From positions 458,589 through 522,588 of the forward strand of contig JAAOMT010000599.1 in assembly GCA_016748015.1 (NCBI GenBank): a DNA stretch of 64,000 nucleotides. The letters are read 5' to 3'. Below, piece by piece: positions 1 to 64,000 of this stretch. The notes under the pieces are model-generated. The model saw only the letters and a list, made by a program, of their open reading frames with translations, did no database searches and was not told where the DNA came from. The translations under genes were made by a program, and so were the position numbers. Source of the stretch: Geosiphon pyriformis uo1. Lineage: Eukaryota > Fungi > Glomeromycota. Within the stretch, counting starts at the first letter, position 1, and every line of letters begins with the position of its first letter.

Positions 1-212
1 CTGGGAAAAAGTTGATGTTTACTACAACATAACTATAAAGTAACTGGCACGGAATTGGCCATTCCACTTATAAGCCCAGCGGTTCAAATTATAGGAGATA
101 ATTTGAAGATAAATTCAGTTACTGGAGGTTCAACCACATCCAGAAAACGTGAATTCACAGCAAACAAGCATCAACAACATTTAAGAAAAGAGACCAAAAA
201 CCTCCGGTAACA
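1..212 (+). repeat. 3' end of an LTR (H/F family) of an element inserted into the gag region of element A
   Basis: Near-identical to ~57275-57489 and ~36473-36688. It ends ...CCGGTAACA at 212 and is followed directly by gag-type sequence homologous to element B (~12480-12740, reverse strand), with no PBS. Confidence 0.9.
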
Positions 213-658
213 ACGGCAAATATTTTGAGGGATTTAAATTGTGATTACCAACACCATCAGGAATTTGATCACTGCCATCTTTATCAGACTTTGGAATCTC
301 TGATCTGTGGGAGGTAATGAAATCAGAAGAAGAGGAAGAAGAAGAAACTGAGGATCAAGAATTCACTTACCAGAACCCGATCACTGAAAACCCAGAATTT
401 GAAACCCCAAATCTTTAAAACCAGCAAAATTTAAATTCAGTAAATTCAGAAGTTAAAACTTTGAATATTCAGACACCACCAACTCAGGATAATCAAAACC
501 CTGATCCAATTAATCAACCAAACTTACCTCTGGTAATTGTTATTGATCAATCTCCAATTGATCTAGTAGCTGAACCCATACAGCAGCTACTTTAACTACC
601 ACCTCAAAAAAATTAACAACTGCTTCAACAGCCACCACAACCGCCCAATTTAGATTCA

Positions 659-2460
659 ATGGCCTACACACCAATTGCAAAACTGGATAATTTCACTGGC
701 AAAGAGGACGATGCTCAAGTATGGCTGAACAATATAGAAAAAACCATCACAGCCAATGGATGGAATGACACTCAAGCAATGCAAGCCATTCCCTATTTTC
801 TTAAAGATACCACCAATTCATGGTATCAGAGCTTGATCAATAAACCACAAAACTTCAATGCCTTCAAAGTAGAATTTTTAAGATACTTCAGCAACAATAA
901 CAGTATCAACCACCTAGTCAATACATTCACCATCATGAAGCAAAAAGAAACTGAAGCAGTTATTACTTACCTGGGATGCTTCTATAAAAATCTGTGCCAG
1001 ATCCAGGCAATTGATGCCAACTATTTCACAGCACCACAAATTCTCAACCAGTTTATCCATGGTCTGCGCAGCAGCATCTTACAACATATATGCCCATTGC
1101 ATCTAGACAACCTTCAAGATGCAGTCACACACGCCAGAGATTTTGAATCAGCTGAGTCTGAAGCCAACCACACCCAAGCCATTAATCTAGTAATGAATGA
1201 ATCATCTGAATTGGACTCCAAATTGAAACAATTTAGTGATTCAATTAATCAGAAATTAGAGAAATACTTAGCTGACAATCACACCATTTATCAACCACCA
1301 CAATGATATAATAATCCAGGAAATGCGAATTGTTTCCAAAATCAGTCGTGTCTATCATCATTATCAACAACACCTAATCAGTCGTGACAGCCAGAAATGC
1401 ATGTTTACCACAACTGTGGTAAACAAGGACACATAAGAGCAGACTGCAGATTTTATAGCAACAATACACGATTGGAAAATCAATATTGAAACTCCGATTG
1501 CAGATTTCAGACTCAGAATCACTACCCAAATCAAGACCAATATTAAAACACTTACCTGCCAATGACACAGCAACCAATTTATCAAGTACCAATATATCAA
1601 ACTCCAGTTTATCAACTGCAGCCACCAGCAATATATCAACCACAGCCACCCATAATATATTAACTGCAGCCACAAGTAATCTATCAACCCCAATCAATTC
1701 AGACACCATCTCAGAATTCAGTTAATATGACATCAGGCCACTCCAGACCTAGAATTACACAAAACTGGAGATCAGTAATAGTTGTCTACCAACTGATCCC
1801 CAGTTCTTCTAACTTACCATCAGGATCGTATTCTCGGAATTCAGGTACTAGTGCCACCCAAAACCCGAATTTCCAGAACTATTTAAGTCTCCTGGTTATC
1901 CCAAAAAATGCCACTTTCAACAATTCAGAGACCAACCAACAAGCAACACTTACCAGCAACATACCTCCAGCCACTGTTACCAATGATGAATCATTAGCAG
2001 CCATCTTTCCTTTTGAACTTGAGGAACCATCCCAATTACCCTTATTTAGTGGAACCACCCTTGAAGAGAAACCCATCATAGCAATGTACACTAATACAAA
2101 AGTAGATGGACACTCTATCAAACTTATCCTTGATAGCAGTTTAGCAGGCAGCATTATCATCAAGCAACTCATGGATCAATTAGATCACCAAGTTGATCAA
2201 GCTGCCAGTGCTAGAATCATTACTGCAGATGGCGCCACAAAAACACCTATTGGCAAAATTGACAACTTTCCAATTAAAGTGAATGGCATTGTTACCCCAT
2301 TAAGGTCTTGGTAATGGAAGCAACGCAGTACCAAGCACTAGTTGGTAATAATTGGCTAGTCAAAACCAACACCATGCTCGACTGGACCATACAAGAACTC
2401 CAGTTCAGTCAGAATGGATGACACACACAGGTATCAGCCACATGTGGCCACTTTAAGACT
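659..2460 (+). pseudogene. gag-pro: Element A gag (capsid, CCHC knuckle, Gln/Pro-rich tail) in frame with aspartic protease
   Basis: The retrotransposon capsid-like ORF 659-1306 continues in the same frame through (Y)HNCGKQGHIRADC (~1405-1447) into ORF 1727-2314, which contains the protease motif LILDSS. Confidence 0.85.
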
Positions 2461-2799
2461 ACCAACTCGTCAGCACCACTAATCGATTTCGAAGAAGAGG
2501 AGACAAAACCTACCTGGGAAGCCTACCAAGTCTCATGGGCCGACCCAGACCACAATGAACTGCTGCCAATACTCTCATAGAACGACAACTCCAAGAAAAA
2601 GCAAAAAAAAGAACTAATCTAGAAGACAAATGATTTGACCTGGACTGACAATGAACAGGAAGAACCATCGAGTTGGGAATGAAAAGAAGAAAAAGGAAAA
2701 AGGAAAAAGGAAAAAAAAAGAGGAAGAAAACACTCAAGCCAACAATACTTATATCCCATACACATATGGTCAACCACAATCATTGGCCTATCACCGACC

Positions 2800-3430
2800 C
2801 AAATTAATATGCATTGATTGTGGCAAGAAATTGTCATCAATGGGCGCATGCTGTGGTGACAATGAGGAGTATTCAATAGCAACTAAATTTTATTGCTGCC
2901 CATGCATCCTAGAACGTTTTGGGAGACCAACACGAGTAAAAAAAATAGAATAATACATCATGTCTAGCTTGTGGAAAGACTCTCTTGGATGAGGAAATGT
3001 GGAACAACATTCCTGAACATGGAGGAACGTGTAACAAAACCTGCCAGTATATCATTTTAATAAACAATTGAGTACATAAAAAAACTTCCATTGATGACGC
3101 TTGGAAAAGAGCATTGCGACATTTGGAGGAGTACCCACACAATGAACACAAAATTTGGAGAATAGCCAGCACCATGGCAGAAGGCACAACAACCAGCAAA
3201 TTACTGGAAATCAAAAACAACCCACTTACTCTTCCTGAACCTGAGTACATTGTAACTTTTGATGTTTTCGATAACATTAAAGATGATCCTAAGCAATTCC
3301 ACAAGCACTACCAGAACCTGGCACCCACTAGAGAGGAGCAAGAACAACGGCTAGCACAGTTGAATACAAGACTGTGTTGCTATTGTTTAATTCCCAGTGA
3401 CTTTGAATATTGTGACGATTGTGACCTCAT
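2800..3430 (+). pseudogene. Element A Cys-rich putative zinc-binding domain of unknown function
   Basis: CIDCGKKLSSMGAC...YCCPC...CLACG...TCNKTCQY...YPH...CCYCLIPSDFEYCDDC; homologues occur in B, G, H and K1. Confidence 0.7.
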
Positions 3431-3689
3431 TTACAATCCACCACCATGCATGATTTACACAATTCCCGAAAAGAAAGAACCAATCAGCAGCTGCACATCA
3501 GAATCAGAATCAATTTTCAATCCCAATTCAAACTCCAACAAGGACGATGATGAAAACACTGGTTTCAGCTCCATTCAAAATTGCATTAACAATGACAATG
3601 ATTTCAACTCAGATTTAAACTCCAATTTAAACTAAAAACAATATATCACACTCCTTGATCTCACCAAAGAACAAGAACTGAAATGGTTC

Positions 3690-4420
3690 AGCAATAATAA
3701 TGAAGGTATTATGCCAGAATGCACACATGATACAGATGTCAGATTTGACTTAAGGTATCCAGGAAAAGATGCTATCAAATTGGAACCACATTTGTGCACC
3801 TGCATTGATTTAAAAATAGTACTGGAAATTCCAGCAACAACAATAGTTCAACTAGCATTCCAGAGTAGTTTAGCAAAAAGAGAGATTAATATAAGAGGAG
3901 AAATAATTGACATGGAATATGTAGGAAATATTATCACCATGCTACAAAATGACTCAGAAAAGACTTATATAATAAAGCCAAACAAAAAGATAGCACAGGC
4001 AATATTTTTACCTTTGGTTAAGATAGCTCAGTTAGTACCAGTGGAAAATAGGGAGGAGTTAAGAATAACAGCAAGAGAGATACAAGGATTTAGGTCAACA
4101 GATAGAATAGATGTACCAGTTAATATGGCAGAGGAAGAAATTGTTGGCCAAGAAGAAATTATCTTAACCAGTCAAACTATTTCCATTCCACCATATAGCC
4201 AGTACATGCTAGCAATAGAAAGGAAAAAAAAAGAACAGAATCAGATTTTTGAAGCAGAACCAACCCTTTGTAAATCAAGAGAGATTGGACTCATCAATCT
4301 CCACATACCAGCCAAAAATTACAGCCACATCAAAATTCCCATCTACAACAACACAGAGAATGTTATAGTAATACCAGCCAGAACTATTATTAGATACTTA
4401 AGCACTGAAATAGAGGATTA
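3690..4420 (+). pseudogene. dut: Element A dUTPase followed by a degenerate dUTPase-like segment
   Basis: Decayed motifs D(V)RFDL, QSSLAK, GEIIDMEYVG, KIAQAIF and REIQGFRST in ORF 3711-4421. Confidence 0.88.
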
Positions 4421-4619
4421 ATCACCAAGCACCATTCCAGACTTTCTACAGCTTTGTGGATATGTTGATATCACATTACAAACAATATATGGACAAAGCA
4501 AATGTTATTTGCTCCAACCAAAACAATTGGAACAAATGAACATGAGAAACTTAGATCCATTACAACGTATGCAACTTAAGATGTTGCTCAACAATTTTAA
4601 TGACATCTTTGCCAGTGAA

Positions 4620-5847
4620 AATGAATTTGGCAGAACTGACATCATCCAACATCAAATCAAGACTGGAGATGCAATGCCAATCAAACAGTGAGCATACAAA
4701 GTACCACCAGCCAACCATGAAATCATCCGTCAAGAAATCAATCGAATGCTTAACAATAGGTTAATTCAGTCATCAATAAGCCCATAGTTGTCACCAGTAG
4801 TACTCATCTATAAGAAGAATAGAAAGATCCAATTTTGTGTAAACTACAGGAAACTAAATAGTATAACTCGTGGAGACAGCTATCCAACTCTACAGATACA
4901 AGAACAAAGAAAAAACGGCATTCACCACAAGAGAGGAAAACTTTGAGTTTGAAGTTATGCCATTTGGCTTAACCAATACACCAGCCACTTTCCAATGGCT
5001 AATGGAAATTGTTTATACTGGCTTATTGTGAAAATCAGTAGTTGTATACTTGGATAACACCAATGTATTCTCAAAAACATTTGATGATCATCTTCATCTT
5101 CAACAAGTGTTTAAAAGACTAAGAAGAACAGAACTAAAGTTAAATGCAACAAAGTGCTTCTTTGGCAAGACAGAACTAAAATTCTTGGGACACATAGTCA
5201 GCAAAGACAGCATTAAAATAGATCCAGAGAAAATAGAGATAGTAAAGAACTTTTTAGTGCTGACCAATATGACAGAATTAAAATCATTCTTGGGATTTGC
5301 CAGCTACTATCAATGTTTTATCAAGAACTTTTCCAAGATAGCACAGCCACTCAACCAACTGCAAACCAAGAATACAAAATATGAATAAACGGAAAGTCAA
5401 CAAAAAGCTTTTGATATTCTGAAAAGAAAGCTCATTTAAGCCCCAGTACTGATCTATTCAGATCACAGCAAACCATTCATCATCACTACTGATGTATTCG
5501 GTCAAGCATTAGGAGCAGTACTATTTTAGAGAAGACCAAATGGCAGAGAACATTCAGTAGCATATGCCAGCAGAGGTTTAGCACCAGCCAAAAAGAACTA
5601 TGGAACACTGGAACAAGAACACTTAGTGATATACTGGGCAGTCATGAAATGGAAAGAATACTTGAGCCAAAAGTTTAAAGTGTACACAGATCACAAAGAA
5701 TTAACATCACTCCAAAAACAAGAATTTGGAGATGGAAGACAGTTAAGATGGAAAATAACACTCATACCATATAATTATACTATACATTATAAAAAGAGAA
5801 AAGACAATAGAAATGCTGACAGTTTGTTGTGAATGAGACAAATCTAA
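4620..5847 (+). pseudogene. pol: Element A reverse transcriptase and RNase H (internal deletion near 4895)
   Basis: FTT...[36 protein letters not shown] and NADSL motifs. The ORF ends MRQI* at 5845-5847. Confidence 0.92.
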
Positions 5848-5908
5848 GAACATTTCAACCCAAAAATATAACAAAACCAAAACAAAACCCACGAAAATAT
5901 AACAAAAG

Positions 5909-7285
5909 ATGAACACACAAAAATATTAACAACTTCAATATTATATAGATACTCAACAATTCAAGAAGAAATTATCTCAACCAGAACAAAAGAGGATCAA
6001 ACAACAATCCAAATATTTTATCACTTACTAAAATATACTTTATCAGAAAAATAGAAAAGATTCAGATCAGCCAACCAGAGTAATTACAGAACCAGAAAAA
6101 GAAACAATACTGTTCAATATGCACTCAGATCCAACTGCAGGACATTTTTATAAAGAAGCAACCATAGAAAGAACCAGAAAGAGATACTATTAGCCATCAA
6201 TGTATCCAGACATCATACAATATGTACAAAATTGTGATGCTTGTCAAAGAAGAGGAGGAACAAGACCCAGTGAACTATTAAGACCAATCAAAGTGGGACA
6301 ACCATTTGACCACATTGGAATCAATTTAGTTGGACCATTGACAATTACCAGCAGAGGCAACAGATATATTGCAGTAGCCATGGACTACCTTACAAAATGG
6401 CCAGAAGCAAAAGCAATTCAAAGAGCAGATGCAGAATCCGTTGCCGAATTTGTCCATTAAGATTTGATTTGTCGACATGAATGTCCAAAAGAACTATTAT
6501 CAGACTAAGGAACCCATTTTGTAAATAGAACATTAGCAGAACTAAGCCAAAGATTCGGAATTAAGAGACTACTATCATTACCGTACCATTCACAAACCAA
6601 TGGATTAGTTAAAAGATTTAATAGGACATTGTATAAAACAATAGCAAAACTCAGCCAAGAAAACCAAGACGAATGGAATTTGTTTATACCATCCATACTA
6701 TTTGCTTATCAGACAATGAAACAAGACACTACACAAGCAACACTATTTGAATTAATATACAGTAGAACAGCAACACTACCAGTCGAGATAGAAGTTAACA
6801 CTTATCCAACAGAACCAATAACTGTAGACAATTTTCAGGAAATGTTACTAAGAAGAACATATGATTTGATGGAAGTTTTAGAAAACAAGCAATAAAGAGC
6901 AGCTGATAACATTAAAAAAGCACAAGAGAAACAAAAAGAGAGGCATGATAACCAACTACCAAACAAACCAGTTGAATTCAAGATTGGAGACAAAGTACTT
7001 TTATATCGTACTAAAGCAGAAAAACAATGGAGTGAGAAATTTGACCCCAAATGAGACAGACCATTTCACATAGAAAAAATTCTAGGAAATGGAGCTTACA
7101 AATTAAGACTGGACAACAGAATCTTAGCCAAAGCAGCACATGGTAATCAACTAAAACCATATCACCAGATAGCATCAGCATCTATCAATAACATTCCACA
7201 ACTGGGAGTACAAAGAATACTAGTCCAATCAGATAAGATTCCACAAGACCTGGAACCAATCATAATTATTAGACCAAACATGTAA
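5909..7285 (+). pseudogene. int: Element A integrase encoded as a separate ORF
   Basis: ATG at 5909. HSDPTAGH...CDAC zinc motif, LVGP...DYLTKWPEA, SD*GTHF, QTNGLVKRFN and GPF-type C-terminus all lie in one frame to TAA 7283-7285. Confidence 0.9.
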
Positions 7286-7344
7286 AATTGAACAACAAAA
7301 GAGTATATAAAGACATGGTCGACATGACAAAAGATACCAGAAAA

Positions 7345-7968
7345 ATGGAAATAACCGACAACATCCACTCACTAGCACAACAACTCTTTCAATTGATCCA
7401 ACACCAAGAAATAGAAATTACAATCAATCAACAAACCATTTGTTACAAAAATAGGACAAAGATACCACAACACAAAGCACAGAAAAGACTTGAAAATATT
7501 GTTGACAAGATCATAACCAAGATAAAATTGGCCATAAACGAATAACAAATAGTCAGATTATACCAAAAACTTATCAGAGAAACTTGGACTTGGTAGACAC
7601 AACAATTTCTGAAAAACTATTGTCATTTTTACTTGGGACAACACGTAAATATTTGGAATTTGTACACTGACAAAACAAAACGGTTATTCAACACAACAAT
7701 ACTAAGACAACTGGAACAATTTATGGGAAAGAACAATCTAATCACACAAGCTTGAGCCATTTACCGACTATATATGGGATTTCAAGACCGACCAGAAATT
7801 TTACTTAACACAGCAATGGATACAGTTACAAGTAATCAATTGGGAAAAATGACCAATGCCCAATTTAAAGAACTACAAACTAAAATAACACAAGTAATAC
7901 TCAAAAAAAAAGTTCAAGAAATAATTTAAGAAGGGAAATTAAAGAAATTAGATTTTGACAGAGCTTAA
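7345..7968 (+). pseudogene. Element A 3' accessory ORF (ORF3), unknown function
   Basis: About 200 codons in one frame with mutational stops (MEITDNIH...AIYRLY...LDFDRA*). It is homologous to the 3' ORFs of D, F, K1, K2 and the remnant in G. Confidence 0.75.
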
Positions 7969-7972
7969 TATT

Positions 7973-7987
7973 AAAAGAAAGGAATAA
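7973..7987 (+). promoter_or_regulatory. Polypurine tract of element A
   Basis: AAAAGAAAGGAATAA immediately precedes the LTR start TGTTAC at 7988. Confidence 0.75.
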
Positions 7988-8831
7988 TGTTACTTATAGA
8001 ATATAGAAAATATAGTACTATTAGTCAGTAGATATTAGCCAATCAGATGTAGATGTAGTAAATATGGAATTCCAGAATTCCTCTCAGAGGAATTACAGAA
8101 TTCCAGAAATTTCAGGATTTCCCGATGAGGAAATGCAGGGTTCCAGAATTCCAGGATTCCTCTCATCAAGAATCTCAGGATTTCTGTCACAATTGAGGAA
8201 TCTCAATTATGTATATATAGTAGTAGAATTAGAAGCTAAAAAGACAGACCTTTCAAGTTTAGATTTAATCTAAGCAACTCTCCAAATTACAACCATCTAA
8301 TAAATAACTATTTGTTATCTTAAATCCATTTCCACTATCAACACTTCATGTTGATAGTAATCAACACTTAACTATACTGGAACAATAATTTTTGATCATG
8401 GCTATTGACAGAATACTAACTTGCAAATTATCTTGGCTTATTTCTTTTTTTTTTTTATTTTCTTTTCTTTTCTTTATTTTCTTGCTTTGATTTTATTGTT
8501 GTTTACTAATTCTATTGAAGATTAATGCATGTAGCACTGACATTAGGATAAATGTGACTGGTAAAAGACCCAGGAATAAGGGTAAAACACTTGATTGAGG
8601 ATAGCTTACCAAGAGGAATACCAGCCATCAAGCTAAGAAAGAAATTGACAAAACTGCAGTTTCGGAAAGCTATGGATAAAACTATCACCATTGAATCTCT
8701 GTTCATTATACAAAGAACTCAACCAAAACTTTCAGATAAAATACCTTCAGATTATCATCGTCACCAATAGCTTTGAGCACCAAGTTACAGGTTTGTTATT
8801 TAATCCAACAACCAAATAGCCACCTGTAACA
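7988..8831 (+). repeat. 3' LTR of element A
   Basis: TGTTAC...GTAACA termini, GGAATTCC-rich repeats at ~8065-8205, and a downstream half homologous to the LTR of B (13346-~13900, reverse strand). Confidence 0.9.
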
Positions 8832-8889
8832 ACAGGTTGAAATAATTTCTCCTTTGTCAACAATTTTTTTCTCCACCATATTAACTGGT

Positions 8890-9330
8890 ATATCTATTCT
8901 ATCTGTTGATCTGAATCCCTGTATCCCTTTAGCTGTAATCCCTAATTCTTCCTTGTTTCCCACTGACACTAATTGCACTATTTTCACCAGAGGTAGGAAT
9001 ATTGCCTGTGCTATCTTTTCATTTGGATCTATGATATATGCTTTTTCTAAGTCATTTTGTAGCATAGCAATGATATTTCTTACATATTCTGTATCAATTA
9101 TTCCTTCTCTGATGTTGATTCTCTTTTTTGCTAGGCTACTCCTAAATGCTAACTGGACTATTATTGTTGCTGAAATTTCCAGTGCTATTTTCAGATCAAT
9201 GCAAATGTGCGAATGTGCTTCCAATTTGAGAGGATCTTTTCCTGAATATTTCAAATCAAACTCTGTATCAGTATCATGTATGCATTCAGGCATGATACCT
9301 TTATTATTGTTGCTGAACCACTTCAGTTTC
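8890..9330 (-). pseudogene. dut: Element B dUTPase
   Basis: DTEFDL, FRSSLAKK, GIIDTEY, EKIAQAIF and KGIQGFRST. Confidence 0.88.
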
Positions 9331-12300
9331 TGCTCCTTGGTAAGATCTGGAAGTGCAATATATTGTTTAGAGTTTGAATTGGAGTTTGAATCTGAGTTAA
9401 CATCATTGTTATTTTGAACAGAGCTAAAACTGTTATTTTTGTTGTTATCATTGTCGGAATTTAAATCAGGATTGAAAACTGATTCCAATTCCGATGTGCA
9501 GCTGCTGATTGGTTTTTCTTTCTCTGGGATTGTGTAGATTATGTGTGGTGGTAAATTGTAAATGAGGTCACACTTATTACAATATTAGAAGTCACAGAGA
9601 ATTAAGCAGTATTGACATAGTTAAGTATTTAACTGCTCTAACTGCTGCTCTTGTTCTTTTTTGGTGGGTGCTAGTTGCTAGTAATGTTCATGAAATTCTT
9701 CTGAATCGTCCTTAATATTGCCAAAGACATTGAACATTTGGACATATTTGGGTTCAGGAAGAAATAGAGAGTTGTTTTTGATTTCTAGTAGTTCACTGGT
9801 TGTTGCGCTTTCTGTTTTTGCATATGCTATTTTCTAGAGTTCATGTTTGTTATGAGGATATCCTTTCAATAATTGCAACACTCTTTTCCAAGCATCATTG
9901 ATTGATGTTCTTTTGTATATCCAGTCATTAATTAGAATTGTATACTGGCACATCTCATCGCATGTTTCTCTTCATCCAGAGATGTCATTTCATATTTCTT
10001 TATCTGGAAGAGTTTCTCCACAAGCCAAGCATGATTCATTGTCCCACTTTCCTTGTCATTTTGGACATCCAAAGCATTCTATGATGCATGCATGGCAATA
10101 GAATTTGGTTGCTGTTGAGTATTCCTCATCATTATTACAACACATGTCTATTGATAACAATCTCTTGCTACAATCAACACATATGAGTTTTGGGCAACAA
10201 TAGTTTGATTGTGGTGTTGTGTAAGTATATGTAGGGTGAGCAGGGGTTGATATTGAATTTTTTTCTTTTCCTTTTTCTTTTATTTTATCTTCTTTCCATT
10301 CTCAAGTTGTTGATAATTTGTTCTGATTGTTGTGAGTTTCCCAGTCTTGGTCAGTATTCCAGGTAAATTTTTCTCTCTGTTTTCTTTTGCTGTTGTCATC
10401 CCATGAAAATATTGGCAGCAGCTCATTGTGCTCTGTATTAGCTCAGGACACTTGGTAGGCTTTCCAGGTAGGTTTCTTTTTTTCTTCCTTGAATTCGATA
10501 AGAGATCCTAGCATGTTGAGAGTTTTGAAATGGCCACACGTGGCTGGTACTCATGTGTGTTAACCATTCTGGCTGAGTTGAAGCTCTTGTGTGTTCCAAT
10601 TAAGTGTCGTGTTGGTTTTGAACAGCCAGTCATTGTCAATGAAGGCTTGATATTGAGTGGCTTCCATAACTAATACTTTGATTGGCACAATAATACCATT
10701 GACTTTTATAGGGAAGTCATCAATCTCACCAATCTGAATTTTGGTTGCTCCATTAGCTGTGATGATTCGTGCACTGGCAGCTTGATCAACTCAGTGACCT
10801 AATTGGTCCATGAGTTGTTTTGTGATAATACTGCCGGCTGATCTACTGTCTAATATTAATTTGATGAAGTGGCCATCAACTTTGGCATTGGTGTATATGA
10901 TGGTGATAAGTTTTTCTTCAAGAGCAGCTCCACTGAATAATGGCATGGCTGACAGTTCCTTGAGTTCAAATAGAAAAATGACATCCAGTGATTTGTTCTC
11001 AGTAATGGTAGCTGGTGGAATGTTGCTAGTAAGTATTGATGATTGGTTGGTTTCTGGATTATTGGGTTGGGTGTCTTCTGGGATAACCAGGAGACTTAAA
11101 TAGTTCTGGGAACTCAGATTTTGAGTATACCCAGTTTCTGAATTCTACTGTTGTGATCCTGACAGCTGGTTGGATGAACTGGAGATTGGTTGGTGAACAA
11201 CCATTGCCGATCTTCAGTTTTGGGTGACTCTTGATCTAAGGTTTCTTAATGTTATTTAAGCTGGGTTTGATGGTAGTGTTTGAACTGTGGGTGTTTGATA
11301 AATTATTTGTGGCTGTGGTGGTTGATATATTATCAGTAACTGTAGTTGATAAACTGGAGATTGATATATGGGTGGTTGATACATTGGTTGTTGCATCATT
11401 GGCAGGTAAGTTGGTTGATATGGTGCTGAGTTGAATTGGTAACTCAGAGTTGGGAACTGGCAATTGGGGTTTCAATATTGATTTCCTGATTATTGGTTAT
11501 TATTATAAAATTAGCAGTCAGCTCTAATGTGGCCTTGTTTACCACAGTTATGGCAGACACACGTCTTTTGTTGCCATGACTGATTTGAAGATGATGATGA
11601 ATGTGACTAATTTTGGAAATAATTTATGTTTCCTGAATTATTGCGTTATTGTGGTGGTTAATAAATTGTGCAATTGTCAGCTAAATATCCTTCCAATTTT
11701 TGATTAATTGAATTACTGAATTGTTTTAATTTGGAATCCAATTCAGATGATCCATTTATTATTAGATTAATGGCTTGGGTATGGCTTGCTTTGAGTTCTG
11801 CTGATTCAAAATCTCTGGCATTTGTAATGGCAATTTGGAGAGTTTGTGAATGCATTGGACATATGTGCTGGAGAAGGCTACTATGCAGTCTATGAATGAA
11901 CTGGTTTAGAATCTGAGGTGCTGTAAAATAGTTGGCTTGAATTGCTTAAATCTGGTGCAAATTTCTGTGGAAACATTCCAAGTAAGTGGTAACTGCTTTA
12001 GTTTCTCCTTGTTTGATTGTGGTAAAGGTGTTGACTAAGTGATTAATGCTGTTGTTATTACTGAAATATCCCAAAAATGCAGTTTTAAATTCCTGGAATG
12101 TTTGAGGTTTAACAATTAAACTCTGATACCATGAGTCAGCAATATCTTGTAGAAAATAGGAAATTGCTTGAAGGGCTCTGTCATCATTTCATTCATTGGT
12201 TGTGATGGCTTTTTCCACATCATTGAGCCATACTTGGGCATCATCTTCTTCACTGGTAAATTTCTCAATTTTGGCAATTGGAGCATAAGCCATTGGTTGT

Positions 12301-13329
12301 TGTTGTGGTTGTTGAACTAGTTGCTAGATAAGTTGCTGTAGTGGTGGCTATTAAAGAGGTATTTGCTGCTGTTGAATCAGTTTAATAATCAGTTCAATTG
12401 GTGGCTGATTGATGACAATATTTAGAAGTAAGTTTTATTGATTAATTAAGTCAGGGTTTTGATCGTTCTGATTTGGCTGTGTTTGAAAATTGGGAGTTTC
12501 AATTTCTGGATTTTCTAAATTTAGATTTTGCTGAGTCTGAAAATTCGGGGTTTCAATGTTTGGGTTCTCTGGGATCGGGTTTTGGTAAGTAAGTTATTGA
12601 TCTTCAGATTCTTTTTCTTGTTCTTTTTCCAAATCCATTACTTCTCAGAAACTTGCAGTTCTGAAATCTGGTTGAGGTAGTGGAAATTGAAGTTCTGATG
12701 GCATTAGAAATCATAACTTAAATCCTTCGAAATACATGCCATATGGTCCTAAAAGATTTTCTTTCCTTTGTTTACTCTGAAATGAGAATCATCCAAAGAT
12801 TGATGTCACATGTGATGTGGACACATCTGTTGATGTAATGTTGATGATGCTTTCAGGTGTGTAGTGGTATGATGGGTTTGTTGATGATTCAACTCTGGTT
12901 TTCTTTTAAGTGAATGGTTGTATTTGTTTTAGTGTCACTGCTGGTGTTTGCAACCTTTCTTTGCCTTTGTCTGCATAGGTAATAGAGAATTGTTGTTGTG
13001 TGTATCTTTCGATGGTTTGGTTGATTTCCCTGATAATTGGTGCGAAACTATAATTTCTTGGTAAGCTGGTGTGTTGAAATAATTCTGTATAGAAATTTTC
13101 TCTTGTAGCTTCAATGTTAACTGTTTCTCTTAAGCAGTCTGTGATTTTATTGTTAACATAGAAGTTAAAGACTGATTCTACTGGGAAATAATTATTGTTC
13201 AATCTTAATTGTTGGCTATACTGTTGAAACAAGGATTTGGTAAATCCTAAATGGTTTGCTCCTATGATTTCTGATTCTGCCACTTTTGGATGATTGTGGT
13301 TGGTGCTGGTTCTCTGTAGAATTATACTT

Positions 13330-13343
13330 CACAGAGAGCACCA
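13330..13343 (-). promoter_or_regulatory. Primer binding site of element B (TGGTGCTCTCTGTG)
   Basis: Starts TGG two nt after the LTR end and is complementary to a tRNA 3' end ...GAGAGCACCA. The tRNA identity (Met-elongator or Ile-like) is unverified. Confidence 0.8.
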
Positions 13344-13345
13344 AA

Positions 13346-14224
13346 TGTTACAGGTGATTATTTGGAGTCTTAAAGCAAATAACAAACCCGTAACTTGGTG
13401 CTCAATTGATATAAATAATGTTGGTAATATCTGAAAAATTTTTTGTTGATCTGAAGGTTTGATTGTGGAGTTTTTTGTATAATGGACAGAGAGTTAAGTG
13501 ATGGTTTTATCCATAGCTTTCTGAAACTGCAGTTTCATTAAATTTTTTTTTCAGTATAGTGGCCAGTAATCCTCCTAGTAAGCTATCTTCAAATCTATGA
13601 GTGTTCTACCCTTGTTTTACAGGTCTTTTACCAGTCACTATGACATCTGTATCTCAGTGCTTAATTTTTAATCAATTTAGTAAAACCAAAGAAATAACAA
13701 AAAGAAATAAAAAAAAATAAAATAAATGAAGAAATAAATGAAAGCAATTGCAAGTTAGTATCCTGTCAATAGTCATGATCAAGAGCTATTGTTTCAGTGT
13801 GGTTAAGTATCAATTACTATTAACATAAAGTGCTAATAGTGGAGAGTAAATTGAGATAGTAAATAATTATTTATTGATATTTGTGATGTAGAGAGTTTCT
13901 AACTGATAGATTCTGCCTTTTTATTTCTAATGTTACTGCTATATATACATAATTAATGTTCTATGAGATCGCTCATATTCTCAAGTGATGTGCTATAATT
14001 TTTCAAATAATGCTCACATTGCTGAGCAATGTGTTATATTTTCTTGACATTACTCCACATTGCTGAGTAATGTGCCTTGATTTCTGACATTGTTTTACAT
14101 TGCTGAGCAATGTGCTATGATTTCTGACATTGCTCTATATTGCTGAGCAATATGCTTACATGCTAACTACTACTTACCTATTGGTCTACTATTTTTTATA
14201 TCTGATTTTTTTTTATGAGTAACA
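13346..14224 (-). repeat. 5' LTR of element B
   Basis: TGTTAC/GTAACA termini, adjacent PBS, and a ~40-bp tandem array at ~13975-14160. Confidence 0.9.
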
Positions 14225-15635
14225 GCAACCAGCCTGCTTTTATTTGCTTCTGAGAATGCTCTACATGGTAAAGCACCAGAAAAAAATTTCTCACCAACTG
14301 CACAGCCCAAAGAAATATGATTTAAGTTCTCACACTTAGCACATTTAGTTGGAATAAAATAAGACCAGTGCATATTAGCACTTTTCAGCACAGACATGGT
14401 TTTTATAACTGCATCTAATAATTTAGCAGAATCAAAACAGACAGCAGCACATCTGGCCTAAGCATAAGAAACTGAATGACAGTTAATAATACAAGTTCTT
14501 CTACCAACTGAGATAATATAATTCTAAATATTGTGTGCATTGGTCTTCATTGGCAAAGTATACAATAGTGCTTTGTAAGCATCTCTTATATCTCATGATT
14601 TTTTATTCATATCAGACCTAACAATACACACCATATTCTTCCCAATTAGGATAAACCATTTAACTACAATCAAATCAACATAATTAGTCTGTTCAAATTC
14701 TACTAAAGCTTTCTGTTACAGCCTCACCAATTGCATTTTAATCGACTTAATTGTGCCAAATTCAGAAAGCACAGCCCACACAGTCTCAGCTAATATTCCA
14801 ATTGGAATTTCTTTCAACACAACAGCCCAATCTAAATACACAGTAGATTTCTTAAGATTGGTGTTTACCAAAATATTTGCAGCTCTTGCCTTTTTTACAG
14901 CCTGTGCCAAACTTGATTCAGAAGTGAAAAAGGCACAAACAATTCCAGCAAATTTTGAGGAGGTAGAGACCTCTCCAAAACCATCAACTTTTAAAAACAA
15001 CTTTTTAATAGACACAAGTTTTTCATAAGAAAACTTTTCAGCAATTTTTTCCAGACCAATATTTAGAGCAAAAGATTTTTTGACAAACATATTAACTAGA
15101 TTCTTCAATGGTGGAGAGAAAACTACAGGAACATCCAAAAGAATGTTATCATTATTAACATCACTCAAAAATTTAATTTTACCTAATGGCATACTCAAAG
15201 CTTTTTTTGTTATCAATCTCAGACCTTTTGGCATTTGGTTGGAATTATCTTCATTAAACACATTCCTTTCTTTATAATCCATACTGGTTTCCTCTATTAG
15301 ATACTCTTTTTTCATATTAACATTATCAGATTTGGTAGTATCACCAGCTTCAGATTTTCAAGAACTACTAACTACTTTTTCAGACAAAACAGCTCTATGA
15401 ACAGCACTATCTTTTAGAATACCTCCTTTTTTTTTTTTTCTAGATGCAATATCTTTGTCAACAACACTAGTATCAGCACCAAAATCTTTGACAGACTCCT
15501 TTATCACAGCAATACTACAGCCAATAGTGGTCTTATAATCAAACAAAAAGAGTTTGGATTTATCATACTGAATTGTAAAAAACTTCTTTTAAGAAAAACT
15601 TTTGACTCTTTTTTGGGAATTTTGGATGAAAGAAA
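14225..15635 (-). mobile_element. LINE-like element J1, 5' UTR and ORF1 fragment, interrupted by element B
   Basis: ORF1 fragments (RRM-like EIPIG...EFGTIKSIKMQL; CAKCENLNHISLGC knuckle) are homologous to J2 ORF1. It shares the 5' end motif CCAAAAAAGAGTCAAAAG with J2. Confidence 0.8.
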
Positions 15636-15649
15636 ATTTTTAAATTATT

Positions 15650-16852
15650 AAGTTTTTTTTTTAATAAAATGTTTTATTTGTTGTACTATTTTTTTATAAA
15701 ATACTTATTTAAAATTGTTAATATATAGTGTCTAAATATTTAATTGTTATTTCAAATAATAATAACAATATACTATTAAAAACTGTTTTTTTAACTTTTG
15801 TAGTCTTTTTTTATTAGTTTTTTTAACTTATTATTAGATTTCTGAAAATTTTTTTACTTTTTTAACAAGTTTTTTTGTGTAGTTATTTTCTTATTTTTGA
15901 GTTTTATTGTATAATATCTTCTTAATTGTCTTGTTTTTTTGAATATTTTTATAATAAATTTCTTGTTTATTAATTGTTATTTCTATGTTTAAGTTTTTGG
16001 TTTTTAATATTTAAAATAATTATTGTGTTATTATGTATATTTTATTTGTTATTTTTATTTTTTGTTTTATTTATTACATATACTGATTATATTTATAATA
16101 ATTTTCAGTTTTATAATATATCAACTTTAATAATAATAATTGGTTCTAAATTTTGTAAAATTTTATCTGATTTAATTAATCTTTCTTGTGCTTTTAACTA
16201 AAGTATGTTAAGGTTTGCTAATATTTTACTATAATATAATATTAACTAATTTTTATGTACTGTTTTAGTTAAAATTTTATTTTTTAGTCTTATTTTATAT
16301 GATTTATTTTTTAGTATTTTTTTAATATAAAATAGTCTGTTTTAATTTGAATTAAATTTTTTATTTCATTGATTTTTTGTTTTTATATAATATAAAAATA
16401 TTTGGTTTTTAATTTTAAATTTAGCTAGTTTGTTTAACAATTATTTATTATGTTTTTTTTGTTTTTTTTGTAACTTTAATATAATTTATTGTTTTTTTTG
16501 TTTTTCAAGATTTCTATTAAATTATATATTTGTTTTAATAATATTATTTAAAATATAATATTATTATTTTTTTATTAGTAATATTGCTATTTTGCTATAT
16601 ATTAATTTAAATAATATAACTTAAACAATATTTTGTTTTATTGTTTAATAAGTAAATAATACTAATAATATAAATATGTTTTATTTTTTTTGGTTTTTTT
16701 AACTAATTTTAGTTAATACTTTATATAATATTTTATTAATTTTTTTAATTAAGTTATTTTTTTGTGAATAATATGATAATAATAATAATTATTATTATTA
16801 TTTAATTTTAAATTTTTGACTTAATTTTGTTAATGTTCTGTTTACAAAATAA
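15650..16852 (-). pseudogene. Heavily AT-decayed integrase C-terminus and ORF3 of an A-like element
   Basis: The reverse strand reads FVNRTL at ~16850 and KSDKILQNLEPIIII at ~16130-16180, matching A's QSDKIPQDLEPIIII. Confidence 0.7.
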
Positions 16853-19800
16853 TATTATAAATATATTTAATAAAATAATATTATAATGTTTTAGTGCTTA
16901 AAATTTAGTAATAAGAGCTAAATAGTCTTTAAATAAATTGTGTTTAATTGTTAATAGTTCTATTAGTCTTTAAAAATTTTTTGTTTATAAATTTATCTGT
17001 TGAGTTTTTTTGTTATAAAACACAAAGATGTGTTTTTTATTGTAATATTAATATTATTATTATATTATTCTGTAATAGTTAATTACAATTGCTAAAATTT
17101 AATATTGTTTTTTTGCTCTTTTAATAAGCTAACAAGATAAAGTTAATATTTAAACCTAAAAAAAACTTCTCTTTTTTATTAGACTATTATAAAATCTAAT
17201 CTTAAAACAGTTAATTTTCAATATTGCTATTTTATAAAATAAATAAAAATAAAAGAAAAAAAATTAGTATCTTATTAATTATTATAATTAAAAGCAATTA
17301 ATTTAAGTTGTTAGAATTTTAAAAGCATTATTCTAATTGTATTGATTTAAAATTAAAAATAAGCAAAACAATTAAGTAGATTTCAACAAATAATTTGGTA
17401 AAATTATGTAATTATAAATAAAATAATAATATTTTATTTAATTAATAAAAGATATAAAAAAAACCAAGATAAAAAAAGCTTTTAGATTAAAAATAAAAAT
17501 TTAATTTTTGTATAATTTTTTTTTCTGTCTGTTAAAATTACTTGTTTTTATATATATTTTCTAATTTTATAAAATTGCTTTTAATTATTTGTTATTATTA
17601 ATTATTATTTACTATTTTTAGCTATTACTTTGTTTTTTATATTATAATTAGTTATTTTATATTATTACTAATTATTTTGTATTATTTTGAATTATCTTAT
17701 GTTATCTTATTTTTTTATTTTATTACATAGTATTTACGTTTTTTTTAATAAGTTTTTGATCAATTTTTTACTTAAATAATAATATTTTTTTTTTAAAATT
17801 AAATTTCTGTAAAATCTTCAAAAGTTGTTTTTTTAATATAATGTTTAAATATTATATTAAATATTGTTTTTTATAGTTTTTTGAATTGTAATTGGTTATT
17901 TTTTTAATGTTGTTAACTATAATTGTTTTTATTATACTGTTTAATAATATAATTAAATAGTATTTAAATACTAAATATAATCTGTAAGTTGCTTTATAAT
18001 GTAATATTAGATTGATTTTTTTAAAAAATTGTTTTACTTGTTCCAAAACTTTTTTGTTAAATACTTAATTATTGTTATTTATATATGATATTTATAAATT
18101 TAGTTTTTTATCAATTTTAAAGAACCAATACATTAATAGAAGTTTTTTTTATGTTGTAAAGATTTTTGACATTTATTTTCTAATGTTTAATTCTATTATT
18201 AAATTATTTAAATCTTTTTTTACTTTTTTTATTGTTTAAGTATTAAGGTTTTTTTTGCTTAAAACCAAGTAGATTAAAAATATTTAGTTTTAATTAAATT
18301 TTTATTTGTTTTTTTTTTGCTTATAATTCTGTATTATAATTTTTATTTATTAATAATTACTTTTAAGAAAATTATTAATTATTGTATAGCTTTAAAAAGT
18401 TGTTATAAAAGTTTTAAAATATTATCTAAAATTTTTATAGTAAAATATGTTTACTGTCTTTTAATTTTTCTGGTTATGTTTTTATATTTTTATTATATTA
18501 TAAATTAAATAAATTGTAGTCAACAATAATAATTGGTTTTAGATTTTGTGAAATATTTTTGGATTTAATTAATAAAATTTGTGTTTTTAATTGAAATATA
18601 ATTAATAATAATATTTGTATTATATAATAAAGTTTTAAATAATTTTTATGTGTAGTTTTCTTTAGAATTTTGTTTTTTAATTGTAGTTTATAGACTCTAT
18701 TATCAAGAATTTTATGTATATAAAATAGTTTATTTTACTTTAGATCAAATTTTTTACTCTATTGTTTTTTTGTTTTAGTATAATATAATAATACTTTGGT
18801 TTTAATCTTAAATTTAACTGGTTGGTCAAATAGATAATTGTTATGTCTTTTTTTTTGTTGTTTTTAAGAATTATTAATATTATTAAGTGCTGTTTTGTGA
18901 TTATTTTCTAATGTTTTCATAAACTAGTATGTTTTTTAGTATAAAATAATTTCAAAATTTTTTTTAGCAATTGTTTTTATTAGAAAAAAATATATTTTCA
19001 GTTTAATAAACAGTATAATTATTCTTTTATATACTAATTTAAATAATATAAATTAAATAGTATTTTGCTTTAATATTTGGTATGTAAATAATACTAAGGA
19101 TATAAATAAGTCTTATTCTTGTATATTTTTATAACTTATTTTTGTTAATGCTTTATACAATATTTAGTTAAATTATTTTACTAATTTATTTGTTTGAAAA
19201 TAATATAATAATAATAAAAATTATTTTATTTTAAATTGTTAACTTAGTTTTATAAAAATGCTGTTAATAAAATGAGTTTTTTGATTAAATTATATTTTTT
19301 TTTGATATTTATGTTGACAATCAAATTTTAATATACAAATTCAATTATTGTTTTGGCATTTACAATTTAAATAGCATAAATTTTTGGCTATTTAGTAAAA
19401 TAGTCTATAGCTATTGTAATATATTAATTTTCTTTAAAAATAATTAAAAAAAATTCAATAAAATTAATTTTAATTCTATTAAATAAATTTTCAGCTAGAA
19501 TAAGTTAAAGTAATTTGATTGTTCTACTTCTTTTTTTTTTTTAACAGAAGTTACAATTATAAATATATTTAAAAATATTTTCATATATTATTGACCAATA
19601 ATATAAGTTAATTGTTCTTTATAAAATAGCATTTTTGTTAAAATGTTTGGCAATTAAATTAAAATACATGTTAAACAAGATGGTTTTTTTTTATAATTTG
19701 TTGTAATATGATATGATTTTAACATTTTTATTAATATAACTTTTTATTATAAATAAGATAATTTTAAGTTTGTTTTTAAATAGTACTTTGTTTTTGTTAA

Positions 19801-22211
19801 GATGGTTTTTTTTGGATTAAAATGTTAATAAATATTGGTATAATTGTTAATAAGTAAATGTGTTTATTAATAAAAGATTAAATCTAAGTTATTTTTAATA
19901 AATTGTTAATATTGGTGTTTTTGTTTTTTCTTTATAATATACTTTATAAAAAAATTATTGTAGATAAATATTTTATTTTACATATTTTTTTTCAATTAAG
20001 ATTTATTAAGTAATTATATTAATCTTTTATAATCTGTATATAAGTTAAATAACTAGCAAAAATAATGTTTCCAGTTTTAAACAGCCTAATAAATAGCAAA
20101 ACATTCTAAGTCTGTAATATTATATATTGTTTTGCTGTAATAATACTGTAGTTTGTATAAAAAATAGAACATTTTTGGTTATTAAGTTTAATTTGTAATA
20201 AAATTGTACTTAAGACATTTTTTAAGACATTTATAGCTACAATAAACTATTTATTAAAGTCTAAATATATTAGAATTAAAGCTTTGATAAATTAATATTT
20301 AATATAGTTAAAAACTTTCTGTTGGCTAATTTTTTACATATAAGAAACATATTTTGAAAGTAGATAATAAAAAGTTTAACAATATCTAAAAAACTTTTGA
20401 TAAAATAATAATAATATTTAACAAGTCTTAAAAATTTTTATAATTCTTAGAAATTTTTTGGAACAGAAAAATTTTTAACTTTTTAAACTTTATCTAAATT
20501 GGCTTTATTTTGTTTTTTCTAATAATATGTTTTAGAAATTTAAGCTTGGTTTTTTTAAAAAAACATTTATTAAGATTGAGATTGAATTTTGTATTTTAAA
20601 AATAATTAAAAACTTGTTAAAGATAAAATAGATAATTATCAAATATTTCTGAAAATATGTTGGTATTATTTAGATAAAAAACAATTAATTTTTATAGAAT
20701 TTTTTGTATATAACATTTATCAGATATTAAAAAGTGACTAAGATATTATAGAGTCTAAAAAACATTACATTAAATTCGAAGTTTTCATCTTAAATAGTAA
20801 AAACAGTTTTTTTTTGTCAATTAAGTTTATTTCGACTTGCTAATATTTATTGGCTAAATCTAATTATAAAAACCATTTTTTATTTCCTAAGTTATATAGA
20901 ATTTTTTGAATAAGAAAAGTTAAATAATTATCTTTTCAAGTTATATTATTGAGTTTTTAATAATCAATACAAAAATGTATTTTTTTATTTTCTTTAATAA
21001 TTAAAACAACTGATAAGAATTATAAGCTTAGAAATTTCTTAATTAAATTATTATCTAGTATTTGTTGTACTTTTTGCTTAATTAAGTTGTCTTTATCAAG
21101 ATAATTTAATAAGCTTATTATTTAATAAGTCTAATATTTTTAGTATCAATTTTATATTTTATAATATCAATATATTCAAATTTGTTTTTATTGACAAAAA
21201 TATTAATATATTGGTTTAATAGAACTTTGAATTATATTTGTTAAAAAATATTTAAATTTCAAGATTAAGTTTATTAATTTTTTCTGGAATAAACAAATAA
21301 ATTTTTTTATATTTAAAAAATAATATTGCAAAATAAAAATAGTTAAGCAAAATTAGAAATAGATTAGAATTTTTGAAATTCTAAATGTTTAAAATGTTTA
21401 TAGACTTTAACAGAAATATAAAGATTTAGAATATTAATCAAATAACAGATTTCTGAAATAGCTTTAAACAATAGTGTTTAATTCTGAATTTTTTGTTTAA
21501 TTTTTATAATATACTGTTAGTATAATAGAATTAAAATAATAGTATCAATATAGATAAGTTTTATTTTGTCATTTAATTTTTTTACAAAGTTGATTTGCAT
21601 GTTTTTTTTACTAAATCCAAATTTTTGAATTTTTCTAATAATAAAACCTAATTTTTTTAAGTATTTATTAGAATAAATTAAAAAATTTTAACAAAAAACA
21701 AGAAGATGGCTTAAACAATTTTTTTGTGATTCAATTATATAGAGTTTATTAAAGTTGTTTTGGAATATTATAATAATATTTTCAGTATATTTAGCATTAA
21801 TTATTTCTTTTTTAATATTAATTTTTTTGTTTATAAGACTAAAATAAAATATAATCTGAATTATAGTACTAATAGAGATTTTTAGAACTAATTTAAAATC
21901 TATTTGTATTAAAAAATAGAATACTATAACTACAAAAAATTGTTTGGAGTATTTTAAATTAAATTTAATATTATTTATATGTACTTTTTTTAAATATATT
22001 CTTTTATTATTGTTATTGTATTATTTTAGTTTTAATTCTTTAAAGAAATTAAAACAAGTAAGATATTGTTCTATTTTAATAGCTATATTTGGCTCTTAAA
22101 ATAATATGTATTCTGTAATTAATTTATATTTTTTTTAGGCTTTTTAAATTTAGAAATTAGGTAAAAAATTTAAGATAATAAATTGAAAAAAAATTATATT
22201 TATTATAATAT

Positions 22212-22866
22212 TGTTACGGGTTGGAGTAACAAGCTAACAGATAGCAAGAGAGAACAGGATTGTAGGGTAATGGAAATAATCAAAGGGGAATTTAACTTCA
22301 ATGAGCGAATTGAATGAGTATGGATTCAATGTGTGAGATCAGTCTCATAAAATATCTCAGTCACTATTCTTTTTAAAAGATAACCGGAGAATCTGAAAGT
22401 AGAGGGATAGTCCGTACTGTCAACAATTGATCACCACTGGTATAATTCTATGCCTCACGTTGGCACTCTTAGAATTTAATATCAGATATCAACTTGTGCT
22501 TTTCAGTTACGTTTATTTAAATAGTCTTTAAATACTACAATTATTCAAACAGGAAAAGACCAACAAGTAATTTTTTATCCTAAGATGTTCAGATACTTGA
22601 AGGTAGAGAAAGGAAAATTAGCAATAAGAGAGTGATTGAGATGAAAGTTGTTATTTTTATTTATTTGATTCTTGTCTGAGATATGATTTTCTACAGCTAA
22701 GAGACTTATTGCTTATATAGCTATTGAAAGTGGTCAATGACCAGGTCAATGGTCAGATCATTGATCAGGTCAATGATCACTATCTAAAAATAGAGTGGCT
22801 AATTATATGACATCAGTGGCTACTACATGTGATAACTAATAAAAATTATAGGTTTTAACCATAACA
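22212..22866 (-). repeat. 3' LTR of element D
   Basis: Direct repeat of 29188-29890 with TG...CA ends; the PPT GGAAAGGATAA is adjacent on the minus strand. Confidence 0.95.
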
Positions 22867-23475
22867 TTATCCTTTCCAAAGAGATTGAGCTCTGGCAAAA
22901 TCAAGCTATTTATAGAGTATTCTAATTGAAAGGTTTTGTCTAACTCAAAACTAACTAGTTTGTTGAAGTCTTTTGTGGATAAAGTGTATAGTACTTGAGG
23001 CAAAATAAGCTTTGTATCCAAGAGACCAAACCTTTGTATAAGAGTTTTGGCTCTTCTGGCAATGGTCAAAACTCTTGGGACATCCAACCGTATAATGCCC
23101 AAAATTTCCACTTGTATCTCAGAAGTTGTTTTCTTCATGAGCTTCATGTCTTCTATGATTTCATCAAGGCAACCATAGAGCTCTAGTTGTCTTCCATATG
23201 ACAAGTTTTTGTCTATGGGCAAGATTTCTTTAATTGTTTTTCCAATTGTGGTGGAAGGTACAAGTATTGCTGCTGTTATGCTTTCTAACAGATACTTATC
23301 CATTTTGCTACCAATTTTTTCTCTTTGGTCTGATAACAGTATGAGTTCCACTGTTGTCTGTTATTATGGTCTGTTTTCCAATGATCAGAGTAGTATTTGG
23401 ATAATTTTTGATCCAGTACTCATGGAGAGTGTAGAAAGCATTTTGAATGTTTTGATCTAGGAAATAATTGTTCAT
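22867..23475 (-). pseudogene. Element D 3' accessory ORF (ORF3)
   Basis: MNNYFLDQNIQ...IIGKQTI (ORF 23308-23571) is frameshifted into ORF 22836-23351 (...TIARRAKTLIQRFG...). DFARAQ lies at the PPT in an adjacent frame. Confidence 0.7.
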
Positions 23476-23516
23476 GTCAATTAAAGATACCTCTGTTTTG
23501 GAAATAGTGCATTTAT

Positions 23517-24836
23517 TTATATCTGATTTTTGTTGATAATTTGGGTCAGTATTACCACAACAAATAACCAATCAGGTCATTTGTGATATTTCTTGAATCA
23601 TGTGCCATAAATAGAGCGATCATTGAAGATTGTTCTATATTGATCTTGTAAGATATAAAAATCATTGTTCAAAACTTTGTTGACTATAAAAAGTCTTTTC
23701 CACTGGCTAGAAAATTTATCACCATAGACATTGTCTCTGTCTGAACGGTATTCTAAAACTAAGTCACCAACACTTAAGGAAAGTGTTTTATATGTTTTCT
23801 TTTTCTTAAGCTTCTCTTGGAATTGTTTTATCTTTTTAAAGGCAATTATTTGTGCTTCTACTAATGAGTCAAGAATGGTACCAAGTCTTCTTTGCAAAAT
23901 GTCTTTGTAATTCTCTATTGTTATTTCTTCAAAAAGTATTGTCTCAATGTCAGTTTCTATTGGTAGGGTTGTCATTTGTCTATAGAGTAGATAAAAGGGT
24001 TCATAACTTGTTATGTCATGATTCACAGTTCTATAAGTAAACAAAGCTGAAGGCAGTACTTTGTCTCATAAGTTTGTTTCTTCACTGGTTTTGGCTAGGG
24101 TTTCACATAGTGTTCTATTAAAACGTTCCACTAGGCCATTTGTTTGGGGATGATAAGAAGAGGAAAGTTTGTGACATATTCCCATTTTTCTGCAAAGTTC
24201 TTTAACAAGTATACTGAGAAAAGCTCTTCCTTTGTCAGATAAAAGTTCTTTGAGACAGCCATGGCGACAAATGATATCTTCATAAATGAAATTGGCTATT
24301 GAGACTGCTGTTTGGTCTGGAGTGGCTCTTGCTTCTACCCACTTTGTAAGATAGTTGGTAGCTGTGATAATGTATCTGTTGCCATCAGGAGTTATTGTTA
24401 AAGGTCCAACAACATCTATACCAATTCTGTTAAAGGGTTGACCAACAAAGATTGGATGGATATCTTCTTTGTGATTGGATTTTCCTCTTCTTTGGCAGAT
24501 ATTACAGGTTTTAATGTATTCAGCAATGTCTTTTCCCAAGGTAGGCCAATAATAGTGAGCTAGAGTTTTCTAAATTGTTTTTGTTTTTCCAAAGTGTCCA
24601 GCTAATGGATCAGTGTGCATGTTATAGATTACAATTTCTCTTTCTTCAAATCTAATAACTCTCTGGGAATGGTCAGGATCTTTTCTATTTCTTTTATAAA
24701 GTTGGTTCTGGCAAATCAAATAAAAATTTGATTGTTTGCACAATTGTTCTCTTTGTTGGCATGTGTATTTCAGTGGGTATTGTCCTTTATCCAAAAATTC
24801 TATTAAGACAGAGTAGTTGTCCAAGTCCATTATCAT
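23517..24836 (-). pseudogene. int: Element D integrase (separate ORF)
   Basis: Start MIMDLDNY; HTDPLAGH...CNIC, GIDVVGP, LSDKG and QTNGLVERFN motifs. Confidence 0.9.
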
Positions 24837-24899
24837 GTGTGTTTGTGGGAGAGTTACTAATAATTAGGTTGGTTTAGTTTTGAGAAGGTTGTACTGTCA

Positions 24900-27800
24900 C
24901 TAGATGGTAAGTCTAGAGAGAGCATTGGTGTTTTAATGATTAGCTCCTTTGTGATGTTGAATATCATAGTCAAATTCATCCAAGTGGAGTATCCATTGAG
25001 TTATCCATTTGTGTTCCAGCTTCTTTTTGTTGTGCAGCCAAACCAGAGCTTGGTGATCTGTTACCACCAAAAACTTTATGCCAAGAAGATACTTACTCCA
25101 GTAGCTAGTGGATCATACTACTACTAAGCATTCTTGCTCAGTAACTGAGTAATTTTGTTCTGCTGGGGAGAGGGTTCTACTGGCATATGCTATGGCATGT
25201 TCTTTGCCATCTTCATCTTTCTGTGATAGGACAGCACCAAGTCCAAAGCCAGATGCATCAGTGTAGAGGATAAAAGATCAATCTAGATCAGGTTGCTTGA
25301 GGATGGGTTCTGTAACCAGTTTTTCTTTTAAAGTTTCAAAGGCTTTTTGCTAATGTGTTCTCCAATGGTAATTGACATTTTTTCTGAGTAGCTGATTAAG
25401 AGGAGAGGCGATTTTGGAGAAATCCTTGACAAATTTGTGATAATAAGAGGCCAAACCAAGAAAAGAGTGTAGTTTATGAATGTTTATTGGTTGTTTGATG
25501 TTTTGGACTTTTTCAACTTTGGCTGGGTCAGGAAAGATTTCATTTTTTGTAATAAGATGACCAAAGAACTGGGTGGATTGTCTTCCAAAGAAAGATTTGA
25601 TTGGGTTAATCTTAAGGCCAGCATTTCTGAAGAAGTCAAAAACCTTTTGCAAATATTCCAGGTGTTTATCCCAGGTTTTTGAATATATCATTATGTTGTC
25701 CAAATAGACTAGAACAAAGTTTTCCTTAACTGATTCAAATACTTTATCCATTAAGCATTAAAAGGTGGGAGGGGCATTGGTGAAACCAAAAGGCATAACT
25801 GTGAATTCATAGGTACCATACTTGGTGATAAAGGCAGTTTTCTTTCTGGTTTCTGAATTCATCTCTACTTGTCAGAATCCAGCAGTTAAGTCAATGATTG
25901 AGAAAAAAGCAGCATCTTTGAATTGGTCTAACATTGCATTAATCTTGAGAAGTGGGTACATGTCTCTTTCAGTGATGGCATTTAATTGGCAGTAGTCAAC
26001 ACAGAAGTGTAATGTTCCACTTTTCTTGGATACCACTACAACTGGGAAAGCCCATTCACTCTTGGTTTCTTGTATGAACCCAAGTTCTTTCATCTGGTTT
26101 ATCTCTTTCTTGATAAACTCATCATTGTGCCAATTGGATTGATAAGGCTTCAAATAGATGGGTCAAGTTTCTCTGGTGGTGATAGTGTGTTGTATCACAT
26201 GGATACATCCAGAGATATCATCTTCTTTAGAGATAACTGGGCTATTTCTAGCCAGCAATTTTTCAATGTCTATTTTTCTTTCTTTTGGGGAGGGTTTTCT
26301 TTGTTCTACAGCCAATAATTGGATCTTAGGTGGTTCATTCTCAAAGGACTTCTGTACTTCTTTTAATTCTTCTCTGGGTATCAAACTAATTGGTTCTCAA
26401 TCTTTATAATATATTAGGCATGATTTGCATTTGTTGCTTGGAGAATACAAGGGTTTGTTGCATCAGCACCAGGCATAAGGACCATACCACCAAAAACTGT
26501 ATTTGGCTTTCTTGCCAGGTTTTTTTTCAAAGGCTCTTCTAAGGATATCATAATAAGGCCAGCAGATCAGCTTGTCATTTATAATGATTCTTTCTTTGTT
26601 TGCTTTAATATTGTTCAGTGGTTTGCCATTGCTGGTAAAGGTGGTATAGGCGAGTTCAGCTGTTTCTTCTTGCTCTTTTTGTTCTTCTTTTTCATCGCTC
26701 TCTTCATCATTTGATTCATCTGATTGTTCTTCTTCTTGGTTTTGTTTGGGTACTGGGGGAGTTGTCCAGTAGCGACACTTAACCACAATGGGTTTCTCAC
26801 CACATCTGATGGTTAATTCACAAAGTTCATAATCAAGCAAAGCTTTTGTTTTTTTGAGTCATTCATTGCCAACAATGATGATGTATTCCTTGGCTTCAGA
26901 AACTTCCATGTCAGTTTCAATGCTGATTCCATTGATGTGGACAGAAACAGCTTTGGCAATACCCAGTTTTTTCTTTTTGTCACCATGTACATTGGTCATT
27001 GGTCTGGTGGAAGGTTCATCAATCTTTCTACCAATTGCTTCCAAGAAATGTTTGGCAATAACACTAACAGATGATCCACTGTCCAGAATTAAGTCAATGA
27101 AGTATCCAGCCACTTGGGCTTTACAAATCAGAGGGGTGACATTGCTGTTGTTAGCAAGTCCAGCTTGGCGAGGGCACTTGTTGGTTTTTGGTGTCTTTTT
27201 CTTTGGAATCAAGAATTTGCGAAGATCCTTTCTGAACTGTAAGTGGGTCATTAACTGGCCAAAGATAATATGTGCTGGGGTTTCTATAAGATCTTTGACA
27301 ATGGAATAGGATCCAGATTTTTGTACAATTTTTGGGGGTTCTAACTTTGGAGGATTCTTAAAAACTTTAGCCTTTGGTGGCTCATTGTTATCAGTGGCAG
27401 AAATTGAGGCTTTGTTAGGGTCTAGAACAAAATCAACCTTGGCTTTTTTCTTCTTTCTGGTTGGTTCTGAGGTGTTGATTGCTAGTTCATCCATGTCATG
27501 GTTATCATCAGTTAAGTTAAAAGTGAAAAAGGGGTTTTCTTCTGGTTGGCTTGTACTTTTACTCTTTGGAGGTGTGCCTACCAGTTTAAAGGCTGATAAA
27601 CAATGGCTTCAACTAGGGGATCCTTTCCAAAGAAATTGATGTTGGCATGATTGGTTCTTTGATTAGAGACATTGTTGTTGTTGTTGGGTCTGTTGTTTTG
27701 GTTGTCATTGTTTCTGGGAACTGGAGGAGGCAGTGGAGAATTGTTACAATCTCTTGAATAGTGTCCAGTTAATCCATAATGATAGCACACAGGTGGGCCA

Positions 27801-29135
27801 CAATTTTGCTGTCTTTGATAGGGAGGTTGCTGGGGCTGGTTAAAACAAGGTTCATATCTAAGTCTTGGTGGTTGTTGGTTATCTCTAACTGCTTGTGCCA
27901 AAGGTTCTAATAACCAGGCAAGATTGGCTGTGAGTTTATCAATTAATTGTTTATTTGGAGCTTGAGTTTGGGCAGCAAAAGAAGCAGCAGCCAATTGAGG
28001 GACAAGAGCCATGACAGAAGCAAGAGCAAAAACTGGAAGTGTAGATCTCAAATGTATTCTTTGGTTGTCTTCAATTCATTGGGCAAGTTTAATGGCCATG
28101 TCTATTGTAGAGTTGTCTTTCAGGGCCAAGAGAGGCCAAAGAGCATAAGATAAATCGGTTTTCAATCCTTTTGTGAAGGAATGAATCTTTTGTTCTTCTG
28201 TCCAGTTTCTTCCAGAGTCTACACATTTGATTAGCTTTCTAATAGCTTTAGCATATTCAGTCACTACTTCTCCAGGGCCTTGGGTTTTTCTTTCCAATTC
28301 CATGCACCATTTGGATATTAATATTAGAGTTCTGAACTTGGCCTCAAACTGGATAGTGAAAGAGGTATTTTCTTCTCCAGTATTGGTTGGTGTCCATCTG
28401 ATTATTTTGTGTTGAGCATTGGCATCTGTTTCTTGTAAGAACCAGGTAGCAGGAGAGCCTTGGAGATAGCCACCAATGATTTGGAACTTGTATTCTTCAT
28501 CATACTGGTCGGCTGTGGCAGCTCTCTCAAAATCATCCAACCATTCAATTGGATCTTGTGTATCACCTCTAAATAATGGTAGTAGGGTATTGTTTCTTCT
28601 TCCTAAAGCAGTTTGTATACCTTGGAGGGTGGCCAGAATGTTTGCTTGCATGGGGTTATTAGCCATTGGTTCAAGAGTAACTGTTTGTGTAGATGAGTCT
28701 AATTTACTTGATAAAAGATCAAAAACAGAGGCAGTTTGGTAGCTTTCTTCTTCTGTTTCAAAGGGAGTTTCAGTTTCTTAATGGGCAGCAATCCAAATGT
28801 GGGATTTGATGATTCAGATATTCGAAATCAGGGGGCTTTTGTTCAAAGATTGCAGAATATAAGAGCTGATTAATACTGTTGTTTCTTTCTTTAAAGTTGT
28901 CTTCAAAATAAGCTTGGTCAAAGTAATAGGTTGTATAAGCTGTGTAGGTTTCAGCTGAATGCTTGTTTAGGAACCAGTTCCAAAAGTCTTGGAATTGTCT
29001 GCTGGATTGTTTTTCAATAAGAAAGCAAATCAAGCAAAAGAGCAAAGGATTAAGTTCAATAAAGTCTAGATCGTTTTTGTTGTGTGCTTTAAAGTGTTTT
29101 TTTGATTGTTGTGGCAGGTATGAATAATCACCCAT
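24900..29135 (-). pseudogene. gag-pol: Element D gag-protease-RT-RNase H
   Basis: Capsid ORF 28076-28666, CYHYGLTGHYSRDC, LILDSGSSVS, IDLTAGF, YLDN, YTDASG and NALSR followed by TAG TGA. Confidence 0.92.
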
Positions 29136-29164
29136 ATAATAGAAAGCAAAGTGGATTTTGACAA

Positions 29165-29181
29165 CCTCACAGGGAGCACCA
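29165..29181 (-). promoter_or_regulatory. Primer binding site of element D (TGGTGCTCCCTGTGAGG)
   Basis: Lies 6 nt (TAAAAG) downstream of the 5' LTR; the same arrangement is seen decayed in E at ~32347-32370. Confidence 0.8.
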
Positions 29182-29187
29182 CTTTTA

Positions 29188-29890
29188 TGTTATGGGTTGG
29201 AGTAACAAGCTAACAGATAACAAGGGAGAACAGGATTGTAAGGTAATGGAAATAATCAAAGGGGAATTCAACTTCAATGAGCAAATTAAATGAGTATGGA
29301 TTTAATGTGTAAGATCAGTCTCATAAAATATCTCAGTCACTATTCTTTTCAAAAGATAACCAGGGAATCTGAAGGTAGAGAAATAGTCCGTACTGTCAAT
29401 AATTGATCACCACTGGTATAATTCTATGCCTCACATCGGCACTCTTAGAATTCAATATCAGGTATTAACTTGTGCTTTTGAGTCACATTTATTTAAATAG
29501 TCTTCAAATACTACAATTATTCAAACAGGAAAAAGCCAACAAGTAATCTTTTATCCTAAGATGTTTGGATACTTGAAGGTAGGGAAAGGAAAATTAGTAA
29601 TAAGAGAGTGATTGAGATGAAAGTTGTTATTTTTATTTATTTGATTCTTGTCTGAGATATGATTTTCTATAGCTAAGAGACTCATTACTTATATAGCTAT
29701 TGAAAGTGGTCAATAACCAGGTCAACAACTAGGTCAATGATTAGGTCAATGATCAGGTCAATGATCAGGTCAACGGTTAGGTTATTGATCAGGTCAATAA
29801 TCACTATCTAAAAATAGAGTGGCTAATTATATGACATCAGTGGCTACTATATGTAATAACTAATAAAAATTATGGATTTCAACCATAACA
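29188..29890 (-). repeat. 5' LTR of element D
   Basis: Direct repeat of 22212-22866 but 48 bp longer (12-bp CAGGTCAATGAT units). Confidence 0.95.
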
Positions 29891-30259
29891 ATATTGAAAA
29901 TAAAAAAAATTAAGCAGTAATTACACAATTTTGTATTAAAACTGGTTAGTTTTTGCTTCTGTTTTTTGTAAGTAAAAACAAGTTTTTAGTAATATTTTTA
30001 GAAAATTTTAAAGTTATTAGTAAAAAAAATTTTTTTATTGTTATTATTACAGAAACATTTTTAATAGTATGTATTTTCTTAATAATCATATTTTTTTATT
30101 TTTATTATAGGAATATGTATTTATTTGTTAATTGTTTAATTATAAACAACAACAAACAGAGTTTTTTGTATGTTTAATTGTTAATATATATAATATATTA
30201 ACAAAATTTATCACATATTTTTTTTTTAAAAAATATTATTTTATAGTTTTTTATCTAAT

Positions 30260-31621
30260 AAAATTTTTTTGTATCAAAAAACATATTAGCTTATAGAAAC
30301 ATTAGAAAAAAATTATAAAATAATAGTTAATAATATTAATAATAATAGAAAAGAAGACTAATAATTGTTTATTAAATCAACTAGTTAAATTTAAAATTAA
30401 AAACCAAATGTTGTTATATTATACTAAAGCTAAAAAACAGTATAATAGAAAATTTAACTTAAAGTAAAATAGACTATTTTATATACACAAAGTTCTAAAT
30501 ATAAAGCTTACAAATTATAATTAAAAAACAGAAGTTTAAAGAAAGCTGTACATAAAAATTGTTTAAAAATTTATTACACAACACAAAAATTGTCATTATT
30601 TGTATTTTAACTAGAAACACAAATTTCATTAATTAGACCAAAAAATATATTATGAAATCCAAAACCAATTATTATTATCAAATACAATTTATATATAACA
30701 ATTTAAATTACATAAAATAAATATATAAATACTAAAAAAAACAAAAAAAAGAAATTAATAACACTTTTAATAGAGATTTTTTAAACAAAATCTTAAAACT
30801 TTTAAATAATTATTTAAAACAATTCAATAATTTATAACATTAGTAAAATCACAATTAATAGAAAAAATATAATACAAAAATATAAACAAAAAAAAAGTAA
30901 ACAAAAATTCAATTAGAACTGAGCATTTTTATTCCTATAAACAATTAAAAAAAAAATACATGACTTTATATACTTAAAAAAATAAAAAAAGTCTTAAATA
31001 AGTTAACTATAAAATTAAACACAGAAAAGTAGATACCAAAAACTTTTAAAACTTGAAAAAAAAATTTTACTAGTTTATTGGTTTTTTAAACTTGACAAAA
31101 AACTAGATTTATAGACATCATACTTAGCTATTAACAAACAAATATTCAATAAAGAAGCTTTTAAACAAATAGAAGAATTTGTTGGAAGAAACAACTTAAT
31201 ACTATATTACAAGACAATATACTAACTGTATTCAGTATTTAAATACTGTTTAATCATATTATTAGACAATTTACTAAATACTATTACAATTAACAATATA
31301 GAATAAATAAAAATTTATAGTTTAAAAACTTATAAAAAACAATACTTAACATAATAATTGAATATTATATCAAAAAAACAATTTTTACAAATATATACAA
31401 TTTTGCAAAAACTCAATTCTAAAAAAAAATGTTACTTGAATAAAAAAACCAATTTAAAGCTATTAAAAAAAACGTAATTAATATATAATAATATGGAAAA
31501 AATATAATAATATAAAATAACACAAAAATAATATATAATAACTTAAAATAATATAAGATAATACACAATAATATAAAATAGCATAGAATAATTAATTATA
31601 ATATAAAATAATTAGTTATAA
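30260..31621 (+). mobile_element. AT-decayed K-family fragment K2 (integrase tail, ORF3, start of 3' LTR at 31430), interrupted by E
   Basis: Inverted homolog of ~17600-18960; KQIEEFVGRNNLILYYKTIY*LY in ORF3; TGTTAC at 31430 after a decayed PPT. Confidence 0.72.
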
Positions 31622-34600
31622 TATTATGGTTAAAATCCATAGTTTTTATTAGTTATTACATATATTAGTCATTAATATTATATAATTAACCATCCTATTT
31701 TTAGATAATAATTAATAACTTGATAATTGATTTGATTATTGATTTAATTATTAACCTAATTAATGACTTAATTATTAACTTGATTAATGATCTAGTCATT
31801 GATTATTTTTTAATAGCTATATAAATAATAAATTACTTAACTATAGAAGAACATAATCAAAGTAACAAAATAAAATCCACTATTAATTACTTTTTTTATA
31901 TTGCTTATTCTCTTTTCCCTATTTTTAAGTATTTAAATATTTTAAGATAAAAGATCACTTGTTAATATTCACATATTTTATCTTTTTTTTTTCTTGATTT
32001 ATATTGTTAAAATTAACTTAAAAAATAAGTGTTTGCTTTTGTAATTTCTTAAATAAAGAAACAATTAAAAAGCATAATAATATCTGTTATTAATTTTAAA
32101 AATTGCCAAGTTGAAACATAGAATAATAGCAGTAGTATTATTTTGTTGACAATTACAGACTATTTTTTTACTTTTAGATTTCTAGAAAAGATTTGCAACT
32201 GTAATTTTTATAAGGCTAATTACATATATTAAATCCTTATTTATTTAATTTGCTTCCTTATTGTAATTCTTTTTTTGATTAATTTTATTATCTTACAATT
32301 CTGTTCTCTTTTGCTATTTGTTAACTTGTTATTCCAACTCATAACATAAAAGTAGTGCTCCTTGTAAAGTTGTTAAAATTTACTTATTTCTTTATTGTAT
32401 GGGTGATTATTCATATCTGCCACAATAATCAAAAAAACACTTTGTAGCACACAACAAAAACAACCTAAATTTTATTAAACTTAATTTTTTGTTTTTTTGT
32501 TTAATCTGTTTTCTTGTTAAAAAACAATGTAGTAGACAATTCTAAAATTTTTGAAACTGGTTCTTAAATAAACATTCAGCTAAAACCTATACAGTTTATA
32601 TAATCTATTTTTTTAATTAAGCTTATTTTAAAAAAACTCTTAAAGAAAAAAAAAACAACATTAATTAGTTCTTATATTTAATAATCTTTAAACAACAGCT
32701 TTCTGATTTCGAATATCTGAATTACCAAATTTACATTTGGATTGCTGCTCATTAGTTAATTAAAACATCTTTTAAAACAGAAAAAAAAAGCTACCAAACT
32801 ATTTTTGTTTTTGATTTCTTTTTAAATGAATTAAATCATTTTATATAAACAGCTTCTTTAAACCAATAACTGTTAACTTTATGCAAACAAACATTCTAAC
32901 CACTCTCTAAGATATACAAACTGCTTTAGAGCAAAAAAACAACACTTTACTATTATTATTTAGAAATAATATTTAAGACCTAATCAAATGGTTAAATGAC
33001 TTTAAAAAAGCAGTTACAGCCAACTAATATAATGTTAATTACAAGTTTTAAATCATTGGTGGTTATCTACAAAACTCTCTTGCTATTTGGCTTTTAAAAA
33101 AACCTGATACTAGTGCTTACCAAAAAATTATTAAATAGATACTAACAAATACTGAAAAAAAACATTCTTTTTATTATTCAATTTGAAAATAAATTCAGAA
33201 CTTCAATCTTAATATTTAAATAACACATAAAATTGGAAAAAAGAATCTAAGATTCAAGAAAAATAGTAACTAAATATGCTAAAACAATAAAAAAATTAAT
33301 TAAATAGGTAGATTTTAAAAAAAATTAGACAAAAAAACAAAAAATTTATTTTTTTACAAAAGAATTAAAAACCAACTTATCTTATGTTTTTTGGTCTCTT
33401 TTGGCTCTGAAAAATAATTCTATAATAAATATAATTATTAAATTTGTACAAAAAATAAAAAACAATCAAAGAATGCATTTAAAATTAACACTTTTAGTTT
33501 TTGCTTTTGCTTTTATTCTGGTTTCTGCTTCTTAAATAGCTGCTATCTCTTTTGTTATTCAAATCCAAGACTTCAATAAACAATTAATAGATAAACTTAC
33601 AGTTAATTTTGTTCAGTTATTAAAGTTTTTAGCACAAACAGTCAGAAATAACCAATAAGTACAAAAATTCAGATTTAAATTACATTTTAATCAGTTCTAA
33701 CAACCACTATATTAAAAACAGCAAAATTATGGCTCATCTGTGTATTATTATTGTGGACTAACTAAATATTTTTCAAGAAATTGCAACAATTTTCTATTGC
33801 TTTCTCCAGTTTCTAAAAACAATAATAATTAAAACAATAGATCCAACAACAATAATGTCTTTAATTAAAGACTTAATCATGCCAACATCAATTTCTTTAA
33901 AAAAAATTTCTTAGTTGAAGCCATTGTTAATTAGTTTTTAAACTGGTAAGCATATTTCTAAAGAGTAAAAATACAAGTCAATCAGAAAAAAACTTTTTTT
34001 ATGTTTATAATCTAATTAATAATGACTATAACATAAATGAATTAGCCATCAATTCCTTTAAATTTACAAGAAAAAAAAAGCCAAGATTAATTTTATTTCA
34101 AATTCTAATAAAGTCTTAACTTTTACTGCTAATAACAATAAATCATCAAAAGCCAAAGTTTTTAAAAATTCTTTAAAGTTAAAACTCCCAAAAATTGTAC
34201 AAAAATTTGAATCCTATTCTGTTGTTAAAGGTTTTATCAAAACCCCAGTTTATATTATCTTTGGCCAGTCAATAACTTATTTACAATTCAAAAAAAATCT
34301 TCACAAATTATTAATCCTAAAAAAAAAGATACCAAAAACCAACAAATACTCTTATTAAACTGAACTTGCTAACAATAATAATGTTATTTTTCTAATTTGT
34401 AAAACCCAAATGGCTGGTTATTTTATTAATTTGATTTTAAACAGTAAATTATCTGTTAGCATTATTGTTAAACAATTTTTTAAAGCAATTGGCAAAAAGA
34501 TTGATAAATCATTTACTTAATTAATAATTAATGTACATAGTAATAAAAAAAAAAGTCTAGGCATAGCCAAAACTGTTTCTGTTCACATTAATAATATTAG

Positions 34601-34700
34601 TATTAAAACTAACATGAAAATATCTAAAGCCAAGAAATACACCATAATTGTTAGCAATAAATAACTTAAAAAAGCCAAAGTTTTACTTGACTATGAACTA
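31622..34700 (+). mobile_element. Element E: decayed D-family 5' LTR (31622-32346), PBS, gag and protease
   Basis: Colinear with the reverse complement of D (29890 to ~26820), with most G/C converted to A/T. Confidence 0.88.
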
Positions 34701-36688
34701 TATAAGTTAAAACTTGATAACAAAGTACTAACAAAAATTGCACATGGAGATTAATTGAAACATTATCATTCCAGAAACAAATTAGTATATATTCCTCTTT
34801 AATTAATTCTGAAGATATTCCTCGAAATTTAGAACCAATAGTTATAATAAAACAATAACCAAACTTGAACACTTAATTTAACATTTTTACAATAATTTTT
34901 TTAATAATACACAAAAATAGAAAAATGGTAAATAATTACAAAAAACATTTAAATCCAAAAACAAATAAAAAACCCTATATCCAAAAATAATTTTCTTTAT
35001 TCTTTTTATTAATTAGTCATTTTTATCATGATTATTCCCCGAAATATTCAACAAATATCTCAAAAATTAATGTTAGCTTTAAAAATACTTTCTGACTTAT
35101 TCATAATAATTAATAAAAGTTAAATTAATTACATTCAGAAAGAAACCACAGTCCCAGTAGTAAATAATTCTCAGAATCATTACTCCTATAAAAGAAACAA
35201 AAGAAGTTACACTGGAAATTAATTACCAGAACTTTTAAAACAAGCTTTAAAAGAAAATCTCTTATTTGCTCTTATTAACATTTTACCAAATGCCACAATC
35301 CAACAAAAACTTCTACTATTTCTTAATGAACAAAACAATGAACATACCCTTATTTATAAATATTTTCAGATTGGAAAAACACTTTATGAACGAAAACTGG
35401 AACTTAAAGCAACAAACTTTACTCTTGAAGCTATACAAAAACAAATTTACAATAAATTTAAGACAGCAACTAAACCAACAAACACTTGCTACAAACTTAG
35501 AGCAGCTTTTAGACTCTATGATTTGTTTAATACTTGTGAAAATGCCCTACAAAATTCAATACTGCAACCAATAAAAATTCAATACATTGGTAAATTTACA
35601 GAACTGAAATTTTAACAATTTTCAAACCAGATTACTTCAATTATTTTGGACCACTACCTTAATATTACAGATAATGCTTAGACTTTAACGGAGCTCAGTT
35701 TTGAGAAAGAAATTATGTTACCAGTAGAATTTTAGCTATTAATTAGCATGAAATTACTCTCATAATTCTTATTATTAATTAGCATATATAATTATTATTT
35801 CAATTATTACTTATTATTTAATCAAATTAGCAATTATTATTATTCAACCAATAATCTGATTTGTATCATAGAAATTAAGATGATCAAATTACACAATATC
35901 CTGACCCATGTAACATAGTCAAAATTCGCCGAAATTAATAAAAATTGGCCGAAATAATCAATAGTTCAGTAAAATAACTTGTAGTTTGCCGAAATATATC
36001 TTTAGTTTACCCAAAATTGTAGCAAAAAGAAAAGTACAAGTTCAAAGACTAATACTACAACAAGTTGTATAAAAGAAGAGCTTCTCTTTTTAAAAAAAAG
36101 GTATTTTCTCATATTTTATCATAGTATCTTACTTTAGATATCGTAATTAGAACAAATTATTTGTTACAAAATCCAATAAAAATTAAAATATTCAAAAACC
36201 AAATTCTTAAATTATTATACTTGAAATTCCCTCAACACAACTAACGTTTTGAAATTGATTAGCTACCAATTTCAGTAATCTGTTAGTGACTCCAGACCTG
36301 AATAGAAAATGTTTTCCTTAACAAAATTCTATTTTTTTTATATTTCTTTTATTTATTTTTTATTTTCTTATCATAATCATTTAGGTAGTCTACAGATGAG
36401 ATTTCTGTAGAAGAGTTGATTTTCACAGCAAAAATAACTACACATTTTTAGTGAGCTTCCAGACAAACAATTCCTGGGAAAGAGTTGATATTTACTACAA
36501 CATAACTACACAAAGTAACTGGTACAGAATTGGTTATTTCATTTATAAGCCTAGCAGTTCAAATTATAGGAGATAATTTGAAGATAAATTCAGTTATTGG
36601 AGGTTCAATTACTTTTAGAAAACGTGAATTTACAATAAAACAGACATCAACAACATTTAAAAAAAGAGACCAAAAACCTTTAGTAATA
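34701..36688 (+). mobile_element. Element F: integrase C-terminus, ORF3 (~35028-35704), PPT and H-family 3' LTR (35716-36688)
   Basis: YKLKLDNKVLTKIAHGD...LEPIVII; ORF3 ...KLRAAFRLYDLF...; LTR homologous to 56509-57489 and 1-212. Confidence 0.85.
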
Positions 36689-39600
36689 CCAGAAACACCC
36701 AAATAACCTTTTATTTTGTGCCAGCTGATGTCCAAATTCTTTTTATGAATAATACCTACAATGTTATAATGTTTGATCCAACATCTGTTTTAGAAGTCTG
36801 GATATATCAAATCTAATTCCGATTTGCAAGCATCCAAAGCAGTTTGACTGTTTAAAAAAAGTTGAATTGAACTAAAAGAAGAGACACATTTGAGCACCAG
36901 CAAAATAGCCTGCAACTCTGTCATAGTAGAAAACACCAATCTAGAAACCCTAACACCTAAACCAAAATTTATATCCTTAAAAAAAAACAGCCATACCAGC
37001 CCTTATGTTGACTGTTCTCAGACTACACAGAAATCCATTTGTATAAACAGAAAGACAATTGGCATTAACACCCAATAAACAATTATAGACGACCCTAAGT
37101 TCATAAAAACCAAGAATATTTAACAAACCAATGTTCTCTAAGAAAGGAAAACAAACAAGAAGAGAAATCACACCATTAAAAAAATGAATTAAAAGTTTAA
37201 ACCAATTGGGAACCAGGCCACAAGAGTCTAATCTCTTCCATTTTTTGAATGTTTTTCAATTAAAGATTGCACTAACATGATTATAAAGTTGGTCCACAAA
37301 AACAATTTTATACCACCAAAGCAAAAAAATACACTTAAAATACATCAATCCACCAAGAACAAGTGACATAAGAATATTATTCTGAAAACAAAAAGCATTG
37401 GTCATAAGACCACCCAAAGACAGATTATACTCTAGAAAAATACAAATTATACCAGCCAAAAAATTATTTAACAAATTGATATTAATATAAATCAAAAAAA
37501 GTAAAAAGTAGTGTAAATGCCAGCTGAGCACCTATAGGTTATGTAACTTATACACAAAAAAACAACCCAAAACCCTATTAAAATTAGCAAAATAGACAAT
37601 AGAAACCAACTTGTTTTCTGCTTAAATCTGTTTAAAAAATTTTAAATCATATAAAAAAGAGTGATATATTGTATTATTGGGAAAATTAAGTGACAGACCA
37701 AATTTGGATTTCAAGTTCTTGCAAATCAGAGTATCTTATTTATTACACACACCAATAAAAATAAAGCTGAATTGAGTTTTATAACTAATAATAAGATAAA
37801 AAACTGCTAACATTAGATATAAAAACTGTTTATTAGAGATTGCTTTTCTCAAAACAAGATTGGCAAAAAATTGAACATCTGAATACATCTTAGCCAAGCT
37901 AGACTTAAACAAACCCTTAGAAGATAAAAAAATGTTCAGATAGTAATAAAATTCTCTTTTTTTGGCAATAAAAATAGGCAAGTTACTGATAGACAAAGAT
38001 AAACTTGCAACTCTGCAGTTAATAAAAATGGCCACTGCCTTATTATTGTTTATAAAAATGTTATTAATTCTAAAAAATTCACTAACAATGCTGAGAATAT
38101 GCTGTGTGGCAGTTTGACTATTATCAACTCAGATCGTATTATTAACAAATATACTAGCAGCAAGAAAAAAGATCAGCCCAGCCTGAGATTCAGATCAGCC
38201 AGTTTTGACAACATAATAAGAATTCAATATATAATCATACACTCTTCTGTTTCTTAACTTTACACAAAAACAGATTATAAAATATGTACCAAAGAAGAGA
38301 TGAGAAAACTTCCTCTTAATTTAACCCATCATAAACCTGATAACTACCAGTTAAACCAAAATCAGTTATAACTCTGTTAATTTGATTATTGTGAATACTA
38401 CCAAAAAATTTAATGAATCTGCCACACATTTTGACCTTAATCAAACTTTTCTTGAGATGTTTCTATCCAACAGAATCATAACTCTTGTGTATGTCTTCTA
38501 AAACCAGCCACAATTTATAGTTCTTTTCCAAGACATCTTCTACTATTAAGCCAATAGCAAAAATAGGAAATTGTGTTGTTGTACTTTTAGAACAAAAAAA
38601 TTATCCTTATGAAGAACATCAAAAGTGCTGCAAGTCAAAGAGATCCTGTCTGAAAAAATTTTAGAAAGAACTTTACAAGTTGTTTTAATTAAGACAATAG
38701 GTCAAGTATTTGTAAAAACACTTTCCTTACTTATATGATTTGGGAATTATTAAGACTCAAGCCTCCTTTCAAGAACCAGACACTGACTTACAAGTCAAAT
38801 AAGAATTCAAAAGCACTAAAAGCATATCTAACACAGATTTGTCACAATGTTTTCACAATTCATTTGAGATATTAGAAAGACTGGCAGTTTTTCCATTGAA
38901 CAAAGCCAAGATTACATCAAGCATTTCATCAAAACTAATCAGACACATTACATTTAAGAAGGCATCATTAAAAACATAATCCAAAGATTAATACTGGTGA
39001 GACCAATTATCAGAGAGATCAGAAACCACAACATACTTCCAAGTCCAGTCTTCTATAATTATATCTACTTTTGCTTTGACCTGATTGGACTCCAAAATCA
39101 GTTTATCTTCAATAACCAGATGGTTTAATACCACTCTGCAAAAAGAATGTTTTAATATATTTCTAATAGTGTGACTTTTGTTTAGTTCAAAATCCTCCAT
39201 TTTTTTGTCAATTGCTGATCTAATTCAAGACTTTTTAGCACATCTTAATTCTATCATCTTAGAAGAGCAATAAAACTTCTTAATCTTAGCCAGAGCAGAC
39301 CTAATAACATTAAAATGAGATTCCAAAAAGAAAAGAAACTTCACTACAAAGGCATTAACAGAATCAAAACCACCTTATATATCCAACAATGATACAAACT
39401 CATCATGAGACACTTGACAAGAGGCTTTAACAATCTTAAATACCAAAAGTTCTAGCTTGTAAAATTTGGATAATTTCTTAATATATACACTATCATATTC
39501 TTTGAACTATTTCTTCTTAAAAATCTTTTCAGCTGACAAACATACTGCTTTGTGAACAGCATCTTACATTATGTTCAAATCTGAAAACTTACTAGATACA

Positions 39601-42340
39601 CAAAATTTATCAGAAAACATAGCTGCATTTGCAGCTATAGCATCCTTAAACTTGGCCCACTTGGCATTATTAGCATCTTTAAAATTGAATTTCCAATGGT
39701 TTTTGTTTGCTTGTTTGTGAAGAGAGTGCAACTGTGTATCCAATAATTCACTTAAACTCATTGACACAAAAACAGCTCTATAATCAGTATTAAAATATTC
39801 ACCAATAAACAAGATATTGTAACATACCACCACATTGACCAAGTTTAAAAAAACAAACACATAATCAATTGTTTTTTTGGCACTTCTCAAGTTTTTTTAT
39901 GTGTGATTTTTCTTAACTAGACTTCCCAACAGAGAATTGGCCAAACCCAAGTCATAATATTTCTTAAAACTAACATACTTGCATGAACCATTTTTATTGA
40001 AATTATCACTTAGAATAACAAAAAAAAATTTATTAACAGCCTTAGCTATCAAAAAATTAATATCATTAGCTTAAAAAAAACAAGTAACTATTAAGGCTCT
40101 AGCATAAAGTCTTAGAATTAAAACAGAAAGTTTATTTTTAAAAAGAAGCTTGACAAAAAAAAACTGACCAGATATCTCCAAAATCTTGTATACATGTCTA
40201 AACAGAGAATTATCTATAACAATTACGACATCAGAACCTAAATAACCAGAGTCTAATCCAGAAGTGAAAACTCAAACACCATTAATTTATTAGTAATCCA
40301 CAGATGAATCTTTTCTTTTAACTTTGTTTCTGTAAAAATTAAAACCAAATTGTTTATATTCTTGTGCCATTGAACAACATCTGCTTGCTTAGCAGGGTTG
40401 TTTATGCCTCTTATATTACATGTAGCCACCTTCTAGACAAAATCAATTATTGGGGAGAATGGACAACAGGCATCAAACCAGCATTGTCTACTTTGGCCAT
40501 CAGACTTATAATAGTAACTGAGAAATTTTTCAAAGTCACTTTCAACTTCAAAATTACAGATTGATCAAAAACTACTACTTCCATAATAGTTTCAATACCA
40601 GTAGTTATATCTGAACCCTCACTTATTACTATATTTATCTCTTGATTCTGTAATGAAGAGATCACTAATGGTTAACATTCAGGGCTAAGCTGGAAAACCA
40701 TTGGTCCAAATGTGTCCAACCTTTTAGCCAACATGTTCTGCAAGGTTGATGAGACTGTGCTCAAGAGTGGCAAACCTATTATTCAGTTTTATAGATACCA
40801 GTGGAGTAGACTCTATTTCTAAAAAGGAGCCAAAACTAGACAAATCATTACTAGCAAAAAGAGGAGAAAAAGATAATCTATCAACAATTTTTGCCCAAGA
40901 AGCACTACTAAAAGAAACAGAGTAAGCAACTGGTGCCAAATGCTTGGCATAGATGGCTGCCAGTCTGCTTTTATTTTTTTCAGATAACACCCTATGAGAA
41001 AAAGCATCAAGAAAATTTTTCTCACCTAAAGGACAGCCCAATGATATATGTCTTATCTTTTCATACTTATCACATTTGAAGAAACCCAACTGAAACCAGT
41101 GCAGATTGGCACCTCTTAAAACCAAAGTAATTCCCATAATAGTGGCAAGTAAATTGGCAGAGTTAAAACATACCACAGCACATCTGAATTGAACATATAT
41201 AACCAGATAATAATTAATAATACAAGTTTTACTACCAACTAATCCAATAAAGTTTCAGATATCATGTGCATTTGTTCTCATTAGCAATATATACAACAAT
41301 ACTTTATGATTATTTCTTATATCCCATAATTTCTTGTTCATGTTAGTCCTAGCAATATAAACTGCATCTTTCCCAATTAAGATAAACTATTTTGTTACAG
41401 CCAAATTGGCTTGATCTATCTGTTTAAATTCTACAATAGCTTTCTGCCAAAGACTTACCAATTGTATCTTAATCGACTTAATAACACCAAACTTAAATAG
41501 CACAGTACACACAGTCTTAGCTAATGTTTCAACTGGAATTTTTTTACTATTACAGTCTAATTAACAGATTTCTTGAAATTAGTATTCATTATGATCTTCA
41601 CATCTTCAGCCTTTTTAGAAGCCTGTGCCATACTTAATTCAGAAGTAAATGTTGTCTTAATAATCTCAGCAAATTTTGAGGAAGTAAAAGCCTTCCCAAA
41701 ACCATTGATTTTTGAAAACAACTTTCTAACTGCCACCAGCTTTTCATGAGAGAATTTCCCAACTATCTTATCCAAACCAATATCTAAAGTGAATGATTTT
41801 TTAATTGAAACATTAACCAATATCTTCAAAGAAGGAGAGAAGTCCAGAGGAGTGTTCAACAAAATATCATTATTATTATCATCACTCAAAAAGTTAATTT
41901 TGTTCAAAAATTTTCTCAATACCTTTTTGGTTTTAACATGTGAGTCTTTTGGAGTTTAGTCTGCATTTTTACTACCAAAAGTGGCTTCATTATTATAATC
42001 AAAACTGGTCTTCTTAATTAAACACTCTTCTTCTATGTCAATGCTATTAAATTCTGTAATATCACCAGTTTCCAAACTTCAAGAACAGTCACCTATTACT
42101 TTAGCAAAAATTTTCTTAGTTTTAATATTATTCTTCAAAATTTCATTTTTTCTTTTCTTTCTTAAAAGCATAGGCTTAAAACCACTAACCAAACCAGAAT
42201 TTTTGACAGCTTCTTTTATGACAGCAATACTAGAGTCAACAGTAGTCTTGTAATTAAGCAAAAACGGTTTGGATTTATTATACTAAATAATTAAAAAACT
42301 TTTGACTCTTTTTTGGAAATTTTGAATGAAAAAAAGAAAG
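36689..42340 (-). mobile_element. LINE-like non-LTR retrotransposon J2: ORF1 (~40447-42260) and ORF2 APE endonuclease-RT-RNase H, 3' end cut by F
   Basis: ATCN(I)RGINN...TETK endonuclease start at ~40430; PIVLIKT..KVLSKI and decayed FVDD (FVNNT ~38140) in RT; YT(N)G...ELQAI...(N)SQ...WHKIKG RNase H at ~36690-37050. Confidence 0.88.
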
Positions 42341-45300
42341 AAGTTTCAAAAAAAAATTTTATTTTATTATTAAAATTTTTAATATTAAAATTTATTTATT
42401 TTTGGTTTTTAAGTAAAATTATTTTTATTAAAATCATGTATAATATTCTTTACAAACTTTTTTAGTTATATTATTATTAGAAAAAAAACCTTATTTTTTT
42501 TCTATATCTCAAATTTTTGAAAAAATGCTTTATTTTAAAAAAAGTTTTTTTCTGTTTTTGCTTATTTTTACTATTTAATTAGATATCTTAAAACTTTTTT
42601 TGTTTAAATACAAGACTGTTAATATTAGCAGAAATTTAAATATAAAAGAATTCAAAAAAAAATCTAGCATTAGTTTTATGGTTTCAAATTTGTTTGTCAA
42701 AAAAAATACAAAGATAGTGTTTTGAAAAAACTTATTATTAGAGCCAATACTGAAGTTTTTTAAAAGTTAATTAAGACTGGTTGAATGACTGGTTTAAATG
42801 TTGACAATACTATTAATACTAAAAGTGTAAATATAAATAAAAAGTTTCTAGTTAAAAAGACTAGCTTTCAACTTGATAGTAATAATAAGTCAAAGTTTAA
42901 AGATATTAACATAACTTCTAAAAAACTGAATAAAATTATTATTAAGCATATACTTAAAAAGTTTTTTAAACAGATTAATTTTGATGTTAGCAATAATAAT
43001 AAAAACAATGTTTTGAATAACTTTTTTTTTTTTAAGTCTTTGGTAAATATTCTGGTTTGTAAATTTTTGCTTTGAATATTAATCTCTTTGCTGTGTTTAA
43101 AAAATTAGCTCAAAATAAACTAAAAATTATTAAAAAAATTTTTTGATATTAATGATTTTGAAAGAGTCTTTATTTTTTTAAAATTTAGTGTAATAATCTG
43201 AATATTATTTACTTTTAAAAAAACAATATTGGTTATGACAAATTTGGCTAATAATCAAATTATTATAATAAATTCTAATTTTAAAAGACCAATAAACAAT
43301 TATATAAATTAGACAATAATCATAAAAAAAATTTCTGTGAAAATATTTGTGGAGGTTGTATGAATTGTGCTTATTAATTTTGGTACTATTAAGTTAATTA
43401 AAATATAATTAGTAGAGCTATAACAAAAAACAATTATAGAATTAAAAAATTAGAATTAAACTAATTTTTTGGTATTTAAATAGTCTATTTTTATTAAGAA
43501 AAATACAATTTGTGTGATCAGAATTAATATTAATAAACAATTATAAAAAAGTTAGAAATATGTTTAGAGTTTTGCTTTATATCTCTCTTATAAAAACAAA
43601 TATTTATAATCTTTGAACTTTTATTGGTTTAATTAAAAAAAAACTTGTATAATTAATTGTAACTTTATTAATTACAATTATATTAAGTACACAACTATGT
43701 ATTTTGATTCAGAAAAAAGCTTGGTTAAAACAATTACTATAATCTTTGTTATAAAAAATATTGTATTTTGTTGGTCTTATTTGTTTTTGATTTTTTATTC
43801 AGTTTATAATAAGCTTAATTATATCTTTTTTAGATGAAGTTTAATTAATAATAGACTAATATTTAAGAAAAAAAGCTTTTTATTTGGCTCTAAACCAGTT
43901 TAAGTTAACTTGTATTTATACAAAAAATCTGTTTTTATTATCTATTCAGTAATTTTTAGAGGTAAATCTTAAATGTCTGTTGTTAATAAATTTTTTATTA
44001 AATATTTTCTGGTATTTTTTTTTGGTTTGGTTTTTTAAATAAAATTAAATCTTTTTCAATAATTATGAATGATTTGAAACTGTATTTTAACAAAATTAAA
44101 AGTAGTTTTACTAGCTTTATAAAAAATTAGATATATTTGTGTTAGTAATTTTTTAGTTTAGCTCTAAATATTAATTGTTAATAATCTTTTTATCATAAGA
44201 TCAAATAAATAATATAGTAATAAAAAAAGGTTTAAATGTGTTTACTAGTAACAAAACTGCTATTAAGCTAAATATTTTAGTATTTTCTGATATAATTAAA
44301 TTAAAAATTCAATTAAAAGATTTAATTAGCTTGGTTATAAATTTGTTGACAAGATTTAATAGTCTGAATTTAGCTTAAAGTGTGCTTTTTTCTTTAATAT
44401 CTTAATAATCAGTCTTATTTAAAAGATTACTATATACAATATAAAAAAAATAAACAATTTTGCTAAGCAAAATAATATTATTAAGTAACATAAAGAATTA
44501 AAAATTGATATTTTAATTGTTACTAAAATTAAACTTAATTCTAATATCAAGTCATAGGTTGCAAATAAGTTTGCAAATATAAAAATATTTACTTTTGGTT
44601 TAAATTCAAGTTATTTAGATGCTAATATGACTTTAATTGTAAATAAATACTTAATTAAATATATTTTAAAAATTTTAGAAGTTTTTAATAGACTTTTAAT
44701 AAGTTGTTTATTATTTAAAAACAAATAATCAGTTTTTGTTTTAAGTTTATATGCAGATATATTTTTAGAAAGATATTTGAATTAAGCAAATATTATCAAT
44801 TTTTTTATTGTTAATATATTTAATAAGAATAATTTTGTTATTTTGAAAAGTAATTTCAATAAAAAAGTGTTAAGTATAGTATTAATTTTAAGAAATATGT
44901 GAATATAGATTTAATTAATTCTTTAGTTGATAGTTTATTTGTTAAACTTTTTATGTAAAAAAACTTAAAAAAAGTTAGAAAGACAATTAATTATATTTTT
45001 ACATTGTTAAATTTGGTTAATGTTTTTACTAACAAAAAAGTTTTGAATGTAGATAATTTTTTTAATATTAATTATCTTATAGTTTTTGTTTTGATTGGAT
45101 TAAATAGTATTTTAGATATATATTAAAGTATTTTTTACAAGCAAACTAACAGAAACTAATAAAAATACAACTTTAAAAAAATTAATATAACCTAATAAAT
45201 TCTGTTTAAGAATACTATATTGGCAAATATTATTGTGTTTAATAAAAACTTTGATTATATAAAAAAAATTTCTGATTTAAATATTATGTAGAATATTATT

Positions 45301-46153
45301 AAGAAAATTGTTAGTTTTTTGGCCAATAAAATTTTTTCCAAATTTTGAAACCAAAATTTTGATAGCATTTTTACTAAAGTTTTATTTTGCTTTTACAAGT
45401 TGGAAATTTTAATATCTAAGATTATTTAGACTTTATATTTGGACTTTAATTATAAGTTAGATAACTTAATTGCTTATTGATTATTATTTAACAGCTTATG
45501 TACATATTATGTTTAAGATTTTTTGGTATTAGATGCTAATTTTAATACAGTTAGATCTAAGTTAACTAAAGTTTAAAAGATATATTATGTATTCAAGTTA
45601 ACTAAGTTTTAATAAACTAAAATTGTAAAAATTTATGCTATTATTAATAAAAAAAATAAAGAGTTTTAAGATTAATAAAAGCAATATTATCAAAAATGTT
45701 TTAAAGTAGATTATTTAGTAAATAATAAAAATTTGGTATTAGAGTCTAAAAAAATTAAATCTTAAGTAAATTTAATTATAAAAAAATAAATAAGAAAACA
45801 TAAAATATTAAAAAATGTTTTGAATATTTTGTATTAGCAATACTTATTTTTGGCTTATGTAGTTAATAATGTTTTTTTTGTAATTATAAATAAAATTGGT
45901 CTTAATAAAATATTGAATATTGTATTAAAATTAGTAAATAAAAAAGCTTCTGGTTTTTTGAAATATCTAATAAATTTTAGAAATCTTGTAATTTTTTAAT
46001 TCTGAATTTTTTATTAAATTTTCTTAACAGTTGCTTGACAAGTAAATAAGTTTTTTAGTCTTGAAAAAAAATTTGGGTGTTAATAATTCTTAAATTATAT
46101 GAATAAAAAAAGATTTTAATTAATTTAAGACTTATTGTATTAATTAAAACTGT

Positions 46154-47011
46154 TGTTATGGGATGGTTTTCTTGTTATATTTAATTGCAATCAGTCTTTC
46201 GTGAATTCTTCAATTCTATTTGTGTGATAATGTCACTGTTATACTGAAGGCTTTCTTTTTAATGTTGTAATATAAGTTATTTTTTTCAATTCCTGATTGT
46301 TGTGTGTGTTTATGTACTCCTTTTCAGAGGCTGAACTGAAATCTACCCACTGTTTGGGGTTTTCTCTGAGGCTATCCTTGCAATTGCCTGATGTGTTTCT
46401 CTAATCTAGAAACACAAAATGTTAATGGTCTTTAGCGCTTTCTCTAATTCTTACAATAAAGCTTTTATCAATTAATAATAACGTGAATAATCTTGATCAA
46501 GGATTATTCTTCCAAGGGATTCAGTTGACAAATGATAGTTTCATTCAATAATTAATACAAGTAAATTTCTTAATACTTTGGGTTGTAATAATTCAGTTTT
46601 AAATATTCTTTTTCATTTCTTTTTGATTTAAAAGTTTCTTGGGATATTTAATTTGAAAGTATGATTTAAAGTGGAGTTTGTTGGATAAAATTGGATCTAT
46701 TGCTTGATAAGTTATGATTTTTATTACTTGATTAATTATTTCCCAATATTAAAACTATTGTATATATACATGTTTGTAGTTCTATAAGAAAACACATTGT
46801 AATACTTTCTTTTTGATATTTCAACCTGGTGTTTGCTGCTATCACCAGTTGGTGTTGGCTGCTATTGTGAACTGGTGCTTGTCACTATCGCAAGATAGTG
46901 TTTGCTACTATGTTAATCATTACCTTTCTAAGATTATTACTGTGCTATATTATGATTGAATAGTTTGTATTATTTTTATGATTCTTTTTGCTAAATTCTT
47001 AAACCATAACA
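46154..47011 (-). repeat. 3' LTR of element G
   Basis: Direct repeat of 53494-54370. Confidence 0.95.
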
Positions 47012-47117
47012 TTATCCCCTCCTTTTACGATTGAGCTCTATTGAAATCAAAGTTAATTTCTTCATTAAATTCTAAGTTACTATAGTGGTTCAATACTATG
47101 TTATTAATTTGTTGTTG

Positions 47118-47705
47118 TAATTCTTGTGAACATCCATGTTGGCAAATTAAGTCTTCATGTACAAATTGAGCTATGGAAATAGCATCAGCTGTTTTAATAG
47201 CTCTAGTTTCTGGTTATTTGGTGAGATAGTCCATGGCTACTGCAATATAATAGTTGTTTCTTGTTATTATTGGTAAGGGTCCAACTAAATCAATTCTGAT
47301 TCTGTCAAATGGCTGTCCAACTTTTATTGGTCTTAATAATTCTGTTGTTTTTGCTCCTCCTCTTCGTTGGCATGGGTCACAATTTCTTATGTATTGGATT
47401 ATGTCTGAACTCATTTTTGGCCAATAGTAATGGCTAGTTGTACATTGGATGGTTGCTGTTTTTCCAAAGTGGCCTGAATAAATATTTAAGTGCATGTTAA
47501 ATAAGATAGTTTCTTTTTCATTCGTGGTTATAACTCTTAATAGATTATCTGGATTTTGTCGATTCCGGTAATAAAGTATGTGATTTTGGATGAAATAGTG
47601 TTTTGCTAATTTTTGGAGCTTAATTAGCTCTTTTACTGGCATTTCTTTGTCTATTTGTAGTGTTTCCAAGTATTGGCTAAGGTTTTTGTAAAGGTGGTTG
47701 TTCAT
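47118..47705 (-). pseudogene. int: Element G integrase N-terminal half (separate ORF, truncated)
   Basis: Start MNNHLYKNL; H...GH...CDPC zinc motif and IDLVGP...DYLTK; ends after HGCSQEL. Confidence 0.9.
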
Positions 47706-47734
47706 TGTTGTTGTGGTGGGTGGGTTGGTGATTT

Positions 47735-49060
47735 TTATGTGTGTCTCATTCTTGACAAACAGTCAGCATTAGCATTTTTGGTACCTTCTTTGTATTTGAT
47801 AATATAATTGTATGGTGCTAACATTTGTGACCATCTGGCGTATTTTCCTTTTAGCGCTTTCTTGTTATTTAACCAGACCAGACCTCTATGATCTGTGGTA
47901 ATCTCAAAGGGTTGGTACCATAAATATGTGTCAAAGTGAACACAACTCCAGACTACTGCTAAGCATTCAAGTTTATGTGCTGTGTAGTTTTGTTCTGCTG
48001 TACTGAGACTTTTGCTGGCATAAGCAATTACACATTCTCTTTCATTATCATCTTTTTGTGACAGAATGGCTCCAAGTCCAGTTTCAAAGGCATCTGTGGC
48101 CAAAATGAATTTCTTGTTGAAATTTGGATAGATCATTATTGGTGATTCAATGAGTTTTTGTCTAAGGTACTCAAAAGCTTTTTGTTGTGCTTTAGTTTAT
48201 TCAAACTTCACATTTTTGGATAGTAGGTAATTAAGAGGTTTGGCAATGTTTGAAAAGTTTTTTACAAAGCAGCAGTAGTAAAATGCAAGTCCTAAAAAGC
48301 TTTTAACTTTTGAAACATTTTGAGGTACTAGAAAATTTTTTACTTTGTCTATTTTTGATGGATCTGGTTTTATTCCATCTTTTCCAACTACGTGTCCTAA
48401 AAATGCTAACTCATTTTTCCCAAAGAAACATTTTTCTAGATTTAGTTTAAGTCCAGCATGTCTCAATCTCTCAAAAACTTGTTGTAAATGTTGGAGATGA
48501 TCTGTGAATTTTGACGAGAAAACATTTGTATTATCCAAGTAGACAACAACGGATTGCCACAGGATTCCGGAGTAAATTATGTTCATTAGTCTTTGGAATG
48601 TCATGGGAGCATTTGTTAATCCAAATGGCATTACATTGAACTCATAATTGTCATTTTGTGTTGTGAATGCTGTTTTATGCCTGTCTTTTGGGTCCATTTC
48701 CACTTGCCAGTACCCACTAGTCAAGTCTAGTGTAGAAAACCATTTTGCTCCTCCAAAAACGTCGAAGATTTCGTCAATTAATGGTATTGGGTATAAGTCT
48801 TTGGTTGTTTTGCTGTTTAGTTTGCAATAGTTGATACAAAATCTAATTTTTCCATTCTTTTTCCTTACTAAAACAACTGGTGAGGACCATGGGCTTATTG
48901 ATGATTGTATTATTCCTTTTTCCAACATGCTTTGGACTTCTTCTCTGATAAAATTATGCTCCATTGGTGGAATATGGTAAACATGTTGTTTTTCCAGTCT
49001 GGCGTCTCCAGTAGAGATTTGGTGTTAAACCAAGTTGGTTCTTCCAAATTTGCCATTTTG
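47735..49060 (-). pseudogene. pol: Element G reverse transcriptase and RNase H
   Basis: ORF 48197-48964 (SPWSSPVV, LDLTSGYWQV, MPFGL, YLDN) and ORF 47735-48136 (ATDA, TDH, NADCLSRMRHT*). Confidence 0.95.
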
Positions 49061-49529
49061 TGAAAATATATCAGAGTATTTTAAAATTAATGCTTTTAAT
49101 TGTTGCTGTTGGTCAGGATCCATTGTTCCAATGTTTAATTTGGCCAATTCTAATGGTTGTTGTCAATTTATTGAAGTGAGTTCACAGTAGAGGGAAATTT
49201 AGAATTTCTTGTGGTGTTACCACATTTTCTAGCTCCATTTCGAGATATCCAATGATGATATCTTCTGGAATATAAACAAGTTCTTCTGTGGTGTTTGCAA
49301 TAGGAATTTTTATCTATTGAGCTTTATCAGCTGAAATAAAAAGGTTAGTAAGTCTTATGAAAAACTGTTGACAAGTTTCTGGGTAGGGCTCAAATATTAG
49401 GTTTTTTTCTTTAATTGTCCTTTTTATTCTTATTTCTGATTTTCCATATGGTAGGAGCATGATGGACCGCTCATTTTTAATTACTTCGCCTTTTTCCTCT
49501 ATTGTTTCAACAAAATTTGCTTCAATTCT

Positions 49530-49950
49530 TTTTTCTGTCGATCTGAAACCAAAAGTTCCTCTTGTTGTTTGTGACAATTCCTCATGATTTTCTACTGGCA
49601 TGAATTTCCCAATTTTTACCAATGATAAAAAAATTGCTTGTGCAATCTTTTCCTTAGATTCAATAGTATAAGGCTTTTCTGAATTGTTCTGTAGCAAAAC
49701 CATCAAATTTCCAGTGTATCTGGAGTCAATTACTTCTTCTTGAATGCTTATTCTTTTTTTCGCAAGGCTTGATCACGACGCTATTTGAACTATTATTCCT
49801 GGCAGAATTTTAACCGCTATTTTTAGGTTGATTTTGGTAATGCTTCTGAGTGGTAACATTGTGGATTGGTCTTTCGGATAATGTAGATCAAATCCAGCGT
49901 CAGTTGGATGGGCTCTTTCGGATATTATTCCTAAGTGCCTATTGTCAAAG
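49530..49950 (-). pseudogene. dut: Element G dUTPase
   Basis: AHPTDAGFDL, AS*SSLAK, VIDSRYTG, EKIAQAIF and RGTFGFRST: all five trimeric dUTPase motifs. Confidence 0.92.
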
Positions 49951-50096
49951 TATCGGATGTTGGTCACCTGTTCTAGGTCGGTATAGGCTACAAATTTTTC
50001 TGACTCGGGATCGTCAGATAAGTCTTGTTGATTTATTGATTGATTTTGAGACTGCTGATTCTCAATTTCCATTTTTCTTTCTAAGTTCCTTTTATC

Positions 50097-53000
50097 TTAA
50101 CACTCTTCACAATACTGATTTTGGCATGGGATAAAACAGTTTTCGCAGAGGTAAGTGTTGATTTGGGCAAGGTATTGTTCTTGCTCTTGTCGAGTGAGGC
50201 ATAGTTGTTGGTAGTAGTCCTGGAATTTGTCCACTGGGTCAAACATGTTGTAGCTGGCGACTTTGTTGGCTACTTCGGCTGACTCTTTCCAACGTCGTAT
50301 TTCTTCGGCAGTTCCTCCTCTTACTTTGGCTTGTGTGGTGTTGTACAACTCGTCCTTGTTATGTGGGTAGTGCTGTAGTCTTTTTAATGCTCTGTTGAAC
50401 GCTGCTTCGAACGGCATTTCTTCTCTTACCCAGTCACAGATGAGGATCGTGTATTGGCAAGTTGCATCACATGTTCCTCTTCTGCCTGGTATGTCGTTCC
50501 AGTTGCACTCTCTTGGTAATGGTTCTCCACAAGCGAGGCATGGTTTCTCATCCCATTTTCCGTGTCTTTCTGGGTAACCATATTTTTCTTTGTTACAATA
50601 GTAACAATAATAGTGGGTGGGATTTCTTGGGTCTTTGTTTGGTGCACTGCATGCAGTCATAGACAAGAGTTTCTTCTTGCAAACTGAGCATTCTAGCTTT
50701 GGTCTGCATCGCTGGTGGTTTCTTCGTGAACTTACCTGGTTCCATTCAGATTTTTCTTCACTGGTCCACATTGGTATGGCTGGTAGTTCTGTTCTTTGGT
50801 CATCAGCCCAAGAGAGCTGATAAGTTTTGATGGCTGGTAGTGCTGGATTTTCCTCAAATTCGAAGGTAGGTCTTTGGTTAGCACTGGGTTTTTGGAAGTG
50901 ACCACAAGTGGCTAGAATTTTGGCCTGGTGGCCATTATAATTGATCAGAAGCTCTTGGGTGGTCCAGTCTAGGGTGGTGTTGGCTTTTGTTAGCCAGTCA
51001 TTCCCTACTAACACTTGATATTGTGTAGCATCCATTACTAATACTTTTGTAGGTATTACTATGCCATTAATTTCAAAAGGGAATGAGTCAATTTTGTCAT
51101 AAGGCAGCTTTGTACTTCCATCGGCTGTTATGATTTGGGACATCGTGGCATGATCAACTTTGAAACCCAGTTGATTTATTAGTTGAAGCATTATGATGCT
51201 TTCAGCAGATCCGCTGTTTAAGATAAGTTTGATTGGGGTATTGTTTACAGTGGCTTCTGTATACATAGCAGTGATTGGGCGTTTTTCATTCAATGCTGCT
51301 CCACTGAACATAGCCTCGTTTTCCTCTAATTTAAAAGGAAAAATAGCTGTGAGGCTGCTATCTTCAGTGGCAACTGCTGGTGGTATTGTCTGGCTCAATT
51401 TGTTGGAGGAATTTTTGGTTCTGTTTATGTTTCTATCATTATTATTTCCGATGATCAGATTTTCTGGTATATTAAGGTAAGTTTGTTGATAATTTTGGTA
51501 GTTTGGATTGGTTTGCTAATTGGTTCTGGTGCGGTTTGGATTCCTCTGAACCAACGTGTTCTGGTTCCACATGGGCTGATTTCGGGCCTCGGGACGCCAA
51601 TTCGGGTTGGCTATTATGGGCTGTTGGTAAGCTCCTTGATTTTGATACATGGTGGGATATTGGCGTGGTATTGGCGTGTACTGGTTTCTGGGCATTTGGG
51701 GTGGTGCGTAGTAATTATTTTCATGTGCTTCCTGCATCATTCGCATTCGACATTGACTAATCAAATGTCCTATGCATTTGCAAAAATGGCAGGTGCGCGT
51801 TTCTGTTCTGAATTCCTGGCATGACGAGCAATTATTTCGACTGTCACTGACTTCTTGGCTGTGTCTTTGGGGTGGGTGGTTGGTATGTATTTCTTCTCGG
51901 ATCCGGGATGAGGTAACTTTCTATTTTTTTAGAGAGTTTCTTCCCTAATTGTGTTATTCTTTTTTCTAATGTTTCTGTCTTATTTTCCTCCATTACCATG
52001 TTAACCATTTGACTATGGTTAGCTTCTTTCTCAGCCGATTCAAGGGCTTTGGTGAGCATAACAGCTTCTGATAAAGAATTAAAGTGGGCAGAGCGTACTC
52101 TTCCTAAAATGCTGCTTTTTAATCTTCTAATAAACTGATTTAAAATCTAAGAATCAGTGTAGTATCCTTGTTCAATCGCTTCAATCTAATGGTGAATTCG
52201 ATTGAATTGAGCAAGGTATTGGGTGACAGTTTCACTGGTATTTTGCTTGATAATATTGAATTTGTTCTGTAGTTGGATTACAGCATTTGGGTTGCTAAAA
52301 TACTCCAGGAGTGCATTTTTAAATTCGGTAAAGCTCATGAGTTTTGTTTTCAGGCTTTAATACCACAAGTCGGCTGTGTCTTTCAGGAAGAAAGATAATG
52401 TTTGAATTGCTCTTTGGTCATTCCAGTTATTTGTCTGGATGGCTTTTTGTGCTTTTCTGAGCCATGTGTGCACATCCATTTCTTCTTCCTCTTCTGAGAA
52501 ATCTGTTAATCTTGTAATGTATGATGTGGTTATTTTGTTGCCATTTTCTACTGGTGGGCTTATTGGTCTAAGAGAAGGTGGGATGATATTTTCTTGAGCG
52601 TTCCTAAAGTGGCTTCTCTTATATCCGGCTCTTCCTCTTGATCATGAGTTTCTTGGTTTCTGGACTGGCTGCTTATTCCAGTGACTGGCCTTGTGATTGT
52701 TTTTTCGCTGGTCTCTTTTTCGGATTCCAATTCAGACTCCTCTTTACGGTTTTCAAACCCCATTCTAAATTTTGGCTGAAAAAGAGAGTTTTGGAATAGT
52801 GATAAATATTCTCCTGTAATTGGTATGTCTCCCCAGTTACGTTGTTTAATTTTATCAGTATAACTAGGAGTTCTTGGCATTTGTGGAGTTGATGTTGATA
52901 ATGATGCAGCTTCTAATGGAATTTGTATCTTATTTTCTGGTGAAAAATGGTATGATTTATCTTCTGGTGAATAAATACATTGTTTTTTTATTGATTGAGT

Positions 53001-53411
53001 GACAGTTTTCTTTGGTGTTTGAGCTGGTGTTCCTAGTTTTTGCTGGTTACTTTCCTGATTAGTTTCTAAATTTTCTTTGGTTTTGTTGGCACGTTCTCTA
53101 GTGTTTCCTGTGGATATTAGAAAATTTTCGTTGGCGTATTGCTCAATTTCTTGATGGATTTTGACAATAGTTGCGGCTATTACTGCTACTTTTTTTGTAG
53201 TGTATTGTGATAATTCTCTATATAATCCAAGTTTTGTGTCATGTGGTTCTTCTTCTTTTCCTATATGATAATTTATTCTGGCATTGATATAATAAGTGAG
53301 GGCAGATTCTGCTGGACAACACTCTTCTGGTAATCCAAGATCACTTTGATTTTGTGTGTAAATAGCACGGCAGAATTCAAGAACAGTATGATTAGGGGTT
53401 TTTGTCGCCAC
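50097..53411 (-). pseudogene. gag-pro: Element G gag, CCHC knuckle, protease and Cys-rich domain
   Basis: N-terminal ORF 52560-53411, capsid ~51850-52530, CHFCKCIGHLISQC, and ORF 50097-51398 with LIL(N)SGS plus the Cys-rich domain. Confidence 0.9.
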
Positions 53412-53481
53412 TTTTGTCTCTTCCTTTTTAGCAATGAATTATTACTAATTATTATTTCCTTTTTGATTTTCTTTTCTTATA

Positions 53482-53491
53482 GGGTTCACCA
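53482..53491 (-). promoter_or_regulatory. Primer binding site of element G (TGGTGAACCC)
   Basis: Begins TGG two nt after the 5' LTR. It would pair with a tRNA ending GGGTTCACCA (Trp-like, unverified). Confidence 0.72.
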
Positions 53492-53493
53492 AA

Positions 53494-54370
53494 TGTTATG
53501 GAATGGTTTTCTTGTTATATTTAATTGCTGATATCCCGTTTTAATTGCAATCAGTCTTTCGTGAGTTCCTCAATTCTATTTGTGTGATAATGTTACTGTT
53601 ATACTAAAGGCTTTCTTTTTAATGTTGTGATGTAAGTTATTTTTTCAATTCCTGATTGTTGTGTGTGTTTATGTACTCCTTTTCAGAGGCTAAACTGAAA
53701 TCTACCCACTGTCTGGAGTCTTCTCTGAGGCTATCCTTGCAATTGCCTGATGTGTTTCTCTAATCTAGAAACACAGAATGTTAATGGCCTTTAATGCTTT
53801 CTCTAATTCTTACAATAAAGCTTTTATTAATTAGTAACAACGTGAATAATCTTGATCAAAGATTATTCTTCCAAGAGATTCAGTTGACAAATGATAGTTT
53901 CATTCAATAATTAATACAAGTAAGTTTCTTAATACTTTGGGTTGTGATAATTCAGTTTTAAATATTCTTTTTCATTTCTTTTTGATTTAAAAGTTTCTTG
54001 GGATATTTAATTTGAAAGTATGATTTAAAGTGGAGTTTGTTGGATAAAATTGGATCTATTGCTTGATAAGTTATGATTTTTATTACTTGATTGATTATTT
54101 CCTAATATTAAAACTACTGTATATATACATGTTTGTAGTTCTATGAGAAAACACATTGTAATACTTTCTTTTTGATATTTCAACCTGGTGTTTGCTGCTA
54201 TCACCAGTTGGTATTGGCTGCTATTGTGAACTGGTGCTTGTCACTATCATGAGATGGTGTTTGCTACTATGTTAATCATTACCTTTCTAAGATTATTACT
54301 GTGCTATATTATGATTGAATAGTTTGTATTATTTTTATAATTCTTTTTGCTAAATTCTTAAACCATAATA
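53494..54370 (-). repeat. 5' LTR of element G
   Basis: Direct repeat of 46154-47011; ~23-bp tandem units at ~54190-54270. Confidence 0.95.
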
Positions 54371-54715
54371 CTGCTTAGAAAATTCTTTTTAAAATTTTGG
54401 CAAACAGAATTTTTTCAACTTGTAATAAACATAATGTTTTTTATAAGAACAATTTTTTAGTTTTAAAAAGAACAATTATGTGATTTTCAATTTTTGTTAT
54501 TAGTTTAGTAATAAAAAATGCTTTTAAAAAAATTGTAAACTTTAATTGGTATTATAGAATATACATAAAGCATATAATTCAATAGACTAAATGTATTTAA
54601 AAAACAATTTAATTTAAGTTAAAATATATAACAAATTTGTTAAGTTTTTTAGTAATATTTACAATAATCAAGTTAATTGAATTATAATGAATTTAACTTA
54701 ACAAATAATTATTAT

Positions 54716-55713
54716 TGTTACTCAAGTAGAAAATTAATTAAAAACTTTTTTAAAAAAAAATATAAATATTATGTAATAATATAAAAAAAACATAATAATA
54801 CAAAATAATATAAAATAATACAAAATAATATAAAATAACTTAAAATAATACAAAATAACATAAAATAGTACAAAATAATTAATAATAATATAGGATAACT
54901 AGTTATAATATAAAAAAATAAACCAATAGTTAAAATAATAAGTAATAACTAATAATAACAAACAATTAAAAACAATTTTATAAAACTAAAAAATATAAGT
55001 AATTTAAGCAGATAAAAAAAACAGATTAGACAAAAATCCAAATAATATTTTTATAATATTTTTAGTTTTAAAAACATCTTTTTTCTTTTTTTTATTCATA
55101 TTTTCAATTTACTAAATAAAATATTATTGTTTAATTTACAAGTCTATAATTTTAATACTCTAACTATTAAGATCTAATTAATTGTTTTTGCTTACTTTTA
55201 TTTTAAGCCAAATACAATTAACATAAATACTTATAAAATTTTAATAACTTAAACTAATTACTCTTAATTATAACAATTAATAAGATACTAATATATTCTT
55301 TTTTTTAGTTTTCTATATATATTTTTTTTCTTTTGTAAAATAACAATATTAAAAATTAACTATCTGAAAATAAACTTTATAATAGTTTGGTAAAAAAAAA
55401 AAGTTTTTTTTAAGTTTGAATATTAACTTTATTTTGTTAGTTTACTAAAAAAGTAAAAAAACAATATTAGATTTTAGCAATTACATTCAACTAGCTTAAA
55501 AGAAAACACAACTATAATAATACATGTAAAGAAATAACATCTTTGTGTCTTATAATAAAAAAACTTAATAAGTAAAATTTCAGATAAAAAATTCTTTAAA
55601 AACTAATAACTAACTTTACTACCAAAACCAATTCATCTAAAATTAATCTGTTTTTAATATTAAATCATAAATATTAAATGTTATAAATATATCTAATCAA
55701 ATTTATTAGAATA
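54716..55713 (+). repeat. Decayed solo LTR of K family inside the J3 RT, TSD TTAT/TTGT
   Basis: Starts TGTTACTCAAG, has ~10-bp TAAAATAAYA repeats and is homologous to 16853-17781. The LINE RT frame resumes after 55713. Confidence 0.78.
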
Positions 55714-56300
55714 TTGTATATATAATAAATTAAATTAGAATAAAGTATTTTTTTTTAATATATTTTCTATAACTTTTTTCTGTGTAAAATTAAGAAATAA
55801 GAGAGTATATACAAATATAGAATTGATTCCAAATTTGTAACTAAGATAAAATATATAGAGAATTAGACTAGTTTAATATCTTTTTTTATTATTAATGTAT
55901 TTGTTGATAATATTATTTAAATTGACAACAGTTAAGCTATGACTTAATATATTTTGAATATTGTAAATAAGTTTTTTTAAGTCAATAATATTTTAATTAA
56001 TAATAACAAAATAATAGCCATTCTAATTAATCATAAAATTACAGGTTTTTTTTGTTAATCAATAATTTGCTAATTTTAGTAATTAAAAAAAAATTACACA
56101 AATATTTGGATATTTTTTTATTAATAAAAAGTTTATTAAAGTCTAATTTAACAAGAACTTATTTAAATATTAAATTTTTTGCTAACAGAGTTTTAAAAAA
56201 AACCATTTCTAATAAACAGTTTTTGTATTTGGTCTTAGTAGTGTTTTATTTTATTATCAATTATAAAGCTTAGTTTATTTTTATTTTTAATAATGTATAT

Positions 56301-56508
56301 TGTTACAAATAAATATTTGGGGTCTTAAAGCAAATAACAAACCAATAACTTGGTGTTTAATTAATAACGTTAGTAATATCTGAAAGTGTTTCAATCTGAA
56401 GGTTTTGATTGAAGTTTTTTGTATAATGAACAGAGATTCCTGTGTTATTTTATCCATAGCTTCCTGAAATTGCAATTCTGTTAATTTCTTTCTCAATGTG
56501 GTGGCCAG
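56301..56508 (-). repeat. U5 end of an A/B-family LTR inserted in J3 and itself interrupted by H
   Basis: Matches 13346-~13567 (TGTTACA...TATCCATAGC...GTGGCCAG). Confidence 0.85.
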
Positions 56509-57489
56509 TCTTACCAGACGAAATTAGAAATATTATTTAGCATGAAATTATTTTTATAATTCCTATCATTAATTAACATATATTATCATTTTAAATTATC
56601 ACTTAGTATATTAGCAAAATGTCCGAAATTATCATTTAATTAATAACCCAATTTGTACATAACACAAATATAACCTAATTGTGATGATCAATCATGCAAT
56701 ACCCCAAACTATGTAACATTCAAAAAATTCACCGAAATTTGTAGAAATTTGCCGAAATAATTGATAGTTCACCGAAATATCTAATAGTTCGCAGAAATAA
56801 CTTGTAGTTCGCCGAAATGTATCTTTAGTTCAGCAAAATTGTAGAAAAGAGCAAAGTTCAAGTTCATAGAATAGTGTTACAACAAGTTGTATAAAAGAAA
56901 AGCTTCTCTCTTTGAGAAAATGTATCTTACTTTAGATTTATCACTTAGAACTATTTCTAGGTACACAAAAAAAAATAAATATCAAATAATTTGAAGAACC
57001 AAATTCTTTAATTATTGCACTTAGAAAATCCCCAAAACCCAATTAACGTTTTGAAATTGATTAGCTACCAATTTCAATAAACTGTTAGTGACTCTAGGCC
57101 TGGATAGAAAAACGTTTCCCTTGATAAAATCTTATTTCTTTTACATTTCTTTTATTTTTCTTTTTTTTTCTTATTACAATTATTAAGGTAGCCTACAGAC
57201 AAGATTCTTGTAGAAGAGTTGACTTTCACAGCAAAGTAACTACACATTTTAGTGAGCTTCTAGATGAGCAATTCCTGGGAAAGAGTTGATGTTTACTACA
57301 ATATAACTACATAAAGCAACTGGCATGGAATTGGCCATTCCACTCATAAGCTCAGCAAGTTCAAATTATAGGAGATAATTTGAAGATAAATTCAGTTACT
57401 GGAGGTCCAACTACTTTCTGGAAACATGAATTCACAGCAAACAGGCATCAACAACATTCAAGAAAGAAGACCAAAAACCTCTGGTAACA
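56509..57489 (+). repeat. 5' LTR of element H
   Basis: T(C)TTACCAG...CTGGTAACA inverted termini; homologous to 35716-36688. Confidence 0.9.
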
Positions 57490-57491
57490 TT

Positions 57492-57507
57492 TGGTGCTCT
57501 CCCACGG
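57492..57507 (+). promoter_or_regulatory. Primer binding site of element H (TGGTGCTCTCCCACGG)
   Basis: TGG two nt after the LTR end; tRNA identity not determined. Confidence 0.78.
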
Positions 57508-60500
57508 AAATAACACAGCAACAACAAAATTCAAAGTGGCGACTACACCAGACACAACAACTCTAGAGTATTACCAATCAATTTACACCCACTGCAAGCA
57601 AAGATTCAACATTCCAGATGGAATTGAAGTTGTTAAGAAATCAGTATACCAATACATTGAAAACTGCATCAACAATTATCTTTTTGGAAATTACAATATC
57701 TTAGAAGTTAGAAGCAACCTTTACAATAATTTAGTACACTATTTACAGTTGGGAACTGAAGACCTTAACAGCAAAACACTTGTCACTTACTTTCACAAAC
57801 TTAATTTTAACATTATCAAATACTGTGAAGAAACATATCCAGTGCAGTCTCAATACTCTATTGATTTTGAATTGGAAACAGAAACAAGCAACAAAGGCAA
57901 AAACAAATTGAAACAATACTCAAAAACCACCCCAAATACTTCAACACTATCAAAAACAACTGCCAAACATTTACAAACACCTGAACAAGAAACCAGTTCA
58001 AAACTTCTACTTACTATCACACCTTTTCCAGCTTCACTTGCACAAGCACAAACGCCTAATTTACCCTTGAATCAATTTGCAAGACCAAAAGATTTTACAT
58101 CACTCAGAAGTCCCATCAGACAACAAAAATTCCTTTAAACTAGTTCCAATCTCCTTGACTTTCTAGCTGAAAATCAAAGTGAACACTCTAAGACAGAAGC
58201 AAACAAAGAAAATGAACCTGAAATATCTGAAGAAGAATTAATAGACAGTGAAAATGAAGAAGACAAAATGACAACATACATCACAAAAATCTCTGAATTT
58301 AATAGAGAAGACATTGAGACCAGTCCCCAAGAATGGCTCGACCAAGTTACTAAAACTGGAGATGCAAATAGATAGAATGCTGCCAGAATATTAAGAACAA
58401 TTCTCTACTTTTTCAAAGGAACAGCAAGAGAATAGTTTAAAAACTTGGCCGCCCCATTTAATGATTGAAACGCTTTTAAAGCAGCCTTCCTTGAACAGTT
58501 CACCAACAATAATACCTCCATTACCCTTTGCAATTGTTTTCGAAATATCAAACAAGAACCCTCTGAATCTGTTATGACTTATATTGGGAAATTCAACAAA
58601 CTTCTCAGACAAATTCGCCAACTCAAAACAAACAATTATTATTCTGATGCTCAAATCTTGGATCAATTTATCGCTGGTCTAAAAGATAAACTAATTAAAA
58701 AGGTTTGCCCATATGCACCAGAAGATTTAAACTCTGCCATACAGCATGCGAAAAAATACAAAATGGCCATGAAAGAGGCCAATCACACAAAACTTGTAAA
58801 TTTGGCAATTGGAGAAACCAGCTCAGCAGCTGAGAAAAAAATTGACCAACTCACAAAGAAAGTTGAAAACTATTTCACCAATCAACAACAACAGCAACTC
58901 CAAAGATATCAACCACCCCAAAGACGAAATCAAAATAACTTTGCACCACTTTCCAATAACCAGCTTCAGAATTGCCATTACTGTGGAATCTCTAGCCACT
59001 GGAAAAGAGATTGCAGAAAGCTACAATGAGACCAACAAAATAGGAGTAATCAATGTTATCCTCCACCACAGCAATCTTATTATCAACTACTACCACCAGC
59101 TTACTATCCACCAAGATTCCAATACCAAAATAACTATTATCAGCCCGCCCCACAGTCAATCCAACAGCAATACCAACAACCACCCACACAATATTATCAA
59201 GTATCTGCTCGAAGACTGATTACACAAAATCAATTCACACCACAAAACCGATACCAAATAAACAACAATAGAATCAGTTCAAACAACCAATTGGTTCTTC
59301 AAAATTCCACTCAACTAAGACCCAACCACTACCACACTCAATCCAGTTATTTAACAATGCCAGAAGAACAGGATTTTTACCATACTGCACTCTCGGAAGG
59401 TAAAGCTGCAGCACAACAACAAAACTCTTCCTATACTCCCACCACAATCCCACCAGCCAGAATCGCTGAAAACACTAACCTTTCAGATATATTCCCTTTT
59501 GAGTTCGAAGCAAATGAGTCACCATTCCTACTTAGCAATACAGCTGCCAATAAACAAAAAGCAATCATGGCTATGTACACTGAAGTAGAAGTCAAAAGAA
59601 AGACAATTTGCTTGATTCTAGACAGTGGATCCACTGGAAGCATTATCACCTACCAGTTAATACAACAGTTGAAGAGAAATGTCGACTGACCAGCTCAAAC
59701 AGTAATCGTTACTGCCGATGGCATGAAAAAGACCCCAGTAGGAGAAATTGACAATTTTCCGTTCACTCTTGATGGAATCACCATTCCAGTCAAAGTTTTT
59801 GTAATAGACGCACCCTAGTACTAAGCTCTTATCAGAAATGATTGGCTTCAAAAAGCCAATGCTAATCTGAATTGGAAAACACAAGAGTTAACAATCTCCT
59901 ACCAAAGACAACATGCCCAGGTACTTGCCACTTGTGGTACATTCAACAAACGCTCTGAAAAAGCCCCGGCTTTTGAATTCGAACCGGAAGAAGAAAAACC
60001 CCTTATTGAAACATTCATGGCTCTTGGATCAATGTCCAACTGGGCCGATGAAACAGAACAAGAACATTTTACCCCACACTCTGAACCCGAAACCTCTGGA
60101 TAAAATATCTCTTACTCAAAACCTGAACCAAGAAAACAATGCCCCTATATTCCCCTTAAATGTAAGAACTGCCACAAGAAACTATTGTCAATGGAAGCCT
60201 GTATTTCACCTGAAGAAGAATATGAAAATCATACTTGTTATTACTGCAAGGCTTGCCACAGAGAACGATGAAGCCATCTAATAAAAAGAAGCAGAAAATG
60301 GGACAACACCCCTTGTTTGACTTGTGGAGATATGCTACCAGAAGAATGCAATTGGATTGATGTAGCCATGAGAGGAGGAGTCTGCAATCAGATCTGCCAA
60401 TATGCTTTATTAATTTCAGAAAAAGTAAAAAGAGGAACACCCTTTAATGCGGCATACAACAGTACTCTCAACAAACTTTATCACTACCCCCATAATGCTG

Positions 60501-60889
60501 AGATGATTTTCGACCTAGCAATGACATTAATTAATGGAGCTACCAAAGAAGATGTTCATCAAATAAAGGAAGCAGAATACATTGAATACACTATAAAATT
60601 AGCTGGATTCGATTACAAAGACGAAGTAGAAGTCTACTACCAAATTGCAAGTCACACCTACCCAACCCAAGAAGCTCAAATTCAATGATTAAAGCAAATG
60701 AACATTAGACTATATGAAAAATGCATTATGCTTTGTGATGAACAGTGGTGTCTTGAATGCTACACTCTTAGTATTCCTTTGCCCAGCAAAAATGATAAGA
60801 ACGAAATTGAATTTGGAGAACTTGAAGCAACGGAAGAAATTGAAACAACACCCATCTACCTTATCGAAAATCAGCCTGCCTTACAACTT

Positions 60890-61315
60890 AAATACTTCAA
60901 CAACAATGGACAAAGAATAAAACCCGAAAAAGCACATGAAATTGATGCTGGATATGACCTAAGATATCCAGACAAGAATACTCTTGTTCTCAAATCCAAA
61001 TTTCTTACAAAAATCAATCTCAAGATTGCACTCGAAATTCCGCCAGGAGCAATGGTTCAAATCACCTCCCAGTCCTCTCTGGCAAGCAAAGGAATCAATG
61101 TCAGAGGAGGAATAATCAATGCTGAATATACTGGAGACATTACAGTAATGCTTTAAAATGAAACTGACAAACCATTCAAGATTGAACATGCTGAAAAAAT
61201 TGCCCAAACTATTTACCTACTCCTAATCAACATTTCGGGTTTGCAACTAGTCAATCAAAGAGAACAATTAGGAAAAAGCAATAGAGAAACCCAAGGTTTT
61301 GGTTCAACTGGATGA
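60890..61315 (+). pseudogene. dut: Element H dUTPase
   Basis: AHEIDAGYDL, SQSSLASKG, GGIINAEYTG, EKIAQ and QGFGSTG. Confidence 0.92.
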
Positions 61316-61819
61316 TTCACAGTTCCAGTTAATATAGCTCTTAACACACAGAATGAATCCCACCAGATTCTCAGACTTCCACAACCAATTACTATCTCAC
61401 TCTTTGAAGAACATTTGGAAATCTACACCTGCCCAAAACCAACAACCACACAACAAATTTTTAAGTCCAATGAACAAGTCTGCTTGGAACATAATATTTT
61501 GATCCCAAACATTTATATTTCAGAAGGAACAAAGAAAGTCTGAGTTACTTTTTACAACCCCAATAATTACCCCATAATTTTATTAAATAATTTAGAAATT
61601 GGAGTTATTCACAGTAATATATTTCAACAAGAATTACCCCAAACAGTCCCCGATTTCTCTGAAATTATTAGACATTCACTACCAAAAATCAACCCAAACC
61701 CCAGCTCCAAAAACTACCATGTTGTTATGGAAAAACTATCTCGAATCAACATGGGACAACTTGAACCACAACAACAGACCCAGTTCAAAGAGCTAATTGT
61801 AAAATTTGCCGATATCTTC

Positions 61820-63153
61820 ACTGAAAACAACAATGACTTAAGAAGAACCAATTTGGTTCAACACCAAATTTATACAGGAGATGCCAAACCAAGAAGACAA
61901 CAAACATATCGAGTTGCTCTAGAAAGCCACCAATTCATCCGAGAAGAAGTACAACAAATGCTTAACAATGGGCTCATCCAACCCTCCATGAGTCCTTGGG
62001 CTTCACCTGTAGTACTAGTTAAAAAGAAAAATGGAAAGATCTGATTTTGTGTTGACTATCGACAACTCAACAGTGTTACAATTAGAGATGCCTACCCCCT
62101 TTCCTGGATTGATGACATGTTAGATGCTCTTGGAAAATCCAAATACTTTTCAACACTAGATTTAGAAAGCAGTTACTAGCAAGTTGCTATGGATCCCAAA
62201 GATCACCCCAAACAGTATTCACCACCCAAAGCAGAAATTACGAGTTCAATGTAATGCCTTTCAGATTATGCAATGCACCAGCAACGTTTCAAAGATTAAT
62301 GGATGTTGTGTACCAAAAACTTCTTTGGAAGTCAGTAGTCATTTATCTTGACAATACTGATGTTTATTCTCCATCATTCAAATTACACTTAAAACACCTG
62401 CAAGAAGTTTTTCAACAATTATGAAAAGCAGGACTAAAACTCAACATCAGAAAATGCTACTTTGGAAAAACAAGCTTGGTTTTTCTTGAACATATTGTTA
62501 GTAAAGATGGAATCAAACCAGATCCTGGAAAAATCAGCATTGTCAAAAACTTTAAAACTCCTCAAAACACTACAGAACTAAGAGGATTCATAGGATTAGC
62601 ATCCTACTATCGGAAGTTTATCAAAGGATTCTCGGAAATTGCAAAACTCCTCAACCAGCTCACCAACAAAAACGTTGAATACAAATGAACTACCAAACAC
62701 CAAAAAGCTTTTGAAATTCTTAAGGAAAAACTGACAACAGCTCTAATCCTCGCCTACCCAGATTTCAGCAACCAATTTCGACTAGCTACAGATGCTTTGT
62801 ATACTGCCTTTGGTGCCATCTTATTACAACTAGATAACAATGGAAATGAGCAAGTAATTGCTTATGCTAGCAGAACATTAAAACCAGCTAAGAAAAACTA
62901 TCCTGCCACAAAACTAAAAACAGCAGCCATAATTTGGGCCCTACACCACTTCAACCTTTATCTCAGGCCTAAAAAATTTGATATTATCACTGATAATATT
63001 GGACTTAAATAGCTTCAGAACAAAAATACTCAGCTGAATGCAAAACAAACCTGATGGACAGGATTTCTAGCAAACTATCAATACATAGTACATCACAAAC
63101 CAGGAAAACTCCACACCAATGTTGACTGTCTTTCCAGAATAAGACAAGATTAG
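61820..63153 (+). pseudogene. pol: Element H reverse transcriptase and RNase H
   Basis: SPWASPVV, LDL, YLDN (62344-62355), FIGLASYY, ATDA and NVDCLSRIRQD*. Confidence 0.93.
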
Positions 63154-63204
63154 AAAACACAAAAACCAACACTCAACTTAACCAACCAAAAGAGCCAACA
63201 AACA

Positions 63205-64000
63205 ATGAATTTGGAAAACTACAACAATTTCAAACAATATTTGGAAACATTAACAATCCCAACAAATTGGTCTCGAGATAAAAAACATCAACTACAACAA
63301 CAAGCCAAACAATATTTTCTACACAACAACATTATTTATCATCGAAATTTCAAAAACCCAAACAAACCACTCAGATTAATACAAGAACAGAAAAAAAAAA
63401 CTATATTATACAATATGTACTCAGATCTTTCATCAGCACACTTCGGAAAAGATAGCATCATCCAAAGAACACTAGAATACTACTTTTGGCCCGAAGCCAG
63501 AGCCATTCAATGAGCAAATACAAAATCAGTAGCAAATTTTATCTACAAAGACATCATTTGTAGACACAAATATCTAATTGAACTTTTATCCAATCAGGGG
63601 ACACACTTTGTGAACAACCTGATACAAAAAATTTGCAAATGATTCAATGTCAAAAGACCTCTGTCTTTGCTCTATCATCCACAAACAAACAGACTTGTGG
63701 AACATTTTAACAGAACATTGTGTGAGTCATTAGCCAAAGTCTCAACCGATTTTGAGCAAAAATGGGATATCTTTATTCCATTAGTGTTGCTAGCATACAA
63801 AACATTAAAACAAGATATCACAAAACACACACTATTTGATTTAACTTACAGAAGGACAGCAACATTACCAATTAATTTCACAGTGGAAACATACCCAGCA
63901 CAACCAATTGATGAAAACAATTTCCAAGAAACACTTCAGCGAAGAGCCTACACTCTGCTTAGCACATTGGAAGGAAAACGACAAATAGCAGCCACCCATA
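63205..64000 (+). pseudogene. int: Element H integrase (after the RNase H stop; internal deletion near 63490)
   Basis: Start MNLENYNNF; S(N)QGTHFVN and QTNRLVEHFNRTL motifs. Confidence 0.9.

Follow-up and report, generated by a model that had tools for sequence, protein, structure and literature searches.

A lineage of Ty3/Gypsy LTR retrotransposons in which the integrase is encoded by an open reading frame of its own

The integrase of LTR retrotransposons is taken to reach the particle within Gag-Pol. A pol polyprotein that includes the integrase is the rule in LTR elements according to the accessible text of PMC3248453. Within Gypsy, the group with the YPYY type of integrase comprises Athila/Tat, DGLT-A and Gypsy-1_RO (Bao et al. 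2010, PMC2836005, in the portion available to us), and the same portion describes Ginger1, which is bounded by terminal inverted repeats and encodes a C-terminal protease of the Ulp1 or OTU type but no RT, and leaves the direction of descent between Ginger1 and Gypsy undecided. As regards the translation of downstream ORFs, the available sections of PMC3542737 and PMC10275272 report stop/restart in fungal viruses and in the non-LTR element SART1, and the latter source states that restart of the TURBS type has no need of a strong AUG context. The last gene of cauliflower mosaic virus, which has a TATA promoter of its own, activates restart on the full-length RNA; according to a 2018 review, TAV-like activators were known only from Caulimoviridae (PMC5902531 and PMC3542737 for this system, in their accessible parts). 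In the open literature, a scope that leaves Repbase, Dfam and subscription journals outside, we found no report of Gypsy elements whose integrase has an ORF of its own; no split integrase appears in the available text, supplements aside, of PMC3248453 (a fungal LTR survey), PMC2774666, PMC11952901 and 10.1101/2021.03.30.436303 (mycorrhizal transposons), and the separate ORF in the accessible part of PMC13468544 is an extra RNase H.

We have analyzed a window of 64,000 nucleotides from Geosiphon pyriformis, in which a preliminary description had read the integrase of several Ty3/Gypsy families as a stand-alone ORF. Six-frame translation of the junctions, with the domains placed by Pfam, agrees with that reading in all four readable copies, termed A, D, G and H (Table 1): a stop closes the RNase H shortly past its end motif, the integrase opens at an aligned ATG, and the start positions, spacer lengths and frames are those that had been claimed. 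In A the upstream frame ends with NADSLL-stop-MRQI-stop, where the earlier stop (5830-5832) sits on the Arg of the NADxLSR motif, and the integrase follows in the +1 frame. In D (LTI, TAG, then TGA) the two candidate ATGs lie 63 and 69 nt downstream, in frame with the RNase H but with further stops between; in G (MRHT, TAA) the spacer is 29 nt and the integrase is in the +2 frame, while in H (IRQD, TAG) it is in frame and open. The fifth copy, K1, also looks as described, with a decayed end motif followed by TAG and with the start codon lost. The spacers of the window are A/C-rich (53% A, 4% G) and have no predicted fold. Since all copies are dead, G having lost nearly all of its ORF3 and H lacking a part of the zinc finger and core of the integrase, the window by itself cannot tell design from decay. 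The order of Pfam domains is of the Gypsy type, i.e. gag, protease, dUTPase (in A, G and H), RT, RNase H and integrase; the LTR pairs of D and G are 87% and 94% alike, with substitutions that are almost all transitions, and TGG (not matched to a tRNA) stands after the 5' LTR of both.

Table 1. Features of the elements in the window (positions refer to the window) and of metagenomic loci (L numbers)
Feature	Position	Strand	Evidence
A: gag, capsid part, decayed	659..1306	+	Pfam Retrotrans_gag 2e-8, Ty3_capsid 1e-5
A: aspartic protease, partial	2093..2290	+	gag-asp_proteas 1e-4, under curated cut-off
A: dUTPase, between protease and RT	3705..4094	+	Pfam dUTPase 6e-14
A: RT and RNase H, broken; frame closed by TAA 5845-5847	4650..5847	+	RVT_1, RT_RNaseH; tblastn; translation
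A: RNase H/integrase spacer, 61 nt, A/C-rich, AUG-free, no predicted structure	5848..5908	+	
A: stand-alone integrase ORF, H2C2 zinc finger and DDE core; 7 decay stops, no frameshift	5909..7285	+	
A: TATA box (TATATAAA), 41 nt ahead of ORF3 ATG; likely internal promoter	7304..7311	+	sequence, family-wide enrichment
A: ORF3, decayed; start picked by likeness to L002 ORF3	7345..7968	+	BLASTP E 3e-12
A: polypurine tract	7973..7984	+	sequence
A: 3' LTR (TGTTAC...GTAACA); 5' LTR outside window	7988..8831	+	
K1: junction, heavily decayed; stop 19886-19884	19780..19900	-	
D: whole element; RNase H stop TAG 24902-24900; integrase from 24836/24830; ORF3 23303-22836	22212..29894	-	
G: whole element; RNase H stop TAA 47737-47735; integrase from 47705 to internal deletion at about 47116	46154..54368	-	
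H: RNase H stop TAG 63151-63153, 51-nt spacer, integrase from 63205 off window edge	63151..64000	+	
UGA-CUA between protease and RT	L007:2882-2887, L008:870-875, L028:902-907, L031:3290-3295, L050:3358-3363, L066:1585-1590		
Post-RNase H extension	L012:4348-5166, L019:3503-4441, L029, L037, L038, L049; also L015, L018, L030, L032, L039		

The window holds several further features. In A, G and H a Cys-rich region accompanies the dUTPase between protease and RT (3072-3635, 50097-50700 and 60272-61156); L063 has a dUTPase in the same place, but its integrase is far off in the tree. The ORF3 of D enters the 3' LTR and finds its stop inside it (22836-22870). The A 3' LTR is followed immediately by an inverted partial copy of family A (8832-12740, minus strand, gag to dUTPase, 72% alike). 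Blocks of 12-19% G+C at 16001-22000, 30001-32000, 44001-46000 and 54001-56000 contain strongly decayed repeats, the element DNA having 30-42%, and two related ORF remnants, 14716-15357 and 41557-41955 (minus strand), 69% alike over 1.4 kb and without a Pfam match, apparently represent another repeat family.

Comparison with other copies and other genomes demonstrates that the separate integrase is a lineage-wide organization of Ty3/Gypsy elements and not the decay of individual copies, and the gag-pol/int/orf3 layout proposed in the preliminary description holds as a lineage feature. In sequencing run X1, which contains family A and is possibly the source sample, 1,228 short contigs were compared over 5810-5930: 10 positions vary at 5% or more, none of them within the stop (5845-5847) or the ATG (5909-5911), and C>T and G>A changes, in either direction, make up most of the variants over 5400-7500. 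Runs X2 and X3 yielded only 2 and 0 matching contigs. A metagenome DNA search, whose query was built from stand-alone integrases and which is itself blind to ORF ends, gave 546 confirmed stretches; among the best 80 of them, 35 contain both an RNase H end and an integrase and 45 do not contain both. A stop precedes the integrase in 35/35, in all three frames, so the contrary case named at the outset, a continuous RT-RNase H-integrase frame in young copies, is absent there. Both sides are open in 23 of these 35 loci from the best 80 of 546, 'open' meaning an upstream frame that extends to the contig end or over at least 420 codons, plus at least 390 integrase codons. Single upstream frames of 1,370-1,651 codons occur in L012, L019, L037 and L063 (the integrase of L063 is broken), and the median integrase identity among loci, two near-duplicate pairs included, is 46%.

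The protein databases provide a similar picture. A length-limited search listed 120 of 663 homologs, 359-453 aa long and 42-51% identical; the aligned Met is the start in 101 of the 120 (the remainder begin mostly at a later Met), and neither the RNase H end motif nor a protease domain is found in any of the 120 listed. Without the length limit, and ranked by the best single domain, 17 proteins without an RT-sized upstream part precede the first fused one. The nearest integrases with named sources come from Rhizophagus and Cetraspora, and intact families, belonging to the clusters of P0042, P0071 and P0060, are present in Rhizophagus irregularis. The split elements form a large Gypsy-type group, with root-symbiotic fungi as its likely source; a viral sequence collection returned only 3 weak, unrelated loci. 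One integrase of the lineage (P0443, in the cluster of P0082) has been deposited under a bacterial metagenome-assembled genome, likely owing to fungal contamination of the bin.

A few relatives are fused. Among 120 longer proteins listed of 606, P0126 is a continuous RT-RNase H-integrase protein with ORF3 at its end and groups with the split loci L053 and L044 (support 99), while P0131, P0136, P0137, P0175 and P0300 are fused and fall near the split group. Four eukaryotic gene models (P0122-P0124 from Rhizophagus clarus and Cetraspora, and P0128) also join RNase H to integrase. As P0122-P0124 skip both the NADxLSR end of the RNase H and the integrase Met, their joints are most likely wrongly predicted introns; P0128 retains the motif. 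The data are compatible with a split that arose only once (p-AU 0.15), but it may also have arisen several times or have been reverted to the fused form.

The RT and the integrase have been inherited together. Separate trees, as had been suggested in the preliminary description, were built (named GIN1 and Gmr1 sequences left out), and the RT-RNase H and integrase distances of 28 elements correlate with rho 0.73, a value inflated by related rows, against a permutation maximum of 0.42, which argues that the integrase is no passenger. The nearest neighbour is identical in both trees for 14/28 elements, and subgroups recur, with A, G and H joining L002 and D standing apart. In an RT tree without Copia, BEL or retrovirus outgroups, the elements fall among Gypsy polyproteins. 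Like the canonical YPYY group they have LTRs, a polypurine tract, the order gag-PR-(dUTPase)-RT-RH-IN according to Pfam, with gag, RT and RNase H of the Gypsy type, and an integrase with an N-terminal extension ahead of the H2C2 finger; TG...CA direct terminal repeats are seen in the D and G LTR pairs, the 3' LTR and tract are seen in A, and terminal repeats were found in 5 of 10 long loci examined (L012, L035, L040, L050 and L063). In the integrase trees the window copies fall together with Athila/Tat-like and Ginger1 rows and away from the rest of the Gypsy rows. Unlike canonical Gypsy elements, they carry a separate ORF3 of no Pfam family and have the integrase outside the pol polyprotein, this canonical trait being absent in 4/4 window copies and in 35/35 loci from the best 80 of 546. 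No chromodomain was matched in the split elements.

The likeness to Ginger noted in the preliminary description is real, in that Ginger1-type proteins are among the near matches, yet they form a clade of their own. We use 'Ginger1-type' for six proteins that combine an integrase with a Ulp1, OTU or USP protease, following the definition in the accessible part of PMC2836005. The profile match covers about 420 positions, and the split integrases share with Ginger1 the YPYY (identified by eye against the description in that part of PMC2836005), H2C2, DDE and GPY/F motifs. The six proteins group together with support 99; relative to the split group their clade lies outside in a fast tree and inside, at support 85, in a quick ML tree, and the tree that holds Ginger1 outside is better by 8 log units (p-AU 0.61). 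The kinship between split integrases and Ginger1 is real, whatever its direction. Both, like GIN1, have an integrase of ~400 aa at the N-terminus of the protein, starting near the same profile position, whereas the split elements differ from Ginger1 in their LTRs, the RT-RNase H directly upstream and the direct repeats at their ends, and carry no protease of the Ulp1 or OTU kind.

The junctions of the metagenomic loci are diverse. We scored 34 of them: L052 was left out (no ATG), the ATGs of L014, L026 and L041 were set by hand from the ORF table, and for L017 and L035 we took the final stop in the extension past RNase H. In these loci, drawn from the best 80 of 546, the spacers range from -20 to +727 nt and split 9/14/11 modulo 3. 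The distance from stop to ATG is -20 to +2 nt in 10/34, 24-163 nt in 21/34 and 365-727 nt in 3/34, and 9/34 ATGs overlap the stop, including one TAATG and three ATGnnnTAR/TGA. Spacers in all frames together with nine overlaps exclude one fixed frameshift or readthrough; of the nine in-frame spacers, seven contain additional stops, and a leaky stop context is absent from all nine. The inner control is provided by the in-frame stops between protease and RT, which read UGA-CUA in 6/6 loci (0/9 at RNase H in-frame stops); UGA-CUA is listed as a type II readthrough context in the accessible text of PMC3542737, and readthrough from gag-protease into RT is likely in these six loci. Spacers of 20-200 nt contain 6 upstream AUGs vs 22 expected, the AUG-free stretch ahead of the integrase ATG has a median of 84 nt vs 26 nt within coding sequence, and a purine occupies -3 in 51/56 integrase starts (near-duplicates included) vs 224/365 internal AUGs. 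The exceptions are L008, L041 and L050, with spacers of 365, 521 and 727 nt and 7-12 upstream AUGs. A branch point followed by YAG precedes the integrase in 21/51 leaders vs 20.9 expected; YAG is absent from the AUG-free leader in 15/51 and 8/51 have no AG at all. In L036 a restriction-endonuclease-like ORF (521-1237; Mrr_cat_2, 5e-9) lies just 5' of the integrase, and its stop overlaps the integrase ATG.

In 21 of the best 80 of 546 loci, almost all from one integrase subclade, a 37-nt stem-bulge-stem-loop stands shortly 5' of the integrase AUG, mostly within about 10 nt (about 30 nt in L029). Eight of its 12 pairs change on both sides among 19 aligned rows and 96% of the cells pair, the structure being derived from the same rows; 0/500 shuffles reach the score, and controls slid along the sequence gave 21-53%. 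The model has no site in the window and none in L037 of the same subclade, and across the 80 loci it adds only one chance match to the 21 sites. No relevant Rfam match was obtained for 16 loci, leaving the stem-loop without an Rfam family. The signature of hammerhead ribozymes is CUGANGA; a hammerhead reading was rejected by eye, no CUGANGA being present. In members of this subclade the RNase H is also followed by an extension of 200-340 aa without a Pfam match, in which a Cys/His-rich block (CDxxCDxENHHxHxxCxxC) is conserved.

A related ORF3 with a core of about 140 aa is found in most loci with enough 3' sequence. The ORF3 of D aligns with the family and that of A is linked to it via L002, its match to the family profile alone being weak (E 0.076). 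A TATA box lies 130-25 nt upstream of 21/24 ORF3 starts vs 3.5 expected (no more than 10 in any of 200 dinucleotide shuffles), five near-duplicates having been dropped and four downstream ORFs outside the family left out; it is present in A and absent in the decayed D. In the same interval upstream of the integrase it occurs at 8/48 starts vs 6.6 expected, and at 1/19 in the loci tested for ORF3. We weighed, and discarded, the possibility that a TATA-like sequence in Tyr-Lys codons at the end of the RNase H serves as a promoter for the integrase. Judged by this signal, ORF3 is likely read from its own internal promoter. Its structural model is all-helical (pLDDT 96), with no match in Pfam or the Atlas, none in PDB or viral libraries at a Foldseek E of 0.001, and a best Z of 4.4 in a wide structural search, which does not prove a new fold. 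In L010 a NUDIX-domain protein (1945-2889, 1e-10) with an upstream TATA follows the integrase in place of ORF3.

How the integrase is made can be argued from these junctions. We lean towards translation from the full-length RNA by restart after the RNase H stop, because 31/34 ATGs are found between -20 and +163 nt from that stop, nine of them overlapping it, and because the spacers are short of AUGs and neither a TATA nor a splice signal is enriched ahead of the integrase. The gag-protease-RT-RNase H product would end at the stop and ribosomes would restart on the same RNA; inefficient restart would give little integrase per Gag, which would matter where gag and pol share one frame of 1,370-1,650 codons. 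The aids to restart would differ by family, from the stop/start overlap and the short, unstructured, AUG-free spacer of the window to the stem-loop. Untied from Gag, the integrase would have to reach the particle through an affinity for RNA or Gag, or else meet the cDNA at a later stage, and ORF3 might be a regulator made in trans from a TATA-driven short RNA. Against restart speak the three long AUG-filled spacers, which are hard to bridge and suggest that the families may not all use the same route, and the stem-loop, which unlike TURBS lies 3' of the stop and directly before the AUG. The AUG-free spacers are equally expected of a subgenomic leader, and the strong AUG context, unneeded for TURBS, fits the scanning of a separate 5' leader equally well. 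Such a subgenomic RNA for the integrase, made from a TATA-less internal promoter or by splicing from the 5' LTR, the route of env and of foamy virus Pol, is the next candidate, though we think it rather unlikely: it accommodates the three long spacers with many upstream AUGs, and the lineage evidently has an internal promoter for ORF3, but neither TATA nor splice acceptors are enriched, the leaders without any AG offer no acceptor, and the nine start/stop overlaps would not be required. Internal entry of ribosomes into the full-length RNA, by way of the A-rich unfolded leaders of the window or the stem-loop of the other subclade, ranks below it and is doubtful; the covarying stem-loop, whose position shortly before the AUG is constant across 21 loci, agrees with it, as does the composition of the window spacers, but the stem-loop is only about 37 nt long and without an Rfam match, the overlap families lack a spacer altogether, and the nearness to the stop would be left unexplained.

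Continued production of a fused RT-RNase H-integrase from spliced or recoded RNA appears improbable. The gene models P0122-P0124 and P0128 that join both parts speak for it and, together with the nesting of the fused P0126 among split loci, against restart; the first three, however, look like mispredicted introns, and the use of all three frames, the overlaps, the extra stops and the conserved Met in a strong context do not agree with a fused product. It is hardly credible that the integrases belong to Ginger-type DNA transposons or are passengers, or that the stops represent decay: Ginger1-type proteins do begin at, or close to, the corresponding profile position and the window copies are heavily mutated, but the correlated RT and integrase distances and the 23 loci open on both sides argue against it, and intact elements with terminal repeats, which are also present on D and G, already contradict it.

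Restart after the RNase H stop, our preferred reading, has parallels in other systems. As in cauliflower mosaic virus (TAV/P6), consecutive ORFs with short overlaps or spacers lie on a full-length RNA, and the last ORF has its own TATA between the preceding stop and its ATG, here as a sequence signal only (PMC5902531 and PMC3542737, as far as accessible). The analogy is one of layout, ORF3 showing no likeness to TAV in the Pfam and fold searches. To our knowledge, caulimoviruses have neither an integrase nor an LTR pair. Victoriviruses, the hypovirus CHV1, caliciviruses and SART1 likewise have UAAUG or short overlaps after a long ORF and a downstream enzyme needed in small amount, while most junctions here have a spacer of 24-163 nt, and the stem-loop stands between stop and AUG. 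As with foamy virus Pol (accessible text of PMC3196705), an enzyme apart from Gag needs a special route into the particle; there the whole of Pol is separate, here the integrase alone. One may speculate that a fungal LTR lineage of wide distribution is programmed in the manner of caulimoviruses, in that a polycistronic RNA would give gag-protease, RT-RNase H (by readthrough in some families) and, by restart, the integrase, while a TATA-driven short RNA would supply a helical ORF3 protein that triggers or modulates translation of the integrase, via the new stem-loop in the case of one subclade, and that the stand-alone integrase would be the kind of ancestor from which Ginger1 arose; as a whole this reading is a long shot.

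New here are the enrichment of TATA ahead of ORF3, the covarying stem-loop in one subclade outside the window and the UGA-CUA context between protease and RT. An integrase made separately has to be dosed and packaged by some other means. The lineage offers many natural cases in which fungi translate a downstream ORF, and the new RNA element and the small protein, whose fold has no match, provide points of entry. The split layout also explains the lone integrase genes and intron-bridged models in the annotation of mycorrhizal fungal genomes, and it supplies an intermediate that the debate on the origin of Ginger1 and Gypsy has lacked: an integrase with its own start codon within an LTR element.

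Follow-up and report, generated by a model that had tools for sequence, protein, structure and literature searches.

At the 3' end of element A, between its integrase and its polypurine tract (PPT), lies a dead copy of a third retrotransposon gene, ORF3, which is read on the strand of the element in a frame other than that of the integrase, belongs to a protein family with further members in the window (the whole 64-kb stretch of Geosiphon pyriformis DNA that was analysed), recurs in an element from a soil metagenome and encodes no membrane segment. ORF3 is an undescribed protein family within a known class, namely that of sense additional, non-Env ORFs. Taken as a whole, our reading is that the copy in element A is the relic of a selected gene for a soluble helical protein, made from its own subgenomic message and acting as a nucleic-acid-binding accessory factor for the LTR DNA or RNA of the element; we put this complete reading forward tentatively.

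Carrier elements and the place of ORF3

The window is filled by nested, decayed LTR elements with the Ty3/gypsy order gag-PR-(usually dUTPase)-RT-RH-IN and, given the order gag-PR-RT-RH-IN, the carriers of ORF3 are Ty3/gypsy LTR retrotransposons. A dUTPase stands between PR and RT in A, B, G, H and K1, while the domain search of the window gave no dUTPase match in element D. In A, D, F and G the PPT is followed by TGTTA, and the LTR pairs stand at 87% in D and 94% in G. The 3' part of element A is arranged as follows:

6170-7285, + strand: core and C-terminal part of the A integrase (SH3_Tf2-1-like), out of frame with ORF3
7315-7974, + strand: ORF3 of element A, dead copy, 70-72% identical to the intact gene models P0002 and P0004
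7961-7987, + strand: GAGCT-Y-A motif and PPT of element A, the natural ORF3 stop lying directly before the PPT
7988-8832, + strand: 3' LTR of element A, by alignment to the LTR of element B

The domain search gave no chromodomain match in the integrase of element A. Its ORF3 has an upstream in-frame Met at 7315 and a second one at 7345, and the frame contains 4 stops in 207 codons, as opposed to 9-18 in the other five frames. Altogether, five premature stops are present, at codons for Gln, Trp or Arg in relatives. As the fifth of these (7966-7968) precedes the natural stop of the family (7972-7974), ORF3 ends at 7974 and not at 7968.

Further ORF3 copies and remnants, together with the three elements that have no 3' part in the window, are:

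15651-16058, - strand: K0, 5' two thirds of a decayed, truncated ORF3 (HMM 72 bits over 16058-15651; 47% identical to P0389 over 59 aa)
17786-18438, - strand: K1, strongly AT-decayed, frameshifted ORF3 (HMM 58 bits over 18373-17819; 44% identical to P0392 over 97 aa)
22836-23475, - strand: ORF3 of element D, with one frameshift near 23325 and its last ~30 nt inside the LTR; probably a remote member
30755-31419, + strand: K2, strongly decayed ORF3 (HMM 63 bits over 30755-31342)
35028-35735, + strand: ORF3 of element F, dead copy, its last codons inside the LTR that starts at 35716 (HMM 194 bits over 35028-35708)
47037-47126, - strand: C-terminal ORF3 remnant of element G (HMM 13 bits over 47126-47043; 93% identical to P0370 over 30 aa)
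13954-8832, - strand: element B, 3' part absent from the window
31618-34710: element E, 3' part absent from the window
56511 to window end, + strand: element H, 3' part absent from the window

A sense ORF3, or a remnant of it, is thus found between integrase and PPT in 7/7 elements that have their 3' end in the window. The initial annotation had assigned such an ORF to all LTR families, and this holds for the seven testable elements, while B, E and H, lacking the 3' part, cannot count. The ORFs and remnants that it had placed are all present, with the ends corrected to 7974 in A, 35735 in F and 22836 in D; in the latter two, ORF3 reads through the PPT into the 3' LTR. Element G has lost most of its ORF3 by an internal deletion, such that the remnant is fused to the integrase core, and a full-length ORF3 of the G type (P0370) is known from elsewhere in the Geosiphon genome.

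Several other features of the window deserve mention. Immediately before the spacer that precedes ORF3, the integrases share the C-terminal tail D-I-P-x-x-L-E-P-I-I/V-I-I, with ends at 7285 (+), ~16110 (-), 18500 (-), 30680 (+) and 34850 (+), as well as at 1-135 of the metagenome contig L002. Extreme AT richness (GC 12-19%) marks 16000-22000, 30000-32000, 42000-46000 and 54000-56000; the stretches at 16000-22000 and 30000-32000 are old elements in which pol and ORF3 can still be made out, which indicates that such copies have undergone massive C-to-T decay. At 34690-34860, element E (a D-like LTR, gag and protease) is directly joined to the integrase tail, ORF3 and LTR of F, which is either a chimera or a nested insertion with deletion, and the LTR of F resembles that of H. 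Long open frames without a Pfam match lie upstream of the capsid domain in G (52560-53438, -), B (12588-13328, -) and H (57488-58138, +), those of G and B aligning with each other at 28%; they may be either extensions of gag at its N-terminus or extra ORFs on the 5' side. Between protease and dUTPase, a long Cys-rich stretch, again without a Pfam match, is present in G (50097-51515, -), H (59312-60760, +), A (2296-3422, +) and B (9570-11108, -), with approximately 40% mutual identity. Finally, the related decayed fragments interspersed among the LTR elements at 14188-15357 (-), 37739-38128 (-), 40727-42072 (-) and 56085-56297 (+) have no Pfam match and look LINE-like by eye.

Members of the family inside and outside the window

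An HMM built from 21 diverged ORF3 members was run on the window, with the reversed window as control (best score 6.8 bits). Element A scored 242 bits and, judged by this profile and the scores listed above, A, K0, K1, K2, F and G are one protein family. The sequence pattern that had been described as common to the families therefore stands for these six, whereas D has no significant local similarity to them. Namely, the comparison of D with the other ORF3s gave at most 2.8 bits in hmmsearch and E 0.13-0.14 in hhalign, with a score of 16.6 against a shuffle maximum of 17.8. The D frame itself is, by its sequence relatives, a real conserved gene family: a stretch of element D shows 100% identity to a G. 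pyriformis gene model across 94% of the query, and the D ORF3 has 122 matches, 20 of which, among the 120 listed, are exactly 218 aa long. Since D resembles the other families faintly but colinearly from end to end, we scored it by global alignment against six lineages, using 400 shuffles, 11 unrelated proteins of the same elements as control, and sequences whose C-terminal tails had been cut off because a conserved DNA signal coincides with part of them. Five D proteins reached z 3.9-5.3 in this trimmed alignment, a level attained by 0/400 shuffles, and the 11 unrelated proteins remained at or below the null range; with the tails left on, D matches globally as well. Note that F1 and P0386 contribute most of the signal (z 4.3 and 5.9), with A, G and P0451 singly giving z 1.2-1.5. 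The predicted D model, of low confidence (pLDDT 39), has a helix, a hairpin and helices in the same order. What is more, the D pol is 41-49% identical to those of A, G, H and L001 and is, together with the decayed K1, the least similar pol, so that the most distant ORF3 parallels a distant pol. All in all, D is probably a true, if remote, member of the ORF3 family.

Outside the window, the close relatives among the matches listed are, every one of them, from Geosiphon pyriformis, where at least 354 distinct 'hypothetical protein' clusters are ORF3 copies (115 + 120 + 120 listed, one shared). Could ORF3 then derive from a host gene family, a piece of which the elements captured or domesticated and now carry along? 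The initial annotation had likened the core to an 'ARKIY.LF' domain expanded in AM-fungal proteomes; by eye, this motif resembles the RAxxRLYxxF helix of ORF3, and the sheer number of Geosiphon gene models in the family (more than 350) would fit such an origin. However, in many of these models ORF3 is joined to integrase, gag or LINE-like sequence (P0073, P0114, P0346, P0395), and for this reason we regard them as element copies. Moreover, a HMMER search with an A+F profile over 1.84 billion representatives returned 118 matches, with 65 of 96 new ids at least 55% identical to Geosiphon references, and the 20 matches looked up consist of 15 Geosiphon gene models and 5 metagenome proteins, with no other AM fungus named among them. 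The proposed link to an AM-fungal domain is not borne out among these 20, although a very remote one is conceivable, and we consider capture from a host gene rather improbable.

Four metagenome proteins (P0383, P0386, P0449 and P0451) are real divergent relatives, and the contigs of two types inform directly on the gene's surroundings. The soil-metagenome contig of P0386, L001, carries RT, RNase H and integrase, then a spacer of 317 nt, an intact ORF3 of 230 aa, a PPT and an LTR, and its pol is 46-56% identical to those of A, D, G and H. In other words, ORF3 is also carried by an element outside the Geosiphon assembly. In L002, the integrase tail is followed by a further ORF and then by an ORF3 that is 84% identical to P0383. 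This second extra ORF (398-811, 137 codons) has no Pfam match and no match in the window, its one, doubtful match being to the gag stretch of P0346. The position of ORF3 is the same in the window elements, L001 and L002, which ties the gene to this position across lineages down to 20-36% ORF3 identity.

Selection on the frame and the GAGCT signal beside the PPT

We believe that ORF3 is, with high probability, a real selected gene. In particular, frames of 218-244 codons are open in lineages that are only 20-36% identical, a run of 200 open codons having a probability of about 1e-7 in DNA of this composition. When the DNA of A is compared with that of K0, K1 and K2, mismatches at codon position 2 are rarer (0.27-0.38 vs 0.40-0.46; p 0.009, 0.019 and 0.032), three tests that all share A and are thus not independent, and the deficit is weaker in ORF3 than in integrase. 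Furthermore, a column that the metagenome pair conserves has a higher chance of being conserved also between A and G, an independent pair (28/59 vs 35/122, p 0.011). That said, three of the four protein-level selection tests are not significant: the comparison of fixed F1/F2 with within-family BLOSUM gave p 0.35, and the site constraint tests p 0.51 and 0.08. Within families, variation is equal at conserved and other columns (0.105 vs 0.109), as expected for neutral decay after insertion. ORF3 also diverges much faster than pol (20-36% vs 41-56% identity). By these sequence measures, constraint on ORF3 is weak, and the gene has likely been inherited with the elements under purifying selection.

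One can argue that the frame is only a by-product of conserved cis-signals near the PPT and has no protein function, and such a signal does exist. In five diverged lineages, the start of the LTR is preceded at a distance of 25-27 nt by a GAGCT-Y-A motif, at the following sites:

7961 (+), 22892 (-), 35691 (+) and 47038 (-) of the window: GAGCT-Y-A motifs of elements A, D, F and G
3092 of L001: GAGCT-Y-A motif of the metagenome element

Four of the five sites contain the palindrome GAGCTC. The motif is translated E-L in D, F and L001, where the ORF3 stop lies inside the LTR, but R/G-A in A and G; being read in two frames, it is conserved as DNA or RNA and not as protein. This and the several non-significant selection tests are what a by-product would lead one to expect. 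Against it, the similarity extends across the whole protein and persists after removal of the tail, the frames have stayed open in lineages that share only 20-36% identity, and a codon periodicity can be seen. We therefore hold a by-product without protein function to be very unlikely.

The predicted protein, its possible role and known systems

The product of ORF3 is predicted to be a soluble helical protein of 200-245 residues, with pI 7.1-9.9, where the basic values may partly stem from AT-rich codon bias. As already proposed before this analysis, it appears not to be Env-like: in 8/8 intact proteins the Kyte-Doolittle mean over 19 residues peaks at 0.27-1.32, which reveals no transmembrane segment. 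That ORF3 might be a membrane or Env-like protein serving the spread from cell to cell is suggested only by its sense orientation and its position, both of which are those of env. Hydropathy windows of at most 1.32 in all eight proteins, a length of about 220 aa, the lack of conserved cysteines in the family and the absence of any viral fold match at E 0.001 in the search with the whole model largely refute this option, and for practical purposes Env is excluded.

AlphaFold2, run on 53 sequences, gave a fair model (pLDDT 77, pTM 0.68) that, along with the family HMM, agrees with the earlier description of a shared, mostly helical accessory ORF. A less certain N-terminal helix and beta-hairpin come first, then a linker predicted to be disordered and, at 52-203, a helical core modelled with confidence (mostly pLDDT 83-94), which closes with a long free C-terminal helix (171-203). 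The conserved core comprises a Y-x-x-I/L-G helix, a second helix, a G-x-T-N turn, an R-L/I-Y-x-x-F helix, short helices and G-K/Q-I/L-T/S. In the model, the Gly-x-Thr-Asn turn before the helix with the near-invariant Arg (R-L/I-Y) is arranged like a three-helix nucleic-acid-binding unit. The suggested fold search, for which the whole model served as query, returned lists filled by generic long helices and no clear fold match; likewise, no Pfam family reached its cutoff and no PDB sequence matched. A ParB-type HTH comparison gave E 0.53, with the single sequence of P1 ParB only.

How would such a protein be made, and what would it do? ORF3 is not an extension of pol, as it is out of the pol frame and 30-320 nt away from integrase, with a further OR​F in between in L002. 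The spacer and the frame would rather suggest separate expression, likely by way of an internal promoter, splicing or reinitiation, and the protein would then probably come from a subgenomic message of its own. A small soluble basic protein with a turn-plus-Arg helix, retained in all of these lineages, may act on the nucleic acid of its own element, as a regulator of transcription or packaging. Ordinary gypsy elements are not known to carry such a gene. On this basis, a nucleic-acid-binding regulator, one of the two roles raised in the initial annotation next to anti-silencing, is a possible, if tentative, assignment.

Nearly as likely, although still doubtful in itself, is a protein-protein adaptor without nucleic-acid binding, which would counter host silencing or aid the movement or nuclear entry of the particle or pre-integration complex in coenocytic hyphae. 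Fast divergence relative to pol fits a host-facing protein; the model has the long free C-terminal helix (171-203) and a separate N-terminal module; the ORF3 copies of the window are strongly AT-decayed, and in R. irregularis transposable elements are described as methylated and producing small RNAs (10.1101/2021.03.30.436303). At the same time, no partner or motif was found for an adaptor, and the turn-plus-Arg helix may fit nucleic-acid contact at least as well.

Returning to the nucleic-acid-binding regulator, the domain that comes closest is DUF1016_N (PF17761), the N-terminal helical domain of YhcG-type PD-(D/E)XK proteins, described as a helical domain without a shown function in the part of the source bearing on it (PMC1189080). 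The likeness is weak but in register over three helices (Y-x-x-IG ... G ... N ... R-x-F/L-Y). Namely, the domain matches 3/53 members with a best E of 0.037, and the core compared with a 10-sequence YhcG N-terminal alignment gives E 0.023 and a score of 21.8, against a maximum of 16.1 among 59 shuffles. However, ORF3 is far below the family cutoff (best 14.6 vs 32.8 bits) and has no nuclease domain, and the likeness, which covers about 60 columns and derives mainly from subfamily F2, is not seen with A or D by themselves (E 0.32 and 0.39). It is conceivable, though improbable, that ORF3 is an ancient DNA-binding accessory protein of bacterial mobile-element ancestry with a DUF1016_N-like three-helix core, which a whole Glomeromycota gypsy clade has kept as an anti-silencing factor or as a regulator acting in trans, and which may recognise GAGCTC by the PPT and have helped the LTR expansion to ~41% of the Geosiphon genome.

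Whatever its role, this undescribed family is tied to the elements behind the LTR expansion in Geosiphon, LTR elements being put at 41.2% of its genome (PMC11952901). At least 354 annotated G. pyriformis 'hypothetical protein' clusters are element gene copies and not host genes, and the intact natural member P0386 of L001 makes a direct functional test possible. A description of the family was not found in the literature searched, which did not extend to the Geosiphon genome paper or repeat databases, and neither Pfam nor the described aORF domains contain a match that would make it a known retrotransposon domain.

As a separate frame on the same strand between pol and the 3' LTR, kept across lineages (7/7 testable elements, L001 and L002), ORF3 is a sense additional ORF (aORF-3S/ORF3). 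It resembles the aORF-3S of other elements, as far as the review excerpts describe them (PMC7264820), in position, orientation, presence in all copies of a lineage and the lack of a host homolog found. The reviewed ones are plant or insect env-like ORFs, some with transmembrane segments, whereas the present ORF3 is fungal, has no such segment and, in D, F and L001, ends only beyond the PPT, inside the LTR. In the bdelloid rotifer elements, as portrayed in the available sections of PMC5408684, a non-Env third ORF likewise occurs in dUTPase-bearing gypsy-like elements, but there the ORF3s are family-specific enzymes (GDSL esterase, DEDDy exonuclease), while the Geosiphon ORF3 has no recognised domain and is common to lineages. 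Grande/Retand (TRP28; PMC11963269) and Boty of Botrytis (PMC7264820), according to the portions of these sources that treat them, also have an accessory ORF in the interval from pol to LTR, with a proposed nuclear or DNA-binding regulatory role; these aORFs are antisense, in contrast to the sense Geosiphon ORF3, which has no Pfam match to their domains. If the binding role is true, ORF3 would stand out as an accessory gene for a regulator on the sense strand, a rarity in a fungal retrotransposon.

Follow-up and report, generated by a model that had tools for sequence, protein, structure and literature searches.

In RIP, many changes are made per round, and they fall in same-strand tracts. In Zymoseptoria, Dim2 turns C into T in repeats during mitosis (PMC8016269, accessible text), and in Phycomyces, which encodes DIM2, transposable elements (TEs) are reported to carry CG and CHH methylation (PMC11258239, accessible text). 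In surveys, glomeromycetes are scored as RIP-negative. A kingdom-wide screen scored 7 of 7 Glomeromycetes as "no_rip" (PMC12543289, supplement file 12), Geosiphon not being found in the 12 of its 19 supplement files that were searched, and Gigaspora is cited as RIP-free in the accessible part of PMC8647823. Neither Glomeromycotina at large nor Geosiphon was found described as showing RIP or hypermutation in the literature searched, which included the accessible portions of PMC13297926, PMC3318451, PMC11381340, bioRxiv 344036, and bioRxiv 2021.04.05.438447; an earlier mention in the species' genome paper is possible. Here, TE decay in Geosiphon pyriformis, in whose genome LTR elements are reported to account for 41.2% (PMC11952901, accessible text), is found to be genuine: once inserted, the elements of this symbiotic glomeromycete undergo extreme C:G>T:A change. 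Behind the decay there is probably a methylation-linked mutator that acts steadily, and none was found described for this group of fungi.

The window, that is, the whole 64-kb stretch of DNA analyzed, is a nest of retrotransposons with no recognizable host gene, which means that comparisons within it cover TE DNA only. A previous sequence-only reading had raised a glomeromycete host as a condition, and this proved correct: all 119 named relatives of the gag of element D, all 120 relatives of the gag-protease open reading frame of element G among the matches listed, and 10 of the 10 relatives of LINE K that were looked up are annotated as Geosiphon. D (positions 22212 to 29890, minus strand, GC 0.36; gag, protease, RT, and integrase by Pfam) and G (46154 to 54370, minus strand, GC 0.35, with a dUTPase) are Ty3/Gypsy LTR retrotransposons, each with twin LTRs, a 4-bp target duplication (ATAT/ATAT for D and CTGT/CTGC for G), and the gag-protease-RT-RNase H-integrase order. 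Their LTRs, all on the minus strand, lie at 22212 to 22866 (3′) and 29188 to 29890 (5′) for D and at 46154 to 47011 (3′) and 53494 to 54370 (5′) for G. D is inserted inside an old Gypsy element, C (15650 to 22211 together with fragment C′, minus strand, GC 0.12 to 0.15), in which remnants of integrase, RNase H, RT, and dUTPase are still in their original order, and a further old Gypsy layer lies to the right of D (29895 to 31621, GC 0.15). G is inserted inside old LINE L (plus strand), whose first piece spans 42400 to 46153 (GC 0.17) and whose second and third pieces, at 54371 to 56300, are split by an old LTR (54716 to 55715, GC 0.14). For both nests, the host pieces resume on the far side. 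Element E (31622 to 34710, plus strand, GC 0.21) is an older, truncated D-family Ty3/Gypsy copy consisting of 5′ LTR, gag, and protease. The younger comparators are Gypsy A (215 to 8831, plus strand, GC 0.36), Gypsy B (8832 to 13961, minus strand, GC 0.36), and LINE K (36700 to 42383, minus strand, GC 0.30), the last classed through relatives that match RRM, endonuclease, RT, or RNase H; a Pfam search of 12 decayed K pieces gave no match. Three Gypsy families in the window carry a dUTPase.

The old layers, described beforehand as reduced nearly to A/T, do have a GC content of only 0.12 to 0.17, compared to 0.35 to 0.36 in the young D and G, and the GC steps are abrupt at all four junctions measured. 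In the nests measured, the inner elements are GC-richer than their hosts and have sharp borders because the change accumulates with residence. An assembly artifact was ruled out by contigs of run X1 that match the old layer without a difference: two are identical to 29866 to 30255 and 30280 to 30640, and X1 may be the window's own source. Across 22000 to 36000, 2,991 of the 3,407 variable places in X1 are transitions.

The twin LTRs give the cleanest view of the process. Over 653 columns the D pair differs by 45 transitions and a single transversion, and over 855 columns the G pair differs by 33 transitions and no transversion, or 78 transitions to 1 transversion in 1,508 columns, with 65 of the 78 outside CpG. 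The probability of finding at most 1 transversion among 79 substitutions is 5 × 10−7 at a Ts/Tv of 4 and 1 × 10−3 at a Ts/Tv of 8. Non-CpG loss amounts to 0.070 per C:G site per LTR versus 0.0003 transversions per site, an excess of at least 38-fold at the 95% bound. Since twin LTRs differ, these changes date after insertion. Their direction can be read from 9,971 X1 family contigs: at the 26 sites where the D 3′ LTR has C or G and its twin T or A, T/A is the majority at 1 only, and of the 19 T/A sites of the D 3′ LTR, 7 have a C/G majority, the other 12 not being polarized directly. C:G>T:A change occurs after insertion, runs in one direction, and exceeds any other substitution in frequency per site by a factor of tens. 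Loss of mismatch repair is an unlikely source, given 3 gaps against 79 LTR substitutions and the one-way direction.

E is a decayed copy of the D 5′ LTR, gag, and protease (26813 to 29890 on the D minus strand); the global alignment of the two scores 3,171, compared to −114 to −201 in 8 shuffles, and of the two 12-mers quoted earlier as an example, that of D lies in both of its LTRs (22807 and 29831, minus strand) and that of E at 31670. The 3,042 aligned columns hold 637 transitions, 136 transversions, and 16 gap events, the transitions from D to E being C>T at 322, G>A at 231, T>C at 53, and A>G at 31 sites. About half of D's C:G pairs are thus gone in E (553 C>T or G>A), at equal rates on the two strands (C>T 298 of 615 and G>A 223 of 437, or 0.48 versus 0.51). 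This loss is even over codon positions 1, 2, and 3 (0.52, 0.47, and 0.54, with 18 stops in 620 codons), whereas 41 of 64 transversions fall at position 3. This means that the C loss in E occurred after insertion and that most of the transversions likely preceded it. D's own losses would, by estimate, produce about 63 of the 84 differences that look like A:T>G:C. The sequence-only reading had described E versus D and the LTR pairs as differing almost only by transitions, and the old layers as having few indels. Both descriptions hold for the LTR pairs (99% transitions and 3 gaps), whereas transitions make up 82% of the D-versus-E substitutions, and old-versus-old pairs show ∼17 gap openings per 0.9 to 1.3 kb. 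Its C>T/G>A direction is borne out by the X1 family contigs and the protein copies alike. Its view that the changes are not restricted to CpG stands as well, since in addition to the non-CpG LTR transitions, 307 of the 553 sites lost in E are followed by a pyrimidine in both copies.

The same bias is found in copies across the genome. The protein test used D and G codons where these agree with the family majority, and the usable copies were 119 of 119 for the D family, 77 of 120 for the G family, and 148 of 150 for the LINE family. C:G>T:A changes occurred at 1,311 of 11,444 opportunities (0.115) in D-family copies and at 898 of 10,010 (0.090) in G-family copies, compared to T>C at 27 of 15,464 (0.0017) and 92 of 14,247 (0.0065), respectively; each transversion class was at or below 0.002 per opportunity in both families. 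The LINE copies show E>K at 198 of 1,085 versus K>E at 1 of 2,083 and H>Y at 56 of 382 versus Y>H at 0 of 475, along with 312 "up" and 381 transversion-type events, mostly conservative lineage polymorphisms (such as I>V, K>R, and L>I). LTR and non-LTR elements are therefore affected alike. The C:G>T:A load per Gypsy copy is continuous, from about 0.02 to 0.26, and among the 196 Gypsy copies none was without a C:G>T:A change and none was burst-hit; because the protein copies are gene models, heavily decayed copies and stop-creating changes are undercounted. The old layers extend this range. Old LINE L has lost 0.61 to 0.62 of K's C:G over its three pieces (2,536 of 4,633 columns kept), and old Gypsy C has lost 0.56 to 0.68 of A's (2,186 of 4,484 columns kept). 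Even the oldest layers are short of equilibrium, since the post-insertion rates imply an equilibrium GC of 0.02 to 0.08.

Strand coordination had been proposed as a check on the process, and no coordinated tracts longer than about 5 bp were seen. In the four LTRs, strand imbalance (P = 0.77) and runs (P = 0.68 to 0.94) were absent, and strand-specific rounds numbering 10 or fewer were rejected (P ≤ 0.034, per-LTR test). Strand heterogeneity was also absent from the copies of the two Gypsy families and the LINE (P = 0.97, 0.59, and 0.90); the copy-level power simulation is over-strict, the observed statistic lying below the binomial expectation, and was relied on for 20 or fewer rounds only. 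Consecutive changes did fall on the same strand above chance from D to E and from K to L (0.60 versus 0.53, P < 0.001). A wider context model removes most of this excess, leaving P values of 0.03 to 0.09 in these two comparisons and none from A to C, and the same-strand correlation is weak within 5 bp and gone beyond about 5 to 10 bp. An early positive signal for long strand tracts was in this way reduced to at most 5 bp. Load in the LTRs and in the interior was 0.097 versus 0.114 for D and 0.063 versus 0.110 for G, where the interior includes some pre-insertion change. The process is slow, proceeds one change at a time, and is set by time since insertion.

Several trends were apparent in the sequence context. 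First, the 3′ base has no effect in old copies (P = 0.80 from D to E, 0.83 from K to L, and 0.27 from A to C). For example, E has lost 219 of 460 CpA, 128 of 253 CpC, 10 of 18 CpG, and 192 of 385 CpT sites, so that all four of the contexts listed in the sequence-only reading are represented. Second, CpG is the fastest context in the younger LTR pairs, with 13 of 28 sites changed versus 65 of 465 non-CpG sites; the non-CpG contexts differ among themselves (CpA 36 of 204, CpC 14 of 86, and CpT 15 of 175; P = 0.03), CpT being the slowest. CpG is at 0.0 to 0.5 of its expected frequency throughout the window. Third, the 5′ base matters: E has lost 223 of 358 TpC, 138 of 253 CpC, 118 of 301 ApC, and 70 of 204 GpC sites (P = 2 × 10−12), which puts the TpC rate at roughly double that of ApC or GpC (0.98 versus 0.50 and 0.42 hits per site). 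The protein copies agree (TpC 0.17 to 0.18 versus 0.06 to 0.10 for ApC and GpC), and the four-way 5′ test was nonsignificant in the LTR pairs alone (P = 0.32) and from K to L (P = 0.09). In the young LTRs, TpCpA is the commonest non-CpG target (24 of 91 versus 41 of 374, P = 3 × 10−4), and TpCpG sites, 4 of 6 of which changed, contribute 4 of the 78 changes. Finally, pyrimidines at −3, −2, −1, +2, and +3 increase loss in all three old/young pairs, and 57 of 188 C between two purines were nonetheless lost in E. The order of rates is thus CpG first, then TpC and pyrimidine-flanked C, with purine-flanked C decaying too. The strongest context effect, that of TpC on the 5′ side, was absent from the sequence-only reading. 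Homopolymer slippage was rejected as the basis of the TpC bias, TpCpA outside runs being lost at 66 of 99 sites versus 25 of 72 and 10 of 40, as was plant-like CHG methylation, CHG loss (76 of 191) being below CHH loss (462 of 909). The label "RIP-like" fits only in part: C:G>T:A transitions dominate (78 of 79 LTR substitutions), but there is neither CpA restriction nor long-range strand coordination.

The explanation that we favor, with our confidence about evenly divided for and against it, is steady deamination of densely methylated transposon DNA, of a predicted DIM-2 type. An inserted retrotransposon would steadily lose C:G to T:A in every context and on either strand; silenced repeats would likely be densely cytosine methylated, at non-CpG sites included, by a predicted DIM-2-type enzyme, and the methylcytosines would deaminate without repair. 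Methylation as the cause, the enzyme, the restriction to repeats, and mitotic over premeiotic timing are inferences; the deamination may be spontaneous or enzyme-driven. 5mC is pointed to because the CpG rate exceeds the non-CpG rate in the LTR pairs, and methylation of repeats in all contexts with unrepaired deamination would explain why CpG leads, why C is lost whatever its neighbors, why the strands are symmetric, and how the changes are spread over time. Of the options raised earlier, the one combining non-CpG methylation and deamination is the best fit to the spectrum, with methylation as its presumed basis. In Rhizophagus irregularis, 32.5 to 49.5% of C is methylated by LC-MS, and the clade of arbuscular mycorrhizal fungi (AMF) is said to retain DNMT1, DNMT2, DNMT5, DIM-2, and RID, Geosiphon not being mentioned in the accessible text (PMC8298701). 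CG sites are 13.8% of C in R. irregularis, and 30.8% of them are highly methylated (PMC8647823, accessible text). CpG alone would supply about 5 to 11%, and at most 14 to 28%, 5mC by an arithmetic that joins two studies, strains, and methods; CG sites appear too few for the R. irregularis 5mC because these values fall below those from LC-MS.

Some observations count against DIM-2. Neurospora DIM-2 prefers CpT (PMC13297926, accessible text), which is the context with the lowest rate in the young LTRs; the Zymoseptoria Dim2 mutator has a spectrum unlike that of Geosiphon, with >98% of its changes at CpA and CpG spared; and a 5′ TpC preference is not described for DIM-2-type enzymes in the accessible parts of the literature consulted for their traits. 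The same-strand excess in E and L also counts against it, and AT-rich glomeromycete genomes would be expected under a genome-wide bias too. More tentatively, and with rather more doubt than belief, Glomeromycotina, and perhaps Mucoromycota more widely, might possess a repeat-targeted C-to-T genome defense of their own that is distinct from RIP, with an enzyme acting on TpC and pyrimidine tracts without a 3′ requirement, which would erase TEs to ∼12% GC and go unseen both by RIP indices built on CpA and by k-mer screens.

Alternatively, cytosine deamination may go largely unrepaired everywhere in the genome, dead TEs revealing it because they are unconserved and CpG methylation adding the CpG excess. 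Weak or lost uracil excision, or dormant, long-lived nuclei that collect more chemical damage than replication errors, could cause such a bias. We regard this main rival as unlikely, although it would yield the same TE spectrum and has support: the 3′ context is nearly flat, accumulation is symmetric and one at a time, and glomeromycete GC is low (26.8 to 27.7% in the three entries listed). The dUTPase in three Gypsy families is a weak hint of uracil stress, and the seven Glomeromycetes scored as "no_rip" had no k-mer enrichment in repeats over noncoding DNA (PMC12543289, accessible text). However, the 4-fold-site GC of the young elements is 0.25 to 0.30, far above the equilibrium of 0.02 to 0.08, a point that weighs lightly, and the divergence of the A and B lineages is balanced (A:T>G:C at 308 of 2,170). 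The high 4-fold GC and this balance indicate that transposing lineages mostly escaped the C>T spectrum, which could also be explained by reverse transcription errors. Related Gypsy clusters elsewhere are far less skewed, with a down:up:transversion ratio of 199:87:105 in 9 clusters (20:8:9 in R. irregularis compared to 135:8:15 and 98:2:2 in Geosiphon), and this too weighs lightly, the control being weak in that RT domains are under selection.

A true homology-dependent RIP, premeiotic, using RID and/or DIM-2 with a new target preference and acting weakly over very many sexual cycles, has a low probability. Repeats do decay one-way and by transitions only to 12% GC, TpCpA leads the non-CpG targets in the young LTRs, and the old layers, with TpA/ApT of 1.06 to 1.21 and (CpA+TpG)/(ApC+GpT) of 0.67 to 1.04, mostly lie within the looser RIP-index cutoffs; RID and DIM-2, moreover, are reported as kept in the AMF clade (PMC8298701, accessible text). 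Against this, old copies have lost CpC and CpT no less often than CpA, strand-coordinated tracts are absent beyond about 5 bp, the substrate index of E is 1.13, and 0 of 196 copies are untouched or burst-hit. In Neurospora-type RIP, linked direct repeats are hit harder than unlinked ones. The load of linked LTRs in Geosiphon is not above that of the interior, although when RIP depends on DIM-2, the linker separating direct repeats can be mutated as well (bioRxiv 2021.04.05.438447, accessible text).

A TpC-preferring cytidine deaminase, AID/APOBEC-like in behavior and working on both strands of chromosomal TE DNA, would explain why TpC decays at about twice the rate of ApC or GpC, why pyrimidine flanks raise loss in three old/young pairs, and the slight same-strand clustering within 5 bp. 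It is nevertheless quite improbable, since the preference is a mild one and C flanked by purines is lost as well; cDNA editing, in turn, would be strand-asymmetric, whereas C>T and G>A are equal, and twin LTRs differ, so the changes are post-insertion. UV photodamage, which changes C to T where C is the 3′ member of a TC or CC dimer, might add a pyrimidine-biased component to CpG decay in Geosiphon, a fungus of the soil surface. The influence of a 5′ pyrimidine, the near lack of influence of the 3′ base, and the higher rate within pyrimidine-rich flanks favor it. It is nevertheless very improbable: C between purines cannot form dimers and yet is lost (57 of 188 in E and, at ApCpA and GpCpA, 9 of 83 in the LTRs), and only 1 same-strand CC>TT type doublet occurs among the 78 LTR changes. 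The pyrimidine-biased component might come from UV or from a TpC deaminase.

RIP screens would miss the C>T context of Geosiphon, and LTR- and Kimura-based TE ages in this species are distorted. If the process is targeted to repeats, a mutagenic genome defense would be added to an early-branching lineage and a cause offered for its AT-rich genomes; if RID is responsible, there would be a bearing on cryptic sex in "ancient asexual" fungi. No Geosiphon DNA was found in two further contig collections, one of genomes and one of viruses. An RT search for AMF copies listed 120 matches at 48 to 62% identity, few of them named and none from Geosiphon, and of 464 metagenome loci matching a query from R. 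irregularis, the 80 that were kept contained no usable Rhizophagus family. A 12-locus family of unassigned host (L047 was left out as a near-duplicate of L045) was rejected as an instance of the same pattern: its Ts/Tv reaches 21, but changes run in both directions (C>T 0.091 and T>C 0.042) with no TpC bias.

Compared to known systems, Geosiphon shares some features with each. Passive methyl-CpG decay likewise has CpG as the fastest context (13 of 28), with CpG depleted throughout, but explains only 13 of the 78 LTR changes and not the 307 losses before a pyrimidine in E. CpG decay alone is refuted by the 65 non-CpG transitions versus 1 transversion and by the same bias in the Gypsy and LINE protein copies. 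APOBEC-type cDNA editing gives sense-strand G>A and identical LTRs, whereas in Geosiphon the strands are equal and the twin LTRs differ on both. The TpCpG hypermutation of Pucciniomycotina (Horns et al. 2012, PMC3318451, accessible text) also occurs in a non-ascomycete fungus, and a 5′ T raises C>T in its TEs too, but its excess is confined to TpCpG, whereas 65 of 78 Geosiphon changes lie outside CpG. With RIP in Neurospora crassa and other Pezizomycotina (PMC12543289, accessible text), Geosiphon shares one-way C:G>T:A change in all TE classes, AT-rich relic blocks, and sharp borders. Neurospora-type RIP targets CpA/TpG, whereas loss from D to E is 0.48 at CpA, 0.51 at CpC, and 0.50 at CpT, and rates in the LTR pairs are 0.46 at CpG, 0.18 at CpA, 0.16 at CpC, and 0.09 at CpT, with only TpCpA standing out. 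Neurospora-type RIP also leaves same-strand tracts, whereas Geosiphon has no long ones, and perhaps no extra load in linked LTRs. It needs duplicated sequence, spares single-copy DNA, requires RID, and acts before meiosis. In the Zymoseptoria tritici Dim2 mutator, >95% of changes in repeats are C>T and TEs are eroded (Moller et al. 2021, PMC8016269, accessible text), as in Geosiphon with 78 of 79 LTR changes, and in both, changes accumulate without strand-coordinated bursts, Geosiphon presumably sharing the mitotic timing. The Z. tritici changes are confined to 5mC regions and depend on dim2. However, CpA takes >98% of them and CpG escapes (same text), whereas in Geosiphon 36 of 78 are at CpA, CpG has the highest rate, and a 5′ T matters; Z. 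tritici is an ascomycete and Geosiphon a glomeromycete. The Geosiphon process thus acts like a repeat-associated cytosine mutator and lies outside RIP, the Zymoseptoria CpA mutator, and the TpCpG system as these are defined.

At the four-fold sites in the coding regions of the younger Ty3/Gypsy elements A, D, and G and of a further Gypsy element, H, 3 to 7% of codons end in G and 21 to 27% end in C. This excess of C over G is a strand asymmetry that arose while the elements were still active. Three of them, A (window positions 3636 to 4418, plus strand), G (49317 to 49772, minus strand), and H (60689 to 61153, plus strand), carry a dUTPase domain (Pfam PF00692) between the protease and the reverse transcriptase (RT), and a sequence remnant of a dUTPase lies in the old AT-rich element C (21388 to 22071, minus strand). 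The Pfam search found no PF00692 match in D.

D is flanked by a 4-bp target duplication (22208 to 22211 and 29891 to 29894), as is G (46150 to 46153 and 54371 to 54374), the copies of the latter differing at one base by a transition. The D long terminal repeats (LTRs) contain a tandem 12-bp repeat (29700 to 29800 in the 5′ LTR and 22730 to 22790 in the 3′ LTR), whose copy number differs between the twins by 48 bp. At 34711 to 36686, beyond the breakpoint of E, a truncated, older copy of the D family, a high-copy stretch runs into an H-family LTR; the stretch holds a 130-amino-acid open frame (35223 to 35612) that has no Pfam match.

The RT query (48200 to 49024, minus strand) returned no Geosiphon protein among the 120 matches listed, in contrast to the gag searches, where the named relatives were all from Geosiphon. 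Intact Geosiphon RT gene models of query length seem to be rare or masked.

One Gypsy family of unknown host, represented by 12 metagenome loci (L020, L023, L027, L034, L039, L040, L045, L049, L057, L073, L074, and L077), has transition/transversion ratios of ∼5 to 21, with transitions running both ways and no TpC bias. For Rhizophagus irregularis, the available text of PMC8298701 gives 5-methylcytosine, measured by LC-MS, as 32.5 to 49.5% of cytosines, a level that, by our own arithmetic with the CG data in the available text of PMC8647823, cannot be reached from CpG alone. The excess over the CpG supply hints at either heavy non-CG methylation in arbuscular mycorrhizal fungi or a discrepancy between methods.
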